From a virus, in the IMG/VR virus record IMGVR_UViG_3300021141_000001: DNA of 64,000 nucleotides; one strand, 5' to 3'. This document shows, piece after piece, positions 1 to 64,000 of this stretch. Under the pieces are notes generated by a model that saw nothing but the letters and a program-made list of their open reading frames with translations, made no database searches and was not told the origin of the DNA. The position numbers and the translations under genes are program-made. Numbering within the stretch: the stretch's first letter is position 1; each line of letters begins with the position of its first letter.

Positions 1-282
1 TTGTTTTCTTTCTTCACTCATATTAGCTGGCATAATGATTATACATTTATAACCTCTTTCTGCTGCTAAGAAAGCAAAAGCAATTCCTGAGTTTCCAGAT
101 GTTGCCTCAATAATAGTATCACCTTTTTTAATAAGATTATTTGATTCAGCATGATTTATAATATAGGAAGCCATTCTATCTTTTATTGAACCACTTGGAT
201 TTTGACCTTCAAACTTTGCGAAGATTCTTTCTGAGATTTTAATTAATGGTGTTTGACCAACGGTTTTAGATAGATTTGACAT
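1..282 (-). CDS. cysK: Cysteine synthase (PLP-dependent, CysK/CysM family), N-terminal part; runs off the window
   Basis: Manual translation MSNLSKTVGQTPLIK...KFEGQNPSGSIKDRMA...IIEATSGNSGIA; PLP lysine motif SIKDR and TSGN loop. Not in the ORF track. Confidence 0.9.
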   Translation of the reverse strand, partial: MSNLSKTVGQTPLIKISERIFAKFEGQNPSGSIKDRMASYIINHAESNNLIKKGDTIIEATSGNSGIAFAFLAAERGYKCIIIMPANMSEERKQ

Positions 283-365
283 TTAGAATAGTTATTTTTA
301 TGTTTTATATATTAGTAACATGTAAGTTTATTTGAAATAAATCACGATTTTTAAAAAAGATTTCA

Positions 366-373
366 TATATTTG
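366..373 (+). promoter_or_regulatory. Bacteroidota-type -7 promoter element TAnnTTTG (early/host RNAP)
   Basis: TATATTTG 7 nt before the ATG at 381; same element at 4918, 6743, 7614, 14805 and 60188, always just upstream of a gene. Confidence 0.7.
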
Positions 374-380
374 TATAATT

Positions 381-989
381 ATGAGACATGAAAAACAAAA
401 CATATTCTTTATAAGTGACTTACACGTTGGTCATAAAAACGTCCTCAAGTTTGATGGACGACCTTTTGCTGATGTTGATGAGATGCATGTAGAATTAATA
501 AAAAACTGGAACTCAGTAGTAGGTCCAGAAGATACAGTTTATTTCTTAGGTGATTTATCATTTTCTCGTGATGAATTGACAAAGTGGTTTATTTATTCAC
601 TACAAGGTAAGATTCACTTTATTTTGGGTAACCACGATAAAATGAGTCATATTCAGAAGTTTGGTAGATGGGAAAGTGTACACGAATCTTATACTGAGAT
701 TGGTATTTTAGATCCAGAGTCTCTTGAATCAAGAGGTTCACAAGGTTATCAAAAGATAATCTTATCACACTATCCAATTTTAAGTTGGAACAAAGCACAT
801 CACGGTTCTTGGCACTTACACGGTCACTGTCACGGTTCATTGATTAAAAGTCAACAAGAGTATTACAAAAGAAAAGTAATGGATGTTGGTTGTAACGTGA
901 TTGATTATACACCTATCTCCTATGAAAAAGTTAAAGGTATAATGGTTAAAAAAAATATATCTGCCGTAGACCATCATGGAGAAGATTAA
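381..989 (+). CDS. Calcineurin-like metallophosphoesterase
   Basis: SDLHVGH, LGD, GNHD, HYP, HGHCH motifs. Confidence 0.9.
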   Translation: MRHEKQNIFFISDLHVGHKNVLKFDGRPFADVDEMHVELIKNWNSVVGPEDTVYFLGDLSFSRDELTKWFIYSLQGKIHFILGNHDKMSHIQKFGRWESVHESYTEIGILDPESLESRGSQGYQKIILSHYPILSWNKAHHGSWHLHGHCHGSLIKSQQEYYKRKVMDVGCNVIDYTPISYEKVKGIMVKKNISAVDHHGED

Positions 990-1164
990 GATGAAAGAAT
1001 TGGAAACTAAATTAGCTCATTACAAGATGATTGTTAACTCTAATTATGGTGAAAACTCAAGACTAGTAACAGATGTTTACTCTGAAGTTTTTAAGTTGAG
1101 AGATAAGATTCGTACTGTAAAAATTAGAAAAAGTAAAATAAAAAACTTATTCAATGGAAGATAG
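976..1164 (+). CDS. Small protein: DNA polymerase B motif-B-like fragment plus C-terminal RxxKIxxLF tag
   Basis: YKMIVNSNYG matches KxxxNSxYG; ends IRKSKIKNLFNGR. Confidence 0.6.
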   Translation: MEKIKMKELETKLAHYKMIVNSNYGENSRLVTDVYSEVFKLRDKIRTVKIRKSKIKNLFNGR

Positions 1165-1483
1165 ATGGGATTGTATGAAAGTTGTTTGTATTAAAGAATA
1201 CAAAACTATTAAAGTTGGTAGTCATTACTCTATCAAAGGTAGAGGTGATTTATCATGTAATGCTGATCCAGAAGTTGAAGAAAGAAAAGGATATGGTTTC
1301 TGTATTGAAGATGATATTTATGGATCCTACTCTGGTAGAAAAGATTGGTGGAATTTATCACATAATGAAAGAATTAAATGGTATTATTTTACTGAACAAG
1401 AAATGTCAGAATACTTTATCACAGAAGATGAAGATTATAAAGCTTATCGTAGAAACGAAATAATAAAACAAGTATTAAACTAA
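1154..1483 (+). CDS. Hypothetical phage protein (KVVCIK..VG..Y small beta domain) with C-terminal tag
   Basis: Overlap-coupled to neighbours; ends RRNEIIKQVLN. Confidence 0.6.
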   Translation: MEDRWDCMKVVCIKEYKTIKVGSHYSIKGRGDLSCNADPEVEERKGYGFCIEDDIYGSYSGRKDWWNLSHNERIKWYYFTEQEMSEYFITEDEDYKAYRRNEIIKQVLN

Positions 1484-1485
1484 AT

Positions 1486-2355
1486 ATGAAAGACGTAAAA
1501 GGATTTTGTAAATTGATGGATATAAGTGTGCCGGATTACGCACATTTTGATTATTATATTAATCAATTCTCAAAATTAGAAAGATGGAAAAACATCAAAG
1601 ACTTAATTAAACTTTATGAAGAAGCCGAAGAAAAGTATGGTGAACTTTATGAATATAGATTAAAGAAGTCAAATGAAATTATTGATTACTTGAAGAAAAC
1701 AAGAGCTTACAATGAACTTCAAGATGATAATTTATTGCCTGACCTACCGACAACTAAGAATTTTGAATATTCAGAAGATAAGAAATATATCTCAATTGAT
1801 ATTAATAAAGCCAATTGGGTAGTTCTTAAAAATTATGACCCTGAATTTGCGCCTGAACTTGGTGATTCTTATGATGATTTTATTGCTAAGTTTGATGTTC
1901 CTGAAATATTCAATCACTCAAAACAATTGAGACAATATATTTTTGGTAATATCAATCCAAAAAGACAAGGTAAAGCTCAAAGAGTTATAACTGAAAGATT
2001 ATTAAATAGATATAAGCATCTAAATTTAGAAATTGCTTGTGTTAAAAACGATGAGGTTATTTATTCTTTTGATAGTTTTGACCAAATTAACGAAATACTG
2101 ACTACTGTTGATAAAAGTTTATTTAAAACTAAACTTTTCACTGTAAAAAGAATAGAAGATTTCCGAATCAATACATATTTATCTGAGACTGGTAAAGGGC
2201 TATACAAAGAAATGGTAGGGTGTAATGGTAATCTATTTTTCTTATATCTAAAGAAATATGTTTTGAATGAAACACTTGACATAAGAGATTTATATTTCAA
2301 AATGGATGGTAATCTTGCTATCTGGAATGTTGAAGGATTAAAAGTAAGTTTATAA
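1486..2355 (+). CDS. Hypothetical protein, possible minimal polymerase-palm-like fold
   Basis: 289 aa; ISIDINKAN and KNDEVIY resemble palm motifs A and C (weak). Confidence 0.45.
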   Translation: MKDVKGFCKLMDISVPDYAHFDYYINQFSKLERWKNIKDLIKLYEEAEEKYGELYEYRLKKSNEIIDYLKKTRAYNELQDDNLLPDLPTTKNFEYSEDKKYISIDINKANWVVLKNYDPEFAPELGDSYDDFIAKFDVPEIFNHSKQLRQYIFGNINPKRQGKAQRVITERLLNRYKHLNLEIACVKNDEVIYSFDSFDQINEILTTVDKSLFKTKLFTVKRIEDFRINTYLSETGKGLYKEMVGCNGNLFFLYLKKYVLNETLDIRDLYFKMDGNLAIWNVEGLKVSL

Positions 2356-2358
2356 TCT

Positions 2359-2625
2359 ATGTCACAGAGCAGTACATCCGTTAACATTTACTATGGAAAA
2401 GACAAAAAATTAATGGAGTCTTTCCCTATTGAAATTGGAAGAAAAATATCGTCAATAGATGATGCTAGATTTTTGATAATAAATCATTTAGATAGTTTTT
2501 ACGTTGATGTTAAATATAAGATTAATGTCTTTTCTACATTTGATGGTGAAACAACTATCAATTTGTTTTTTGAAGAAGATATTTCTTTGAACAGAGAGCT
2601 TTTATTAAGAAAAATATTAGAATAA
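2359..2625 (+). CDS. Hypothetical protein with C-terminal tag
   Basis: Ends NRELLLRKILE; TAATG coupling to the next gene. Confidence 0.6.
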   Translation: MSQSSTSVNIYYGKDKKLMESFPIEIGRKISSIDDARFLIINHLDSFYVDVKYKINVFSTFDGETTINLFFEEDISLNRELLLRKILE

Positions 2626-3245
2626 TGATAGATATATTTGATAAAAAACCCATTGATTTGACAAAAGTAGTTTGTCACTCTGGTGGCGCACCTGGTGCTG
2701 ATACTGTTTGGGAAAACGATGGTGATCCATATGGTGTCCAAACTAGAGCTTACTCTTATAAAACACCTAAGCACATATCACCTAACAAGGTTGAAATTTC
2801 AGATGATGATTACAAAGAAGGTGTAGTGGAAGTTAACAAGGCTAATAAGTGGCTTAATCGTTACGGAATTCATAAGTATATGAATCTCTTGGCTCGCAAC
2901 TGGGCTCAAGTGAAATACTCTGAACAGATTTTTGCTATTGGAACTATTATTAAACCTGGTGATAAAAGCACTAGGGGTTACTACAATAAAGGTAAGTATG
3001 ATATGGTTGATGGTGGTACAGGATATGCTGTGATGATGGGTATTAATAACAATAGAGAAGTTTTTGTTTTTGATCAAATTAGAGATAAGTGGTTTAGGTG
3101 GTCTTACTCAACACTTCAATTTGTTGAAATGAAAGAAGTTCCTACTATTGATGTTCAAAACTTTGCTGGTATTGGAACAAGAGAAATTCAACCAAATGGT
3201 GTAAAAGCCATTAAAGATGTATATGAAAAAACATTTAAAAAATAA
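2625..3245 (+). CDS. SLOG-superfamily (DprA/YspA-like) nucleotide-binding protein
   Basis: HSGGAPGAD, ARN, GGTGYAV motifs. Confidence 0.65.
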   Translation: MIDIFDKKPIDLTKVVCHSGGAPGADTVWENDGDPYGVQTRAYSYKTPKHISPNKVEISDDDYKEGVVEVNKANKWLNRYGIHKYMNLLARNWAQVKYSEQIFAIGTIIKPGDKSTRGYYNKGKYDMVDGGTGYAVMMGINNNREVFVFDQIRDKWFRWSYSTLQFVEMKEVPTIDVQNFAGIGTREIQPNGVKAIKDVYEKTFKK

Positions 3246-3254
3246 AAACTTAAA

Positions 3255-3722
3255 ATGAAAACTATCTTAACAAAAGAAGGAAAAATAAAACTTCAAGAAG
3301 AATTAAATTTCCTATTGACAGTTGAAAAAAATCGAGTGATAAATGAGCTATCAGAAGCTCGTGAAAGTGGTACATTAGAAGAAAATACACAATACTTAAT
3401 TGCTAAAGAAGAGTATGAGAAGGTTCAAAAGAAAATTGAAAAGCTACAATCTTTCTTAGCAAATTCAACTGTTGTTGATGTGGCTGATATTAAAACTGAC
3501 AAAGTTGCCATTTTTACAACAGTAAAAGTTTTAAATACTACTAATAGTAAAGAAATGATATTTAAGATTGTTCCAGAGAATGAAATTGATATCAAAGTAA
3601 GTAAAATATCAACAAGTAGTCCAATTGGTGCTGGTTTACTTGGAAAATCTCTAAACGAGGTTTGTGAGGTTAAAACACCAGCTGGTACATTCAGTTTTAA
3701 AATTTTAGAAATAAGTATATGA
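3255..3722 (+). CDS. greA: Transcription elongation factor GreA
   Basis: LTKEGKIKLQEEL, ARESGTLEENTQY, ISTSSPIGAGLLGK, VKTPAG. Confidence 0.9.
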   Translation: MKTILTKEGKIKLQEELNFLLTVEKNRVINELSEARESGTLEENTQYLIAKEEYEKVQKKIEKLQSFLANSTVVDVADIKTDKVAIFTTVKVLNTTNSKEMIFKIVPENEIDIKVSKISTSSPIGAGLLGKSLNEVCEVKTPAGTFSFKILEISI

Positions 3723-4120
3723 GAATAAGTTTTGATTTTGATGGAACATTAGTAGACGAGTTTGGTGGTCATCCTTCAAATAGTCAAAAAGACGAAATTC
3801 AAGGACTGGCTAAGAAATATCTTAGTGAAGGACATGAAGTAATTATTATTACTAAACGATTTGGACCTGAGAACTCTGATAAAGGTATTAAGAATGAACA
3901 CTTAGAAGTTCAACATTTGGCTAAAAAATTAGGCATTGAAAAGATTTACTTTACTAATCGTGAAATGAAGTTTTCATATATTATCAATTTAGGTGTTGAT
4001 AGACATTTTGAAAATGACGACTATGAAGTTCAATTGATTAATCAAGTTTGTAAAGAAAAAGGTCATAACTGTTTGGTTGTGCCTGTAGAAGATGCTTACT
4101 GGAGAGATTTAGTTTATTAA
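3719..4120 (+). CDS. HAD-superfamily hydrolase-like protein
   Basis: ISFDFDGTL motif I, IITKR motif II. Confidence 0.75.
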   Translation: MRISFDFDGTLVDEFGGHPSNSQKDEIQGLAKKYLSEGHEVIIITKRFGPENSDKGIKNEHLEVQHLAKKLGIEKIYFTNREMKFSYIINLGVDRHFENDDYEVQLINQVCKEKGHNCLVVPVEDAYWRDLVY

Positions 4121-4131
4121 AGAATATTATT

Positions 4132-4524
4132 ATGATACAATTACCTACTAAAATATATGTTGATAATTCACCTGTTCATGGGTTGGGTGTATTTGCTAAA
4201 GAAAAAATTAACGAAGGTGAGCTAATTGAAGAATGTACAATATTAACTTTACCTATCCAGAAAGGTGAGGATTCTAATCTATTTATAGATTACAGATTTA
4301 ACTTTCCATCTGGTTTGGAATGGGAAGAACAAGTTTTGGTAATGGGTTGTGGTGGTATTTACAATCACTCTAACACACCAAATGCTCATTGGTATTCTAA
4401 TAATGAAAAAAGAACTTTTTGCTTTGTTGCTTTAAGAGATATTGAAGTTGGTGAAGAAATATTTACCTTCTATGGTGATGAGTCCTACTGGAATGATGGT
4501 AGAACATACATTGATGTTAAATGA
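4132..4524 (+). CDS. SET-domain methyltransferase
   Basis: SPVHGLGVFA, YNHSNTPN, RDIEVGEEIFTFYG. Confidence 0.9.
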   Translation: MIQLPTKIYVDNSPVHGLGVFAKEKINEGELIEECTILTLPIQKGEDSNLFIDYRFNFPSGLEWEEQVLVMGCGGIYNHSNTPNAHWYSNNEKRTFCFVALRDIEVGEEIFTFYGDESYWNDGRTYIDVK

Positions 4525-4913
4525 CAAAAGAAGAATTCATACTATTTATTGAAGATTTAGGATTTACTCAGACTTGGATGTCTAAATCAAATGGATATTC
4601 TTTAGCAACTGATTCCGCTGATCCAGCGTATAAAGTTATTGGTAATCCTAATCAAAATTTGATGGCTTTTGCTGACCAATTAAAAATCACATTAGATGAT
4701 GAAAGAGGAATTGCTCAACTTTCATTATCACAAATGAGTACTCATATGATGGCTGGTAAGAATTTTGGAAATTTTCAATTATCAACATTTGGTAATGATG
4801 GTGATTTTCAATTAGAGATATTTATGAGTTTTGTAAAAGGTGCTTTTAAGAAACCACCTAATAATATTATTCAATATATGAGAGATAAAAAAATTAGGGA
4901 TATATTAAAATAA
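4521..4913 (+). CDS. Hypothetical protein with C-terminal tag
   Basis: Ends MRDKKIRDILK. Confidence 0.65.
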   Translation: MTKEEFILFIEDLGFTQTWMSKSNGYSLATDSADPAYKVIGNPNQNLMAFADQLKITLDDERGIAQLSLSQMSTHMMAGKNFGNFQLSTFGNDGDFQLEIFMSFVKGAFKKPPNNIIQYMRDKKIRDILK

Positions 4914-4939
4914 TTTTTATATTTGTAATATATAGATTA

Positions 4940-5422
4940 ATGATTAAATTTAGTGAAATGATTAATGAGGAAGTGAGTAGCGGTGTTTTTAAGCTAGGTT
5001 TAGATATACACGGAGTTGTAGATGCGATGCCTGAGTTCTTTTCATTTCTAACAGATTCATTTGTTAAAAATGGCGGAGAAGTTCATTTAATTACAGGTGG
5101 TCATTGGGATGAGAATTTTGAAAAACAATTAAATGAATTTGGTGTTAAATGGACACACAAGTTTTCTGTTTATGACCACTTAATTGAAACTGGTGCTGGT
5201 ATAACTGGTGAGATTCAGTTTCCAGATGGTACAATTCAAAAGAAATTTGAAGATGGACTTTGGGATCATGTTAAAGCAGACTATTGTAAACAAAATAACA
5301 TTTCATTACATATTGATGATACTTTAATCTACAATGATTTTTTTCAAACACCATTTGCCAGATTGTGGTCACACAACCAAAAACCTAAGGCATCACATAA
5401 AGATGTCAGACACTTAGACTAA
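4940..5422 (+). CDS. HAD-like protein with N-terminal capsid-targeting-like sequence
   Basis: MIKFSEMINEE; LGLDIHGVVD, LITG, HIDD; TAATATATA at 4926-4934. Confidence 0.65.
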   Translation: MIKFSEMINEEVSSGVFKLGLDIHGVVDAMPEFFSFLTDSFVKNGGEVHLITGGHWDENFEKQLNEFGVKWTHKFSVYDHLIETGAGITGEIQFPDGTIQKKFEDGLWDHVKADYCKQNNISLHIDDTLIYNDFFQTPFARLWSHNQKPKASHKDVRHLD

Positions 5423-5904
5423 TGATAAACAAGATTAATAAATTTTTTGAATTTGAACCCTTTGAAAGTAAGATGAAAAAGTCGGCTGGTGTTATTATTA
5501 TTTTAAATAATGAAAAAATATTACTTTGTCATCCATCAAATAATGATAAATGGTTTGGTTCTTACTCTTTTCCAAAAGGCGGTATTGATGAAGGTGAAAC
5601 TATTAAACAAGCTGCTTTAAGAGAGTTGTTTGAAGAGACATCTGTGAAAATTAATGATAGTATGCTTTCTGGAGAGCCACTAGTTCTTGATTATATGAAC
5701 TATAAAAAGAAAGGTGTTGTTTATAAAAGAATATATTTATTTACTTTATACATTACTGACATTTCTGAAATTGGATTAGACTCAGAAGTTATTCCAAGTG
5801 ATAAACTTCCTTTTGGTGAAATAGATTGGGCTGGCTTTATACCTAAAGAAGAAGCCAAGTTAAGATTGTTTCACAGAAGTGTTCCTATGTTAGATAAGAT
5901 ATAA
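5422..5904 (+). CDS. NUDIX hydrolase
   Basis: PKGGIDEGETIKQAALRELFEETS Nudix box. Confidence 0.9.
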   Translation: MINKINKFFEFEPFESKMKKSAGVIIILNNEKILLCHPSNNDKWFGSYSFPKGGIDEGETIKQAALRELFEETSVKINDSMLSGEPLVLDYMNYKKKGVVYKRIYLFTLYITDISEIGLDSEVIPSDKLPFGEIDWAGFIPKEEAKLRLFHRSVPMLDKI

Positions 5905-5930
5905 ACAAATCTTGTCTTTTTGGTATAAAT
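5903..5930 (+). promoter_or_regulatory. Putative phage middle-type promoter AAAC-N17/18-TATAA
   Basis: AAAC-17nt-TATAAAT; same spacing at 9038, 37044, 37950, 38624, 51457 and, on the minus strand, about 26852-26878, 56859-56885 and 58030-58058. Confidence 0.55.
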
Positions 5931-5948
5931 AAAAAATAAACTTTATTT

Positions 5949-6380
5949 ATGCCTTTACCGTTTTTTACTAATCCAAATAATAGTCCACTATCATCAGCTC
6001 TTAATAGTAATATTCCTATTGCTATGAATTATCAACTTGAAGAAAAGATTGAGTTGGATTTGAATAATCCTATATTTGTGGCTTATGTTAATACAAGTAA
6101 TCTAACAAGACAAGCCGCAGAAGAACATCTTTATAGAACTAAAAAAATATTTGATGTTTATAAAAATATCACTATTTGGGTAATTGCTTCGAATGAAACT
6201 AAAATAGAGTGTGTTTATGATGGTCAATGTAGAACTCGTGATATAGAAATAAGTGACTTAATAAAGGAGATAAATACAAGGATAGATATAATGGCTAACT
6301 CACATTCTTTTGATGATTTCAAAATTAACATCAGAGATTGGAGATTAAGCGAAATAATAAATGGCACTGAGGAAAAATAA
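5949..6380 (+). CDS. Small protein: portal (T4 gp20-like) fragment plus C-terminal tag
   Basis: AYVNTSNLTRQAAEEHL resembles gp20 WYVDTGNMPARKAAEHM; ends IRDWRLSEIING. Confidence 0.6.
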   Translation: MPLPFFTNPNNSPLSSALNSNIPIAMNYQLEEKIELDLNNPIFVAYVNTSNLTRQAAEEHLYRTKKIFDVYKNITIWVIASNETKIECVYDGQCRTRDIEISDLIKEINTRIDIMANSHSFDDFKINIRDWRLSEIINGTEEK

Positions 6381-6738
6381 AATAGAAATACTTGATAGAA
6401 TAATTACTAAGGCTGAACTTGGTGATGATTACTATTGGAGTTATTGGTATGATGATGAGTGGGATGATTATCACGATGGTTACTGTGATTGTTATATGTG
6501 TATGCCTGTTGATTATGATTATCTACCAGAAGAATTTCAACCTAAAGCAGTAACACATATAAGCAAAAGAGGTATAAGAATAACACAACATACTCATTCT
6601 CCTGGTAAATTAATAGATATGACTTCTATTTACTCTAAAGAAGTTCTTAGACAAAAAAGAATCAACCATATTTTAGGGATAGAGTCAATAGAACATTCTC
6701 GTCCAACTTTAGGAGATATTTTGAATATTAAAAAATAA
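6361..6738 (+). CDS. Hypothetical protein, Asp/Trp/Tyr/Cys-rich N-terminus, tag near C-terminus
   Basis: DDYYWSYWYDDEWDDYHDGYCDCYMC; LRQKRINHILG. Confidence 0.6.
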   Translation: MALRKNKIEILDRIITKAELGDDYYWSYWYDDEWDDYHDGYCDCYMCMPVDYDYLPEEFQPKAVTHISKRGIRITQHTHSPGKLIDMTSIYSKEVLRQKRINHILGIESIEHSRPTLGDILNIKK

Positions 6739-6768
6739 TCCTTATCTTTGTATAACAAATTAAAAAAT

Positions 6769-6909
6769 ATGGATATAACAGCAGTAGTTTCAGATGTTCT
6801 TGATAACCAAGATTTAAATGTTAGTAATGTTAGTGACTTTCTTCAGATGGCTGAGGAATATAAGTATCAACTTTTAATGGAAGAGTTGAATCAAGAGTTA
6901 AACTCTTAA
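6769..6909 (+). CDS. Small acidic protein (46 aa)
   Basis: Manual ORF MDITAVVSDVLDNQDL...EELNQELNS behind TATCTTTG at 6743-6750. Confidence 0.55.
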   Translation: MDITAVVSDVLDNQDLNVSNVSDFLQMAEEYKYQLLMEELNQELNS

Positions 6910-6915
6910 AAATAA

Positions 6916-6986
6916 GGTCGGGTGACCGAGTGTTTAGGTGAAGGTTCGCAAAACCTTTTACGGTGGTTAAAATCCATCCCCGACCT
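6916..6986 (+). tRNA. tRNA-Cys (GCA), no encoded CCA, non-canonical C33 and T-loop
   Basis: Acceptor GGTCGGG/CCCGACC, D-arm ACC..GGT, anticodon arm AAGGT-TCGCAAA-ACCTT, T-arm GGTGG-TTAAAAT-CCATC, discriminator U. Confidence 0.85.
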
Positions 6987-7006
6987 CTAAAAATTAAAAA
7001 TGTATA

Positions 7007-7606
7007 ATGGCAAATAAATTTGTATCCAGTACTCTATCCTTAGATGATTTAAGGATGGAGTTTAGAAATTTTAAATTAAAATCAATCAATAATGAAATTG
7101 AGTTCAAGATTTCAGACTCAATGATTGATGAAAATAAAGAGTTGTTAACTTTTATAACTGATACTTTTCCAAATGATATCATTACAGGTTCACTTGCTCT
7201 TAAACTATTTGGTTTAATTAGTAGAAAAAGTAACGATGTTGATATCTTAATTAAAGATAAAAATCGTTATGATAAATATATTCTTGATGGTTATGATGAT
7301 GAATTTACAACTCCTAATCGTTTAGGTTACAAACCATTTAAATATAAAAAAGGAATTTTTTCAAAAGAAGTAGAATATAATGTTGATTTCTTTGAGGATA
7401 AAAATGTTTCTTTTCTTGAGTTTACTATTGATATTAGTACAACATTTCATTCTAATATTAAAAAAATTAAAATTCATAACCCTTTAGAGATTATGGATTA
7501 TAAATTAGGTATTTTTGCTAATCCTAAAGTTGGTAGAACAACAGGTAGAAAACACAACGAAGATTTGACTCAAATTTTTAGTCAAGCTCCTTGGCAAGTT
7601 AAATAG
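7007..7606 (+). CDS. Pol-beta-superfamily nucleotidyltransferase-like protein
   Basis: ITGSLAL...NDVDIL and VDFF (GS-DxD-D pattern); N-terminal FRNFKLKSI tag-like segment. Confidence 0.65.
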   Translation: MANKFVSSTLSLDDLRMEFRNFKLKSINNEIEFKISDSMIDENKELLTFITDTFPNDIITGSLALKLFGLISRKSNDVDILIKDKNRYDKYILDGYDDEFTTPNRLGYKPFKYKKGIFSKEVEYNVDFFEDKNVSFLEFTIDISTTFHSNIKKIKIHNPLEIMDYKLGIFANPKVGRTTGRKHNEDLTQIFSQAPWQVK

Positions 7607-7625
7607 TTTTCCTTATCTTTGTGTT

Positions 7626-8261
7626 ATGGCAAAGTACCTCAATTATCGTTATATCTTTCCTCCACGTCCAAAGAATGCTATTCCTGATACGGAATTAGAA
7701 TTCTGGGATAATGGTTCTTTAATTGCTCAGCCAAAACTCAATGGTTCAAATTGCGTTATCTTTACAAATGGTGTTAAGACCATTGTAATGAATCGTCATA
7801 ATCAAAGACTTACTAACTTTAATATCTCTGATAATGAAATCAAAGATATTTATCGTGGTGAAGGTTGGATGATTTTGAATGGTGAGTATATGAATAAGTC
7901 TAAATCAGACGAAAACAATCAAGTATTTAATCATAAGTTTGTAATCTTTGATATTCTTGGATATAATGGTGATTATCTTGTTGGTAAAACATTTGAAGAA
8001 AGAATTATATTACTTGATGAATTATATGGTCAGATTGATTCTGATAAAGAATATCTTTTCAAAGTAACAGAAAATGTTTATCGAGTGAAATCTTATTTAG
8101 TAGATTTCAAAGGTATTTTTGATAAATTGAGTCCAATTGATATGATTGAGGGTTTAGTGATGAAACGTAAGAATGCTCGCTTAGAATTGGGTACTTCTGA
8201 GAATAATAATACCAAGAGTCAATTGAAATGTCGAAAAGCAACAAAAAATTATAAATATTAA
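7626..8261 (+). CDS. ATP-dependent DNA/RNA ligase adenylation domain (no OB fold)
   Basis: QPKLNG (motif I), LNGEY, FVIFDIL, EGLVMK, QLKCR. Confidence 0.8.
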   Translation: MAKYLNYRYIFPPRPKNAIPDTELEFWDNGSLIAQPKLNGSNCVIFTNGVKTIVMNRHNQRLTNFNISDNEIKDIYRGEGWMILNGEYMNKSKSDENNQVFNHKFVIFDILGYNGDYLVGKTFEERIILLDELYGQIDSDKEYLFKVTENVYRVKSYLVDFKGIFDKLSPIDMIEGLVMKRKNARLELGTSENNNTKSQLKCRKATKNYKY

Positions 8262-8299
8262 TTTTTTGATAATATTAGCTAAAACCTTACTGGGTAAAG

Positions 8300-8336
8300 A
8301 AACCCTCTAAATTTTAATAAATTTAGAGGGTTTTTT
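8300..8336 (+). terminator. Rho-independent terminator
   Basis: AACCCTCTAAATTT-loop-AAATTTAGAGGGTT followed by a T run. Confidence 0.85.
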
Positions 8337-8379
8337 CATTTTTTTATACTGATATATAATAAAAAACAAACTACAAAAT

Positions 8380-8982
8380 ATGGCAAATGACATCGCATCA
8401 CAATTCTCTGGTTTACCGATTGAAGACTTAATTGTCTCTCCTTTGGTTGGTATGGCTAAGGGTCAAGCACAATTAAATGACGTAACTTGGAGATATATCT
8501 CTGAAGTAGCGTTCACTAAAGATAAAAATGGTAATACTACCGCAAGATCTTTGGATGTTGAAATGAACAGAGTTGTAACAGACGGAGCAACTGGTGAGCA
8601 AACTTTACAAAAGCTTTACTCAAAAGTACCTATGTTACCATTAGTTCCAATTCCATCACTTGCTATCACATCTGCTGATATCGAGTTTACAATGGAAATT
8701 AAAACTTCAGAAGTTGATAAATCAAGTACTGATACTGAAGCTTCTTTTCAAGCTTCTGCTTCTGGTGGATTCTGGGGTATGAAATACTCAGTTTCTATGG
8801 CTGGTAAAGTTGCTACTCACAAAGAAAACACTCGTAGCACTGATAACTCAGCTAAATACAATGTAAAAGTACACGCTGAACAATTACCTCCAACTGAAGG
8901 TATGTTGAAATTATCTGATTATCTAACACAAATGTTAGAACCATCTTTAATTCCACTTACTGAAGATCCTCAAAGTAAATAA
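8380..8982 (+). CDS. DUF2589-family protein
   Basis: FSGLPIEDLIVSPL...AKGQAQL, VPMLPLVPIPSLAI..ADIEFTMEI, RSTDNSAKYNVKVHA..PTEGM. Confidence 0.8.
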   Translation: MANDIASQFSGLPIEDLIVSPLVGMAKGQAQLNDVTWRYISEVAFTKDKNGNTTARSLDVEMNRVVTDGATGEQTLQKLYSKVPMLPLVPIPSLAITSADIEFTMEIKTSEVDKSSTDTEASFQASASGGFWGMKYSVSMAGKVATHKENTRSTDNSAKYNVKVHAEQLPPTEGMLKLSDYLTQMLEPSLIPLTEDPQSK

Positions 8983-9003
8983 TCAGCAAAGGATAAAAAT
9001 TAG

Positions 9004-9034
9004 AAAAGAGACTAAGAAATTGGTCTCTTTTTTT
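9004..9034 (+). terminator. Rho-independent terminator
   Basis: AAAAGAGACTAA-gaaa-TTGGTCTCTTTT followed by a T run. Confidence 0.75.
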
Positions 9035-9085
9035 ATTAAACTTTATTTATTTATTTCATTATAAGATAAAACACACATTTAAATA

Positions 9086-9577
9086 ATGGCAAGATTAAAC
9101 ATCGAAGAGTTGGTAAGTGGCTTACTTGAAGCAGGTATGGTTGCGCAAAGTATTACCGAAAAACAACACATAAGTAATCTTGTGAATTATTTTAATGCTG
9201 ATGGTTCACCTAAAGTTCAAAAGTTCAAAATTGGTGAAAAAGAAATGGAGGTACCTCTTTATATTTTAGCCGATCACTCATCTATTGGTTTAGATGAATT
9301 AGATGTTGAGTTTGAAGCAAGATTAGTTATTGGTGATAATCAAGCATCGGATCTTAAAAGAAGCCTATTAGGTATTTTTAAAAATAAAAAAGACGGAAAA
9401 ATTAGTCAAGATGCTAATCATAATATTAAATCAATTGAAGTTGATTCTGGTAAAAATGAAGACGGTTCTGGTATGGCTAAAATTAAAGTTAAATTTAAGT
9501 CTGATACTAAGCCTGAAATGATATCAAGACTAATTGATGCTTATATTCAAAAAATGGACGATTCGGGAACAAAATAA
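9086..9577 (+). CDS. DUF2589-family protein (second type)
   Basis: YFNADGSP, VPLYILADHSSIGLDELDVEFEARL, AKIKVKFK..PEMISRL. Confidence 0.75.
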   Translation: MARLNIEELVSGLLEAGMVAQSITEKQHISNLVNYFNADGSPKVQKFKIGEKEMEVPLYILADHSSIGLDELDVEFEARLVIGDNQASDLKRSLLGIFKNKKDGKISQDANHNIKSIEVDSGKNEDGSGMAKIKVKFKSDTKPEMISRLIDAYIQKMDDSGTK

Positions 9578-9594
9578 AATTACTATATAGAATC

Positions 9595-9876
9595 ATGGAA
9601 AAGAAAGATTCAAATAGTAGTGGATTTGCCGAAATATTTTTTAGTAAACTAAAAGAACAATCATTTACAATTATTTTAATGGTTGGTATGTTAATATACC
9701 AAAACAAAGTATTTAATGAACAAGTCATAAGATATGAAAAACTTGTTAATGAAAAACAACAATACATTGATAAGTTAATTGAAGACCAAAGACAGAGAGC
9801 TATTTTAAGAGAACAGTATTTGTTACAACAAAGAGATTCCTATGTTGATGATTTAATAAAAAATAATCATAAGTAA
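9595..9876 (+). CDS. Small membrane protein with coiled coil (holin-like)
   Basis: Single TM segment FTIILMVGMLIY followed by a helical region. Confidence 0.5.
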   Translation: MEKKDSNSSGFAEIFFSKLKEQSFTIILMVGMLIYQNKVFNEQVIRYEKLVNEKQQYIDKLIEDQRQRAILREQYLLQQRDSYVDDLIKNNHK

Positions 9877-10082
9877 TGGCTTTACCTTGTCCAGCTTGTA
9901 AAACACCTCTTAGTATTGATTTACATTTTATAATTGTAAATCCTGTTTCTGTTTGCCCAGGTTGTGGTATAATATTAGACTTTAGTGTTAATGAAGAAAT
10001 TAAAGGCAAATTCAAAGAAGCTATGGGTCAAATAGAAAGCATTAAAAGTCAATATAAAAATATTGCCAAATTTGGAAAATAA
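9876..10082 (+). CDS. Zinc-ribbon protein
   Basis: CPAC...CPGC. Confidence 0.7.
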   Translation: MALPCPACKTPLSIDLHFIIVNPVSVCPGCGIILDFSVNEEIKGKFKEAMGQIESIKSQYKNIAKFGK

Positions 10083-10108
10083 TATATACTACAAATATTA
10101 ATCTATTG

Positions 10109-10672
10109 ATGGAAAAGTTCTCAAAATTAAAACCAAAAAACGAATTTGAAGATAAAGATAAAGTTCTTTATCAAGATAATCATTTTCAAGTAGTTCAATT
10201 TGAAGATTGGTCTATTCTAAAAGAAAGAGACTGTGTTGTTTGTATTCCTTTCTTAATTGAAACAAATCAAATAGTTTTAAGATATGAATATATTCCCACA
10301 TTCAAATATGTTGATGGTCAAGAATATCATGTTACCCTAGTATGTGGTGGTATTGAAAACGGTGAAACTGTTGAAAAAGCTTTAAGAAGAGAACTTGAAG
10401 AAGAGGCTGGTATTGTTATCAGAGACGATTTTCAATTTGAAGATATGAAACCTCTTTACATTAGTAAAGCAATATCTAATAGATATCATCCTTTCTTAAT
10501 TCCTTTGAATGAAAAAGATTATCACGAGGTAGTCGCTAAAGGAGACGGATCTAAAGAAGAAGAAATGAGTAAATCAGTAAAAGTGGATGTTAAGTATATT
10601 AACTCTCTAAATCCATCTGATTTAATTACTGACTATATGTTAATGAAAATTAAAGATTATCTTAAACCATAA
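10109..10672 (+). CDS. NUDIX hydrolase (ADP-ribose pyrophosphatase-like)
   Basis: GGIENGETVEKALRRELEEEAG. Confidence 0.85.
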   Translation: MEKFSKLKPKNEFEDKDKVLYQDNHFQVVQFEDWSILKERDCVVCIPFLIETNQIVLRYEYIPTFKYVDGQEYHVTLVCGGIENGETVEKALRRELEEEAGIVIRDDFQFEDMKPLYISKAISNRYHPFLIPLNEKDYHEVVAKGDGSKEEEMSKSVKVDVKYINSLNPSDLITDYMLMKIKDYLKP

Positions 10673-10678
10673 TTTAGT

Positions 10679-10873
10679 ATGAAAGAACTTAATCTTTCTG
10701 ATGATATAAGTAAATTAGAGTTAATTAAAAAAGTTCGTAGATTTATTTATAATAATCAACATTCACTGCCAGTTTCTATAAATAGTAATAATCACACGGG
10801 TGTTATTATGGTTTTAGAAGAAGGTGATTTTAAATTTGTAATTAAAGATAATTTGATTTTAGTTACAGAGTAA
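10679..10873 (+). CDS. Hypothetical protein
   Basis: 64 aa ORF filling the gap. Confidence 0.5.
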   Translation: MKELNLSDDISKLELIKKVRRFIYNNQHSLPVSINSNNHTGVIMVLEEGDFKFVIKDNLILVTE

Positions 10874-10874
10874 A

Positions 10875-12230
10875 TTACTTATTTAAGTATCTTTCTAAAT
10901 CTGATTTCAAATCATTATTGAGAGATTTTGAATCAACATGACCGTAGTCAGAGAAATTTGGTTTCATTTCATAAGTGAAATATTGTTCACCACACCAGTC
11001 TTTGAATATGTCAAATAAACTATTACCTTTTAATCTATCAGCATCTTCGTTATCTATCCAATCATTACTATAGGGAATAGTATAAAATGTATCAAGCTCT
11101 TGATATTCTCTTCTTGTTTGATTTCCTTCAGCGTCTTTTGATGTATAGTATTTAGTAACCTCTCTTTTTTCTTTTGTAAATGTAAATTCACTTTCAACTA
11201 CTTCATCAAATTCATCAAGAATTGATTGATAGTTTGAATCAACGTGAGCATTCATTTCCCAGTCTCCTATTGTACTTCTAATTTCTTGACAGATTTCAGA
11301 ATTTTTACATAATTGTTTTAGAGTTTCATAGAATCTTTCTTTTAGTAAGAATTGAATAACTTCTTCTTCTGATTTTCCTTTAACACTTTCATATGCTTCA
11401 TCAGAACATTCATCACCAATATGATTAATCATATCTTCTAATCCACCAACTTCTTTAATCATAGCTTTAATCAATAATTGATTATTTTCTTTAGTTAATG
11501 TATATTGAAACATTGAAGGTATATCCGGTTGATAATCTGAACCATAGTAATTATCATACATATCTTCTTCGCCTTTTACTAAAATGTCTTTATAGCTAGA
11601 ACTTCTAGACAACATAATATCAGACATATCTTCTAAATTAACCTCAACATAAATATTACCATCTTTAATAATGGCATCTGACCAGTCATAATATTTTACA
11701 AGGTCTTCTTCTGTGAATTCAACAGTATCTTTTGACTTAACAAAAATAGCAATATAATCATTAGCTTCTAATGACTCAGGTTCACCTGAATTCCAGTTAT
11801 CTGTAAAGAATAATCCACCTTTAATTTCTACACCATCTATATCACCAATATTGCCATCTTTATCGTGTATTGATATTTCAGCATTTGCTTCTTCTTCTAT
11901 AATTGAACAAGTAAATTGAAATGTAGAAGTAACATCATCATTTTTAAGTCTTTGTCCTTTTATTATTTGAATCCAATAAGCAGGTCTAACTTTATCACCT
12001 GATTTTACCTTATCAGTATAAACATCTTTATCTTTTACCTCTTTAGTAGACCAATTTTTTTCTTGTATAGTTTCACAAAATCCAAAATCTACACTAACTA
12101 TATAACCAGCATCTGTTATTTCTAACATATAATCAGTGATATCATCTTCGGTTAGTTTCCAAAGAGTTTTCTCTTCTATTTGTTCTTTAATAGATTCGGA
12201 AATAAAGTGAATATATCTTTTAAGTTTCAT
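10875..12230 (-). CDS. Hypothetical acidic protein with capsid-targeting-like N-terminus
   Basis: MKLKRYIHFISES; 451 aa. Confidence 0.7.
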   Translation of the reverse strand: MKLKRYIHFISESIKEQIEEKTLWKLTEDDITDYMLEITDAGYIVSVDFGFCETIQEKNWSTKEVKDKDVYTDKVKSGDKVRPAYWIQIIKGQRLKNDDVTSTFQFTCSIIEEEANAEISIHDKDGNIGDIDGVEIKGGLFFTDNWNSGEPESLEANDYIAIFVKSKDTVEFTEEDLVKYYDWSDAIIKDGNIYVEVNLEDMSDIMLSRSSSYKDILVKGEEDMYDNYYGSDYQPDIPSMFQYTLTKENNQLLIKAMIKEVGGLEDMINHIGDECSDEAYESVKGKSEEEVIQFLLKERFYETLKQLCKNSEICQEIRSTIGDWEMNAHVDSNYQSILDEFDEVVESEFTFTKEKREVTKYYTSKDAEGNQTRREYQELDTFYTIPYSNDWIDNEDADRLKGNSLFDIFKDWCGEQYFTYEMKPNFSDYGHVDSKSLNNDLKSDLERYLNK

Positions 12231-12232
12231 TA

Positions 12233-12248
12233 TTTAATATATATTAAA
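12233..12248. promoter_or_regulatory. Palindromic bidirectional late-type promoter
   Basis: TTTAATATATATTAAA between divergent genes; reads TAATATATA on both strands. Confidence 0.6.
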
Positions 12249-12264
12249 AATTTCATTACATTTT

Positions 12265-13104
12265 ATGAGATACATAAAGTTATACGAACAATTTAGAATA
12301 TTTGAGGCAGAAGATATTAAAGATATTCCAGCACCATCAAAACAAGTACTTTTAGATGGAACATCTAGTTCTGGTAAAAGTGCCGCACTTAAAGGCTTAT
12401 CAGATGATTGGTGTGTTTTAGCGGTAGATTCATTTTATAATTTAATGTATGAAGAGGCAGGAAATGAAGATTTTGGAAATAAAGATAAACCAAAAATATC
12501 TGAAGTATATCCTGATTGTCCTTATAAAACAAGTCGTGGTACCGAGGATTTTGAAAAAGCTGCTAGATGGTTTATGACACAAGAAGCAAAATATGGAAAA
12601 ATATCAAAATTAGGATTAAAGGATAAAAATGGTACATTTGGAAGATCTGAACAAAGTAAAAATGTAATATATGATGATGTTCAAGGAACCATATTAGAGT
12701 CTGCTGTTAAATCTGGTCTTTCTAAGCCAAAATGGATTTTAGTTCATGCTCCAATCGACCATTTAATTTTGAATATAGAAAGAAGAAAAGGAACTGACGG
12801 TAGAGACCCCAAAAATGTTTTTATTGGTGCTTATTGTTTTAAGTATGAGGCAAAATCTGAAAAGGGCGGTGTTGATCCTGAAAAATCTTGGACTAAATCT
12901 TCTGTGAAAGAGTTATTTAAAAATCAATCTTGGGTTGATGAATTCTTAAATAAACTAGGTATCAAAGAAGATGAAAAAGAATATTGGATATACACTAAAA
13001 GTATGCCAGAAGGAAAATATGATGTAATTGTTAATACAAGAAATAAATCTGGTAATCAGATGACAATTGATGAGGTTTCATCAGAAGTTAAGAAAAATTT
13101 CTAA
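12265..13104 (+). CDS. P-loop kinase (chloramphenicol-phosphotransferase-like) with capsid-targeting-like N-terminus
   Basis: MRYIKLYEQFRIFE; LLDGTSSSGKS, AVDSF, VIYDDV. Confidence 0.65.
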   Translation: MRYIKLYEQFRIFEAEDIKDIPAPSKQVLLDGTSSSGKSAALKGLSDDWCVLAVDSFYNLMYEEAGNEDFGNKDKPKISEVYPDCPYKTSRGTEDFEKAARWFMTQEAKYGKISKLGLKDKNGTFGRSEQSKNVIYDDVQGTILESAVKSGLSKPKWILVHAPIDHLILNIERRKGTDGRDPKNVFIGAYCFKYEAKSEKGGVDPEKSWTKSSVKELFKNQSWVDEFLNKLGIKEDEKEYWIYTKSMPEGKYDVIVNTRNKSGNQMTIDEVSSEVKKNF

Positions 13105-13105
13105 T

Positions 13106-13134
13106 AAAAAAGAGAGACTTAAAGTCTCTCTTTT
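13106..13134. terminator. Bidirectional terminator
   Basis: AAAAAAGAGAGACTT-a-AAGTCTCTCTTTT between convergent genes. Confidence 0.8.
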
Positions 13135-13160
13135 CATTTATAGCTGTTCGTTTATTTGTT

Positions 13161-14090
13161 TTAGATTTTACTTAGTAATTCTGATTTCTTTTCAGAGAAC
13201 TCTTCATCTGTTAAGATTCCGGCTGAGTGTAAATCGGCTAATTTTTTGATTAGTTCAATTACTTCATCAGATTCTTTTTTCACATTTATTTCTCCTGTTT
13301 TCTTATTAAAAATATCCTTTGTTTCAACTGGCTTTCTACTTTCTGGTAAGATTTGAATAATAGTTGAAGAAATATAATGTTTCTCAAAGTCCATATCTAC
13401 CTCAGTGAATTTTTGTTTAGACTTTTCACCTTTTTCAACTCTACCGGTTTCTAAACTATTAGTGAATAGATTATTAACTGTAGTTCCACCATATGGTACA
13501 TTAACATCAGATGTATAACTACAATTTATCATATTATTACTTGAGTAAGTATTTGTAGTTGTTGTTCCTATAATACCATTAGATAGATTTGTAGTTACAC
13601 AAGTACCATTAATAGTAGGACTTGTACCATACCAAACTGTATATGGATTACGCCAAGGATAAGGATTGTATGGATAATACTTTTCAACAATGATTCTATC
13701 AAACTTTCTTTGCCAGTTATCTAAAGTGATAACATCTTCTTTATAGAAAAAAACTTCTAAAAGACCATTGTTCTGAGTTGCGTCTAATGCTTCTCCAGAA
13801 TTTTCAATTTCATAAGTTGAAAATTTGAATTTCTTTTTATCGTCAATAAAACAATCGAGATAAACCCTTTGTCCTGGTTTTACTACTAATCCTGTTTTTG
13901 ATATTGATTGACCGTTTAATTTAATATCAGCGAGAACTGAAACGGTTAGTGGGTTGAATAATTCAATTTCGAATTCTTCTTTATCTTCTAAGAAAACTTT
14001 TCCACTTTTAATTGATTTTCTCCCTTTGTCGTTAGGAGTTACGATCCAAGCACTTGGTTTCGTGCTGGTTTGAGCAATTTGTTTTGCCAT
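13161..14090 (-). CDS. Hypothetical protein with C-terminal SHOCT domain
   Basis: IKKLADLHSAGILTDEEFSEKKSELL; N-terminal beta-rich domain. Confidence 0.7.
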   Translation of the reverse strand: MAKQIAQTSTKPSAWIVTPNDKGRKSIKSGKVFLEDKEEFEIELFNPLTVSVLADIKLNGQSISKTGLVVKPGQRVYLDCFIDDKKKFKFSTYEIENSGEALDATQNNGLLEVFFYKEDVITLDNWQRKFDRIIVEKYYPYNPYPWRNPYTVWYGTSPTINGTCVTTNLSNGIIGTTTTNTYSSNNMINCSYTSDVNVPYGGTTVNNLFTNSLETGRVEKGEKSKQKFTEVDMDFEKHYISSTIIQILPESRKPVETKDIFNKKTGEINVKKESDEVIELIKKLADLHSAGILTDEEFSEKKSELLSKI

Positions 14091-14203
14091 AGTTATTCTT
14101 TTTTATTTTATCCTATATCTTTGATTCATTTCTAAATCTCAAAGGCATCCTTTTGATACCTGACATAAGTGTAGCGAACAGCTAAATTATATATTGAAAA
14201 AGT

Positions 14204-14761
14204 TTATGCTTGTTGTAAATTTGTACCACAACCTGGACAAAATTTATAATTATTGTTTTCTAAGCCACAGTTGTAGCAAAATTTAATATTTGATACATTT
14301 ATTGGTGTTTTATTAGTTTCTATAGATTTTACTTGTTCTATAACATTTGTTTTTTTAATGTGTATAAAATTTGTATTTGGATAAATTTGGTCTCTTTTAC
14401 CTGTTATTATTATTTCAGGATTTGACTCTATGTTAAATATCCAAGGACTTTTTATCCATCTAGTGAATATTTTTGTTTTTTGGTCAATTTCTTCTCTACT
14501 TTTACCATCTATAAAAACAACAATTTCATTTACATTATTTCTTTCTATTAATCCTCCAGGTTCTAATAAAACATCTTGTAACACACTCATTGTTTTAAAA
14601 ACTTCTTTTTGATCCGGAACTCCTTCAATTAGTTTAAAATTAAAAGTCCAGAGTTTTGAACCGGGTGCTGTTTCTAATAATTGAACACCATATTTAGTTC
14701 CGTTATCAGAACTAAAAACTATAGTGTTATTCCAAGAAATGGATCTATCTATTGTGTACAT
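14204..14761 (-). CDS. Hypothetical protein with C-terminal double zinc ribbon
   Basis: FCYNCG...KFCPGCGTNL; start moved to the ATG after the ATATATA motif. Confidence 0.65.
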   Translation of the reverse strand: MYTIDRSISWNNTIVFSSDNGTKYGVQLLETAPGSKLWTFNFKLIEGVPDQKEVFKTMSVLQDVLLEPGGLIERNNVNEIVVFIDGKSREEIDQKTKIFTRWIKSPWIFNIESNPEIIITGKRDQIYPNTNFIHIKKTNVIEQVKSIETNKTPINVSNIKFCYNCGLENNNYKFCPGCGTNLQQA

Positions 14762-14835
14762 AAAATTATATATCAAAAAACTTGTTTTTTCTTAACTAAT
14801 GTTGTATATTTGTATAATTAATAAATTAGCTCGAC

Positions 14836-16059
14836 GTGAATAAAAACAACTTAATTTTAGAAACATTCCTACGGTTGACGAGCCGCACTTATCCACATGG
14901 TACTGAAGATGAATTGGTAGAATCAATGATTGAACAAGGTATATTTCCAGTGGATTTACAAAAAGACGTACATGGTAACTACTTCTATAAAATAGGAGAG
15001 TCACGAACTATATTTGCTTCTCACTTAGATACTGTTAGTAAAGAATCTACCACCGTAACACATACATTTGATGATTATATGATTGGTACTGATGGTAAGA
15101 CTACTTTAGGTGCTGATGATAAAGCAGGTGTGACTGTTATGTTACATTTAATGAAAAATAACATTCCTGGTCTTTACTACTTCTTCATCGGTGAAGAAGT
15201 TGGTTGTATTGGTTCAGGATTGGCATCATCAATGTCTATAAAAGACTTCAAAGGTAAATACGATAGAATTATCTCTTTTGATAGAAGAGGCACTGACTCT
15301 GTTATTACCTATCAATCTTCTACAAGATGTTGTTCAGATGATTTTGCCGATGCTTTGGCAAGACAATTGAACTTATCTGGTATGAAATATAAAAAAGACG
15401 AAGGTGGAGTTTATACTGACTCGGCTGAGTTTACTGATATCATCCCAGAGTGTACAAATATATCTGTTGGTTATTACAAAGAACATACTGTTAATGAGAC
15501 TCAAGATATTCAACACCTTGAAGATTTATCAATGGCTTGTTTATTAGTTGATTGGGAGAATCTTCCAACTCAACGAGATATGACTAAGAAAGAGTACAAA
15601 TCTTATGGTTATACTAACTATGGCACTGGTTATAAATCAACTACTTATAAACCCAAATCTAACGATTGGAGAAGAAGAGATTATGGTTATCACGATGATT
15701 GGTATGACCAAAGTCCTCAAGATGATGCGCCTATTGATAATAGTGTTGATGATGTTGATTGGGAAATCGAATATGGTAAATTTAAGAAAAGCCGTAGAAG
15801 TAATAAAAAAGGAAAATCTTACATTGATAATGGATCCGGTTTAGAACCATATAGCGATAGAACTAATATTTCATATAAAAGTTCTACATTATCAAATGTA
15901 GGGAATGATAGAAATTACTATGATAATTTGATTGATAAAATTGTTAAAGATGATTTATCAAAAGAAGATTTAGAAGTTATTAAAGACCAATATCTTGATA
16001 TGACTACTGAAAATGATAGAACTTTTTATCAATATCTTTTAGGAAACATTATCGACTAA
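14836..16059 (+). CDS. M20/M28-family metallopeptidase with low-complexity C-terminal tail
   Basis: SHLDTV, LGADDKAG, GEEVG, FDR, YTDS, EH. Confidence 0.85.
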   Translation: MNKNNLILETFLRLTSRTYPHGTEDELVESMIEQGIFPVDLQKDVHGNYFYKIGESRTIFASHLDTVSKESTTVTHTFDDYMIGTDGKTTLGADDKAGVTVMLHLMKNNIPGLYYFFIGEEVGCIGSGLASSMSIKDFKGKYDRIISFDRRGTDSVITYQSSTRCCSDDFADALARQLNLSGMKYKKDEGGVYTDSAEFTDIIPECTNISVGYYKEHTVNETQDIQHLEDLSMACLLVDWENLPTQRDMTKKEYKSYGYTNYGTGYKSTTYKPKSNDWRRRDYGYHDDWYDQSPQDDAPIDNSVDDVDWEIEYGKFKKSRRSNKKGKSYIDNGSGLEPYSDRTNISYKSSTLSNVGNDRNYYDNLIDKIVKDDLSKEDLEVIKDQYLDMTTENDRTFYQYLLGNIID

Positions 16060-16261
16060 AATCAATAATATCAGAAGACTTAATAATTTCATCAGGAGCA
16101 TTAGGAATTTTAGAATTAGGAACATTATGACTAACTTTATAAGAAACTTTAGACAATTTCTCAAGTATTTTAACAGGAGTAACCATGTCATTATACCAAT
16201 ATTCTATAAGAACATTGTCACCCTCTTTTAAAAACGATTTAAACTCTAACAAAAACTTCAT
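16049..16261 (-). CDS. Small protein with capsid-targeting-like N-terminus
   Basis: MKFLLEFKSFLKE; TATATATTA at 16266-16274. Confidence 0.6.
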   Translation of the reverse strand: MKFLLEFKSFLKEGDNVLIEYWYNDMVTPVKILEKLSKVSYKVSHNVPNSKIPNAPDEIIKSSDIIDFSR

Positions 16262-16276
16262 ATACTATATATTAAT

Positions 16277-17242
16277 ATGTCAATGCTTATTTTTAACGAC
16301 GAAATGTACAGCTTTCTACAATTTGCCCAGAGAGAGTCTATTATTGCGGCATTATTTTTACAAGGTGATTCATCACATATCAATGATGAAGGTAATTATG
16401 TCAAAAGAGTTGAAGATGAAATAGATGTTGTTTCATTTTTACCAAAATCTAAATATGAAAAAGTTGAAAATGAATGGGAAAGTGGTCGTATTAAAATTAA
16501 AATTGGAAGATTTATTAGAAAATTTCTAACAGATTTTTCAATTCAAAATTTTAACATTAATGACCAAATGATTGAAAAATTTGTAAATCTCTATAAATCT
16601 TATTTCTCTAGAGATATATCTAAATTAAAGATTGTAGAGGGTGAGGAAATTCTAAAATATTATTTAGAAGATAATTATCATAGTCTTAATGGAAATAGAG
16701 CTGGTTCTCTTTGGAATTCTTGTATGAGACAAAGAGAACGAAATAAGTTTATGAAACTTTATGCTAAAAACTCTGATAAAGTCAAAATGTTAGTTTTCTT
16801 TTCAGATGATGATAAGGTAAGAGCTAGAGCATTGATATGGGAAGGTGTTAAAGACCATAAAGATTCTACCAAAGAGTATAAGTTTATGGATAGAATTTAC
16901 TATTACTACGACCATGATATTAATTTTTTCAAGGATTGGGCAAAAGAAAGCGGATATCTTTGTAAATGGGAACAAAGTGCTAAAACTGAAATGTTATTTG
17001 ATGATGGTACTGGTTCTCCAGTTATAAAACAATTATATGTTATGTTAGACGAATATAATTTGCCTTACTATCCTTACTTAGACACTTTTAAGTTCTTTAA
17101 TTTTGATAAAGGTAGATTCTCTAACTCTGACTCATATAACTTTGATTATATTTTAGTCCAAAGTTCTGGTGCTATGGAACGCGAAGAGCGTGAGCCAGAT
17201 GAAGATGAAATGTTATACTTTGATGAAGATGATAATAATTAA
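16277..17242 (+). CDS. Conserved phage protein (SCM / RALxW / DRIY / PYLDT motifs), paralog of 40746-42284
   Basis: GSLWNSCMR, RARALIW, MDRIY, YPYLDTF. Confidence 0.7.
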   Translation: MSMLIFNDEMYSFLQFAQRESIIAALFLQGDSSHINDEGNYVKRVEDEIDVVSFLPKSKYEKVENEWESGRIKIKIGRFIRKFLTDFSIQNFNINDQMIEKFVNLYKSYFSRDISKLKIVEGEEILKYYLEDNYHSLNGNRAGSLWNSCMRQRERNKFMKLYAKNSDKVKMLVFFSDDDKVRARALIWEGVKDHKDSTKEYKFMDRIYYYYDHDINFFKDWAKESGYLCKWEQSAKTEMLFDDGTGSPVIKQLYVMLDEYNLPYYPYLDTFKFFNFDKGRFSNSDSYNFDYILVQSSGAMEREEREPDEDEMLYFDEDDNN

Positions 17243-17244
17243 AC

Positions 17245-17273
17245 AAAAAACCCACCAATTAGGTGGGTTTTTT
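17245..17273. terminator. Bidirectional terminator
   Basis: AAAAAACCCACC-aatta-GGTGGGTTTTTT. Confidence 0.85.
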
Positions 17274-17274
17274 G

Positions 17275-18030
17275 TTAAAACTCTTTTTGTTCTGAACGAT
17301 ACTTATCATATCTATCAGCAATTTGTATTAAGAATTTATTTCTAACGATATCTGTGTTATTGAACTCAAACATACAAAGCTCTTCCATTCCATTCACCAT
17401 TCCAATAAAGTCATTATAACCTGAGTCTTTTTTTCTAACATCATACTGTGATGTATCTCCCATCATAACAGCTTTTGAGTCTTTACCTAAACGAGTAACC
17501 CATAACATTAGTTGTTTAATAGAAGCGTTCTGACACTCATCTAATAACATAATACAGTTATCATAAGTAGAACCTCTCATATAAGCTAATGGCTCAAATA
17601 CGATTTCTTCTGTAGCAAATAACATATCAACTGTTGCTCTGCCTAAAATCTTACAGAATGTTGTGTAATAAGATTGTTTATATGGATGTAATTTATCTTC
17701 CATACTTCCTGGTAAGAAGCCTAAGTTTTCGCCTGATTCTTGAATAGGTTTTGTAATAATTATTCTTTCAATTTTTTTATCAGCTAAAAGTGCTAATGCG
17801 GCATAACAAGTAGTATATGTTTTAGATGTACCGGCTGGACCGTGTACAACTGTAAGTGTGTTATTTCTTATACCTTTATACAAATCTTGTTGTTTTTCAC
17901 TAAGATGAACATTTGATTTTTGAAACTCTTCTTTAGTAAGTGAGTTCTTTTTTCGAAGGTTCTTTTTATATTCAAAGTCTTGAATTCCTTCTTGAATCTG
18001 GCTGTTTACTTCACTTCTGTTTTTACTCAT
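17275..18030 (-). CDS. phoH: PhoH-family ATPase
   Basis: GPAGTSKT, GENLGFLPG, PLAYMRGST, LDECQN, GDTSQYD, DIVRN. Confidence 0.95.
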   Translation of the reverse strand: MSKNRSEVNSQIQEGIQDFEYKKNLRKKNSLTKEEFQKSNVHLSEKQQDLYKGIRNNTLTVVHGPAGTSKTYTTCYAALALLADKKIERIIITKPIQESGENLGFLPGSMEDKLHPYKQSYYTTFCKILGRATVDMLFATEEIVFEPLAYMRGSTYDNCIMLLDECQNASIKQLMLWVTRLGKDSKAVMMGDTSQYDVRKKDSGYNDFIGMVNGMEELCMFEFNNTDIVRNKFLIQIADRYDKYRSEQKEF

Positions 18031-18135
18031 TTAGAATGATTTATTTTCTTTATATATTGATATTTTTTATTTACCCTTCTCTTTATAAGAGATATCAACT
18101 TTTAATATATAATACAAACATTACTCTCAGAGAAA

Positions 18136-18351
18136 GTGAAAAAAGAGGATGACTTAATATATGACTTGATTTTTTCGGAAAAAGAATCTTTTAAAATTGA
18201 TATATCCGAGTATATTTCAGATATATATCAGTATGAAGATTTTATTGATAAAATTAAAAAGATTTTAAAAAAATCTAAAGTTAAAATAATTATAAGTGAA
18301 ACTCTGATGAGTAGTAAAACAGTAATCTGGGAATTAAAAGTTAAAAAATAA
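18136..18351 (+). CDS. Hypothetical protein
   Basis: 71 aa, GTG start, TAATATATA at 18103-18111. Confidence 0.55.
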   Translation: MKKEDDLIYDLIFSEKESFKIDISEYISDIYQYEDFIDKIKKILKKSKVKIIISETLMSSKTVIWELKVKK

Positions 18352-18353
18352 AT

Positions 18354-21300
18354 ATGTGGACATACAATACTGATTATAGCAAATGGTACGCTAATGATGA
18401 CTCAATCTCAAAGAATGATTTTGATTTTTTAAAACAAGAGTTAAAATCTACTAGGTTTTATTCAAGATGTTTAAGTGGTGCTACATATTTACCTGTAAAT
18501 AGTCTTACTAATATTTATGATATACTAGGAAGTTATCAACAAAGAACATGGTATATTAGTACATTGGGTTCACAATATAGTGTTACATCTATTCCTTCTC
18601 AACATGCTTCACCTATAGATTCAAATACTTCAAATGATTATTATACAAAGTATTTATCTGAATATGGCTTAACATTAAAAAACTTATTTACGCCTTATAG
18701 ATTAATAAAAGACGCTTCAAAGAACTTTTACTATGTTGATGTTGCTACAACTGAACAGATTGATTTAACAACAGTAACAAAAGACTATTATATAGATGGT
18801 GTTAAATTATTAAATGGTCATAGAGTTTTAATTAAGGATCAAAAATTAAGTATTGTTTTACTAAACACTGCTGATCCTAATACTTATTTTACAGGACAAT
18901 ATAGCATTATACAAGATTTAGGTGGAACAATTGAGTACCAATATTACAGTGAGGAAAATGGTATTTATATTTATAATGATGGTATTTTAGTTAGAGATTC
19001 TGATTTAGATGATTATAGTAGATGTGTGAGATATAGTGTCTCTGTTAAACTGGGTAATACTAATACTGATAAACAATTTCATTTATCTAGACTACTAAGC
19101 GGTTATTTTCCTACAGTTTCATTAGCACAGCCTATTGAGTTTAAAGAAAAACATAACTGGATTTTAAGAAATCGAGTTGATTATAATAATTTATTTGAGA
19201 TAAACTACTATGATATAATTAAACATGGTACACAATCATATAATTATGAAGGTATTACTTATAGTGTTCCTGAAAGAACTTTATCTGTTGGTGAATTTGG
19301 TATTATTTTAAATACACAAGAAACTAAATCAAATATTATTAAAAATAAATATAAAGTTAATCTAAGAAGTATTACAGAGACCTCAAATTTTTATTGGATA
19401 TGTGGTGATGAAAATACACTTTTAAGAGTTAGAAAACATGATTTTTACATTGATAGAATTTTACTTGAAAATATTCCAACAACTTTACCAAATTTAATAA
19501 AAACTAATCTTTCTTCTGTTTCATTTTTTAATGATTTAGTAGGTGTTGTTGTTGGTGAATTGAATACTATACTTTACACCAAAAATGGTGGTTACAAATG
19601 GGAAAGAATTGAAGTTGCTGATTTTAGTGAATATAACTATAATAAAGCTTTGTATTCTACAGGTTCTAGTTTTTTTGTAGCTGGTGATAATGGTGTTTTA
19701 TTAGAATTTATTAATAGTATCGCCGGTTGGACAGCTTATAAAAGAAGAGTTTCTCAAATTGAAGATTCGGTTGATGAGTACATATTAGTTGAAAATATTA
19801 ATGATTTATACAAAACTACAATTTCTAGTTGGAATGTTAGTTATAACTATTATACACAATCTATACCAACAAGTAAAGAATTACTTTTCTTAGTTACGAA
19901 TAATAGTAAAATTATAGCTTATGATGTTAATAACTCATTCTCTCAAATAGGTACAGATTTTATTTACTTTGACTTTGGAAAAGAGTATAGTGATATTAGA
20001 AATATTACACAAAGACAAGGTACTAATAAATTTTATTTTACAGGTACTGATCCAGTTAGTGGTGATGATGGTATATTCTCATTTGATATAAGTAGTTTTA
20101 GTACATTAGGTACTGGTAGTTCTTATTCAAATACAACAGTTGGTGTTAATGCTACTTATGAATATGCTGCTTATCCAAATGAAATATTTGATTATAATGG
20201 TACAAATTTATTAATATGTGGTAATACTTCATTATTAGGAACTTCCACATATTCAGTGTTAAATTTTAACTCATTAGATTCTACATTTGAAGATAATTTA
20301 AAATCTAAGTTATTAGTTATTGATTATGATATTGCTTCTAAACTAAATTTCTTTACAGATGCTGGTGAATATAGATTACCAAATTCAGTTACTTTTAGCA
20401 ATACTACTTTGAATACTATAAATTCAAAAATTGGATTTAAGCCAATTCAACATCCATTAACGTCTACTAATAATGGTACTTATTCAGAAACAAACTGGAT
20501 TACATATTGGACAGATGCTGAAAAAACATTTGAGTATTATAATTTTACTCCAATGGATGAGTCAACTAAAGTTTTAATATCAACAACTTTTTCATATGAT
20601 ACTAATTCTACCTCTATATCATATAACAATACTCAAATTACAGCTTCTGCTTCATTAGTTTCTTTGTTAGCACCGGCTATTACAATGTTCAATTTAGTAA
20701 AAAGTGTATCAATTAAAAGTGCTGGTACTGGTTATTCAACCGCTTCAAATGTTGCCACAACTGGTGGTTCTGGCACAGGATTAAAATTAAATATAACAGC
20801 TTCTGGTGGTTTGATAACATCAGTTAAAGTAGCTGTTAAAGGTGAGGGCTATAACGTTGGTGATGTTGTTACTGTTACTGGTGGTACACTTGGTAAAATA
20901 AAAATTGACTCAATTGAGAATCATTCTCAAAGTAGATTTAATGGATATGGAATGCCTTCTATAACTGCTGTTCCTACTACTGGTGTTGCTGGTGCTTATA
21001 GAATATTTATTTATGATTATTTAATGATTTATAAAGTTGGATTAAGTTATCCAATTTCTGTTGGTGATATAATGAAATTTGAAAGTGGTATTGTTGATAC
21101 ACAATTTATTGTAAATAAAGTTATAACAATCGGTTCTTGGAAATTTATTTATATGTACACTGAATTTAATCAAAATATGATAACTGATTTATTGAATACA
21201 TTAAGTAATGTTACACTTACGAATTTAAATAAATACACAAATGTTGCTGAGTTAAAAGGTAGATTTAATGAACACCCTATTTCAAATGCTTATAAATTAG

Positions 21301-24300
21301 ATTATTTAGATTCCTATGGTGATGTAACAACTGCTACATCAAGTGTTTTTCAATTAAGTGCTAGATTTAATAATCTAACTTCTTATTATAATTTACAAAC
21401 ATCAGTTAATGTTGGTACTAATACTCAAATAGTGCCTTATGTTTCAAACTATCAGTTTTCAGGTGGTGTTTCTTACTCAATCTCAACTACTGGTACAACT
21501 TACAGTTTTGCTAATGGTGTTTCTGCTAGTAATACTCTTACGCCGGTTGCTGGTCTCCTTGGACTTCCTGGTTTTGGAGGTGATGGTTCACCTGCTATCT
21601 CTGCTAAATTACAACTTCCAATTGGTATAAATTATGATAATGTTGGAAATTTATATATTGCGGACAGTTCAAATAGAAGAATCAGAAAGGTTAGTGCTGG
21701 TGTTGGTGGAATAATAACTACAATTGCTGGTATTAATAATCCATTAGGTAATTATAGTGGTGATACTTCTCCGGCTATTGCTGCTGAACTTGAATCGGTT
21801 ATTGATGTTGTTGTAGATAATATGTACAATGTTTATATAGTTGGTAATGCTGCGTCTAGTATTCATAATGTTATTCGTAAAATTGATTTTGGAACAGGTA
21901 AAATAGATGTTTTTTCCGGAGGAGGAGGTGCTGGATATAACGGTGATGGTGGTCCTTGTTCTGACCCAAGTGTTCAGTTTAATAATCCAAAAGGATTACA
22001 TATCTCAAATTTTGGATTTGGAACCGCTAATCCAGTTTTATATGTTGCTGATTATGATAATCATGCTATAAGACAAATAGATTTAGTTACCAATATAATT
22101 ACAACAGTTGCTGGTGATGGAACTTCAGGTTGGAGTGGTGATGGTGGCTTAGCAACTTCTGCTCAATTAAAAAAACCTACTTCAATAACAACTGATTCTT
22201 TTGGTAATCTATATATAGCCGATACTGAAAATTATAGAGTTAGAAAAGTAGATATAGTAACAGGTGAGATATCAACTTTTGCTGGTAATGGTACTAGTGG
22301 TAATACAGGTGATGGTGGTTTAGCAAATATTGCTAGATTAGGTAGTGTTTCTGGAGTTACTGTTGATAATCTTAATAATCTTTATATAACATCTAATTCC
22401 GGTTCATCATATAGAATTCGTAGAGTTGATACAGCCGGTATAATATCAACATTTACAATAGGAACATCTGCTATATCTAAAGTAGTAGTATCTCCATTGG
22501 GTGATATTGTATTTTCGGTTCCAGGTAGTAGTATTGTTCAAAAACAAGCACCACCAGAAACCAAAGCAATTGTTTCTAGTATTCTAACATTTTTACCTAA
22601 TGAAAATGATACGGTTTTATTAAAACTAAATGGTATTTCTACTACATTTACATTTAAAACGAGTCCTTCGGCAGGAACAGATGTACTAATCGGTTCGAGT
22701 ATAAATGATTGTTTGAATAATCTTAAAACTAAGATACAGTCAATTGTCATATATTCAACATATCTTTCTGATGTTAGTGTTACTAGTAGTAATATAACTT
22801 TAACAATGGCAGATAATTATGGTTCTATACCTAATAATAATTCTAATTGGAATATATCTTTCTTTGACACTATAATAACTAATGAAGTTAATGCTATTTT
22901 ATCTGGATCAATGTCTGTTCCACCAATTAATGGCAATACTGCTGTAATATCTATTAATTCTATTAATACAACATATACATTTAAAAATATTGTTATTAAT
23001 CCAACAACTGATATTCAAATAGCTGGTACATTAACCGGCACATTAACAAATCTATTACTTGGTATAACTTCTTCATATCCAACTTATATATCACCAACTT
23101 CTTCTATTATTGGTGGTGATACAATTAATCTTGTGGTTAAACCAAATTATGGTTCTATTCCAAATATAAATTCTAATTGGGGATTAACTTATAGCCTAAC
23201 AGGTGGTGGTAACTATCAAACTAACTCATATAATATGGTTTACACCAATAGTTTCTTAAAATTTGGTTACTCTCCTACATATAATTTGTTAGATTATCTA
23301 ACAAACATAAATAATATCAATGATGTTAATCCTAAATTTTATGCTACTAAAGAGTATTTAGCTATGCCTCATTATGAAGGATTGCCTTTAGGTAGTTTAA
23401 CATTCTCTACTGTTTATATTGATTATAATGGCATGACTGCTTCACTCGACTTAAATTCACAAGGTAATAAAATTACATTTGGTTCAGATTTAAAATTAGA
23501 ATGGGAGAGTATATTTATTAATACTTTTGTTGATGTTATTATTCATGGTACATCTGATTATACAACTGAAAGACTGCTTGTAATGGACAAGTATTATGAC
23601 TCATTAAATGATTTTTATATAATTGAGTTTCATAAAAGATTAAACTTTAATTTGGGTGACTCTGTAATTGGCAATGGTGGTACTTTAGATATTATTTCCA
23701 GAAGACATTTATTTCAAATAAGCGATGATTTACAAGAATTAAATAATATACAAAGAACTAAAGGTAAATCAAACTCTTGGAAAGACCAAGGTCAGTATAC
23801 ATATGATACATATGAAAATGAATTGAATTTTAAAATTCCTACAGATTCGTATGCTAAGATATTACTTTCAGACACAGACACAATTCAGTCTTTATCTTCA
23901 ATAATTTATATTGATTATAAAAATGAATTGGCTATGAATATAACAAAATTGGCTAAAGAATATAATATAGCTATAACAAATACCTTAAATTATACAAACA
24001 AACTTTATATCTCATGTGCTGAAAAACATGACTTAATAACTGGCGAAGGTGTTGTTTTGGAATTTACAGGTGGTGTTGGATCGTCACAGGAATTAAATCC
24101 TCAATACTCTGGTTATCATGTTATTACAAAAATAAATGAATATGATTTTATTACTGATATTGATTATGGTCAATATCCAACTGTTGGTATTGATAGTGGT
24201 TATGTTAAATATACTAAACAAGATCCATTCTTAAATTATGAACCAGTTGATTTAATTGATTTAGGTGTTGATGGTAAAGGTAAAATGGCTTTAGAGTTAT

Positions 24301-25556
24301 CAACTGAAAGCGTAAAGATATCAAATAGTGTTTATAGTTTAATTGATGTTGATTTTGAAAAATATAGATTTAGATTAATTGATGGTTTGAATATAGAAAC
24401 TGTTAATTTACAATATTCTTGGTTATTAGAAGCTGAGTTATCTGGTGCTCTTATAGGATTAGACACAAATGGATTAGTTTGGTACAAAGGTACTTGGATA
24501 TTTGGTAGATGGTTTGGTGGTACTTGGCAGTCAGGTGTTTGGATGTCAGGTGACTGGTATGATGGTACTTGGAACTCTAATATAGTTACTGATAAAAAAT
24601 TAACAGCAGAGGTTGATACCAAAAGTGTTGATTTTGAACAATCATTCTGGTATACTGGTAGATGGTATGATGGTACTTGGAATGCGGGTATTTGGAATGG
24701 TGGTAGATGGTATGGCGGTACTTGGAATAATGGTATGTGGCATAAAGGTACTTGGAATGATGGTACTTGGAACAATGGTAATTTCGAGGGTGGTATTTGG
24801 GTATTAGGTACTTGGAATAGAGGAGTATTTAATTGTGATAATGAGCCAGCTTATTGGTTAGATGGTAAATGGTATGGTGGTGACTTTGAAAATGGTATGT
24901 GGTATAACGGATATTGGGAACAAAAAAATACATCATCTAGATTTGGTACAAAGTCATTTAACAGTAGAACAGCCAACTGGCAGGCAGGTACTTGGGTGAG
25001 TGGTTCTTTCTTCTCATTTATAAATACTAATGATCAAGGAGTATTAGATGTAAGTGATGTACATAAATATTCTATTTGGAAAACAGGTCAGTGGTTATCA
25101 GGTGAATGGTATGGTGGTATTGCTTATAACATGGACTTTAAAATAGGTACCTGGTATGGTGGTATATTAGAAGATATTGAAGTTATTGCTATTGATATAA
25201 TTAAAAATACATTTACATTAAATGGTATATTTAAATTTAATATTGGTGATACTATAAATATCATTGATAATCAAATTGATAATGCTAATTCAGTTTATGG
25301 TTCTAATTTGAATCCAGGTGTTTATAGAGTTTTATATCAAACAGAAGACACTACAAATAAGAGAACTATTCTTTATGTAGATTCTAATCTAAATGGACCA
25401 GCAGTCACATCAGTAACCGATACAGGACTAAGAGTCGTTTCTAAATTTAAGAACTTAAATTGGAAGTCGGGTATTTGGACTAATGGTATTTATGAAACAG
25501 GTCTTTGGGAAGGTGGTATTTGGTATAATGGTGTGTTCAGTGGAACATGGTCATAA
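18354..25556 (+). CDS. Giant virion structural protein (baseplate/fibre-like) with NHL repeats and C-terminal GxW repeats
   Basis: 2400 aa; IDGVKLLNGHRVLIKDQ..ENGIY fibre/baseplate motif; GDGGxATxAxL NHL repeats; GTWxxGxW arrays. Confidence 0.75.
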   Translation: MWTYNTDYSKWYANDDSISKNDFDFLKQELKSTRFYSRCLSGATYLPVNSLTNIYDILGSYQQRTWYISTLGSQYSVTSIPSQHASPIDSNTSNDYYTKYLSEYGLTLKNLFTPYRLIKDASKNFYYVDVATTEQIDLTTVTKDYYIDGVKLLNGHRVLIKDQKLSIVLLNTADPNTYFTGQYSIIQDLGGTIEYQYYSEENGIYIYNDGILVRDSDLDDYSRCVRYSVSVKLGNTNTDKQFHLSRLLSGYFPTVSLAQPIEFKEKHNWILRNRVDYNNLFEINYYDIIKHGTQSYNYEGITYSVPERTLSVGEFGIILNTQETKSNIIKNKYKVNLRSITETSNFYWICGDENTLLRVRKHDFYIDRILLENIPTTLPNLIKTNLSSVSFFNDLVGVVVGELNTILYTKNGGYKWERIEVADFSEYNYNKALYSTGSSFFVAGDNGVLLEFINSIAGWTAYKRRVSQIEDSVDEYILVENINDLYKTTISSWNVSYNYYTQSIPTSKELLFLVTNNSKIIAYDVNNSFSQIGTDFIYFDFGKEYSDIRNITQRQGTNKFYFTGTDPVSGDDGIFSFDISSFSTLGTGSSYSNTTVGVNATYEYAAYPNEIFDYNGTNLLICGNTSLLGTSTYSVLNFNSLDSTFEDNLKSKLLVIDYDIASKLNFFTDAGEYRLPNSVTFSNTTLNTINSKIGFKPIQHPLTSTNNGTYSETNWITYWTDAEKTFEYYNFTPMDESTKVLISTTFSYDTNSTSISYNNTQITASASLVSLLAPAITMFNLVKSVSIKSAGTGYSTASNVATTGGSGTGLKLNITASGGLITSVKVAVKGEGYNVGDVVTVTGGTLGKIKIDSIENHSQSRFNGYGMPSITAVPTTGVAGAYRIFIYDYLMIYKVGLSYPISVGDIMKFESGIVDTQFIVNKVITIGSWKFIYMYTEFNQNMITDLLNTLSNVTLTNLNKYTNVAELKGRFNEHPISNAYKLDYLDSYGDVTTATSSVFQLSARFNNLTSYYNLQTSVNVGTNTQIVPYVSNYQFSGGVSYSISTTGTTYSFANGVSASNTLTPVAGLLGLPGFGGDGSPAISAKLQLPIGINYDNVGNLYIADSSNRRIRKVSAGVGGIITTIAGINNPLGNYSGDTSPAIAAELESVIDVVVDNMYNVYIVGNAASSIHNVIRKIDFGTGKIDVFSGGGGAGYNGDGGPCSDPSVQFNNPKGLHISNFGFGTANPVLYVADYDNHAIRQIDLVTNIITTVAGDGTSGWSGDGGLATSAQLKKPTSITTDSFGNLYIADTENYRVRKVDIVTGEISTFAGNGTSGNTGDGGLANIARLGSVSGVTVDNLNNLYITSNSGSSYRIRRVDTAGIISTFTIGTSAISKVVVSPLGDIVFSVPGSSIVQKQAPPETKAIVSSILTFLPNENDTVLLKLNGISTTFTFKTSPSAGTDVLIGSSINDCLNNLKTKIQSIVIYSTYLSDVSVTSSNITLTMADNYGSIPNNNSNWNISFFDTIITNEVNAILSGSMSVPPINGNTAVISINSINTTYTFKNIVINPTTDIQIAGTLTGTLTNLLLGITSSYPTYISPTSSIIGGDTINLVVKPNYGSIPNINSNWGLTYSLTGGGNYQTNSYNMVYTNSFLKFGYSPTYNLLDYLTNINNINDVNPKFYATKEYLAMPHYEGLPLGSLTFSTVYIDYNGMTASLDLNSQGNKITFGSDLKLEWESIFINTFVDVIIHGTSDYTTERLLVMDKYYDSLNDFYIIEFHKRLNFNLGDSVIGNGGTLDIISRRHLFQISDDLQELNNIQRTKGKSNSWKDQGQYTYDTYENELNFKIPTDSYAKILLSDTDTIQSLSSIIYIDYKNELAMNITKLAKEYNIAITNTLNYTNKLYISCAEKHDLITGEGVVLEFTGGVGSSQELNPQYSGYHVITKINEYDFITDIDYGQYPTVGIDSGYVKYTKQDPFLNYEPVDLIDLGVDGKGKMALELSTESVKISNSVYSLIDVDFEKYRFRLIDGLNIETVNLQYSWLLEAELSGALIGLDTNGLVWYKGTWIFGRWFGGTWQSGVWMSGDWYDGTWNSNIVTDKKLTAEVDTKSVDFEQSFWYTGRWYDGTWNAGIWNGGRWYGGTWNNGMWHKGTWNDGTWNNGNFEGGIWVLGTWNRGVFNCDNEPAYWLDGKWYGGDFENGMWYNGYWEQKNTSSRFGTKSFNSRTANWQAGTWVSGSFFSFINTNDQGVLDVSDVHKYSIWKTGQWLSGEWYGGIAYNMDFKIGTWYGGILEDIEVIAIDIIKNTFTLNGIFKFNIGDTINIIDNQIDNANSVYGSNLNPGVYRVLYQTEDTTNKRTILYVDSNLNGPAVTSVTDTGLRVVSKFKNLNWKSGIWTNGIYETGLWEGGIWYNGVFSGTWS
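24478..25161 (+). repeat. Degenerate 15-bp coding repeat (GxW pentapeptide)
   Basis: Recurring GGTACTTGG/TGGTATGGT encoding W-x-x-G-x. Confidence 0.7.
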
Positions 25557-25584
25557 ATTATAAATTAAATTTAATATATACACT

Positions 25585-25974
25585 ATGATTAAGAAATATC
25601 TACAATTTATAAATGAAGCTGACGAAACAACTACTGAATCACCAGTTGAAAAATCACAAGATAGTGGTAAATATACTGAGTTGAAAGATGAAGTTAAATC
25701 AATGATTGAAAAAACTATCGAAAAAAGTGGTGGTGAATTCAAATCATTTGTAGATAAATTTATCAAATCTCCTGAAGATGTTAAAATTGAAGGATTTATA
25801 AATGATTCGGATATCTATGAATTTTATTTAAAATTCAGAAATGATATTGATGAATTATTAAATAATATTAAATATTTTAATGAGGTACCAAGTGAATCTA
25901 ACACTTTTGGTTTATATGATTATATTATAAATGGTACTGAAAAAGCAGTCTCTGAGATAGTTAAAGAGTTATAA
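25585..25974 (+). CDS. Hypothetical protein with capsid-targeting-like N-terminus
   Basis: MIKKYLQFINE; TAATATATA at 25572-25580. Confidence 0.7.
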   Translation: MIKKYLQFINEADETTTESPVEKSQDSGKYTELKDEVKSMIEKTIEKSGGEFKSFVDKFIKSPEDVKIEGFINDSDIYEFYLKFRNDIDELLNNIKYFNEVPSESNTFGLYDYIINGTEKAVSEIVKEL

Positions 25975-26410
25975 CCTTTTTCTTTTTTGACTCTATAAAT
26001 TTAATTCTAGGTAGTTTTTTAATTTTATCACTCATCTCAAAATGATGAAGAGTATTAACTACTACAATTAATTCAAATTTATTATATTCTTTTTCAAGTC
26101 TTATTAAATCTATTAATAATTCAGCTAAACCTTTTTTATTATTATCAACTAAAAAGTTTATTGGATCAATAACAACATAAGATAGTTTATTACCATAAAG
26201 ACCTCCGTGATTTAATATTTCAAATTCTAAATCTATTAAAAATGAACTTCTATGATAAGCTGTTACTTGAATATTCTTATTTAATAATTCTAATTTTTTT
26301 ATATTCTTATCAAAATCTAAAGCAAAGTACAACGACTTCTTAGATGGGTCTAAGAGTTTAATTGCTTTTGTTGACTTACCTGAGTTAGATTCACCGTAGA
26401 TAACTACCAT
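25961..26410 (-). CDS. Short RecA/AAA-like P-loop NTPase
   Basis: IYGESNSGKST Walker A, YVVID Walker B; only 149 aa. Confidence 0.6.
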   Translation of the reverse strand: MVVIYGESNSGKSTKAIKLLDPSKKSLYFALDFDKNIKKLELLNKNIQVTAYHRSSFLIDLEFEILNHGGLYGNKLSYVVIDPINFLVDNNKKGLAELLIDLIRLEKEYNKFELIVVVNTLHHFEMSDKIKKLPRIKFIESKKKKVITL

Positions 26411-26847
26411 TTGATATAATGTTTAACGATACTATAAGTATTTTGATGTAAATAAAAGTGATTTACTATCAAATACAAATATAAACATAATCTTGTTAAT
26501 AAGAAAGTAATTGAGGTTAATTTATGTAATATTGTAAATTTTATAGGTTTTAAAATAATATTTAGAATATAGGATAGTAGTAAAATTATTCCAAATATGT
26601 ACCAACTTGAAGTAAAGAATCCGCCTATTATCCAAATAAGTTCAAAAACGCCTAATATGTTTGATGATTCAGAAAGAGAATATTCTTTTTTACTTCTAAA
26701 ATCTCTTTTACTTGGTTTTCTACCAACTATTTTCTCATACTTTTCTTTCCATTCTTTAAGTGAGTAAAGCTTTCCAAATTTTAGAATAGTTGATATAGTA
26801 GATAAGACTACTAAAACACCAATTAAATAATATATATTACCTATCAT
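26404..26847 (-). CDS. Membrane protein (about 4 TM segments)
   Basis: Several hydrophobic helices. Confidence 0.65.
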   Translation of the reverse strand: MIGNIYYLIGVLVVLSTISTILKFGKLYSLKEWKEKYEKIVGRKPSKRDFRSKKEYSLSESSNILGVFELIWIIGGFFTSSWYIFGIILLLSYILNIILKPIKFTILHKLTSITFLLTRLCLYLYLIVNHFYLHQNTYSIVKHYIKW

Positions 26848-26944
26848 GATTATTATATTTATTAAATACTCTTAGTTTCCTATTTTCAAACAAACAGAAG
26901 ATGTAAATAATTATATATAGATAATAAAATTAATTGACAATTAA

Positions 26945-29656
26945 ATGGCATCTACACCTCTTTATAAGTTTTTAAAATCGAATGGAACTTCATTTTATGC
27001 TTTCCCAGGTGCGGCTGAAGACATATCAGCGGCTTACCAGAATTCAAACTACAAGATGTATTTCTCTAAGTTTGTATTATTAAATTTCCCTAAACAAAAT
27101 TTAACAGCTGGTACAATGTCAAATCCTATTGTATTTGATTTTGATAATTCATTTCAAAAGTCAGTTAATGCTACTCCTCCTAGTAACTTCAACGACCAAT
27201 TAATTGAATCTTTAAGAAACTATATAGCTAACCAAGAAGTTGTTATCAGAGAGTCTAGGTTAAACAATACTAAATATTATTATGATACAAATGCTTTGGA
27301 GACTCCAACAGAAAAAGTATTTTTCAAATGGGCTAAAAAATTAAATCTTATTGACTTTGAACCGGCTATTCCAGATGATGAATATTTTAGTAATTTAAAT
27401 GAATTTCAAAGAAATAATATTAATGATGATCAATATTTTCCTGAATATTTATGGAAAGAAAGAGAAGTTCTTTCTTGGGATGCTATTTCATTCTATGAAA
27501 GTGGTGTTTCTGGATTTGGTGGTAAATTAGAAGTTGAATTTGCTGGTACTACTAATTTTAGAGTTGGTGATAAAGTAAAAATTTATGATGTTAGTAACTC
27601 TACAATATATAACGATGCTAATTTAATTGGTTCTGATACTTTTGATGGTGTTAAAACAGATATTATTTATATAACACCAGCTGGTGCCACACAAGGTCAA
27701 AAAATTATTATGGACATTGATACAACAATGTCACAAGAATTCGAAACAACTGGACAAGTTGAATTAGTTTATAATAGATTTGTACAATATATTGGTGAGG
27801 TTAGTGGTATTTCTAATGTTCAAGAAGCAAATAGAAATTATACTGAGGTTTATGCTCATATTCCTGATCATACTGGACAAACTCCAGATATTTTATTTAG
27901 AACTACATATGATGTTAATTACAAACCAAATTTAACATTCCCTATTTTACCAAGTCAGTATCAACCAGAAGTTTTAGGAGCTGAGTTATTTAACTCGCCT
28001 ATTGTTAGTTATCCTCAAAATTATCCAGGTTCATATTTTGCTCAATTTGATACACCTGATTTTACTTATGAAACAGCTACGGGTGATACTTTAAGAAGAA
28101 GTGGTTCATATTTTGGTGTTTCTGGTGATATTAATAATCCTATTGTTAATGGTAAATCTATTGATGGTGTTGGAGTTGATTTTAATACTAGTCACTATGT
28201 TAAAATGAATATTTTTAATAAAGTTTTGACTAATTTTGATCAGTTTAATGCTTTAGAAGTTAATAATACACCACCTGAAGATTTTGAATTTAATTCTATT
28301 TTATGGTATTATACAGTTCAAAAAGTAGATTTAACTGGTGTTATTACAACTAAGACAAATTTATATGGTATTTCATTCTTAGATAATCCGGATAATAATC
28401 CTGTTCAGGAAGAAATTGGAGTTAGATTTCCAATCTTCAAAAAAATGGTTTCAAATGGTAAACATGATGGTACTTCATATGCTTTTAGTTTGAATTTAAA
28501 TTTTAATATCTTAAATGATAATCCACAACAATCTTATAATCCTGAAGCTATTAACTCATTATTTAGTATGAATTTATTTAATCAAGCTATGTCTAGATTA
28601 TCTTCTACTAATGATAGTTTCTTAAATGTTTTATCAGAACAAGGTTTATTGAGAGATCAAATTGATGCTTTAAAACAATTACTTTATACACAAACTGATA
28701 TCTCTACTATTAATACTAAAATATCAAATCTTGAAAATCTTTTAAGATTATACTCAACTAATCAGATAATTAATAGTGATAGTATTACAGCCGTTACAAA
28801 TCCTGGAACACCAGCCTCTATATCTTTATATAATAAAGAAACATCATATACTTCAATTAATAATATTAAAACTACTGATTTATATACTGCTACAGGTATA
28901 ATTCCATTAAATTTAACAGTACCTGAAAATAAAAATTTCTTATTAAATATTGTAAATAATGATGAGGTGAATTTAACACTACCTAATAATGATAGATTAA
29001 CTATTATTTTAGATAGAGATTTATCTTATAAACAAAGTGTTGATATTATTATAACTGGTAGCCAAATGGCATCTCAAAATAAAAAATTAGATATTTATAT
29101 TAATACAACAATTCCTTCTACAACATCCGGACTAACAACAACTGAAGCACTTTTAATTGGTGATATTGATTTACCAGTTTATTTTAATACAATAAATTCA
29201 CTTCCTAATTCTTCTTATTTATGGTCAGATTTTAATTTTAATATTGACTTTAGTCAAACTATTCAATATACATTGGGTAATATTCTTGAAGTTCCTTTAT
29301 CAGGTAATCAATTAATTATTAACAATTCTATTAAAGCTGGTGACACCTTCAAATTAAATAATTTCTTTGTTGGTACTGCCTCTATATTTGACTTCTCTGG
29401 TCAATATACTGTTGATTCTGTTGGTGGTGCTACAAGTTCTTATATTTATTTAAATGCTGATAGTAATCCTGATTTAGTTGCTTATGGTGCTTCTGCTTCA
29501 TTACCTCTATATTTTCATGGTACTGCTTCTACACTTTTATCAAATAGTCCTTATTTCATATTAAATAAAGGTAAAAAGATAAAATTAACTAGAGTAGATT
29601 CATCTGATGTTTCTATTTCTGAAAAATATCAAATAGATATACAAGATATAAAATAA
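26945..29656 (+). CDS. Putative virion structural protein
   Basis: 903 aa, N/S/T-rich beta content with a central coiled coil; in a structural gene cluster. Confidence 0.6.
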   Translation: MASTPLYKFLKSNGTSFYAFPGAAEDISAAYQNSNYKMYFSKFVLLNFPKQNLTAGTMSNPIVFDFDNSFQKSVNATPPSNFNDQLIESLRNYIANQEVVIRESRLNNTKYYYDTNALETPTEKVFFKWAKKLNLIDFEPAIPDDEYFSNLNEFQRNNINDDQYFPEYLWKEREVLSWDAISFYESGVSGFGGKLEVEFAGTTNFRVGDKVKIYDVSNSTIYNDANLIGSDTFDGVKTDIIYITPAGATQGQKIIMDIDTTMSQEFETTGQVELVYNRFVQYIGEVSGISNVQEANRNYTEVYAHIPDHTGQTPDILFRTTYDVNYKPNLTFPILPSQYQPEVLGAELFNSPIVSYPQNYPGSYFAQFDTPDFTYETATGDTLRRSGSYFGVSGDINNPIVNGKSIDGVGVDFNTSHYVKMNIFNKVLTNFDQFNALEVNNTPPEDFEFNSILWYYTVQKVDLTGVITTKTNLYGISFLDNPDNNPVQEEIGVRFPIFKKMVSNGKHDGTSYAFSLNLNFNILNDNPQQSYNPEAINSLFSMNLFNQAMSRLSSTNDSFLNVLSEQGLLRDQIDALKQLLYTQTDISTINTKISNLENLLRLYSTNQIINSDSITAVTNPGTPASISLYNKETSYTSINNIKTTDLYTATGIIPLNLTVPENKNFLLNIVNNDEVNLTLPNNDRLTIILDRDLSYKQSVDIIITGSQMASQNKKLDIYINTTIPSTTSGLTTTEALLIGDIDLPVYFNTINSLPNSSYLWSDFNFNIDFSQTIQYTLGNILEVPLSGNQLIINNSIKAGDTFKLNNFFVGTASIFDFSGQYTVDSVGGATSSYIYLNADSNPDLVAYGASASLPLYFHGTASTLLSNSPYFILNKGKKIKLTRVDSSDVSISEKYQIDIQDIK

Positions 29657-29703
29657 AGTGTCTTTCAATTTTAATATATATGTTAAAATAAAAAAGATAC
29701 ATT

Positions 29704-30852
29704 ATGTCAGTTGGATGTTCAGGCAATTTATTTGGTAACAGAAGTCAGTTTATTAAAACCAATGGTGGTGATTTCATAGCTGTTGAAGCTTCAAATACTA
29801 GAGAAAGACTTATTCTATCGGATTTAAGAATACCTTATAAGCAAATACTTAAAAGTAGAGTTATACTTAAAACCGGTCAAACAAATTATTTACTTAATCA
29901 CCTAGGTCTTGGTGATAATGCTACATTCCTTTGTATAAAAGCTGTATATGATAGTAAAGCTGTTATAGAGGCTGATAGATATGTTAATTGGAGTTATTAT
30001 GATGATTTAACTAGAATTAATTCTTTTGCTGATATGATGGTTTTAACTGGCAATTCAACTAATAGAGTACCTCAACTATATCTTACAAATCCAAGTACAA
30101 AATATCCTGTTTATTTAGATGTGATGGTTGGTATTATTGATGATAATTATTCAATATTTAATGACGTATTTAATCAAAGTGGTACATCATTTACAGGATT
30201 AGAATACACAGATATTCATAGTCATATTATTGGTGAGTCATTAGTTATAAATGATAAGAGTTTACCAGTAGCAAAACCTTTAATTTATTTTATATTAAAT
30301 AATATAAACTCAATTGAAATAAGTGGTCAAATTTTAATTATTGATGACTCTGGTAGAGGAACTATATTTTTACAGTTTTTAACTGAAGGCGATGCTTTTC
30401 AAGCACATTCTTTAATTAATTATGTTCTTGAAAATCCAAACATTGATATTGATGCTTTAAATCCTGTATCTGATAGTTTAGACCCTATTCTTTATTTCTA
30501 TGATACTGCTGGTAATAGTGGAGATTATATAGCATTTAATGGTGCTACATATGGTGTTCCTTATGATACAACTGATGGATTTACTTTCTCTACATCAATA
30601 TCTTTAAGCTCTTTTGGTACAGCTAGTGGTTATATTGACAAATCACAACTTATTTACTTATTAGTTGATTATATTGAAGATAATAGAGATGGATATATGT
30701 ATATGATGCCTTCTAACCTAATAATATCTGCTACATCTGGAACAGTTGATAAAATACTTACAACAGGTACTTATTCATTAACATTTGACTTCTCTGATAT
30801 AGCTCATAACTACTTAGATGGTGTTATAGTAAATTTAGACATAACAGCTTAA
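29704..30852 (+). CDS. Putative virion structural protein
   Basis: 382 aa; TAATATATA at 29672-29680; upstream of fibre genes. Confidence 0.55.
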   Translation: MSVGCSGNLFGNRSQFIKTNGGDFIAVEASNTRERLILSDLRIPYKQILKSRVILKTGQTNYLLNHLGLGDNATFLCIKAVYDSKAVIEADRYVNWSYYDDLTRINSFADMMVLTGNSTNRVPQLYLTNPSTKYPVYLDVMVGIIDDNYSIFNDVFNQSGTSFTGLEYTDIHSHIIGESLVINDKSLPVAKPLIYFILNNINSIEISGQILIIDDSGRGTIFLQFLTEGDAFQAHSLINYVLENPNIDIDALNPVSDSLDPILYFYDTAGNSGDYIAFNGATYGVPYDTTDGFTFSTSISLSSFGTASGYIDKSQLIYLLVDYIEDNRDGYMYMMPSNLIISATSGTVDKILTTGTYSLTFDFSDIAHNYLDGVIVNLDITA

Positions 30853-30868
30853 AAAATTAAAATTAAAA

Positions 30869-32914
30869 ATGAGTTTCAGTTACAATAAATTTTTAAGACC
30901 TTTAACAACAACAGATACAAATGTTAAAATTTTAGATGACAATGGTGTTATCAAATTTACTATTAATCCATTTTCAGTTGTTAATGTTATGGTGTCAAAT
31001 AATCTTTTGAAAATTAATTCAAAAGGTGGTAAAGTTATCACTATATCTTTTTCAACTATAAATGAGGCTAAATTGGCTTTAGAAAAAATACAAATTCAAT
31101 TTGATATTCTTAAAGAAAAAGTTCCTGGTTTAATTGATAAACAAATTGAAAATTATGTAAATTATATATTAGGTCCAAATGGTACTTCTGGATCAAGTGG
31201 TACATCCGGGACATCCGGATCAAGTGGGACATCCGGATCAAGTGGGACATCCGGATCAAGTGGGACATCAGGATCAAGTGGGACATCAGGATCAAGTGGA
31301 TCATCAGGATCTAGTGGATCATCAGGATCTAGTGGATCATCAGGATCTAGTGGATCATCAGGATCTAGTGGATCATCAGGATCTAGTGGATCATCAGGAT
31401 CAAGTGGGACATCAGGATCAAGTGGAACAAGTGGATCATCAGGATCAAGTGGAATAAATGGAGTTTCTGGTGGTGCTATTTATTATTTAAATACAAGTCA
31501 GTCACAGTCACCTTATTATGAGTTGGGGAATTTTGGCACTAATTTACCTCAAATATCTACATCATCTGTTGTCGCTGTTAACTCTACAGTAACGATGGCA
31601 TCTTATTTAATGCCTTCAGGTTATCCTAATACTACTACAATTCCTGCTGGTATTTGGTCAACATATTTACATATGTATAGATTGAATTCAAATCCTAATA
31701 CTCTTGAGGCTTTTGCTGATTTTTATTCGAGAGATACATCAGGAAATGAAACTTTCTTATTTGGAACTGATCCTGTATCTATTTCAAATATCACAACACC
31801 AATAATGATTAATACAGATACTTATCAACCAGGTACTTACTCTCTTAGTACAACTGATAGAATATTAATGAAAGTAAAAGTTAGAAATCTTAGTTTTTCG
31901 CTACCAAATACTGCTTATTTATTATCTGAGGGAACAGAACATTATTCATTTGTTCAAACTACATTAGGTATTTTAAGCTCATCGTCTGGTACAAGTGGTG
32001 TTTCTGGTTCAAGTGGATCAACAGGATCATCTGGTACATCCGGATCAAGTGGTTCTTCCGGTGTTAATGGTATATCATCAAATGGTCCTCAAAATTATAT
32101 TCAAGTTTTAGGTAGTCAAATTGGTAGTATTTCTACTATTGGTTCTACTATTATTAGTGGAACTATATCTACTACTGGCGGGCCGGTTAAGATAATGGCT
32201 ACTGGAGATGCAAACCCACAATCTGTGACGGGTTGGGTGAGACTTCAAATTTATAGAGATAATACTCCAATAGGAAATATAATTCAAGCAGAAACTTCGG
32301 GAAATAATGTTAATGTTCCATATTGTTTAGATTATATAGATAATCCATCTACAGGAACATATGTTTACAGTATGAGAACTGTTAGTGGTATATCAGGAAC
32401 CTTCCAATTTGGAGAGGTTAATGGACCAACTTTAACAATTGTTGAATTAACTGGGTCGGGTACTTCCGGTACATCAGGTATAGCTCCTACAAGTTTATCT
32501 TTATCAGAAACACTTACTGTTTCTGGCACATCTTCATTTAGTGGATTAACAGTTTTACAAGAAGTGACTGAAGTTATTAACTCAACACCGGGTGCTACGG
32601 CATCAACTGTTGTTTATGATTTTACAACGGGTTCTAATTGGTATCATTCATCTATTAATACTAATTATACTGCTAATTTCACAAATATTCCAACAACAAA
32701 TAATAGAGCTATAACAGCTACAATTGTTATGAGTCAAAGTTCAACGGCTTATATGCCAACTGCTGTTCAAATAAATGGATCTGGTCAACAAATTAGATGG
32801 GCTGGTGGTACTGCTTCTGGAACACCAAATCAAGTTGATATAGTTGGATTTACATTTATTAGAAGTGGTAATGTCTGGGCTCAAGTCTTAGGACAAATAA
32901 ACACTTTTGATTAA
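30869..32914 (+). CDS. Tail-fibre-like protein with (Ser-Gly-Thr/Ser) triplet repeats
   Basis: About 30 G-x-S triplets; C-terminal WAGGTAS..VDIVGF fibre-tip-like domain. Confidence 0.7.
   Translation: MSFSYNKFLRPLTTTDTNVKILDDNGVIKFTINPFSVVNVMVSNNLLKINSKGGKVITISFSTINEAKLALEKIQIQFDILKEKVPGLIDKQIENYVNYILGPNGTSGSSGTSGTSGSSGTSGSSGTSGSSGTSGSSGTSGSSGSSGSSGSSGSSGSSGSSGSSGSSGSSGSSGSSGSSGTSGSSGTSGSSGSSGINGVSGGAIYYLNTSQSQSPYYELGNFGTNLPQISTSSVVAVNSTVTMASYLMPSGYPNTTTIPAGIWSTYLHMYRLNSNPNTLEAFADFYSRDTSGNETFLFGTDPVSISNITTPIMINTDTYQPGTYSLSTTDRILMKVKVRNLSFSLPNTAYLLSEGTEHYSFVQTTLGILSSSSGTSGVSGSSGSTGSSGTSGSSGSSGVNGISSNGPQNYIQVLGSQIGSISTIGSTIISGTISTTGGPVKIMATGDANPQSVTGWVRLQIYRDNTPIGNIIQAETSGNNVNVPYCLDYIDNPSTGTYVYSMRTVSGISGTFQFGEVNGPTLTIVELTGSGTSGTSGIAPTSLSLSETLTVSGTSSFSGLTVLQEVTEVINSTPGATASTVVYDFTTGSNWYHSSINTNYTANFTNIPTTNNRAITATIVMSQSSTAYMPTAVQINGSGQQIRWAGGTASGTPNQVDIVGFTFIRSGNVWAQVLGQINTFD
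31181..31453 (+). repeat. 9/18-bp tandem coding repeat
   Basis: Units GGATCAAGT, GGGACATCC/A, GGATCATCA, GGATCTAGT. Confidence 0.9.
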
Positions 32915-32915
32915 T

Positions 32916-34994
32916 ATGCTAAGTAGATTATCATCATTCTCAGGGCCTTTATCACCATTATTTAGAATACCAGTTGGTGGATTTACAGCAGATGGTTTAA
33001 TTTTAAGATATGAAATATCTGATAGAGATTCATATTCAGGCACATCTTCAGTTATTGACTTAGTATCTAATAGTAATTCTACATTATATAATGGACCAAC
33101 ATATTCTATAAATGGTTACATAAATTTTGATGGTATTAATGACTATCTATCAACAAATACATCACTTAATTCTAAATTATCACCAGTTAATACATCAACT
33201 ATTATTTCACATTTTACTTGGGCGTATCCAACAGATAATGGTGTTATTGTTTCTGAGATTGGTCAGACTACACCAAATATATTGTGGCATGACTCACAGA
33301 TTGAAATAGTTAGTGGAAATTTAAAATTTGGTTTATGGACTGGAATTGGTGGTGTATCAAGTTTAAATTCTTCAATTTCAACACCTTTTTATAATTGGTA
33401 CTATGTTGGTCTTACTTATGATGGTACTACAATGAGAGGTTATGTTAATGGTCAATTAGCAGGTACTAAAAATCTTATAAGAGATACTCCTTATAATCTA
33501 GGTAGCACCGGATTACACTATGCTATAGGAGCGTCTGATTCAACAAGTTTAGGTGATGGTAGTCCAGCTAAAATGAAGTTAGGTGCTTTTCATGTTTATA
33601 ATACAGCTCTTAGTCAACAACAAATATTAAATAATTATGATTTTACTAAATCTGATTATATTTATACGGGTAGTATGTCTATTTGGATTGATGCTAATGA
33701 TCCAGCAAGTTTCTCAGGTGGTTCAGTTAATGATTTAAGTGGTAATAATTATACACATACTTTAACAGCAGGTGCTACTTCATCTACTATATTTGGTTTT
33801 AAATCTTTTGATTGTTCGACTGGTAATGAAAGAGTTGAAGTTAATGGTACAGGTCCTACATTACCAACAACTGGATATACATATGTTTCTTGGGCAAGAC
33901 TTATCAGTGCTACCTCATCATATAGAACTTTACTTTATACAAATATATCAGGTGATAAATATACACCAATTACTATTCCCAATGGAACAAATACATTAGG
34001 ATGGTGGGATAGAAATCCTCCTGCTCAGTTCAGAACTTCTGGCTATGGTCTAACATCTTCTGTTGATGTTTGGGTTCAATATGCTGTTGTTGGAGATAAT
34101 TCATCACATACATACTATATAAATGATGCTCAAGTAGGAAACTCAGTTCCTTACGGTATTAGTGGAACAACTACACATTGGGGATTGGGTAATAATGCTC
34201 TAGCTGGTCAACCTTTTGGTTATGTTGGGAATATGATGTTCTATAATAAAAAATTAACACTAGCTGAAATTAAACAAAACTATGATGCTCTAAAACATGT
34301 ATATGCTAATGGAAATTTTGTAATTGATAATATAAAAACATCTTTACTGCCTTATAATGCTAATAATAATACTACTTGGTCTACATCAACCGGTACTTTT
34401 AGTGCTACAATGACAGGTTCACCATCATACAATTCTCTTGGATATACATTTAACGGTACTAGTCAATATGGTAGAATTCCTAGTTCTGCTGGTATTACAG
34501 ATTTTACAAACGCTGATACTTATACAATAGAAGTTTGGTTCAATCCATCTTCAAGTCAGCCAACTCCAGTAACAACTGTTTTAGAAAAATGGAATCTGGG
34601 TAATATATCAAGATATCCTTATACATTAAGATTTAATGAGGGTATAAGTAATGCTTATTTTGCTTGTTATGATGGAACTAATTTCCCTTCAGCTAGCTTA
34701 ACAGGAATTTCAGTAGGTAACTGGTGTCAAGTGGTTGGCGTTTTTAATTTTACAACAGATGTTTTAAGTGTTTATAAGAATGGTGTAATTAGTGGTAGCG
34801 CAAGTTTAGTTGGAGTCGGACAAGTAAGTAACACAAGTCCTGTGGGAATTGCTCATAGAATTAGTGTTGATGGACTATCCGCTGAATTTATGTTCAAGGG
34901 TTCAATAGGTATAATAAGAATGTATAGTTCTGCTTTAAGTGCTTCTGATGTTTCTAAAAACTTTGAAGCTAACAGAGGTATTTATGAAATTTAA
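32916..34994 (+). CDS. LamG/concanavalin-A-like triple-domain virion protein
   Basis: Three units ending YNTALSQQQILNNY, YNKKLTLAEIKQNY, YSSALSASDVSKNF; WYYVGLTYDG..YVNG. Confidence 0.8.
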   Translation: MLSRLSSFSGPLSPLFRIPVGGFTADGLILRYEISDRDSYSGTSSVIDLVSNSNSTLYNGPTYSINGYINFDGINDYLSTNTSLNSKLSPVNTSTIISHFTWAYPTDNGVIVSEIGQTTPNILWHDSQIEIVSGNLKFGLWTGIGGVSSLNSSISTPFYNWYYVGLTYDGTTMRGYVNGQLAGTKNLIRDTPYNLGSTGLHYAIGASDSTSLGDGSPAKMKLGAFHVYNTALSQQQILNNYDFTKSDYIYTGSMSIWIDANDPASFSGGSVNDLSGNNYTHTLTAGATSSTIFGFKSFDCSTGNERVEVNGTGPTLPTTGYTYVSWARLISATSSYRTLLYTNISGDKYTPITIPNGTNTLGWWDRNPPAQFRTSGYGLTSSVDVWVQYAVVGDNSSHTYYINDAQVGNSVPYGISGTTTHWGLGNNALAGQPFGYVGNMMFYNKKLTLAEIKQNYDALKHVYANGNFVIDNIKTSLLPYNANNNTTWSTSTGTFSATMTGSPSYNSLGYTFNGTSQYGRIPSSAGITDFTNADTYTIEVWFNPSSSQPTPVTTVLEKWNLGNISRYPYTLRFNEGISNAYFACYDGTNFPSASLTGISVGNWCQVVGVFNFTTDVLSVYKNGVISGSASLVGVGQVSNTSPVGIAHRISVDGLSAEFMFKGSIGIIRMYSSALSASDVSKNFEANRGIYEI

Positions 34995-35012
34995 TAATTT
35001 AATATATAACAT

Positions 35013-35972
35013 ATGATTAAAAGATATTTAGAGTTTATAAAAGAAAGTCAAATTAATGGATTCAATTCACTAGGTGAGTGGGTTGAATCTTTAATATCTG
35101 ATGATTATGTTAGAAACATAGTAGCTCGTTATACAAAAGATTCTGATGCTTCTATTGATTTATCAAATGCTATTAATATCTTAGATGATAATACTAAAGA
35201 TGAAATTAAATATCAAATTGATAATTATTTACAAAATGGTATTGAAGAAAAAGAACCTGAGTTCTTAGTTTCAACTGATTTAGAAGAATTAACTGAATCT
35301 GAGATTACAGTTGCTGGTAAAGGTATATTTATTTCTTTCTTAAAATCTTTAACCAGTTTAGGTCAAAAAGAAGTGGGTCCAAATTGGTCTAAATCTTCAG
35401 ATGACTTTTTATTATACTATTACTATCCTAATTTACAATCAGAACATGTAAAACAAGTATTTTCAAGATTCAAATCTTTAAGTAGATACTTAGACCATGT
35501 TGATTATCAAAAAAATGAAGTTGATTTATACTTTGGTATCAAATGTGATGGTAATTTTGAATATGGTTTACATTATGATGTACCAACACCAATTGGTCAA
35601 TTTAAGTTGAATCAATCTGTTATTAAATGGATTTGTCAAATTGAATCTAAGTCTGCTCATTCATTAAAGAAAGAATTAGTTAATTTAACTTTAGCAGATG
35701 TAATTACATTAGGTAAAATTAAATTAGATATGAAAGAATTCAATCCGGGATATCACGAATCAAAAGATGTTGTGAAAATTCAAGATAAGATTATTTCATT
35801 TGGATATAAAGGTTTAGGTAAATGGGACAACGGTAAATTTGATGAAGGTGAGTTTATGAATATTAAAAATAACTTCACTACTTGGGTAATGACTAAGAGA
35901 TGGGGTGGTAAAGTTTTAATAAGTGTTAAACCAACATCATATTATGTTTACATACATATAAAATTAAAGTAA
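35013..35972 (+). CDS. Hypothetical protein with capsid-targeting-like N-terminus
   Basis: MIKRYLEFIKES; TAATATATA at 35000-35008. Confidence 0.7.
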   Translation: MIKRYLEFIKESQINGFNSLGEWVESLISDDYVRNIVARYTKDSDASIDLSNAINILDDNTKDEIKYQIDNYLQNGIEEKEPEFLVSTDLEELTESEITVAGKGIFISFLKSLTSLGQKEVGPNWSKSSDDFLLYYYYPNLQSEHVKQVFSRFKSLSRYLDHVDYQKNEVDLYFGIKCDGNFEYGLHYDVPTPIGQFKLNQSVIKWICQIESKSAHSLKKELVNLTLADVITLGKIKLDMKEFNPGYHESKDVVKIQDKIISFGYKGLGKWDNGKFDEGEFMNIKNNFTTWVMTKRWGGKVLISVKPTSYYVYIHIKLK

Positions 35973-35974
35973 TC

Positions 35975-36718
35975 ATGAAAATTAAAAACTATAAACTATT
36001 TTTAGAGTCAAATAATTTTGACTTTGATTTTTTAGCAAACATTGGTAAAATGAAACAAGCTATTATTAAAATAGTTCAACTTCATGAGAAAAAGTGTTAT
36101 GGTGATATTAAACTATCATCTTATGAAAGATTTAAAGCTTCATTAAATGATTTAATTGATAGTGCTGTTAAAGGTGAATATACAATTACTGAAGATTACT
36201 TATCTGTAATTAATTTATTTGAAAAAGAAGTTTATGGAAAAGATTTACTTTCTTCTTATGAAGAATCTATTTTTAGTCATTTAGATGATTTGATATCTTG
36301 TTTTAATAGTTTATTAGATAATGAGGAAAAAGACGAAGAAGATATTATGAGATTAGGAAAAGATGCTGACCATATCTTAAATAAGATGGATGAGACTTGG
36401 ATTTATACTTCTGATGAATCTAATGTTAGTATTTCTGATATTGATATAAGTGATATTGATGATGCTATTGCTGGTTTAGACGATAGATTGTCAAAAGAAA
36501 CAGATGACATGTGGACTTCTGAAGAAGAATTTGAAAAGGATATTGAATCATATATTGGAAAGAAAATGGATGATTTTGATTACTCGGATAAACTACAAGC
36601 TTATCAATATATTGAGAACAAAGAATGGGTGAAAAATATACTTGAAGGTGGTTCAGAAAAAGATAAAGACTTTGTTACTAACTTTCTTTCTCAAATGAAA
36701 GATATGTTTGGCATATAA
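35975..36718 (+). CDS. Acidic hypothetical protein with capsid-targeting-like N-terminus
   Basis: MKIKNYKLFLES. Confidence 0.7.
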   Translation: MKIKNYKLFLESNNFDFDFLANIGKMKQAIIKIVQLHEKKCYGDIKLSSYERFKASLNDLIDSAVKGEYTITEDYLSVINLFEKEVYGKDLLSSYEESIFSHLDDLISCFNSLLDNEEKDEEDIMRLGKDADHILNKMDETWIYTSDESNVSISDIDISDIDDAIAGLDDRLSKETDDMWTSEEEFEKDIESYIGKKMDDFDYSDKLQAYQYIENKEWVKNILEGGSEKDKDFVTNFLSQMKDMFGI

Positions 36719-36733
36719 ATTAATATATACATT

Positions 36734-37045
36734 ATGAAATACTTAAAGAAATATAACGAAAATCAAGAACAACAAGATCCTGAGTTTGCTATTGCTAAAA
36801 TTAAGGGAAGATATCCTGAGGATATGGTTCAAGATATGTTAAATGATGAGATTAATCAGTGGAAGCCAGATGAAGAAGATCCAGAATTCTATTCAAGAAC
36901 TGGAAACGGAGAAGCAGAAGATGTTATCATCAATCAAATGATTGGTTGGTTTGATAAAAAGTATTATGCTTTATCTGATGAAAACTTTGAGAAAGTTAAA
37001 CAATTAATACTAAAAGAGTATGAGTTCTTAAACTTTAACTACTAA
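36734..37045 (+). CDS. Small protein with capsid-targeting-like N-terminus
   Basis: MKYLKKYNE; TAATATATA at 36721-36729. Confidence 0.65.
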   Translation: MKYLKKYNENQEQQDPEFAIAKIKGRYPEDMVQDMLNDEINQWKPDEEDPEFYSRTGNGEAEDVIINQMIGWFDKKYYALSDENFEKVKQLILKEYEFLNFNY

Positions 37046-37090
37046 ACAAAAAATGAAAACTTTTCTATAACAAGAAAAGTTTTTTGTTTT

Positions 37091-37423
37091 ATGAAAACAC
37101 CAAATTTATTTCCCGTAGCTATGAAAATTGCTGCTCAAACTATTGGACAAGATTTAGTCAGTGTTCAACCAATGGCTGGACCAGGTGGAATGACTAAAGA
37201 AGAAAGAGAAAGAATTGAAGCCGAGATTAAACAAAAGAATCGTGATGGTAAAATCGATTCATTAATTGAAGGATCAGAATATAAAGAAGAAAAATTAGAA
37301 GAACATCCTGATTATAAACCAGGTAGTGGTTGTCAATTATTTTATATGGATTATACTTACAATTCTCCAACTCACAAAAAAACAAGAAGAAGTAAAAAGA
37401 AAAAGAAAGATGGGAGTATTTAA
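37091..37423 (+). CDS. Small protein: major capsid protein (gp23 Gol-region) fragment interrupted by the tag
   Basis: LFPVAMKIAAQTIGQDLVSVQPMAGPGG ... NRDGKIDSLIEG ... QLFYMDYTY. Confidence 0.7.
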   Translation: MKTPNLFPVAMKIAAQTIGQDLVSVQPMAGPGGMTKEERERIEAEIKQKNRDGKIDSLIEGSEYKEEKLEEHPDYKPGSGCQLFYMDYTYNSPTHKKTRRSKKKKKDGSI

Positions 37424-37595
37424 GAGTCCAGGAGTTTTTGTTAAAGAAGTAGATATATCTATTGTTAGACCAACTTTTTCCAAAAGATATTCAAGAAGAA
37501 TAAAAATAGGTAAAATATTTGATATAGATGTTCCTAATATTATTATAACTTCTACTCCAAAAGGAGGACCCTCAAACTTTCCACAAATCTGGTGA
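37410..37595 (+). CDS. Small protein: tail sheath N-terminal fragment plus tag
   Basis: MGVFKSPGVFVKEVDIS ... SRRIKIGKIFD; likely start is the ATG at 37410. Confidence 0.65.
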   Translation: MGVFKSPGVFVKEVDISIVRPTFSKRYSRRIKIGKIFDIDVPNIIITSTPKGGPSNFPQIW

Positions 37596-37625
37596 TGAAA
37601 ACATGTTAGAGTAATATATACTCTA

Positions 37626-37961
37626 ATGATAAATGTTTATTTGATATGTGCCGAATTTGAAGGAAGAAGATTGTATAAGATTGGTTATACAAGAAGAGAT
37701 GTCTCTAAAAGAATTAAAGAGTTGAAGACTGGTAACGGTTCTGAAATGTATGTTATAGATTCTTTTAAGTCAAAATGGGGAACTAAAATTGAATCACAGT
37801 TACACAGAACATTTAAAAGTAAAAAGATAAATGGTGAGTGGTTTGATTTAACTGATGAAGAAGTAAAATCATTTATGGAAAAATGTAAATCTTCACATGA
37901 TGTGATGGAACTAATTACCACCAACAATACTTACTACTTAGAAACTGGTAAACTATATTAA
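37626..37961 (+). CDS. GIY-YIG family nuclease (T5orf172/MUG113-like)
   Basis: VYLI..YKIGYT..RIKELKTGN, IESQLH, NGEWFDL. Confidence 0.85.
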   Translation: MINVYLICAEFEGRRLYKIGYTRRDVSKRIKELKTGNGSEMYVIDSFKSKWGTKIESQLHRTFKSKKINGEWFDLTDEEVKSFMEKCKSSHDVMELITTNNTYYLETGKLY

Positions 37962-37996
37962 TAAATATAATATAAATAAAAAATAAACTTTCGAAT

Positions 37997-38263
37997 ATGA
38001 GCTCAATGAAAGAAATAGCAATTAGAGATTATGTCTCTAAGATTGATTTTAAAAATGATGATTGGAAACTACCAAAAATCAAAGAAGACATGCGTAAATT
38101 TTTAGGTGAAGAACCTGGAATTGAAGTTGTTTACAAAAAAGATGTAATGGTAAATGAATTTACTGGTGAGTCTAAAGAATTTGTAGATGTTGATAAAATT
38201 CAAATCATTTTTACTGATACAGATGATAGATTTAAAAAATTAGAATTCACTTTAGGTGTTTAA
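37997..38263 (+). CDS. Hypothetical protein
   Basis: 88 aa ORF with an upstream promoter motif. Confidence 0.6.
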   Translation: MSSMKEIAIRDYVSKIDFKNDDWKLPKIKEDMRKFLGEEPGIEVVYKKDVMVNEFTGESKEFVDVDKIQIIFTDTDDRFKKLEFTLGV

Positions 38264-38265
38264 TA

Positions 38266-38625
38266 ATGGATAATGAAATTAAAATAACAGCAGATATAGT
38301 AGACTATCTTGGTAAATACGAAGATGGTGTGATAGTTCTGTTGTCTATTGGATATAAAGAAGAGTACACAGAAGGCACTCTTTATTATTCTGATAAAATG
38401 TTAGCTTTAACAGTTGACGAATCTATAGAAAATGACTTAGGTAGTCCTATAGAACTTTGGTCTGGTTATAAAGACCTTCTTATTTCAATTCTTAAAAGAG
38501 TTGTTCCTTATACTGAGATTATCAATAGATTAGATGATGTCAATTTTACACAATATTTTGGCGATGTTAAAATAGAATCAACAGAAGCTGAAGATATAGA
38601 TGAAGATGATATAACAACTGAGTAA
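38266..38625 (+). CDS. Hypothetical acidic protein
   Basis: 119 aa ORF. Confidence 0.6.
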   Translation: MDNEIKITADIVDYLGKYEDGVIVLLSIGYKEEYTEGTLYYSDKMLALTVDESIENDLGSPIELWSGYKDLLISILKRVVPYTEIINRLDDVNFTQYFGDVKIESTEAEDIDEDDITTE

Positions 38626-38673
38626 ACTAATTTTGATTATTTTGATATAAATAAAAAATAGTCAAAAGTATTA

Positions 38674-40422
38674 ATGCTTATTAGTGAATTAGGAATTAGA
38701 GGATTCAAAAGTTATGGTAATAACGAACAAGTCTTAAAATTAAATACGGAAAAAGGAGAATTGATTCTTCTTGTTGGAAATAACGGAGCAGGTAAATCAT
38801 CTTTGTTAGATTCCTTCGATTACACACTTTATGGTAAAGTTAGAGGTCGTAAAAAGAAATGGGCCACTTTATCCACACTCCCAAACAGAATTAACGGTGA
38901 ACTACTTAATAGAATTAAATTTAATTCTTTAGGTACTGACGTTGAAATAAAACGAGGTATATCACCTGGTGTGTTAGAACTTACAGAAAACGGTGTTGTC
39001 AATGAAAGAGCCGGTAAAGGTAATGTTGATGAAAAGATTGAAAAGTATATCGGTATGGATATTGAAACTTTCAAATCATTTATCTCAATGTCTATTAATG
39101 ATTTCAAAAACTTTATCTCTTTATCAAATGAAGAAAAACAACTTCTTTTAGATAAGTTGTTCAACTTAGAAGTTATCAATATCTTAAATGGTATCTTAAA
39201 AGATATCGCTAAGAATAATAAAGTCAGAGCCGCTTCTTTTGATGGTGAAATTAGAACTTTAGATGACTCAATTTCATCTATTCAAAAGTCTATTGATAAA
39301 GCTATTGAAAGGCAAAAAGAAGAAGCTAGACTAGCTTTAGAAAGAGAGAAAGAAGATATTCAAGCCGAGATTGATAGAATCACAGGTGAGATGAATTCTA
39401 GAAAAGATGATTATAAATCTTTGAAAGAAAAGATGGATAAAATCAAAGAAAAGGATTCAGAATTATCTGATGAGATGGACAAAGAAAAAAGACAACTTAT
39501 CAATTGTCAAAATGATATTAAGAATGTTCAAAGAGAATTAGACTTATATGATTCTGGTAAATGTCCTACTTGTAAAACAGATTTTGATTCGGTTCACTTT
39601 GCTAATTTAAGAACGGCTTTAGAAGAAAAGAAATTAGGTTTTGAAAATATCAAATCTGAAATTGAAGCTAATGTTACTAAGATAAGAGAAAGACAAGTTA
39701 AGTTAAAAGGTTTATCTGAAACAACTACAACAACTTTTAATGATTTAAGTTATCTATTGAAAAACTATAAATCAGAGATTGATAAATTAGTTCAAAAGAA
39801 AGCTTCTCAAACTGTTCCGGTTAATACTACTCCTTCTATTAATATTCAAGAGTTTCAAAATACAATTGAAGAACTTGAAGAAAAGAAAGTAGTTAGTTCT
39901 GATAACATCACAGTTTGTAAAGAGAAAGACCTTTATTATAAAGAGTTGAATCGTATCTTTGGTGAAGATGGTGTTAAGAAGTCTATAATCTCTGGCATTA
40001 TTAAACCAATCAATCACTTTATTGCTGAGAATATTAAAAAGATGAGTTTGCCATTTGAAGTAAGATTAGATGAAACTTTTACAGCTGAGATTAAACAATT
40101 AGGTTCTCAAATTGAACACGATTCTTTATCAACTGGTGAAACTAAAAAAGTTAATATTAGTATCTTAATTGCTTACTTGAAGTTAATTAGAACTAAGCGT
40201 CATATCAATATACTCTTCTTGGATGAGGTCTTCTCTTCTATTGATATCGAAGGTATAGATTCTATTTTGGCTCTCTTAAAATCGTTCGCAAACGATTATA
40301 ACATCAATATCTTTGTTGTCCATCATGCTATTTTGAACCAAGAGATGTTTGATAGAATACTGAAGATTAATAAAGAAGTGTTTTCTTCGATAGAAGAGGT
40401 TGATCTGAGTTATGGAAGTTGA
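38674..40422 (+). CDS. SbcC/Rad50/T4 gp46-like recombination ATPase
   Basis: GFKSYGN, GNNGAGKS, CPTC zinc hook in a coiled coil, LSTGE signature, LFLDEVF, VVHH. Confidence 0.95.
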   Translation: MLISELGIRGFKSYGNNEQVLKLNTEKGELILLVGNNGAGKSSLLDSFDYTLYGKVRGRKKKWATLSTLPNRINGELLNRIKFNSLGTDVEIKRGISPGVLELTENGVVNERAGKGNVDEKIEKYIGMDIETFKSFISMSINDFKNFISLSNEEKQLLLDKLFNLEVINILNGILKDIAKNNKVRAASFDGEIRTLDDSISSIQKSIDKAIERQKEEARLALEREKEDIQAEIDRITGEMNSRKDDYKSLKEKMDKIKEKDSELSDEMDKEKRQLINCQNDIKNVQRELDLYDSGKCPTCKTDFDSVHFANLRTALEEKKLGFENIKSEIEANVTKIRERQVKLKGLSETTTTTFNDLSYLLKNYKSEIDKLVQKKASQTVPVNTTPSINIQEFQNTIEELEEKKVVSSDNITVCKEKDLYYKELNRIFGEDGVKKSIISGIIKPINHFIAENIKKMSLPFEVRLDETFTAEIKQLGSQIEHDSLSTGETKKVNISILIAYLKLIRTKRHINILFLDEVFSSIDIEGIDSILALLKSFANDYNINIFVVHHAILNQEMFDRILKINKEVFSSIEEVDLSYGS

Positions 40423-40702
40423 TAATTTGTTAGAATTATATCTTAACGCTAAGAAAGATAAGAAAGAAGCTATTAGTCTTCAAAAATATGAGAAAGCGGC
40501 TATGGCTAGAGATACAGAACGCAAACATTCAGTTGATTTGTATGAGTTATTGAGTGGTGATAAAGTTGAAGCTTTTGATTATAATAAATTTGATAAACTT
40601 ATTGATGATTACTGTATGAGTAAGTATGAAGTAAGTATTTATGATACACACTCATTAAAACAAATTATTAGACAGAAAAGACTAAAAGATTTAGGAATAT
40701 AA
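40412..40702 (+). CDS. Small protein: UVR (UvrB/C, ClpC M-domain) coil plus C-terminal tag
   Basis: KKEAISLQKYEKAAMARDTER; ends IIRQKRLKDLGI. Confidence 0.7.
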   Translation: MEVDNLLELYLNAKKDKKEAISLQKYEKAAMARDTERKHSVDLYELLSGDKVEAFDYNKFDKLIDDYCMSKYEVSIYDTHSLKQIIRQKRLKDLGI

Positions 40703-40736
40703 AAAAAGCCTCTGATTTCTCAGAGGCTTTTTTTTA
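40701..40736. terminator. Bidirectional terminator
   Basis: AAAAAAAGCCTCTGA-tttc-TCAGAGGCTTTTTTTT. Confidence 0.85.
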
Positions 40737-40745
40737 AATATATTT

Positions 40746-42284
40746 TTAACAATCGTAACAATCTACTTGTCCTCGACCATAACAATTACCACATTCTACT
40801 GTTTCATCTCCATCACATTCACGACATGTTCTTTTACCATCTCCATCACAATCTGAACAATTCACTTTACCAGATCCATCACAATCTGAACATTCTTCCT
40901 CTTCGCCATCAGAGCCTTCAACATTACCAGATCCATCACAATTTGAACAATCTTCTTTACCATCACCATCACAACTATTACACTCAATAGTTCCTTCACC
41001 ATCACAATTACCACAAGAAACTGTACCTTCACCGTCACAGTCATAACATTCAGTTCTACCAGAACCATTACAAGTATCACAAGGTCTAACATAGTCACCA
41101 CCTGTATCTTCTAAGAAGTAACAACCACCAGTATCCTCATTTGAAATAGTTTTTGTTCTTGAGTTAAAATATTTAAGTGTATCTAAATAAGGAAAATTAT
41201 CCATACTAGCATCAGTTAAATTAACAGTTAAATCTAAATTAACTCTACTTCCATCTGGAGCTATAGCTTGACCACTATCTGAACTATTATTATGTTCTTT
41301 ATAGTACCAACCATTTTCTTTAGCATAATCTCTGAATAGTTCAACATCAGAAGGATTTACTGTATAGATTCTATCTAAATATTCTTTACCATCTTTTAAT
41401 TTCCAAAGTAATGCTCTACCGATAATTTTTTCAGTATCATCCATTGATTTGTAAATAACTAAACCAACTTCTGGATTAGCAGTATAAACTTCTAACCAAC
41501 TATCTGGAGCACCAGCCATACAAGACGAACCTAAAGTACCATTTCTTTCAAAGTAGTTTTCATTATGATACCAATGAGCAATATCGGAACCTCTAGCAAC
41601 TTCAATATAAGAGAATTTATCATTCATCTTATCAATAGTAGCTTTATATAAATTCACAAATTGTTCAAAATCTTTATCAGTAAATTCAGCACCAGCCGCT
41701 TTTAAAAGCGCTCTCATTGCTCTACCTACTTTAATCTCTTGTCTACTTGATGACCAAACTTTTTTAAGTTTTTCATCAACAGATCTTAATTTCTCAACAT
41801 TATAAACGCCTTGACCAGCATCATTTCCAGATAAATCTTTAAATTTAACCCAAGCATAAGATTTACCACTTGTTTCAGATGTTACTTTAGCAACAACTTC
41901 ACCTAAATCTCTTGAATTAGGTTTATAAGGTTCAGAACCTTCTTCAAATGTATAACCTAGTTTTTCAAATAAGCCATTATTAGACTCTTTGTGTTTTAAC
42001 CAACCTCCACCAGAACCTGTAAATCTAACCACTTCTTTAGTATCACCTAAAATCTCTTGTGCTTTTCTATCAGGAGTAAAAGAAATTGTATCATTTTTAG
42101 AAAATTCTATATCAAGATAATTAGCTTGAACAGTTAAGTCATTATTTTCAACACCTAAAATGGCTTTAGCCATTGGATGGTCAATTTTAGCCATTGCCTT
42201 TCTGAAGTTATCAGAGAAAACGACATTTGATTCTAGTATAAACTCTAGATTTTCTTTTATAAAGTCTGAATATTTTTTAATCAT
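40746..42284 (-). CDS. SCM/RALLW/DRIY-motif protein with capsid-targeting-like N-terminus and tandem CxxCxGxG zinc fingers
   Basis: MIKKYSDFIKE; GTLGSSCM, GRALLW, LDRIY, FPYLDT; about 9 DnaJ-type zinc-finger repeats. Confidence 0.75.
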   Translation of the reverse strand: MIKKYSDFIKENLEFILESNVVFSDNFRKAMAKIDHPMAKAILGVENNDLTVQANYLDIEFSKNDTISFTPDRKAQEILGDTKEVVRFTGSGGGWLKHKESNNGLFEKLGYTFEEGSEPYKPNSRDLGEVVAKVTSETSGKSYAWVKFKDLSGNDAGQGVYNVEKLRSVDEKLKKVWSSSRQEIKVGRAMRALLKAAGAEFTDKDFEQFVNLYKATIDKMNDKFSYIEVARGSDIAHWYHNENYFERNGTLGSSCMAGAPDSWLEVYTANPEVGLVIYKSMDDTEKIIGRALLWKLKDGKEYLDRIYTVNPSDVELFRDYAKENGWYYKEHNNSSDSGQAIAPDGSRVNLDLTVNLTDASMDNFPYLDTLKYFNSRTKTISNEDTGGCYFLEDTGGDYVRPCDTCNGSGRTECYDCDGEGTVSCGNCDGEGTIECNSCDGDGKEDCSNCDGSGNVEGSDGEEEECSDCDGSGKVNCSDCDGDGKRTCRECDGDETVECGNCYGRGQVDCYDC

Positions 42285-42357
42285 TTTCAACTATGTTATG
42301 TTTTATAGATATAAGTATATATTAAATATATAATGTACAAAAATTAATTTATTACAT

Positions 42358-42549
42358 ATGTTGATCGTAGAGGTTGAAGGAAAACTAACAATTGAAAAAG
42401 CTCTTAAAATTCTTAAAAGAAAATGGGACAAAACTAAAGCTATGAAAGAGCTTAGAGGAAGAAAAGAATTTACTAAAAAGTCTGTAAAAAGAAGAGCTGA
42501 AGTAACAAGAGCCGCTTATATTCAGAAGAAATACAGAAGTAATGATTAA
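42358..42549 (+). CDS. rpsU: Ribosomal protein bS21
   Basis: IEKALKILKRK..KTKAMKELRGRKEFTKKSVKRR..RAAY. Confidence 0.9.
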   Translation: MLIVEVEGKLTIEKALKILKRKWDKTKAMKELRGRKEFTKKSVKRRAEVTRAAYIQKKYRSND

Positions 42550-42841
42550 GAAGTTACTTAGTTTATTTCCCAATCAAAATAATAAAACTTATGATTTAGG
42601 AAAATTACAAAAGTCTGGATTTATATCATCTTTACCTGATATGTCTGGTTGTCCTAATTGTAAAAGTAAAAATATATCTTGGAAGTTCTTTATACCAACA
42701 GATGGTTCTAAACCAACTATTCCATCACAAAGTGTTTGTAATGATTGTGGATATAAAGATGAAAAAGGTCAGTTTGAAATGACAAATAAATCGTTACTTA
42801 GAGAGAAAAAAATTAATCAAATATTAGATGAGTTTCAATAA
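42542..42841 (+). CDS. Zinc-ribbon protein with C-terminal tag
   Basis: CPNC..CNDCGY; ends LREKKINQILDEFQ. Confidence 0.65.
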   Translation: MIKKLLSLFPNQNNKTYDLGKLQKSGFISSLPDMSGCPNCKSKNISWKFFIPTDGSKPTIPSQSVCNDCGYKDEKGQFEMTNKSLLREKKINQILDEFQ

Positions 42842-43043
42842 AAGATTTATCAGTAAAAATAGTTTATTATCAGCCGCTTCTAATGGCTTAGATTACTTAA
42901 TAGGTTATGTAACAAAACCAGATGCTCTTATTATAGAGTCGGATGGTATATCTCACCAAGTTTGTGATATTGTTGGCTTAACAAAAGATAAACAAGAGAT
43001 GAAACAAAAATTAAAAGAAATAGGATTCTATGAATTTGAATAA
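42828..43043 (+). CDS. Hypothetical protein
   Basis: 71 aa, overlap-coupled. Confidence 0.55.
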   Translation: MSFNKRFISKNSLLSAASNGLDYLIGYVTKPDALIIESDGISHQVCDIVGLTKDKQEMKQKLKEIGFYEFE

Positions 43044-43737
43044 AAACTATTACTCAATTCTTGGAGTTGATAATAACTCTGATGAAAAGGTAATAAAAAA
43101 AACTTATTATAAATTATCATTTACGCATCACCCTGATAAAGGCGGTAATCCTATTATCTTTGGTGAAATGACTGAGGCATATGATGTTCTTTGTAGTGAA
43201 CAAAGAAAAGATTATGATGTTAAAAGTAAATTTGGTAATAATTATAATGAGTATTTTGAGCTATTTGATATTAATTTAGAATTTGATTATAATAAAGAAA
43301 AATCAAATTATGAAAAATTCAAAAAGAATGAAGTTTTAGATATCTATATGAATATAGATGAAACATTTAATGGTACGTTAGAATATGAAAGATGGGTTAA
43401 GTGTAAAACTTGTGATGGTACAGGTAAAGACCTTTCAGCTAAAATTGTTATTAAAGACAATGATGGTAATATTTTAAGAACATTTGATGCTGATGATGGA
43501 TGCGATTTCTGTGAAGGATCTGGTAAAGACTACAAAGGAGATGCTTGTAACTTTTGTAATGGTAAAGGTAAAGTAGGTTTAACACCTTGTAAAAAGTGTA
43601 ATGGTGAAAAACGAATTTTAGGAAAACAAAAACTATCAGGTATTAAATTAACCGGTGATGAAACTAAAATTGAATCAATGGGTAATTGCTCTAAAGATGT
43701 TGCTGGAATGGTTGGTTATCTTTTATTAAAAAAATAA
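43030..43737 (+). CDS. dnaJ: DnaJ-like co-chaperone (J domain plus zinc fingers, shortened)
   Basis: YYSILGV, HPDKGG, four CxxCxGxG. Confidence 0.85.
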   Translation: MNLNKNYYSILGVDNNSDEKVIKKTYYKLSFTHHPDKGGNPIIFGEMTEAYDVLCSEQRKDYDVKSKFGNNYNEYFELFDINLEFDYNKEKSNYEKFKKNEVLDIYMNIDETFNGTLEYERWVKCKTCDGTGKDLSAKIVIKDNDGNILRTFDADDGCDFCEGSGKDYKGDACNFCNGKGKVGLTPCKKCNGEKRILGKQKLSGIKLTGDETKIESMGNCSKDVAGMVGYLLLKK

Positions 43738-43738
43738 A

Positions 43739-46700
43739 TTATCCTAAAGCAGTACCAACTTTACCAGCTGTTGCCATTTCAACAAATATAACACCACCCG
43801 AAGATTGACCAACACCAGCACCAACACCACTAACAACTGTATTAGAGTTTTGAGTTTGAATACTATCTAAACCAACTGATATATTATCTATAAAGCTAAA
43901 GTTAGAATTAGTATAATCAATAAAAGGTGATATTCCTTGATATGGAATTTGAATACCTTTATTAATATTATCTTCTGTAAAATATTGAAAGAATGGAATC
44001 ATATCCACTTCATAAAAATGTAAATTATCAATTAAATATTCTACAGTTGTTAAAAATAAAGGACTATATCCATAAAAATGCATGGCTAGATTTCTTTTAT
44101 TATAAAAATATTCTGATTTTTTAGTTTTTGATGTTAGTAAATGATTTACATTATCATATACAGGTAAATATGTTGCGGTTGTTAATATTGATGATTCAAT
44201 TCCACCACTAATAGTAAGTTTTCTATTAACAAAATTTAAGTTATTAAAGTGTATAGGTGGAACCTGTACATTATTATTAGGTCCAAAATATTTATATGTA
44301 TAAGGTGCGTGAGTAACTTTAGAACTTCCTTTCCAACTAAATTCGGTATAATCTGATATAATATTAGAAAATGTTACTAAATCAAACTCAACTTTTGTAT
44401 ATCTGAATCTTTGAATCTCCTCATATGTTTTGTTTAAAATATCGTTTTCACTAAATGACGTTACATCTAATATACCACCACTAGCAATTGCTTTTACTAA
44501 CAATTCTTCTCCTGTTATTGAGTCAATACCTGTATATGTTGGTCTAGAAAATGTTAAAGATGAAACATCCCATCTAGAAAATGTCCAACCATCTTTTATA
44601 AATTCATTTTCTCCAGGTATATTGATATATACTTCAGCACTTGCTGCTTGTGATGCCGTAGATGAAAGAAAAGATCCGCCAAATTCTGTTTCAAATTTAC
44701 CAGCATCTCCTATAAAATCACTAAATATTTTATATTTTGTTCCTAGTTTATAACTTCTTATTGTTGTTGAAAAACTATCTCTAAAAGTTGAATCACTTTC
44801 TAATATATCATTTGTTGTATAACCATATAAGTTATTTTCTGAATAAGTTTTTCTTGATAAGGAATTTAATAAAGCTTGAGGTTTTCCTATGTTACTAGCA
44901 TATGAATTATCAAATAATACATCCATCCATGAGTTATAAACAAATACCGCATCAGATTCTAATGAGTTATTTGATGTTATTTTAGATATATTGTTTGACT
45001 TGAATTTAACTTTTTGTAAAACACCTCTAGACATTTCAATTGTTACTGAACCACCTTCTAAAACAGAATCAGATCCCCAATCAATGTCGGTTTTTATTTG
45101 GTAATTATTTACAACTTCCGTAACATAATGTTCACCATCATATTGAGGATTTATTGTTTTATCTGTTTTATCTATTGTTATTAAATCACCAACAGTAAGA
45201 CCGTGTGGTTGTGAGAAAGTTAATCCAACACTACCAGCCTGAAATATCGTATCAACAAAATTAGGTATAGTGTATTCAGATGAACTAAAATGACCACCAT
45301 CAAAAACACCATCAATCCAGTTTGTATCATACATTTCAGTAATCAATGGATATCCTTTAAATAAACCATAATTCCAAATTCCCTTAAAATATCCATTTAA
45401 GAAACCACCAGATAACCAAACATTTTTTGTTACATAAATTCTGTGATGATCTGAGTCTTTTTTAACTCTTCTTATTGGGAAGTTATTATCAAATTCAACA
45501 ATTATACTATTATCAGTTTTATTTATGATTGTATAATAACTTTTAAGTACTTTTCTATCCTCATTTATATCAATTGCGATGATATTTCCAATTGAAACAT
45601 TATCACCAATATTAAAATTAGAAACTGATGAAGTTGGACCTGTAATCTGTACTCTCCATCTTTTATTTCTATTATATCCAAAGAACTGATTAACATTATG
45701 AAACTCATACATTCCTTCATCAACTCTCCAACCACTATTCCAAACTCCATTTTCCCAAATACCTGCTTTGAATTTACCATTACCAATTTTTGAATAAATT
45801 TGACTAATTCCGGGATTTATAAGAGATGCCGTTGCGTTTACACTATTACCATTTCCAACAAGGGCCGTATATGTTGCTCCTGTTAAACCAATAATAGGTG
45901 ATGAGTATGTTAGACCAGTACTCATTATATATTGTCTATTGTTACCAGAGTAGTAACCACCATCAACTGTTATATTTGATAAATATATAGATGAGTATGT
46001 TGTACCTGATGCTGATGCTCCAGCAAATCCACCAACAAAAATCAAATATTGATTTCCTCTAACTCCATAAAATTGTTGAGAAATAGAAGATGTCAGTGAT
46101 GTTGATCCAGATGGAGAAACACTTTGAGTTAATGTTGCTAGTAATACAGATCCACTCGGTGGTGTATAACTATTAGACACTAAATTGGTCCAATCAGCAG
46201 GAGATTGAGATGGTGGAGAATATGATGTATATATCTTTAATGGAAAATCACTTTGATTTTGATAAGAAAATGAAAAGTTAAAATATGAATAAGGTACAAA
46301 TTTAACTAAAGCATTATTTAATCTAAATCCAATATTTGATGTCTTACTGCCATTTGGACCACCAACTGGAAAATATCCAGTATTTAACTGTGTTGCGTTA
46401 GATGCGGAACCTGTTACTCTATCATACCAATGATATTGATCAGAACTTTTATTATAATACCAACCAAGTGAATTTGATACAATTGGTTGATTCTCACTAG
46501 CTGTTAGTCTATAATAAGAAAATCCTTGAATTTTAAAATCTATCTCATTTACGACAAAATCAGTTATGCCCTCATTTGCCACACCTTGACTACTAAATGT
46601 ACCATTTGCTTTATAAACAACATGACTGGTTGATGTTATAGTTGATGTTGGTGTTGAGTAGTGAAAAAAACTTTGAGTAGCATTAAGTGTTGGTGCTACA

Positions 46701-47041
46701 TTTGAAGCACTCATTCCACTATAGTATTTTAACTCATCTGATTGATTTGTCGGCCAAGGTGGAGATACTGAAAAAGATCCGTGTACCGCATATAAATTAA
46801 CAGTGTGTGTTATAAATTGATAAGTTTTTTTAGATTCAAAAGTATATGGTGTTCCAACATGATTAAGTGTATAAATATTATTAACAGCAGAAGATCCAAT
46901 ACCCACCACATTAATTTGTAGTCTACCAGGTGATGGTGCCGCATTATATATCCAATGTACAGTTGTACTAGGAGCAGTTGCTAGTGATACTGCGAGTGAC
47001 ATACCACTTGTCATTGATGAACCAAATTTACCTGATGGCAT
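43739..47041 (-). CDS. Large virion structural protein with GxW/GxF repeats
   Basis: 1100 aa, S/T/N-rich; GIWENGVWNSGW; ends AGKVGTALG. Confidence 0.65.
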   Translation of the reverse strand: MPSGKFGSSMTSGMSLAVSLATAPSTTVHWIYNAAPSPGRLQINVVGIGSSAVNNIYTLNHVGTPYTFESKKTYQFITHTVNLYAVHGSFSVSPPWPTNQSDELKYYSGMSASNVAPTLNATQSFFHYSTPTSTITSTSHVVYKANGTFSSQGVANEGITDFVVNEIDFKIQGFSYYRLTASENQPIVSNSLGWYYNKSSDQYHWYDRVTGSASNATQLNTGYFPVGGPNGSKTSNIGFRLNNALVKFVPYSYFNFSFSYQNQSDFPLKIYTSYSPPSQSPADWTNLVSNSYTPPSGSVLLATLTQSVSPSGSTSLTSSISQQFYGVRGNQYLIFVGGFAGASASGTTYSSIYLSNITVDGGYYSGNNRQYIMSTGLTYSSPIIGLTGATYTALVGNGNSVNATASLINPGISQIYSKIGNGKFKAGIWENGVWNSGWRVDEGMYEFHNVNQFFGYNRNKRWRVQITGPTSSVSNFNIGDNVSIGNIIAIDINEDRKVLKSYYTIINKTDNSIIVEFDNNFPIRRVKKDSDHHRIYVTKNVWLSGGFLNGYFKGIWNYGLFKGYPLITEMYDTNWIDGVFDGGHFSSSEYTIPNFVDTIFQAGSVGLTFSQPHGLTVGDLITIDKTDKTINPQYDGEHYVTEVVNNYQIKTDIDWGSDSVLEGGSVTIEMSRGVLQKVKFKSNNISKITSNNSLESDAVFVYNSWMDVLFDNSYASNIGKPQALLNSLSRKTYSENNLYGYTTNDILESDSTFRDSFSTTIRSYKLGTKYKIFSDFIGDAGKFETEFGGSFLSSTASQAASAEVYINIPGENEFIKDGWTFSRWDVSSLTFSRPTYTGIDSITGEELLVKAIASGGILDVTSFSENDILNKTYEEIQRFRYTKVEFDLVTFSNIISDYTEFSWKGSSKVTHAPYTYKYFGPNNNVQVPPIHFNNLNFVNRKLTISGGIESSILTTATYLPVYDNVNHLLTSKTKKSEYFYNKRNLAMHFYGYSPLFLTTVEYLIDNLHFYEVDMIPFFQYFTEDNINKGIQIPYQGISPFIDYTNSNFSFIDNISVGLDSIQTQNSNTVVSGVGAGVGQSSGGVIFVEMATAGKVGTALG

Positions 47042-47090
47042 TTTTTATTTTATTTTATTTTTATATATTTATTTTAATCATTTATGTATA

Positions 47091-50000
47091 TTATGGTGTA
47101 AGAACAATCCCGACCTTGCCAGCAACAGCAAATGGATCAGTTACACTTGAATACCAACCGTTTGTTGATATTGTAGATGCTGTTGCTGACACAATAGTTC
47201 TTTCTTGGTCGGTATTTTGTAAAAATATATTCCATATGTGACAAGAAGATGTTCCGCTCCAAGACATACCTCTGTTTAATATTTGTAAAGTATAATCATC
47301 TGTCACATAACCATTAAATTCAAATGATGAACCATACCAGTTACCATTTCTCCAAAGACCATTTTCCCAGAAAACATTAAAAGCATTCATATATTGAGAT
47401 GTTCCATTTTCCCATATCATACCAGTAGCTGTTCCTATAATAAAGTTTCCATTTTTCCAGTGTGAGATATAAAAATCACTTCCATCTAAATCACCATTTT
47501 CCCAATAACAAGTATTATCATTAAAATTAAAAGATGCTGTTGCTGATCCATTTCTTTTTACATAAGGATTGAATGAACTATTTTTAAATTTACCTCTCTC
47601 AAATACTCCGTTTAACCAAACAGAACTACTCATCTCGCCGCTAGAATGACTAAAAGTTCCGGATACCCAAAGACCATTTTTAAATTTAGCACTTCTAGGT
47701 GGTTTATTTACACCTTCTAAACTCATAGCCATTACTTGTTTTGTGAAAAACTTTTGGTCTTTAACAAATTTATCTTTAATATTTGTAAAAATACCATCTC
47801 TCCATTTACCCCAATATGATTGACTATAAGAATCAACAAATATATTAGCGTTTCCACTTGTTAATCCTGAAACTGGATTTCCACCACTTCCTTGAAACTC
47901 ACCATATAAAAATACACCATTATTCCATACTCTACCTTTAAATACACCACCATTAAATTCACCTGTGTACCAAGTTGAATTCGTTAAACCATTAGCATTT
48001 CCAAATTCACCACCATTAAATGTTCCTTTTTCCCAACCATAATCTAATTGTGATGTACTTTCACTTTGTGTCCAGCCATAAGCTGATGTAAACTTACCAC
48101 CATTAAATGTTCCGTTTTTCCATTTACCATTAGTTATGAATTGACCACCATTAAATATACCTTTTTGCCATGTTGCTGAGTGTGTAGCGTTTTGTAATAT
48201 ATCAGAGCCAAAAACACCATTAACAAAAATACCATTTAACCAGTTTAAGTTTTGATTTAAATTTTGATAATAACTTGTATCAATAGAATATAATGTAGCA
48301 TTTTCAACAATAGCATAACTCACAGTACCATTATATAAATGTGTATCTAAAGTAGAAACTTGATTACTACCGATAATACCTTTGTTAAAGACACCATCAT
48401 ACCATTTTGAGTAGTTAAAATTACCATTAGAGAATGTACCAGACTCCCAATCACTCTTATAAAAATCACCATCAATGAAATTACCACTTTGCCAAGAGTT
48501 TCTATTATTTGGCAAAGTTCCTTTTCTATAATAGGAATTTATATTTTCAGAATAATAATAAGGACTCACAACACTTGATGTTCCATTAAATGTTCTTGAG
48601 TTATAAAACCAACCATTTAAGAAATCTCCTTCAATCCATCTTGAGTCTCTGACAACACCATTACTAAATGTACCACCATTCCATATTGAGTTTTGTATAA
48701 TTCCTGAATTCCATACATCATCACCTTGAACAAAGAATGAGTTAATATATGTAGCATTTGATAAAATATTTGAGTTGTTAGAAAATATAGCGTCGGAAAT
48801 AACTAAATTTCTAGCTTTTGCTAAATTTGTAAGATCTTTATCTAAATAGTTATATTCTAAATTTTGAATTAATGAACCAGATAAATAAGTTCTTCTCATT
48901 AATCCTGATTTAATATTTGATTTACTTATTTTAAGTTTTTTTAAATGACCATATCTATTCTCCGCCTTATTAGTGTAGTAATAACCATTTGATGCTGATA
49001 AACTAATTATTTGACTAGCAGTTCCAATTTCTCGTAGTTTATAAACACCATTTGTATTTGAAATAACTTTATAAGCATCAGGAATTCTAGAAACAGTTCC
49101 CCAGTTAAAATCCACAGAGTCTAAAAATACAACATCTCCAACATTTATTAATTTAGATTCGGGGTAATTAGAATCATAAGATGTAGTTGCTGTAATATAA
49201 TTTGAAGAATCAATTGATAAGTTATAATTTTCACCTAATAATGTTTGTACAGTTATATTATTATCATTATTTGATTCAATATGAGAGCCACTATTCCAAT
49301 CAGAGTTTTCAATTAAACCACTATCAAAATCAGCATCTACTATATAAGCACTTGATACATCTATAATATTATTTAATGGAGTAAGACTTGAAGAGTTATA
49401 GTTAAAATCTAAATTTTCTGTTGTTAAAGATCCTGTTTTATCATATCTACTTGACCATATATCAATAGAATAATATTTACTATTAGGATTTGTACCAGCA
49501 ATCTCGGTATAATATTTTGGTCCAGTGTATGGAGGAAATATAGCAGTAGATGTGTAATACTTATAAGAGTTATCAGCAGGTGTTGATAAGAAAGCAGAAT
49601 ATTCATATCCTTTTTTACCAACTGTTGTTACTCCAAAGTTTTCTTCTGTGTATTCTGTCCAAGAACCTATCTTGAATTTTTTATCAAAAAAGTTTATAAT
49701 ATCTTTAGATAGATTATTAATACCTAAACCTTTAATATAAAATTTATCACCTGTTCTTAATCTATCATATCCACTTTTATCAATATAAAACTTATAAACT
49801 TTCTGAACAACGTCATTAATAGAACTGAATGTAACAGAAGTTATAGCAGAAAACTCAGATGCTGCTAATTCATCATAGGCATATATTTTAATAATATTAT
49901 CACTATTATAAAATGAATCTTTCAATACTGAATTATTAAAATATGAGTTTATAGATTTACTTTTTTCAAACTTTGAATTATTTGCCTTTGTGTTTTTTAA

Positions 50001-51401
50001 TTCAGAATTTTCTAAATATGAATTATTGAACTCACAATCATTAAAAAATGCTTGTTTAATTTCATTTGTATAAGGTGATTCAATTCCTAATATCTCATCT
50101 TCGACTATTGAATAAGTAGCACTTGATTGAGTACCAAATGTAGTTGTATAAAATGAACCATTTGTTATAGTTGATGTTTCTATTATAGAGTTAGCAACAA
50201 AATTATAACCTCTACCTGCGTTATTAGGTGAGTTAATTTTTTGATAAGGCAATCCATAATTATCAAATGAAGAAAAATAACTTTCACTTGAAGTGTATAA
50301 TGAATTCATTGTTCCTTTTTTCCAAATAGTATTAATTAAGGTTCCAACATTCCAAACTGACTTATCACCATGCCATTTAATTCTTTTATCATATTGACCA
50401 TATAGACCACAGTTCCATTCACCTCTGAAGTTACCATCTCTAAAGTTATTTTTAGTTAAATATGGTTTAAAGTAAGTAACATCAACTTCCCAAGAAGATT
50501 GTGTTGGACCAACTACCCATTTATAAACATATCCTTCTTTGAATTCTCTTCCATTATAAGTGAAATCAGCATTCATTATTTTTACTCTATTTACATTTGA
50601 ATATGTAGGAGAAAGAGCATATGAATAAGAACCACTATTAATAAAGTTTGTTGTTATATTAGTCCAACTAGCTGTAGAACTTCTTACATAAAATCCAGGC
50701 GCACCTGAAACACCATTATTCAATCCCCAGTTTTGAGTAGTTGAATAATTACTATCAATAAATGCTATATTATTTTGATACCATTCAAATTTATGATTTA
50801 TTTTACCTTCTCTTGTAGTAATCGCTCTATTGGCATGTAAAAATTCAGACGTATCTCTAATGTAATAAACTTTTATTAATTGGTCATCTGTAGCTGTTGA
50901 ATATGGTGTAACTCCTGTATAGTCTATATCTAAAACAACTTGGCATTTATCTATGTGTAGAATTTTATAACCGTCTCTACCTTTTTTATATTTATTTTTT
51001 TCAATTAATAAATCACTATCATAAGCACCATTTATTATAAATACTCTATCTCCAGCTTTTAATTCAGAATTAACTTCAGTATAAAAAAGAGTTTTTATAG
51101 AACCTTTTATTTCATATGGCTCTACCCAATTTAATAACTTAGAACTAAATGTTTTATTTGAATTTGAAACAAGACCTATTAGTGGATCATATCCAACTAG
51201 TTTTATATCCTTTCCTAAGTTTTGTAACTCAGCTCTTGTTATAAGTTGAGGTTTTGTTGATATCGTATTAGCAACCGCCGAAATACTTGCGTTTGTTAAA
51301 TTTGGCACACTACTAACCGGTTCTTTGTATTGAACCTCCATAATACTAGGAATCTTAAAGATTTTTTTTCTAATATTTATATCAACTGAAAATGTCGCCA
51401 T
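47091..51401 (-). CDS. Large virion structural protein with GxF/GxW pentapeptide repeats
   Basis: 1436 aa; WxxGTFNGG arrays; ends AGKVGIVLTP; TATATATTA at 51424-51432. Confidence 0.7.
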   Translation of the reverse strand: MATFSVDINIRKKIFKIPSIMEVQYKEPVSSVPNLTNASISAVANTISTKPQLITRAELQNLGKDIKLVGYDPLIGLVSNSNKTFSSKLLNWVEPYEIKGSIKTLFYTEVNSELKAGDRVFIINGAYDSDLLIEKNKYKKGRDGYKILHIDKCQVVLDIDYTGVTPYSTATDDQLIKVYYIRDTSEFLHANRAITTREGKINHKFEWYQNNIAFIDSNYSTTQNWGLNNGVSGAPGFYVRSSTASWTNITTNFINSGSYSYALSPTYSNVNRVKIMNADFTYNGREFKEGYVYKWVVGPTQSSWEVDVTYFKPYLTKNNFRDGNFRGEWNCGLYGQYDKRIKWHGDKSVWNVGTLINTIWKKGTMNSLYTSSESYFSSFDNYGLPYQKINSPNNAGRGYNFVANSIIETSTITNGSFYTTTFGTQSSATYSIVEDEILGIESPYTNEIKQAFFNDCEFNNSYLENSELKNTKANNSKFEKSKSINSYFNNSVLKDSFYNSDNIIKIYAYDELAASEFSAITSVTFSSINDVVQKVYKFYIDKSGYDRLRTGDKFYIKGLGINNLSKDIINFFDKKFKIGSWTEYTEENFGVTTVGKKGYEYSAFLSTPADNSYKYYTSTAIFPPYTGPKYYTEIAGTNPNSKYYSIDIWSSRYDKTGSLTTENLDFNYNSSSLTPLNNIIDVSSAYIVDADFDSGLIENSDWNSGSHIESNNDNNITVQTLLGENYNLSIDSSNYITATTSYDSNYPESKLINVGDVVFLDSVDFNWGTVSRIPDAYKVISNTNGVYKLREIGTASQIISLSASNGYYYTNKAENRYGHLKKLKISKSNIKSGLMRRTYLSGSLIQNLEYNYLDKDLTNLAKARNLVISDAIFSNNSNILSNATYINSFFVQGDDVWNSGIIQNSIWNGGTFSNGVVRDSRWIEGDFLNGWFYNSRTFNGTSSVVSPYYYSENINSYYRKGTLPNNRNSWQSGNFIDGDFYKSDWESGTFSNGNFNYSKWYDGVFNKGIIGSNQVSTLDTHLYNGTVSYAIVENATLYSIDTSYYQNLNQNLNWLNGIFVNGVFGSDILQNATHSATWQKGIFNGGQFITNGKWKNGTFNGGKFTSAYGWTQSESTSQLDYGWEKGTFNGGEFGNANGLTNSTWYTGEFNGGVFKGRVWNNGVFLYGEFQGSGGNPVSGLTSGNANIFVDSYSQSYWGKWRDGIFTNIKDKFVKDQKFFTKQVMAMSLEGVNKPPRSAKFKNGLWVSGTFSHSSGEMSSSVWLNGVFERGKFKNSSFNPYVKRNGSATASFNFNDNTCYWENGDLDGSDFYISHWKNGNFIIGTATGMIWENGTSQYMNAFNVFWENGLWRNGNWYGSSFEFNGYVTDDYTLQILNRGMSWSGTSSCHIWNIFLQNTDQERTIVSATASTISTNGWYSSVTDPFAVAGKVGIVLTP

Positions 51402-51487
51402 CTATTACCAAAAGGATTTTATGTATATATTATTTATTAAGACTTTCTTTGTAATTAAACTTTATTTAATTAACTTTGTAAAATAGT

Positions 51488-52222
51488 ATGAATAAGAAAA
51501 AAGTATTGATTTTTACTGGAGCAGGAGTTTCAGCTGAAAGTGGCGTTGCTACTTTTAGAACTGGTGATGATGGGCTTTGGTATAATCATAAAGTAGAAGA
51601 TGTTGCCACACCTAGTGGGTGGCGTAGAGATAGAGAAAAAGTTCTTAATTTCTACAATATGCGTCGTGCTCAAATGAAAGATGTTGAGCCAAATTTGGCG
51701 CATAAAATAATTGCTGAATTAGAAAATGATTATGATGTTACTGTTGTAACTCAAAATGTTGATGATTTACACGAAAGAGCAGGCTCAACTAATATTATTC
51801 ATCTACATGGTGAGTTAACAAAAGCTAGAGGCTGTATGTATGATCATAAAACATCACCATTAGACACAGTTGTTGATGTGGGATATAATCCAATTAATAT
51901 TGGAGATAAATGTCCAACAACTGGCTCTCAATTAAGACCTCATATTGTTTGGTTTGGTGAAGATTTAGATCCTGATTTTGTTGATATGGCTACTAAAGCG
52001 GCTAAAGAATGTGATGTATGTATTGTTGTTGGAACTTCAATGAAAGTTTCACCTGCTAATACAATTCCATTTTTGACTAGAGAAACTACTAAGATTTACT
52101 ATGTAGATTTATCAGACCTTGATTTCTATGTACCAGAATACAGAAATGACTTATTTACTCATTACCAAGAATTGGCATCAACTGGTATGGAAAAAGTTAA
52201 AAACGATTTAAAAAATATTTAA
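51488..52222 (+). CDS. cobB: NAD-dependent deacylase, Sir2/CobB family
   Basis: TGAGVSAESG..TFR, TQNVDDLHERAG, HLHG, RPHIVWFGE, VGTS..V.PA. Confidence 0.95.
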   Translation: MNKKKVLIFTGAGVSAESGVATFRTGDDGLWYNHKVEDVATPSGWRRDREKVLNFYNMRRAQMKDVEPNLAHKIIAELENDYDVTVVTQNVDDLHERAGSTNIIHLHGELTKARGCMYDHKTSPLDTVVDVGYNPINIGDKCPTTGSQLRPHIVWFGEDLDPDFVDMATKAAKECDVCIVVGTSMKVSPANTIPFLTRETTKIYYVDLSDLDFYVPEYRNDLFTHYQELASTGMEKVKNDLKNI

Positions 52223-52223
52223 T

Positions 52224-52454
52224 ATGAAAGAAGAATATTACAAAGACATATTTGGTGGTAAAAAATATGGCGACTATATGGTTTATGGTTTAGATAAATC
52301 TAAAGAATCTACATATAGTGATTACACTGATTTACTTGACCAAATGAACGCAACATCCTTCACTGAAGAATCTGAAGAACAAAAAGCTATTCGTGAAGCA
52401 AAAGAAAAGGCTGAGAAAAGAAATAATAAGATTGACCAACTTTTAGGAGAATAA
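52224..52454 (+). CDS. Hypothetical protein with C-terminal tag
   Basis: Ends KRNNKIDQLLGE. Confidence 0.65.
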   Translation: MKEEYYKDIFGGKKYGDYMVYGLDKSKESTYSDYTDLLDQMNATSFTEESEEQKAIREAKEKAEKRNNKIDQLLGE

Positions 52455-52455
52455 T

Positions 52456-53019
52456 ATGTCACAAATATCAATTGTTGATTGGATTACGGCTTTATTAATA
52501 GTCGTGCCTTTATTTGCTTTACTTATATCAATTCCAAGTTTTATCTCTATGTATAAACTTGGATTCAAAGCTTATGTAGAACAATTGATACTTTTGAAAA
52601 CAATGTTGAAAAAGATATCATCTGGATATAAAATTACTCAAAATCAAGTTTATAATTACAGCGGTGTTAGTTATAATGGACCAAAATCAGTAACACAAGT
52701 TGAAACTAATCATTTCTTTCCAATAGTTATTAATAAAGATAATCTCTTAGTTCTTAATAAGAAAGAAGGTCCATTTAATACTTTACATATTCAGTATTGT
52801 AAACATGAAAATGATAACTGGGATAATAATATGGTTGAGATAAAAACCAGCAATTGTTTATTTACTCAAATTCTAAATGACAGATTTCAAAAAAAAGTTG
52901 ATAATCTTATGAAAGAGTCTGTTCAACTTGATGGAGTTGAAAATCTAAATGAACTATTAAATAGTGAAATAACTTCTATTAAAAGAGAAGATAAACTTAA
53001 TGCTTTATTAAATGATTAA
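52456..53019 (+). CDS. Membrane-anchored protein with C-terminal tag
   Basis: N-terminal TM helix; ends KREDKLNALLND. Confidence 0.65.
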   Translation: MSQISIVDWITALLIVVPLFALLISIPSFISMYKLGFKAYVEQLILLKTMLKKISSGYKITQNQVYNYSGVSYNGPKSVTQVETNHFFPIVINKDNLLVLNKKEGPFNTLHIQYCKHENDNWDNNMVEIKTSNCLFTQILNDRFQKKVDNLMKESVQLDGVENLNELLNSEITSIKREDKLNALLND

Positions 53020-53176
53020 AAGAGACATTGTAATAGTTGACCATATCAGTATGATAAGTGCTACTACGGTAGACCCATCCATATTGGAAAAACTTAATAT
53101 TCGTGTTAAGAATATTCGTAAGTATAGAGGTCGTATTGAAAAACGAAAAGAAAAAATAAAAAGAATTTATGAATAA
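53012..53176 (+). CDS. Small protein (54 aa): DnaB/T7 gp4 helicase Walker-B-like fragment plus tag
   Basis: Manual ORF MIKRDIVIVDHISMIS...KRKEKIKRIYE, overlapping both neighbours by 8 nt. Confidence 0.55.
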   Translation: MIKRDIVIVDHISMISATTVDPSILEKLNIRVKNIRKYRGRIEKRKEKIKRIYE

Positions 53177-53357
53177 AGAAACTCTTGATATATTTGGTCA
53201 ATATCTAAATGGTAATAAACAAATTATGATGTTGAAGGCTAGGCAAACTGGTAAGTCAAGTGCCACCGCTTCTTTAATGGCTTGGAAACATCTTCATAGT
53301 AAATATGAAAGAGCAAGAACGAGAAAAGAAACCATAAAACGGCTTTTTAATATATAA
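53169..53357 (+). CDS. Small protein: terminase large subunit Walker A fragment plus tag
   Basis: IMMLKARQTGKSSATA; ends TRKETIKRLFNI. Confidence 0.7.
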   Translation: MNKETLDIFGQYLNGNKQIMMLKARQTGKSSATASLMAWKHLHSKYERARTRKETIKRLFNI

Positions 53358-53381
53358 CTCAACAAAAAGAAATAAAATTTT

Positions 53382-53939
53382 ATGAATTTACAAGAATTAC
53401 TTAATAAATGGAATATCAAATGTGATGTTAATACATTACTTTCAATGTGGAATGAATCTCATAGATCTTATCATACCTTAAATCACTTAAATGATGTGAT
53501 TGACCAAATCAACGAAAGTAAGTCAAAATACTCTGATAAAGAATATGAGAAGTTGATGTTAACAGCTCTTTTTCACGATTGTGTTTATGACCCAATGAAA
53601 AGTGATAATGAAGAAAAGTCAGCTGACTTCTTTATGGAATGCTGTTCAGATAAATCTAATTCAGACGTTTTAGAAGTAAAACAAATGATTTTAGATACAA
53701 AGACTCACCAAGCTACAACAAACCTTTCAGAGTCTTTTAATTACTATGATATGAGTATTGTAGAAAGAGATTTCGATCAATTATTAGAATGGGAAAACGG
53801 AATTCACGAAGAGTTCAAAGCTTATGGTGAAGCTTACAAAGAAGGTAGATTGAAATTCTTAGAATCAATCTTAGATAAATATCCTCATAACACAGAAAAC
53901 TTACTTAAACTAGTTGAGTGGGTTAAAACTAACTACTAA
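53382..53939 (+). CDS. HD-superfamily phosphohydrolase
   Basis: RSYHTLNHL, ALFHDCVYDP, NEEKSA, D..I. Confidence 0.85.
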   Translation: MNLQELLNKWNIKCDVNTLLSMWNESHRSYHTLNHLNDVIDQINESKSKYSDKEYEKLMLTALFHDCVYDPMKSDNEEKSADFFMECCSDKSNSDVLEVKQMILDTKTHQATTNLSESFNYYDMSIVERDFDQLLEWENGIHEEFKAYGEAYKEGRLKFLESILDKYPHNTENLLKLVEWVKTNY

Positions 53940-53940
53940 A

Positions 53941-54390
53941 ATGAATATAAAAGTAAAGGACTGGGGTAATTTTATAAAAGAATCTAAAATGGAGAAGAAA
54001 GTCATAATGAACATGTTTATTTGTAGACATGAGTCTCCTATAGGCTCATCAAATACAAACCCAAATTGGTCAAAATGTGTTGAAGTTTTACATTCTATAA
54101 AATTTCCAACAACTGTTGAAATATCAGGTGCTCATCATAGAGGGTTAGCAGTTCAGGTACTCTTAGATACAAATCTTGAAGAGTCAATTTCTTTTTGTAG
54201 AGGTTTATTAGATAAATTTCTACCTGAGGTTCCATTAATAGTAATATCAGAAGTCAATGTTGAGATTAGAAACACCCCAATAGGTCACTGGTTTGATGAT
54301 GATTTAGTTCAACCAGGTAGATATTTTGATAAGTTAGTAAGTGAGGGAAAAACTGGTTTAGTAATTCATGATGAAAACACACCTAAATAA
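53941..54390 (+). CDS. Hypothetical protein with capsid-targeting-like N-terminus
   Basis: MNIKVKDWGNFIKES from the ATG at 53941. Confidence 0.55.
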   Translation: MNIKVKDWGNFIKESKMEKKVIMNMFICRHESPIGSSNTNPNWSKCVEVLHSIKFPTTVEISGAHHRGLAVQVLLDTNLEESISFCRGLLDKFLPEVPLIVISEVNVEIRNTPIGHWFDDDLVQPGRYFDKLVSEGKTGLVIHDENTPK

Positions 54391-54420
54391 TTAAAAAACA
54401 GACAGGAATTTATAAGATAT

Positions 54421-54448
54421 AAAAAAACCCACTCTAGAGTGGGTTTTT
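54421..54448. terminator. Bidirectional terminator
   Basis: AAAAAAACCCACTC-ta-GAGTGGGTTTTT. Confidence 0.8.
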
Positions 54449-54454
54449 AATTTA

Positions 54455-55123
54455 TTAAATATTTGGATTAGGTTTGTTAGGTCTTTGATTAGGATTTACT
54501 ACAGCACCTTTATTTGTCTTAGGTTCAGCAAAATATAAAGCAAAATTTGTTTCTTTATCTTCAGTACTTAATAACATATTAGGATATTTTGATTTGATAG
54601 TATCAATTAATTTATTTCCTAACTTATTTACAAATTTTACTACTTCTGGGTTTTTCTGCATATCGTATAAGTTAGCAATTTTACCAGATTCTCCAAAAAT
54701 AGCATCTTTTATATGTGACCAATTTTTAGAAATATCCTGTTGATAAGTTCCAGGGTATTTTTCATAATCACCAGGTTTCTTTTCATCCATCATCTTTTTA
54801 ATTATCTCTTTATTTTCAGGTGCTGTTATAAATTGATAAGCAACAGCATAAACAGGCAGAAACAAGCCAATTTGTTCAACATCTGAAAATTGATGAATTT
54901 CTACAGTACCACCTTTACCATTCAAATATTTTGAATCTTTTGTACCAACTAAAGAATCACCACCTCTATATTTTGATTTTTCGCTATTTTCTTTTATTTC
55001 AACTTCATACCCTTCACTTTTTACAAGAGAGTATAATTGTTTAGCTATAGATTTTAATTCCAGAAAATCTTCATTAATAGATTCTGAGTCTGAGAAGTTT
55101 TCAAATAATTTAAGATGTTTCAT
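54455..55123 (-). CDS. Hypothetical protein with capsid-targeting-like N-terminus
   Basis: MKHLKLFENF; TATATATTA at 55145-55153. Confidence 0.7.
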   Translation of the reverse strand: MKHLKLFENFSDSESINEDFLELKSIAKQLYSLVKSEGYEVEIKENSEKSKYRGGDSLVGTKDSKYLNGKGGTVEIHQFSDVEQIGLFLPVYAVAYQFITAPENKEIIKKMMDEKKPGDYEKYPGTYQQDISKNWSHIKDAIFGESGKIANLYDMQKNPEVVKFVNKLGNKLIDTIKSKYPNMLLSTEDKETNFALYFAEPKTNKGAVVNPNQRPNKPNPNI

Positions 55124-55172
55124 AATTATGATTTTTTATTAATGTATATATTAAATTTAATATTCGATTTTT

Positions 55173-55835
55173 TCATTTTATATACATTGAGTTACAGAAG
55201 TCATTCCAATCCAATCTATATCCTAACTGTGATGTGAGTTCTTTACAAACATCTAAACCAATATGTTCATGCTCAATAAATAAATGAGTAGGTAAGACAT
55301 CACAGTCTTTCATACTTTCTAATATCAATGCTTCAACACCTTCAACATCTAATATAAACAAATCAACATGTTTAATATCATATTCTTCTATAAGTTGTTT
55401 AAATGTAATTACTTCAACTATAAATTCTTGTAGTTGAACTCCCATCTTATGGAGTTGATAAAGGTGTTTTTCTACATGTTGAAATGAACCATTACTCCAT
55501 CCTGGCGCTTTTGCTATATCTTCAACATTGTCGTCTCTGAATACAAATGAACCGGTTTTATTAAGTAAACCTTTATTTAGGTTAAGGAATGAATTAGGTC
55601 TGTTTTCTACTAATTTCTTAAATTTAACCGGACTCGCTTCTATATTAACGCCTTACCAACCCATAGTTTCTTCAAAAAATTTACAACATGATAAGTTAAG
55701 ACCATCAGCTGCTCCGCACTCGATAAAAAAACCATCTCTTTTGTCTTTAAAGTAATTGTCGTGTAAGAACTTATCTACCGGTACTCCTCTATAGAGATAA
55801 CCAGCATTTGGAACCTGTCCGTAATATTTATTCAT
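55173..55835 (-). pseudogene. FkbM-family methyltransferase interrupted by one in-frame TAA
   Basis: FFIECGAADG..MGW*GVNIEASP continues in frame to LDVEGVE..FIEH; stop at 55653-55655. Confidence 0.8.
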
Positions 55836-55845
55836 GTATTATATA

Positions 55846-56568
55846 TTAATAATTCATAATTATCAACTCTGTACCCATTATAGTTATCTTAGAATCAAAT
55901 TTACAAGTAGGATAAAGTTCTTCTATACCGTCGAAATAGTAGTAACTTAATAAGAACTTTCCTTTAATATTATTAAGAGTTTCCGCCAGCTCTTTATGAG
56001 TATCTTTATTAAAATCGTGATTGATATAGTACTCTTCTTTACCCATATAAGGCGGATCTACATAAAAGAATGTTGATTCTGAATCATACATTTCAATTAC
56101 TTTTTTATAATCGTAGTTGTGTATATTATTTATTTTACTTAAATGATGTTCATAAGCACGGTGCTTCATTTTAAGTATATTGAATTCACTATTATCTCTC
56201 CAAGAATCTTTACCAATTTCATAAGGAGATGAGCAAGTTAAAACAACTAACCAATAAAGAGAAAGTAACATCTCATCTTTTTCAGTTATTATTTTTTTCA
56301 AACAACTTCGATAGTAATCTTCATCTATCTCTGTGTTCTTAAATAATTCAACAAAATTAGAATTTCGTAAATTTTTGAATAATAAATAATTTAGATTATT
56401 CTTATCATTATAGATAAAATTAACATCCTTAAACTTAGTGAAGTCTAAGGCAAAAAAAATACCAAACATTCCGGCAAATGGTTCTACATAAGTAGAAATA
56501 TTATTGGGAATATTTGGTACTATAAAGTTCGCAAATTTAGATTTCTCGCCTAAATAAGGTATCAGCAT
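55846..56568 (-). CDS. DNA adenine methyltransferase (Dam/D12 class)
   Basis: PYLGEKS, YVEPFAG, YND, FYVDPPY, LSY. Confidence 0.85.
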   Translation of the reverse strand: MLIPYLGEKSKFANFIVPNIPNNISTYVEPFAGMFGIFFALDFTKFKDVNFIYNDKNNLNYLLFKNLRNSNFVELFKNTEIDEDYYRSCLKKIITEKDEMLLSLYWLVVLTCSSPYEIGKDSWRDNSEFNILKMKHRAYEHHLSKINNIHNYDYKKVIEMYDSESTFFYVDPPYMGKEEYYINHDFNKDTHKELAETLNNIKGKFLLSYYYFDGIEELYPTCKFDSKITIMGTELIIMNY

Positions 56569-56576
56569 CCAAAAAA

Positions 56577-56834
56577 TTAATTTTTTGACTTCGCAGATTT
56601 CTTAATCTCTTTGTGAAGTTGTTTGAAGATAGATTTAACTTCTCCAAATTTCATTTCGCCGCTAATTGCCGCCATATAGGCAGTTTCTAATTTGCTCATT
56701 TTTTCACTAACTGGAGAAACAGTTGTAATAGCAGTAGCTACTGTATCAGTAGTTGCTGTAACTTTTGTTTTCCTAGTCGCACCTGTAGAAGCCTTAGATT
56801 TCATAGTAGGTGCTTTTGTTGCTTTTGTTTTCAT
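56577..56834 (-). CDS. Small basic Lys/Thr/Ala-rich protein (histone-H1-like N-terminus)
   Basis: MKTKATKAPTMKSKASTGATRKTK. Confidence 0.55.
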   Translation of the reverse strand: MKTKATKAPTMKSKASTGATRKTKVTATTDTVATAITTVSPVSEKMSKLETAYMAAISGEMKFGEVKSIFKQLHKEIKKSAKSKN

Positions 56835-56894
56835 ATTTTTGTGTTATGTTTCTTAAATATTATAGTATAATAATTTAAAAAGTTTAAGTCCAGA

Positions 56895-58010
56895 TTATCT
56901 GGACTTTTTAAATTCTTTTTTATCATTAGAAATATAGAATTTATCAAAATTATAGTATTTCTTATACACTTCTTTGATTTTCTTCATATTAACTTTATCT
57001 AAAATATCATAAACTGACCAACCCTCTGGATTGATATATTGATTAACATTCTTATATCTAAGAATCTCATCTTTAGCCATTCTTACTTTGTAGTAATCTT
57101 TAACTAAGTCAAATCTTTCTTTTGTTAAATATTTATCAGGGTTTGTAATCACCTCTTTAACAGCGTCAACTACACCATTGTAATTTTTATTAGATGTTTG
57201 AGTTGAGATAGTATTAATACCTTGATTGTTAACTCTTGACTGATAACAATGTACATAATAAACTAATCCTTTTTTCTCTCTAATTTCTTGATAAAGTGGA
57301 GATTTTAATCCTAATGACAACATAGCATTGATAAAGTGAACATAAGCAAAATCTTCCTCAATTATTGGAGAAAGAATAGCAATAGATGTTTTGTCTTTGA
57401 ACTCATTACTTAATTCTAAATCAACATCATTTTCACCAAACTCAATAGTTTTTGTAATATCTCTCTTAGCAAAATCAATAGTATTGTTTTTGTAAGGTTT
57501 GTTTTTAGATACGTTAATAATCTTAGTAGGCTTAGCATATTGAAGTTCAAAGAAATTCAAACAATCCATATACTTTAGTTTTTCTAAATCTTCTTTTAAT
57601 CCAATTGGATCATAATCACCAAATAATTTACGAGAAAGATTTAACATATGTGTTTGAGTTTGGTCATTGAAACAATCCATGTATTCTTCAAGTACAATGT
57701 TTCTTTCATTTTCAAATTGTTCTTTAGTAACATTGAATTCACCAAGTAAGTCCATAAACTCACCTTTCCACTTATTTACTTTTTCATCTAAGCCAGTTAG
57801 ATAAAAAACAATTTCATTTGAACTTGTGTAAGCATTCCAATCAATGCCGTCTTTGTCAAAATCTTCTTGAAGATGATCAAAGTTTTTACACATTAAATGT
57901 TCCATTAAGTGAGAGATACCAAACCAACCTTTTTTCTCAAGATTAGTTGAACCTTCATATACAACGTAGAAACCAGATAATTCAGTTTCAGATTTAAGAT
58001 TTATTATCAT
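56895..58010 (-). CDS. M16-family zinc peptidase (insulinase/pitrilysin)
   Basis: GISHLMEH (HxxEH), NAYTS, ERNIVLEE, LYQEIREKKGLVY. Confidence 0.92.
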   Translation of the reverse strand: MIINLKSETELSGFYVVYEGSTNLEKKGWFGISHLMEHLMCKNFDHLQEDFDKDGIDWNAYTSSNEIVFYLTGLDEKVNKWKGEFMDLLGEFNVTKEQFENERNIVLEEYMDCFNDQTQTHMLNLSRKLFGDYDPIGLKEDLEKLKYMDCLNFFELQYAKPTKIINVSKNKPYKNNTIDFAKRDITKTIEFGENDVDLELSNEFKDKTSIAILSPIIEEDFAYVHFINAMLSLGLKSPLYQEIREKKGLVYYVHCYQSRVNNQGINTISTQTSNKNYNGVVDAVKEVITNPDKYLTKERFDLVKDYYKVRMAKDEILRYKNVNQYINPEGWSVYDILDKVNMKKIKEVYKKYYNFDKFYISNDKKEFKKSR

Positions 58011-58056
58011 TTAAATTAATTTAATTTGTATTTATACAGTTTATTGAAAGATAAGT

Positions 58057-59022
58057 TTATAAGTCAACTTTGAATTTGCCCCAAATGACAACATCACCAT
58101 CAATAACTTCAATATCAGTTCCAGCCCATTCTAAATATTTAACTATACCAGATGATACATCTTCTGATGTTGTTGTATCTGGAAAAGCTTTATTAATAGT
58201 ATCAGCCATTTCATTTGTGTATATAATCATTCTATCATCTTCAACTAAAGTAAAATCTTCAATTTGAATTGATGATCTTAAAAAAGAAGTTAAATTTTTT
58301 ATCAGATTATCACCTAAATCGGATCTTCTAACTGGAACTTTATTAATTACACCATTACGCATAACACTTGATGATATCATCTCACTCCAGTTATCTTTAA
58401 TATCTTGTTGTAAATAAACTAAAGCTTCTTCTCTAAATTGTTCAACTGTATAACCTATTTGATCTAACATTAATTGACCATATTTAGTTTGATGATAACC
58501 ATATTTATATCTGATGTACATCTCATCACCTTCAGCATAAGAGGCCCATCCATCTCCACCTAATGAAATAATATCATTAGCATTTAATCCTAATTTTTTA
58601 GCAGTAAAATAAAGATAAACATCACAGTGACCATTTTGACTTCCTATTTGTCCATAACTATTAAACCAACCATCAAAATCTTTATCAACTAATTTATTAG
58701 CTTCTTCGCTGAATAAGTTTTTAATTGATTCAAAGTCCCAACCTTTTTTATTAAGCAAATTTTGCATTTCTTGATAATCAGCTTCAGGGTTAGCATCTTT
58801 CCTTTTACACATATCAGAAAACCAACCAGGATAAAAATCAGACATAGCAATTACTGACTCTTCAAAATCATCTCTTAACTCTTGTATAGTTTCTTTACCA
58901 GTACCTGGTACTTTTAAAATAACTCTACTTATAATAGTGTCTAATTCTTGCTTAGTTAATTTTGGCTTAGCAACTAGAGACTCATTAATAAAATCATTAT
59001 ACTTTTTTAAGTTCTTCTTCAT
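58057..59022 (-). CDS. Hypothetical protein with capsid-targeting-like N-terminus
   Basis: MKKNLKKYNDFINES. Confidence 0.7.
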   Translation of the reverse strand: MKKNLKKYNDFINESLVAKPKLTKQELDTIISRVILKVPGTGKETIQELRDDFEESVIAMSDFYPGWFSDMCKRKDANPEADYQEMQNLLNKKGWDFESIKNLFSEEANKLVDKDFDGWFNSYGQIGSQNGHCDVYLYFTAKKLGLNANDIISLGGDGWASYAEGDEMYIRYKYGYHQTKYGQLMLDQIGYTVEQFREEALVYLQQDIKDNWSEMISSSVMRNGVINKVPVRRSDLGDNLIKNLTSFLRSSIQIEDFTLVEDDRMIIYTNEMADTINKAFPDTTTSEDVSSGIVKYLEWAGTDIEVIDGDVVIWGKFKVDL

Positions 59023-59134
59023 CTTCTTCTTCTTCTTGTTCTTCTATTTCAACTTCATTAATTAACTCATCTGCGCACCATTCGTGGTCATATCCAACAT
59101 CACTGTCGTTGTAAAAATGTAATTTAGTAGTCAT
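58997..59134 (-). CDS. Small very acidic protein (45 aa)
   Basis: Manual ORF MTTKLHFYNDSDVGYDHEWCADELINEVEIEEQEEEEDEEELKKV; TATATATTA at 59161-59169. Confidence 0.5.
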   Translation of the reverse strand: MTTKLHFYNDSDVGYDHEWCADELINEVEIEEQEEEEDEEELKKV

Positions 59135-59170
59135 AAAATATTAGAATTTTTTTTGTAAAGTATATATTAA

Positions 59171-60133
59171 TTAATACTTTCTATTTTTCATATGTCTGAG
59201 AAAATTAAAAACATCATCTTTATGTTCTTCAATCATATCAAGAGTTACATCAATTTCCATAAGATTGTCTAAATTTTGATTTTTTTGAAAATAATGTTCA
59301 GCAGGATCTTTAGCTATTTTACTAATAACTATTCGTGTTGGAATATAATTCATTGTAAAGAATTCTTTCAAAATAGCAGATGTTCTTAAACCAACAGAAT
59401 CATTATCAGCAAATACCACAATTGAACTTGGTTCTTTTTCTAGAACTTGATAAAGCTGTAAACCAGACCACATACCAGATGAACAACTAACAGACTTTTT
59501 ACCTAAATTAAAAAGAGCTATTGTATCAAATATACCTTCAGCAATCCAAATTTCTTTACCTTTTTCAAACTTATCTAATCCCCAAACTGGAATATCAGGA
59601 CAAGCCAATGAATATTTTAATGATTTAGAAGAATTTATCTTTCTAATAGCACAATTAACTAAAATACCATCTTTAAAAAGTGGAATTAGTATACCACCAT
59701 TTTCAATACCATCACTCATTATTTTTTTAAGAACTGGGTGACAAGTTGAACCTAATATCTCATGGTGTTTTAAACTTGTAATATTAGATAATCCTAATAT
59801 ATCCCAGTCTAAGATTGTTTTCTCTCCAAATCCTCTTTTCTCTAAATATTCAAATTCATTAGTATTCAATAATCCTATATTTTCTGTAATTAAATCAGTA
59901 AGTGATGCCAATTCATCAGGTGTTACAATAATGTCATTAGCTTCAATATCTAATTCATCAATGTTGATTTCAACCATTCTGTTGTCATTATTAAACATTT
60001 CTTTACACTTATTGAATTGATTTTCAATTTTCATAAGTTTCATAGGGTTTAATTTTGGTAAGAAATTAGAAACAACGCCTTTTACTGAGCGATTGTTGTA
60101 AAGGATAAAACCAAGTTCTTCGTTAGTGTACAT
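59171..60133 (-). CDS. TOPRIM-domain primase-like protein
   Basis: YLEKRG, IWIAEGIFD, FADND..G, KDP. Confidence 0.75.
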   Translation of the reverse strand: MYTNEELGFILYNNRSVKGVVSNFLPKLNPMKLMKIENQFNKCKEMFNNDNRMVEINIDELDIEANDIIVTPDELASLTDLITENIGLLNTNEFEYLEKRGFGEKTILDWDILGLSNITSLKHHEILGSTCHPVLKKIMSDGIENGGILIPLFKDGILVNCAIRKINSSKSLKYSLACPDIPVWGLDKFEKGKEIWIAEGIFDTIALFNLGKKSVSCSSGMWSGLQLYQVLEKEPSSIVVFADNDSVGLRTSAILKEFFTMNYIPTRIVISKIAKDPAEHYFQKNQNLDNLMEIDVTLDMIEEHKDDVFNFLRHMKNRKY

Positions 60134-60218
60134 AAGATTACTTTTATATAATTTTGAAATAAAGTTGTTTTTTCTAAGAATGTTTTATATATTTGTAGTT
60201 ATAAATATATTTAATACA

Positions 60219-60827
60219 ATGATAAAAGTTGGACTTTCGGGTAATAGATATTCAGGTAAAAATGAAGTCTGTAATATTTTCAGAAAACTCACCATACCTG
60301 TTTTTGAAGCAGATACTGTTTTGAAATTTATTATAAATCATGACGCTTCTGTTAATAGCCAAATAATGGCAAAGTTAAAACCCTTACACGGTAAATCTGT
60401 TTATGTAGATCCACAATTTGTAAAAACTAAAACAGAATTTGATATAGTTGTAGATTGTGCTCAGCATGAACTAATGAGAGCTTATGAAGCTTTCTCTGAA
60501 AAACACAAATCTTCTATTTACACAATATTTCATTCTTCAATTTTATTTGAAAGAAACTGGCATAAACTAATGAACCACAATATTGCTATTTTTTGTCCAA
60601 AAATTACACGAATGGAAAGATGTAAAGAATTGACAAATATGAAAGTTTCTGATGTTGCTATGTCAATGAGAAATGAAATAGACGACTTAGATAAAAATAA
60701 AATGGCTAACTTTGTAGTTCATAATTATAATGGTAGAAAAGTTTTAGACCAAGTTCATCAAATCGACCAGTTTGTTATTGACTCTTATTTAAGATTAGAA
60801 CAAACTATCGTATCAAAACACTATTAA
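60219..60827 (+). CDS. coaE: Dephospho-CoA kinase-like protein (divergent)
   Basis: MIKVGLSGNRYSGK, IPVFEAD, ILFE, ANFVVHN; start behind TATATTTG at 60188. Confidence 0.7.
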   Translation: MIKVGLSGNRYSGKNEVCNIFRKLTIPVFEADTVLKFIINHDASVNSQIMAKLKPLHGKSVYVDPQFVKTKTEFDIVVDCAQHELMRAYEAFSEKHKSSIYTIFHSSILFERNWHKLMNHNIAIFCPKITRMERCKELTNMKVSDVAMSMRNEIDDLDKNKMANFVVHNYNGRKVLDQVHQIDQFVIDSYLRLEQTIVSKHY

Positions 60828-61291
60828 TGAAAACTATTAAAATAAAATTAATCGAACCAACAACTCAAAAATTGGCTTTTGTTAAGCTAATAAAAGAGTG
60901 TAGTGGACTTGGTCTAAAAGAAGCTAAAGATTTGTGTGATAATATACATAGTTATTCAGAAAGAGTTCATGAAATGCCTATTCGTGACTGGGAAACTTAT
61001 GATTATAACACAGGAGTAACTACACCAGCCACAACAGACTACCGTAGAAAATTTACTACTGAAATTAAAAATATTGAGGGTAAATTTGTTGTTAACGGTG
61101 GGGTTCAATGGGATAGAAATGTAAAAATGTTACAACTTGGAATAGCTGATAAATCTGACTATACCGAATTTATGAAAGATTATATCTTAAATAAATTTGA
61201 CAATTCAGAAGATTTACTTACCTTTGTACTCAATAAGTTTTCTAAAGAAGATTTACAAGAAGCATTCAATAAAATTAATATAGAATTATAA
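60827..61291 (+). CDS. Ribosomal protein bL12 C-terminal-domain-like fragment fused to the tag and a helical tail
   Basis: KLAFVKLIKECSGLGLKEAKDLCD; WDRNVKMLQLGI. Confidence 0.7.
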   Translation: MKTIKIKLIEPTTQKLAFVKLIKECSGLGLKEAKDLCDNIHSYSERVHEMPIRDWETYDYNTGVTTPATTDYRRKFTTEIKNIEGKFVVNGGVQWDRNVKMLQLGIADKSDYTEFMKDYILNKFDNSEDLLTFVLNKFSKEDLQEAFNKINIEL

Positions 61292-61687
61292 ATGGCTAAC
61301 GCTTATATTCATTCAAAGTCCTCTGCTCGAAAATTTGGAGGTGAACCAGAAGATTATCTTCATATCCATATGAAAATGGATTGTTCTAAAGCATATGTAT
61401 CTGATAATAGACACAGGGTACTCACTCACACAAGTTTTTGGATTCATGAAGTAATGATACCTATTTTTGGTTACACTATGAAAAATTCGGCTGGTAAAGA
61501 ATTCTCTGTTAAAGATGTTTGTGAGCAACACATCTTAGAAGACTTTGGAATGAGATTTATACCAACTCCTCAAGATTATCTTGAAAATATGGAGTTCATG
61601 GACTGGATGCAAAATGGCATCAAAGGTCACCCATCATCTTTTGAAAAACTTTCACAAAAAGGAAATATTAAAGTAAATTTAGATTAA
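61292..61687 (+). CDS. Conserved phage His-rich protein (DUF6915-like)
   Basis: HSKSSARKFGG.PEDY..IH..MD.SK..D.RHR..H, EQHILED. Confidence 0.7.
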   Translation: MANAYIHSKSSARKFGGEPEDYLHIHMKMDCSKAYVSDNRHRVLTHTSFWIHEVMIPIFGYTMKNSAGKEFSVKDVCEQHILEDFGMRFIPTPQDYLENMEFMDWMQNGIKGHPSSFEKLSQKGNIKVNLD

Positions 61688-61689
61688 AT

Positions 61690-62415
61690 ATGATAGTAAT
61701 TTGTAAAAGACCAACTAAGAGATTAGTTAAAGGTGTTAGATATGAAACTGGCAGTCTTTATAACAGTGGTAATAACCAACGTTGGCAAGAAGGTACTGTA
61801 GAAATTCTTGGTATTGGAAGATTTGTTGTTGATAATTTTACTACAACAGATGGCAATCCACTACCTAAGACGGATATTATTGTACAACCAACTCCTTTAG
61901 AACAACCTACTTTTGAACAACTTTCAAAAGGTGATATTCTTATTTGTACATCAGATAGTTACAAAACCCTTGGTAAGGGTTGTATGTATCAAATTGAAGA
62001 ACTAAAATCAGTTTCTTCTCAAAAAGTAGGTTGGAATAAACAAACTTATACACACGTTGAAAAAAGTATTAAGTTTGTTGGTATTCCTCGAACATTAAAA
62101 TTCTCTCCTTGGAGATTTAGAAAATTAACAGCTCAAGAAGCTCGTGAGATTTCTTTAAACTCTGTATTACATGGTGAAGAACCAGTAATTGTAAAATCAA
62201 AAGACATAAGAAAGATTGAATTAGTGGCTAATAAAGAATTAGAACTAATGTCTATGTTATCTAAATCAATTATTGATACAAACAGACATCATCTTTCTAT
62301 TATTGATTGGGCTTGTCAAAAGTCTGGAACTAATTTAGGAATAACATCAGATGATTACGCAACTATTTTGAATATGTCTTTGAAAGATATCCTTGAGAAA
62401 ATTGAAACAAAATAA
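61690..62415 (+). CDS. Hypothetical protein, two small beta domains plus internal tag-like segment
   Basis: VICKR..LVKGVRYE and LICTS..LGKGCMYQ; AREISLNSVLHG. Confidence 0.6.
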   Translation: MIVICKRPTKRLVKGVRYETGSLYNSGNNQRWQEGTVEILGIGRFVVDNFTTTDGNPLPKTDIIVQPTPLEQPTFEQLSKGDILICTSDSYKTLGKGCMYQIEELKSVSSQKVGWNKQTYTHVEKSIKFVGIPRTLKFSPWRFRKLTAQEAREISLNSVLHGEEPVIVKSKDIRKIELVANKELELMSMLSKSIIDTNRHHLSIIDWACQKSGTNLGITSDDYATILNMSLKDILEKIETK

Positions 62416-62437
62416 AAAATCTTAGTAAAACACAAAT

Positions 62438-62926
62438 ATGAATAACGACAAGTTCGCAATTCTTCGCGAAAAACAAGAAGAAATTAAAAAATTGAAAGAA
62501 GAAATGTTAGAAGCTTCTAACAAAATCTTTACAGATTTGACAAAAACAATTTTTGAAGACCATCCTAAGTTAGAGTCTTTTGGTTGGAGTCAGTACACAC
62601 CTTACTTCAATGATGGTGAGACTTGTACTTTTTCAGCTAATACCGATTACATCTACATCAACGGTCATCCAGCTGATGAAGCAGATTGGATTAACGAGAC
62701 TAAGATTACAAATTATGGTACTTGGAATCGTGAGAAAAGACAGTATGAAGGTCGTACTGAAGTAGCAAATTTAGATTATGATCCAGAATTAGCAAAAATA
62801 ACTGATGAAGTTAAAGATTTTTTAAGTAACTTTGACGAGGATTTCTTCCTATCTCAATTTGGAGACCATGCTGAAATCACAATAACAGCTGAAGGTGTGA
62901 GTGTTGACGAATGCGAACACGATTAA
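62438..62926 (+). CDS. Conserved phage hypothetical protein
   Basis: WSQYTPYFNDGETCTF and FGDHAEIT motifs. Confidence 0.65.
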   Translation: MNNDKFAILREKQEEIKKLKEEMLEASNKIFTDLTKTIFEDHPKLESFGWSQYTPYFNDGETCTFSANTDYIYINGHPADEADWINETKITNYGTWNREKRQYEGRTEVANLDYDPELAKITDEVKDFLSNFDEDFFLSQFGDHAEITITAEGVSVDECEHD

Positions 62927-62969
62927 TAAGTAATTAAACAATTAATATAAACAAAAACAAAAAAAACAA

Positions 62970-64000
62970 ATGAGTAACATTTTAAATTTTATGTCAAACT
63001 ATTGGTGGATTGGAGCAATTGTACTTTGCTTAGTAATGTACAAGTTCATCCTTCGAGTATTTTTCGGACTAGTTATTGTTCCTGAGGACAAGATTGGTTT
63101 AGTAACAAAAAAGTTCGTTCTTTTTGGAGAACACAAAGAACTTACAGGTGACCGTATTATTGCGGTAAATGGTGAAGCAGGTTATCAAGCAGAAATGCTT
63201 TCTCCGGGTCTTCATTGGTGGATGTGGCCTTGGCAGTATAACATCGATATGCATGGATTCGTTGTTATCCCAGAAGGTCATATTGGGTTAGTATCCTCTA
63301 AAGACGGTACTGTTCCACAAACAGGTCGTATCTTAGGACGTAGAGTAGAATGTGAGAACTTCCAAGATGCTGTTACATTCTTATCGAATGGTGGTCAGAA
63401 AGGTCGTCAGTCTGCTTTTATTCCAAATGGTGTTTATAAAATCAATACTTACTTATTTGAAGTATCTATTGTTAAACAAGCTACTATTCAAGAGAATATG
63501 GTGGGTGTTGTAACTACATTAGATGGTGAGCCATTAGAGAATGGTCAGATTGCGGGTAAAAATGTTGAAGGACATAATAACTTCCAAGATTTTGATAAAT
63601 TTCTTGAGTTAGGTGGTAATCGTGGTTTACAACAACAAACTATCTTAGCTGGTACTTACAACTTAAACCCTTGGGCTGTTCAAGTAGAAGAAGTACAAAT
63701 GACTGAGATTCCAATTGGACACGTTGGTGTTGTTATCTCTTTCGTTGGAGAAGATGGTGTTGACGTAACTGGTGTTAACTTCAAACACGGTAACTTAGTT
63801 GGTAAAGGACAAAAAGGTGTTTGGGCTGAGCCATTCGGACCTGGTAAATATCCTATCAATAAGTACACTAATAAGATTGAGTTAGTGCCTACAACAAACT
63901 TAGTTCTTAACTGGGCCAACGCTCGTACTGAGTCTCACAACTTAGATAAAGGACTTAACACAATTACTGTTCGTTCTAAAGATGGTTTCCCATTCAACTT
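62970..64000 (+). CDS. SPFH/band-7/flotillin-family membrane protein, partial
   Basis: Manual translation MSNILNF..TM..VPEDKIGLVTKKF..GEAGYQAEML.PGLH..GQKGRQ..ITVRSKDGFPFN; open to the window end. Confidence 0.85.
   Translation, partial: MSNILNFMSNYWWIGAIVLCLVMYKFILRVFFGLVIVPEDKIGLVTKKFVLFGEHKELTGDRIIAVNGEAGYQAEMLSPGLHWWMWPWQYNIDMHGFVVIPEGHIGLVSSKDGTVPQTGRILGRRVECENFQDAVTFLSNGGQKGRQSAFIPNGVYKINTYLFEVSIVKQATIQENMVGVVTTLDGEPLENGQIAGKNVEGHNNFQDFDKFLELGGNRGLQQQTILAGTYNLNPWAVQVEEVQMTEIPIGHVGVVISFVGEDGVDVTGVNFKHGNLVGKGQKGVWAEPFGPGKYPINKYTNKIELVPTTNLVLNWANARTESHNLDKGLNTITVRSKDGFPFN

Follow-up and report, generated by a model that had tools for sequence, protein, structure and literature searches.

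The four small consecutive open reading frames (ORFs A to D) which follow a Sir2-family (sirtuin) gene in this phage DNA appear to fill a hot spot for accessory genes, and each of them encodes a variable head that is joined to a short C-terminal peptide (tag) recurring throughout the lineage. The head of ORF C resembles the Walker B strand of a DnaB-type helicase, while that of ORF D resembles the Walker A segment of a large terminase. In our best explanation, in which as a whole we place middling confidence, C and D would be non-catalytic mimics of these two core proteins that act by binding. Tagged mini-proteins of the C and D type point to an undescribed class of labeled mimics, as far as can be judged from their sequences.

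Setting and turnover of the locus

The DNA analyzed here, referred to as the window, is 64 kb long and has a G+C content of 29%. Over the locus under study, its identity to the genomes of two uncultured phages, LR745206.1 and LR756502.1 (634,780 and 642,428 bp), is about 74%. The source is a huge AT-rich phage of roughly half a megabase, kin to LR745206 and LR756502. A homolog of family D (P0025) sits on a contig of 816,658 bp, and the lineage may include genomes which are larger than the records of 0.63-0.64 Mb.

Between positions 51488 and 54390 every gene lies on the + strand, namely the Sir2 gene, the four small ORFs, the gene of an HD hydrolase and one further ORF (Table 1). The first-pass annotation had listed four tightly coupled ORFs, including one starting at 53012, and all four were found at the stated positions, with lengths of 76, 187, 54 and 62 aa. 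Their coupling was borne out as well: the junctions Sir2/A and A/B both read TAAtATG with a gap of 1 nt, and the junctions B/C (ATGATTAA) and C/D (ATGAATAA) overlap by 8 nt each. The Sir2 gene, the four small genes and the HD hydrolase gene probably share one + strand transcription unit, the end of which is probably formed by a terminator-like hairpin. The accessory unit is flanked by very large ORFs of 2400, 1100 and 1436 aa (18354-25556, +; 43739-47041, -; 47091-51401, -), which contain repetitive stretches rich in Asn, Gly, Trp and Phe and are probably fiber-like structural proteins.

Table 1. Coordinates of the tagged-ORF locus and of further small ORFs discussed in the text. Positions refer to the window unless a contig of the 476-kb relative is named.
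Feature	Position	Strand	Length	Description
Sir2-family gene	51488..52222	+	244 aa	Opens the + strand unit; PF02146, E = 2.8e-47; phrog_2162, E = 1.1e-48
ORF A	52224..52454	+	76 aa	Variable Tyr/Gly/Asp-rich head, conserved charged helix; tag codons 52419-52445
ORF B	52456..53019	+	187 aa	Putative membrane helix at about 52489-52545, alpha+beta domain, C-terminal helix; tag 52984-53010
ORF C	53012..53176	+	54 aa	DnaB-like Walker B strand at residues 2-20 (53015-53071), very basic helix; tag 53144-53170
ORF D	53169..53357	+	62 aa	Terminase-like segment at residues 7-38 (53187-53282), long helix; tag 53322-53348
P-loop-like KARQTGKS of ORF D	53235-53258	+		Within the terminase-like segment
HD-type phosphohydrolase gene	53382..53939	+	185 aa	phrog_19425, E = 2.3e-18; conserved downstream anchor of the cassette
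Bidirectional terminator-like hairpin	54423..54448	.		11-bp stem (4 GC pairs); both strands have T runs
Mini-ORF	37410-37595	+	61 aa	Sheath-like N-terminus, internal tag RRIKIGKIF, IIITSTPKG
Tagged ORF of the 476-kb relative	L033:13347-13544		66 aa	phrog_138 (major head protein family), E = 0.0014
Tagged ORF of the 476-kb relative	L045:17298-17474		59 aa	Tail-fiber-like families, E = 1e-4
ORF with bL12-like segment	60827-61291	+	154 aa	Residues 6-40 match PF00542 (C-terminal domain of ribosomal bL12, first half only) with E = 8e-7, which passes the curated cut-off

For a comparison across related phages, which the earlier annotation had proposed as a check for cassette turnover, 16 syntenic loci were collected from viral contigs of 45-483 kb, with the HD protein (66-97% identical across these contigs) as the anchor, and the interval between Sir2 and HD was read in each of them. 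The turnover is evident, with ORFs being gained and lost independently among the 16 loci. The full set of A, B, C and D is present in four of them and ORF A in most, B is absent from L016, and C is absent from L005, L006 and L009. Some loci hold extra inserts (a 198-aa ORF, ORFs of 112-138 aa, or a tagged ORF of 38-44 aa), the loci L011 to L014 contain A and a 44-aa ORF only, and L015 contains a single ORF of 433 aa. In L013 and L014 the place of Sir2 is occupied by an ORF of 289 aa (3711-4580) whose 5′ part differs, which may be an insertion or fusion at the border of the cassette. Wherever C occurs in the syntenic loci, D lies directly 3′ of it, and of the five further loci with a short-form C, four keep the 8-nt overlap between the two. 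Taken together, these comparisons mark this interval as a hot spot of small accessory genes.

Median pairwise dN/dS ratios of 0.44 for A, 0.34 for B, 0.47 for C and 0.43 for D, compared with 0.07 for the HD gene, mark A to D as real genes, whose coding sequences evolve fast yet under constraint. In large protein collections 346 homolog clusters were found for D and 174 for C (both at 90% identity), and 43 for B (at 50%). In freshwater metagenomes both C and D are abundant, as these 174 and 346 clusters illustrate, and they are therefore more than a peculiarity of one genome. The motifs on which the first-pass annotation had built, DIVIVDHISMI in C and LKARQTGKS in D, are kept in more than 100 homolog clusters each.

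In ORF A only the last approximately 30 residues are conserved; they form a charged helix ending in the tag, and A is essentially little more than helix plus tag. ORF B had been proposed to carry a membrane anchor, and a membrane helix is indeed plausible there, as an N-terminal hydrophobic stretch reaches a Kyte-Doolittle value of 2.6 over residues 12-30 and the AF2 model places a helix at residues 6-35. The same model (pLDDT 85, pTM 0.70) comprises this membrane helix, a sheet of five strands against which helices pack, and the helix of the tag. No fold could be assigned to B by Foldseek (best E = 0.07) or VIA-align (best Z = 5.3), and a search for parent proteins of A and B in the proteome of a relative yielded none above shuffled controls.

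The recurrent C-terminal tag

All four ORFs had been described as ending in a common tag, and their terminal sequences do read R-x-x-[KT]-[IL]-x-x-[IL]-[LFY], with one or two more residues behind it (A: RNNKIDQLL plus two; B: REDKLNALL plus two; C: RKEKIKRIY plus one; D: RKETIKRLF plus two). Across the lineage the tag takes the form R-[DE]-x-K-[IL]-x-x-[IL]-[LFY]. Counted with one strict pattern, seven of the 80 ORFs of the window carry it at their C-terminus, with A to D being four of these seven, whereas shuffling gives an expectation of 0.05 (at most 1, in 200 shuffles).

A relative of 476,236 bp was put together from an IMG/VR contig, and its proteome of 627 ORFs allowed the tag to be followed at the scale of a larger genome. 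There, 57 of 104 matches to the pattern end no more than five residues from the C-terminus, whereas shuffled proteins gave 0-4. The tag is carried by about 9% of the ORFs of this relative, which is about one in eleven. The profile of the 51 ORFs that carry it there (median length about 110 aa) consists of R (50 of 51), D or E (35 of 51), any residue, K (41 of 51), I or L, N, K or D, any residue, I, L or V, and L or F; it is usually followed by one K or N, and the mean net charge is +1.5. Within family B, the arginine of the tag, R177, is the sole invariant residue among 33 homologs of 21-90% identity. AF2 models both B and D with the tag at the end of a long C-terminal helix, and the tag is itself helical and amphipathic.

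Ten of the larger tagged proteins of the relative were compared with Pfam; nine gave no match and one a thioredoxin-like match below the family cut-off. The idea that the tag might be a signal for translational coupling was dismissed, as 67% of tagged ORFs are coupled to the next gene versus 50%, a slight excess. The literature searched contained no description of this tag or of any such C-terminal motif of huge phages, nor of motif fragments that bear a tag. Huge phages contain hundreds of small genes without known function, and if the tag is an address label, identifying its reader would reveal a shared mode of action for dozens of such dark genes in each genome. A second recurrent tag, the N-terminal peptide M-[KR]-x-[IL]-K-x-[FY]-x-x-F, begins many otherwise unrelated proteins, and its carriers in the window include the ORF at 54455-55123 (-) and those at 35013, 35975, 36734, 25585, 12265, 40746 and 58057.

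Helicase and terminase motifs in ORFs C and D

When a profile of C without its tag was compared with the relative's 627 ORFs, the highest-ranking non-self match was a 444-aa protein, according to Pfam a DnaB-type helicase (DnaB_C, E = 2.9e-21), and the match falls exactly on the Walker B strand of this helicase (residues 313-331). With a profile made from the first 26 residues of about 110 C homologs, this match reached 13.7 bits (E = 0.0012), and the best score among 12,540 shuffled proteins (20 shuffled proteomes) was 7.8 bits. BLASTP of the window's C against the helicase aligned residues 2-20 with 10 of 19 identities and 16 of 19 positives, the Asp included (E = 2e-4, as a single comparison), and hhalign gave an E-value of 0.003. 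The Walker B strand is kept in the helicases of five relatives, and the head of C is best conserved at this very motif (D5 98%, I6 98%, D10 99%, and H or Y at position 11). The earlier reading of DIVIVDHISMI as motif H2 of DnaB and gp4 is thereby supported by the top match of a whole proteome, at a score well above that of the shuffles.

Neither Pfam nor PHROG linked C to helicases, so that the likeness is to the lineage's own helicase and not to a generic profile. Look-alikes of C in the ESM Atlas were uninformative, and an 87-aa variant of C from L007 yielded no BLASTP match to DnaB. A relationship of C to TerL was rejected, as only the tag could be aligned, to an internal helix of TerL, and this alignment was not significant. 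C lacks a Walker A motif, an arginine finger and an N-terminal domain, and what remains of it is the basic helix and the tag.

For ORF D, the large terminase family phrog_2 was matched by D on its own with an E-value of 0.004 (residues 15-60 on profile positions 276-323 of 807) and by seven of ten D orthologs with E-values of 0.002-0.004 (best 0.0017) over about 46 residues, and three other terminase families were matched by single members of family D. The true TerL of the lineage, a protein of 710-714 aa (714 in the relative), is encoded elsewhere in the genome, and hhalign aligned residues 7-38 of D with its Walker A region (residues 97-127 of the relative's TerL; E = 0.0028). In the ESM Atlas the nearest named clusters to D were short TerL_ATPase, GpA_ATPase and Terminase_6N fragments with scores of 0.93-0.95, a first-match score of 0.95 being attained also by approximately one in 100 shuffled proteins. 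A profile of D without its tag scored 6.4 bits against the TerL of the relative (rank 3), compared with up to 11.5 bits in shuffled proteomes. The terminase-type Walker A segment which the first-pass annotation had seen in D is thus supported by PHROG, hhalign and Atlas look-alikes, which are concordant and each weak, and an actual descent of D from a terminase gene appears to us somewhat more probable than not.

Within the RQTGKS motif of 120 D homologs, R, Q and G are conserved to 99-100%, and the Lys is present in 88%, with Arg in 11% (13 homologs) and Ala in 2% (two homologs); among the D proteins of syntenic loci, the P-loop variants GRS, GAS and GSI were seen. A P-loop NTPase proper would not tolerate such a replacement of the Lys. 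The AF2 model of D is a helical hairpin (helix-turn-helix) and does not support an arrangement of strand, P-loop and helix, which is not decisive as the N-terminal half is modeled with low confidence. Pfam gave nothing above noise for any of the ORFs A to D, and sequence searches of the PDB with profiles and motif segments of C and D returned nothing relevant. D lacks a Walker B motif, motif III and a nuclease domain, and past the P-loop it contains only one helix and the tag. We read D as a terminase-type Walker A segment which would have been retained for a role other than ATP hydrolysis. The earlier statement that neither C nor D can be an active ATPase stands, as with 54 and 62 aa both hold incomplete catalytic sets. 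A 251-aa P-loop protein at 17275-18030 (-), with the Walker A motif GPAGTSKT and conserved in relatives, also shows a secondary weak match to a terminase profile (E = 1e-5) via its P-loop region.

Further very small ORFs, which are marked by a basic form of the tag ending in F or Y (RK.KIK.[IL][FY]), exhibit likenesses to core proteins as well. The IIITSTPKG stretch of the mini-ORF at 37410-37595 is identical in eight of nine positions to motif III of TerL (IIITSTPNG), and in the 476-kb relative the pattern of this motif occurs solely in TerL and in the counterpart of the mini-ORF. Pieces resembling a major head protein, tail fibers and the ribosomal protein bL12 were seen in three other ORFs (Table 1). 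Genome-wide phmmer and BLAST screens of small against large proteins were too noisy for a general fragment rule. By these likenesses, C and D so appear to belong to a wider set of very small tagged ORFs with pieces of core proteins, to which C adds a replication protein and D another motif of the terminase.

Proposed mode of action, alternatives and known systems

In the proposed mechanism each of the proteins A to D would consist of a variable head and the shared amphipathic C-terminal helix, and this tag helix would most likely dock every tagged protein onto one common partner. B would be the membrane-anchored member and A a helix with tag; a tethering of tag complexes to the membrane through B, as put forward in the first-pass annotation, would be purely speculative. 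The heads of C and D would copy or mimic, in short form and without catalysis, the ATPase strands that are most conserved in two core machines of the phage, for C the Walker B strand of its DnaB-type helicase and for D the Walker A segment of the large terminase. Because their ATPase sets are incomplete, C and D would act through binding and not through hydrolysis. The likeliest mode is that of a microprotein or decoy, which would engage the normal contacts of these motifs and bring or hold them at the partner of the tag. Against mimicry weigh the score of D versus TerL, which is not above that of shuffles, the blank Pfam and PDB searches for C and D, and the fact that weak matches between small and large proteins are common in this AT-rich proteome.

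These counterweights are also what favors a chance resemblance, according to which C and D would be ordinary orphan small proteins that by accident contain a hydrophobic strand ending in Asp and a Gly-Lys-Ser turn, and the tag alone would be meaningful; the matches are, moreover, short (19 and about 31 residues), and AF2 gives D two helices. Nevertheless, the predictions had been made beforehand and were met by blind searches, in which the DnaB helicase came out on top of 627 proteins exactly at Walker B and terminase families were the top PHROG and Atlas matches for D. The motif segments are also the best conserved parts of both heads, and a third small tagged ORF contains the 8/9 copy of TerL motif III. 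We regard chance as a serious competitor with a minority share of the probability. A decay of one larger gene, of which A to D would be remnants or frameshifted pieces, could account for successive overlapping ORFs in successive +1 frames and for two rare database entries that fuse B with C or extend C. This origin, which the first-pass annotation had named as a way in which its proposal could fail, is highly improbable, and a single frameshifted gene can be ruled out: all four have conserved starts, stops and tags of their own and are gained and lost independently in the 16 loci, the dN/dS ratios are below 0.5, and a search for longer forms of C turned up two short-contig oddities alone. Besides, Walker B precedes Walker A in the order of the genes, and the two motifs come from different parents.

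Alternatively, C and D could together form a split mini P-loop unit which binds phosphate, nucleotide or nucleic acid without turnover. Synthetic peptides of the type strand-P-loop-helix are reported to bind nucleotides and single-stranded DNA, D always follows C with a conserved 8-nt overlap in loci with both, and the tails of both proteins are very basic. D is, however, present without C in L005, L006 and L009, about 13% of D homologs have Arg or Ala where the P-loop Lys would be, AF2 predicts no strand in D, and the motifs trace to two different parent ATPases, so that we consider a split unit quite improbable. Only slightly better placed, and still improbable, is a function as anti-defense decoys, in which the fragments would show immutable core motifs to sensors and the tag would sequester or dispose of the bound sensor. 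The parent proteins of these fragments, namely terminase, RecA-fold helicase and capsid, are all watched by bacterial pattern-recognition receptors (PMC13581612), and extra phage proteins resembling the terminase ATPase do exist, such as vs.8 of T4 (PMC13601566). However, Avs2 and Avs3 recognize the folded ATPase domain of the terminase and require it together with bound ATP (PMC13601566), and in at least 12 of the 14 families of Avs the entire core of the target is enveloped (PMC13581612). With recognition at the level of the fold, a stretch of 20-35 residues cannot reproduce the target, and the Avs-decoy version that had originally been suggested is unlikely. As Lit and CapRel read short motifs of the capsid (as cited in PMC13581612), and as terminase, helicase and capsid are all watched, a decoy against motif-reading sensors stays an option of low probability.

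Labeled mimics that act by binding are our preferred reading. In its most far-reaching form, the lineage would encode address-tagged peptide mimics that show immutable motif strands of its own core machines (Walker A and motif III of the terminase, Walker B of the helicase, pieces of capsid and sheath), and the shared C-terminal helix would deliver them to one hub, where they either blunt host sensors reading such motifs or regulate how the parent machines are assembled. We consider this form unlikely, though it would, if true, represent a new class of phage counter-defense or self-regulation. Should the motif copies be mimics, phages would offer in them a first case of natural microproteins modeled on, or aimed at, conserved catalytic strands that bacterial immune receptors also watch.

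Among known systems, the microProteins of plants and animals come close in concept: they are parts of larger proteins, have lost the activity of these and act by binding, with a whole interaction domain being kept. C and D resemble them in their apparent derivation from larger proteins (DnaB for C and, more weakly, TerL for D) and in the loss of activity, but here the motif strand alone is kept and a shared address tag has been added. A description of the microprotein concept for phages was not found in the literature searched. The DnaB helicase itself has a RecA-fold core with Walker A, Walker B and arginine finger, of which C keeps the Walker B strand only. With the large terminase (phrog_2; Terminase_6N/TerL_ATPase) D has in common a strand, the loop R-Q-x-G-K-[ST] and the start of the next helix, and it differs by its size, by the missing Walker B, motif III and nuclease, by a Lys that is not invariant and by the tag at its end. 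Like D, vs.8 of T4 is an additional phage protein derived from the terminase ATPase, yet it is reported to comprise the whole domain with both Walker motifs and to trigger Avs2, whereas the corresponding part of D amounts to about 30 residues (PMC13601566). Short stretches of core proteins can be readable by cellular partners, as is known from the Gol peptide of the T4 capsid, which is read by Lit, and from the short capsid motifs likewise read by CapRel (cited in PMC13581612). In these cited cases the triggers are parts of the full protein and activate defense, while here separate genes are involved.

For the tag, the closest likeness is found in the clamp-binding tails of T4 gp43, gp55 and gp33, in which a short interchangeable C-terminal peptide, hydrophobic and acidic, docks unrelated proteins on one hub (PMC2988020). 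The tag differs from these tails in being a basic/hydrophobic helix with a near-invariant Arg, and in its presence on about 9% of the relative's ORFs. A clamp of the gp45 type (PF02916) was not found in the 476-kb relative, and the match to a family B polymerase there, a 508-aa ORF at 84859-86385, does not end in the tag. This ORF is followed by minus-strand genes, so that the polymerase of the relative appears split or interrupted. In membrane-targeting helices of the MinD/FtsA type, a basic amphipathic helix at the C-terminus provides the sole contact of the protein with the membrane; the tag forms an amphipathic helix, its position 2 is acidic in 35 of 51 cases, and it is also present on B, which already has a putative membrane helix. 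We class the proteins encoded here with two known kinds, small phage accessory proteins and short docking motifs.
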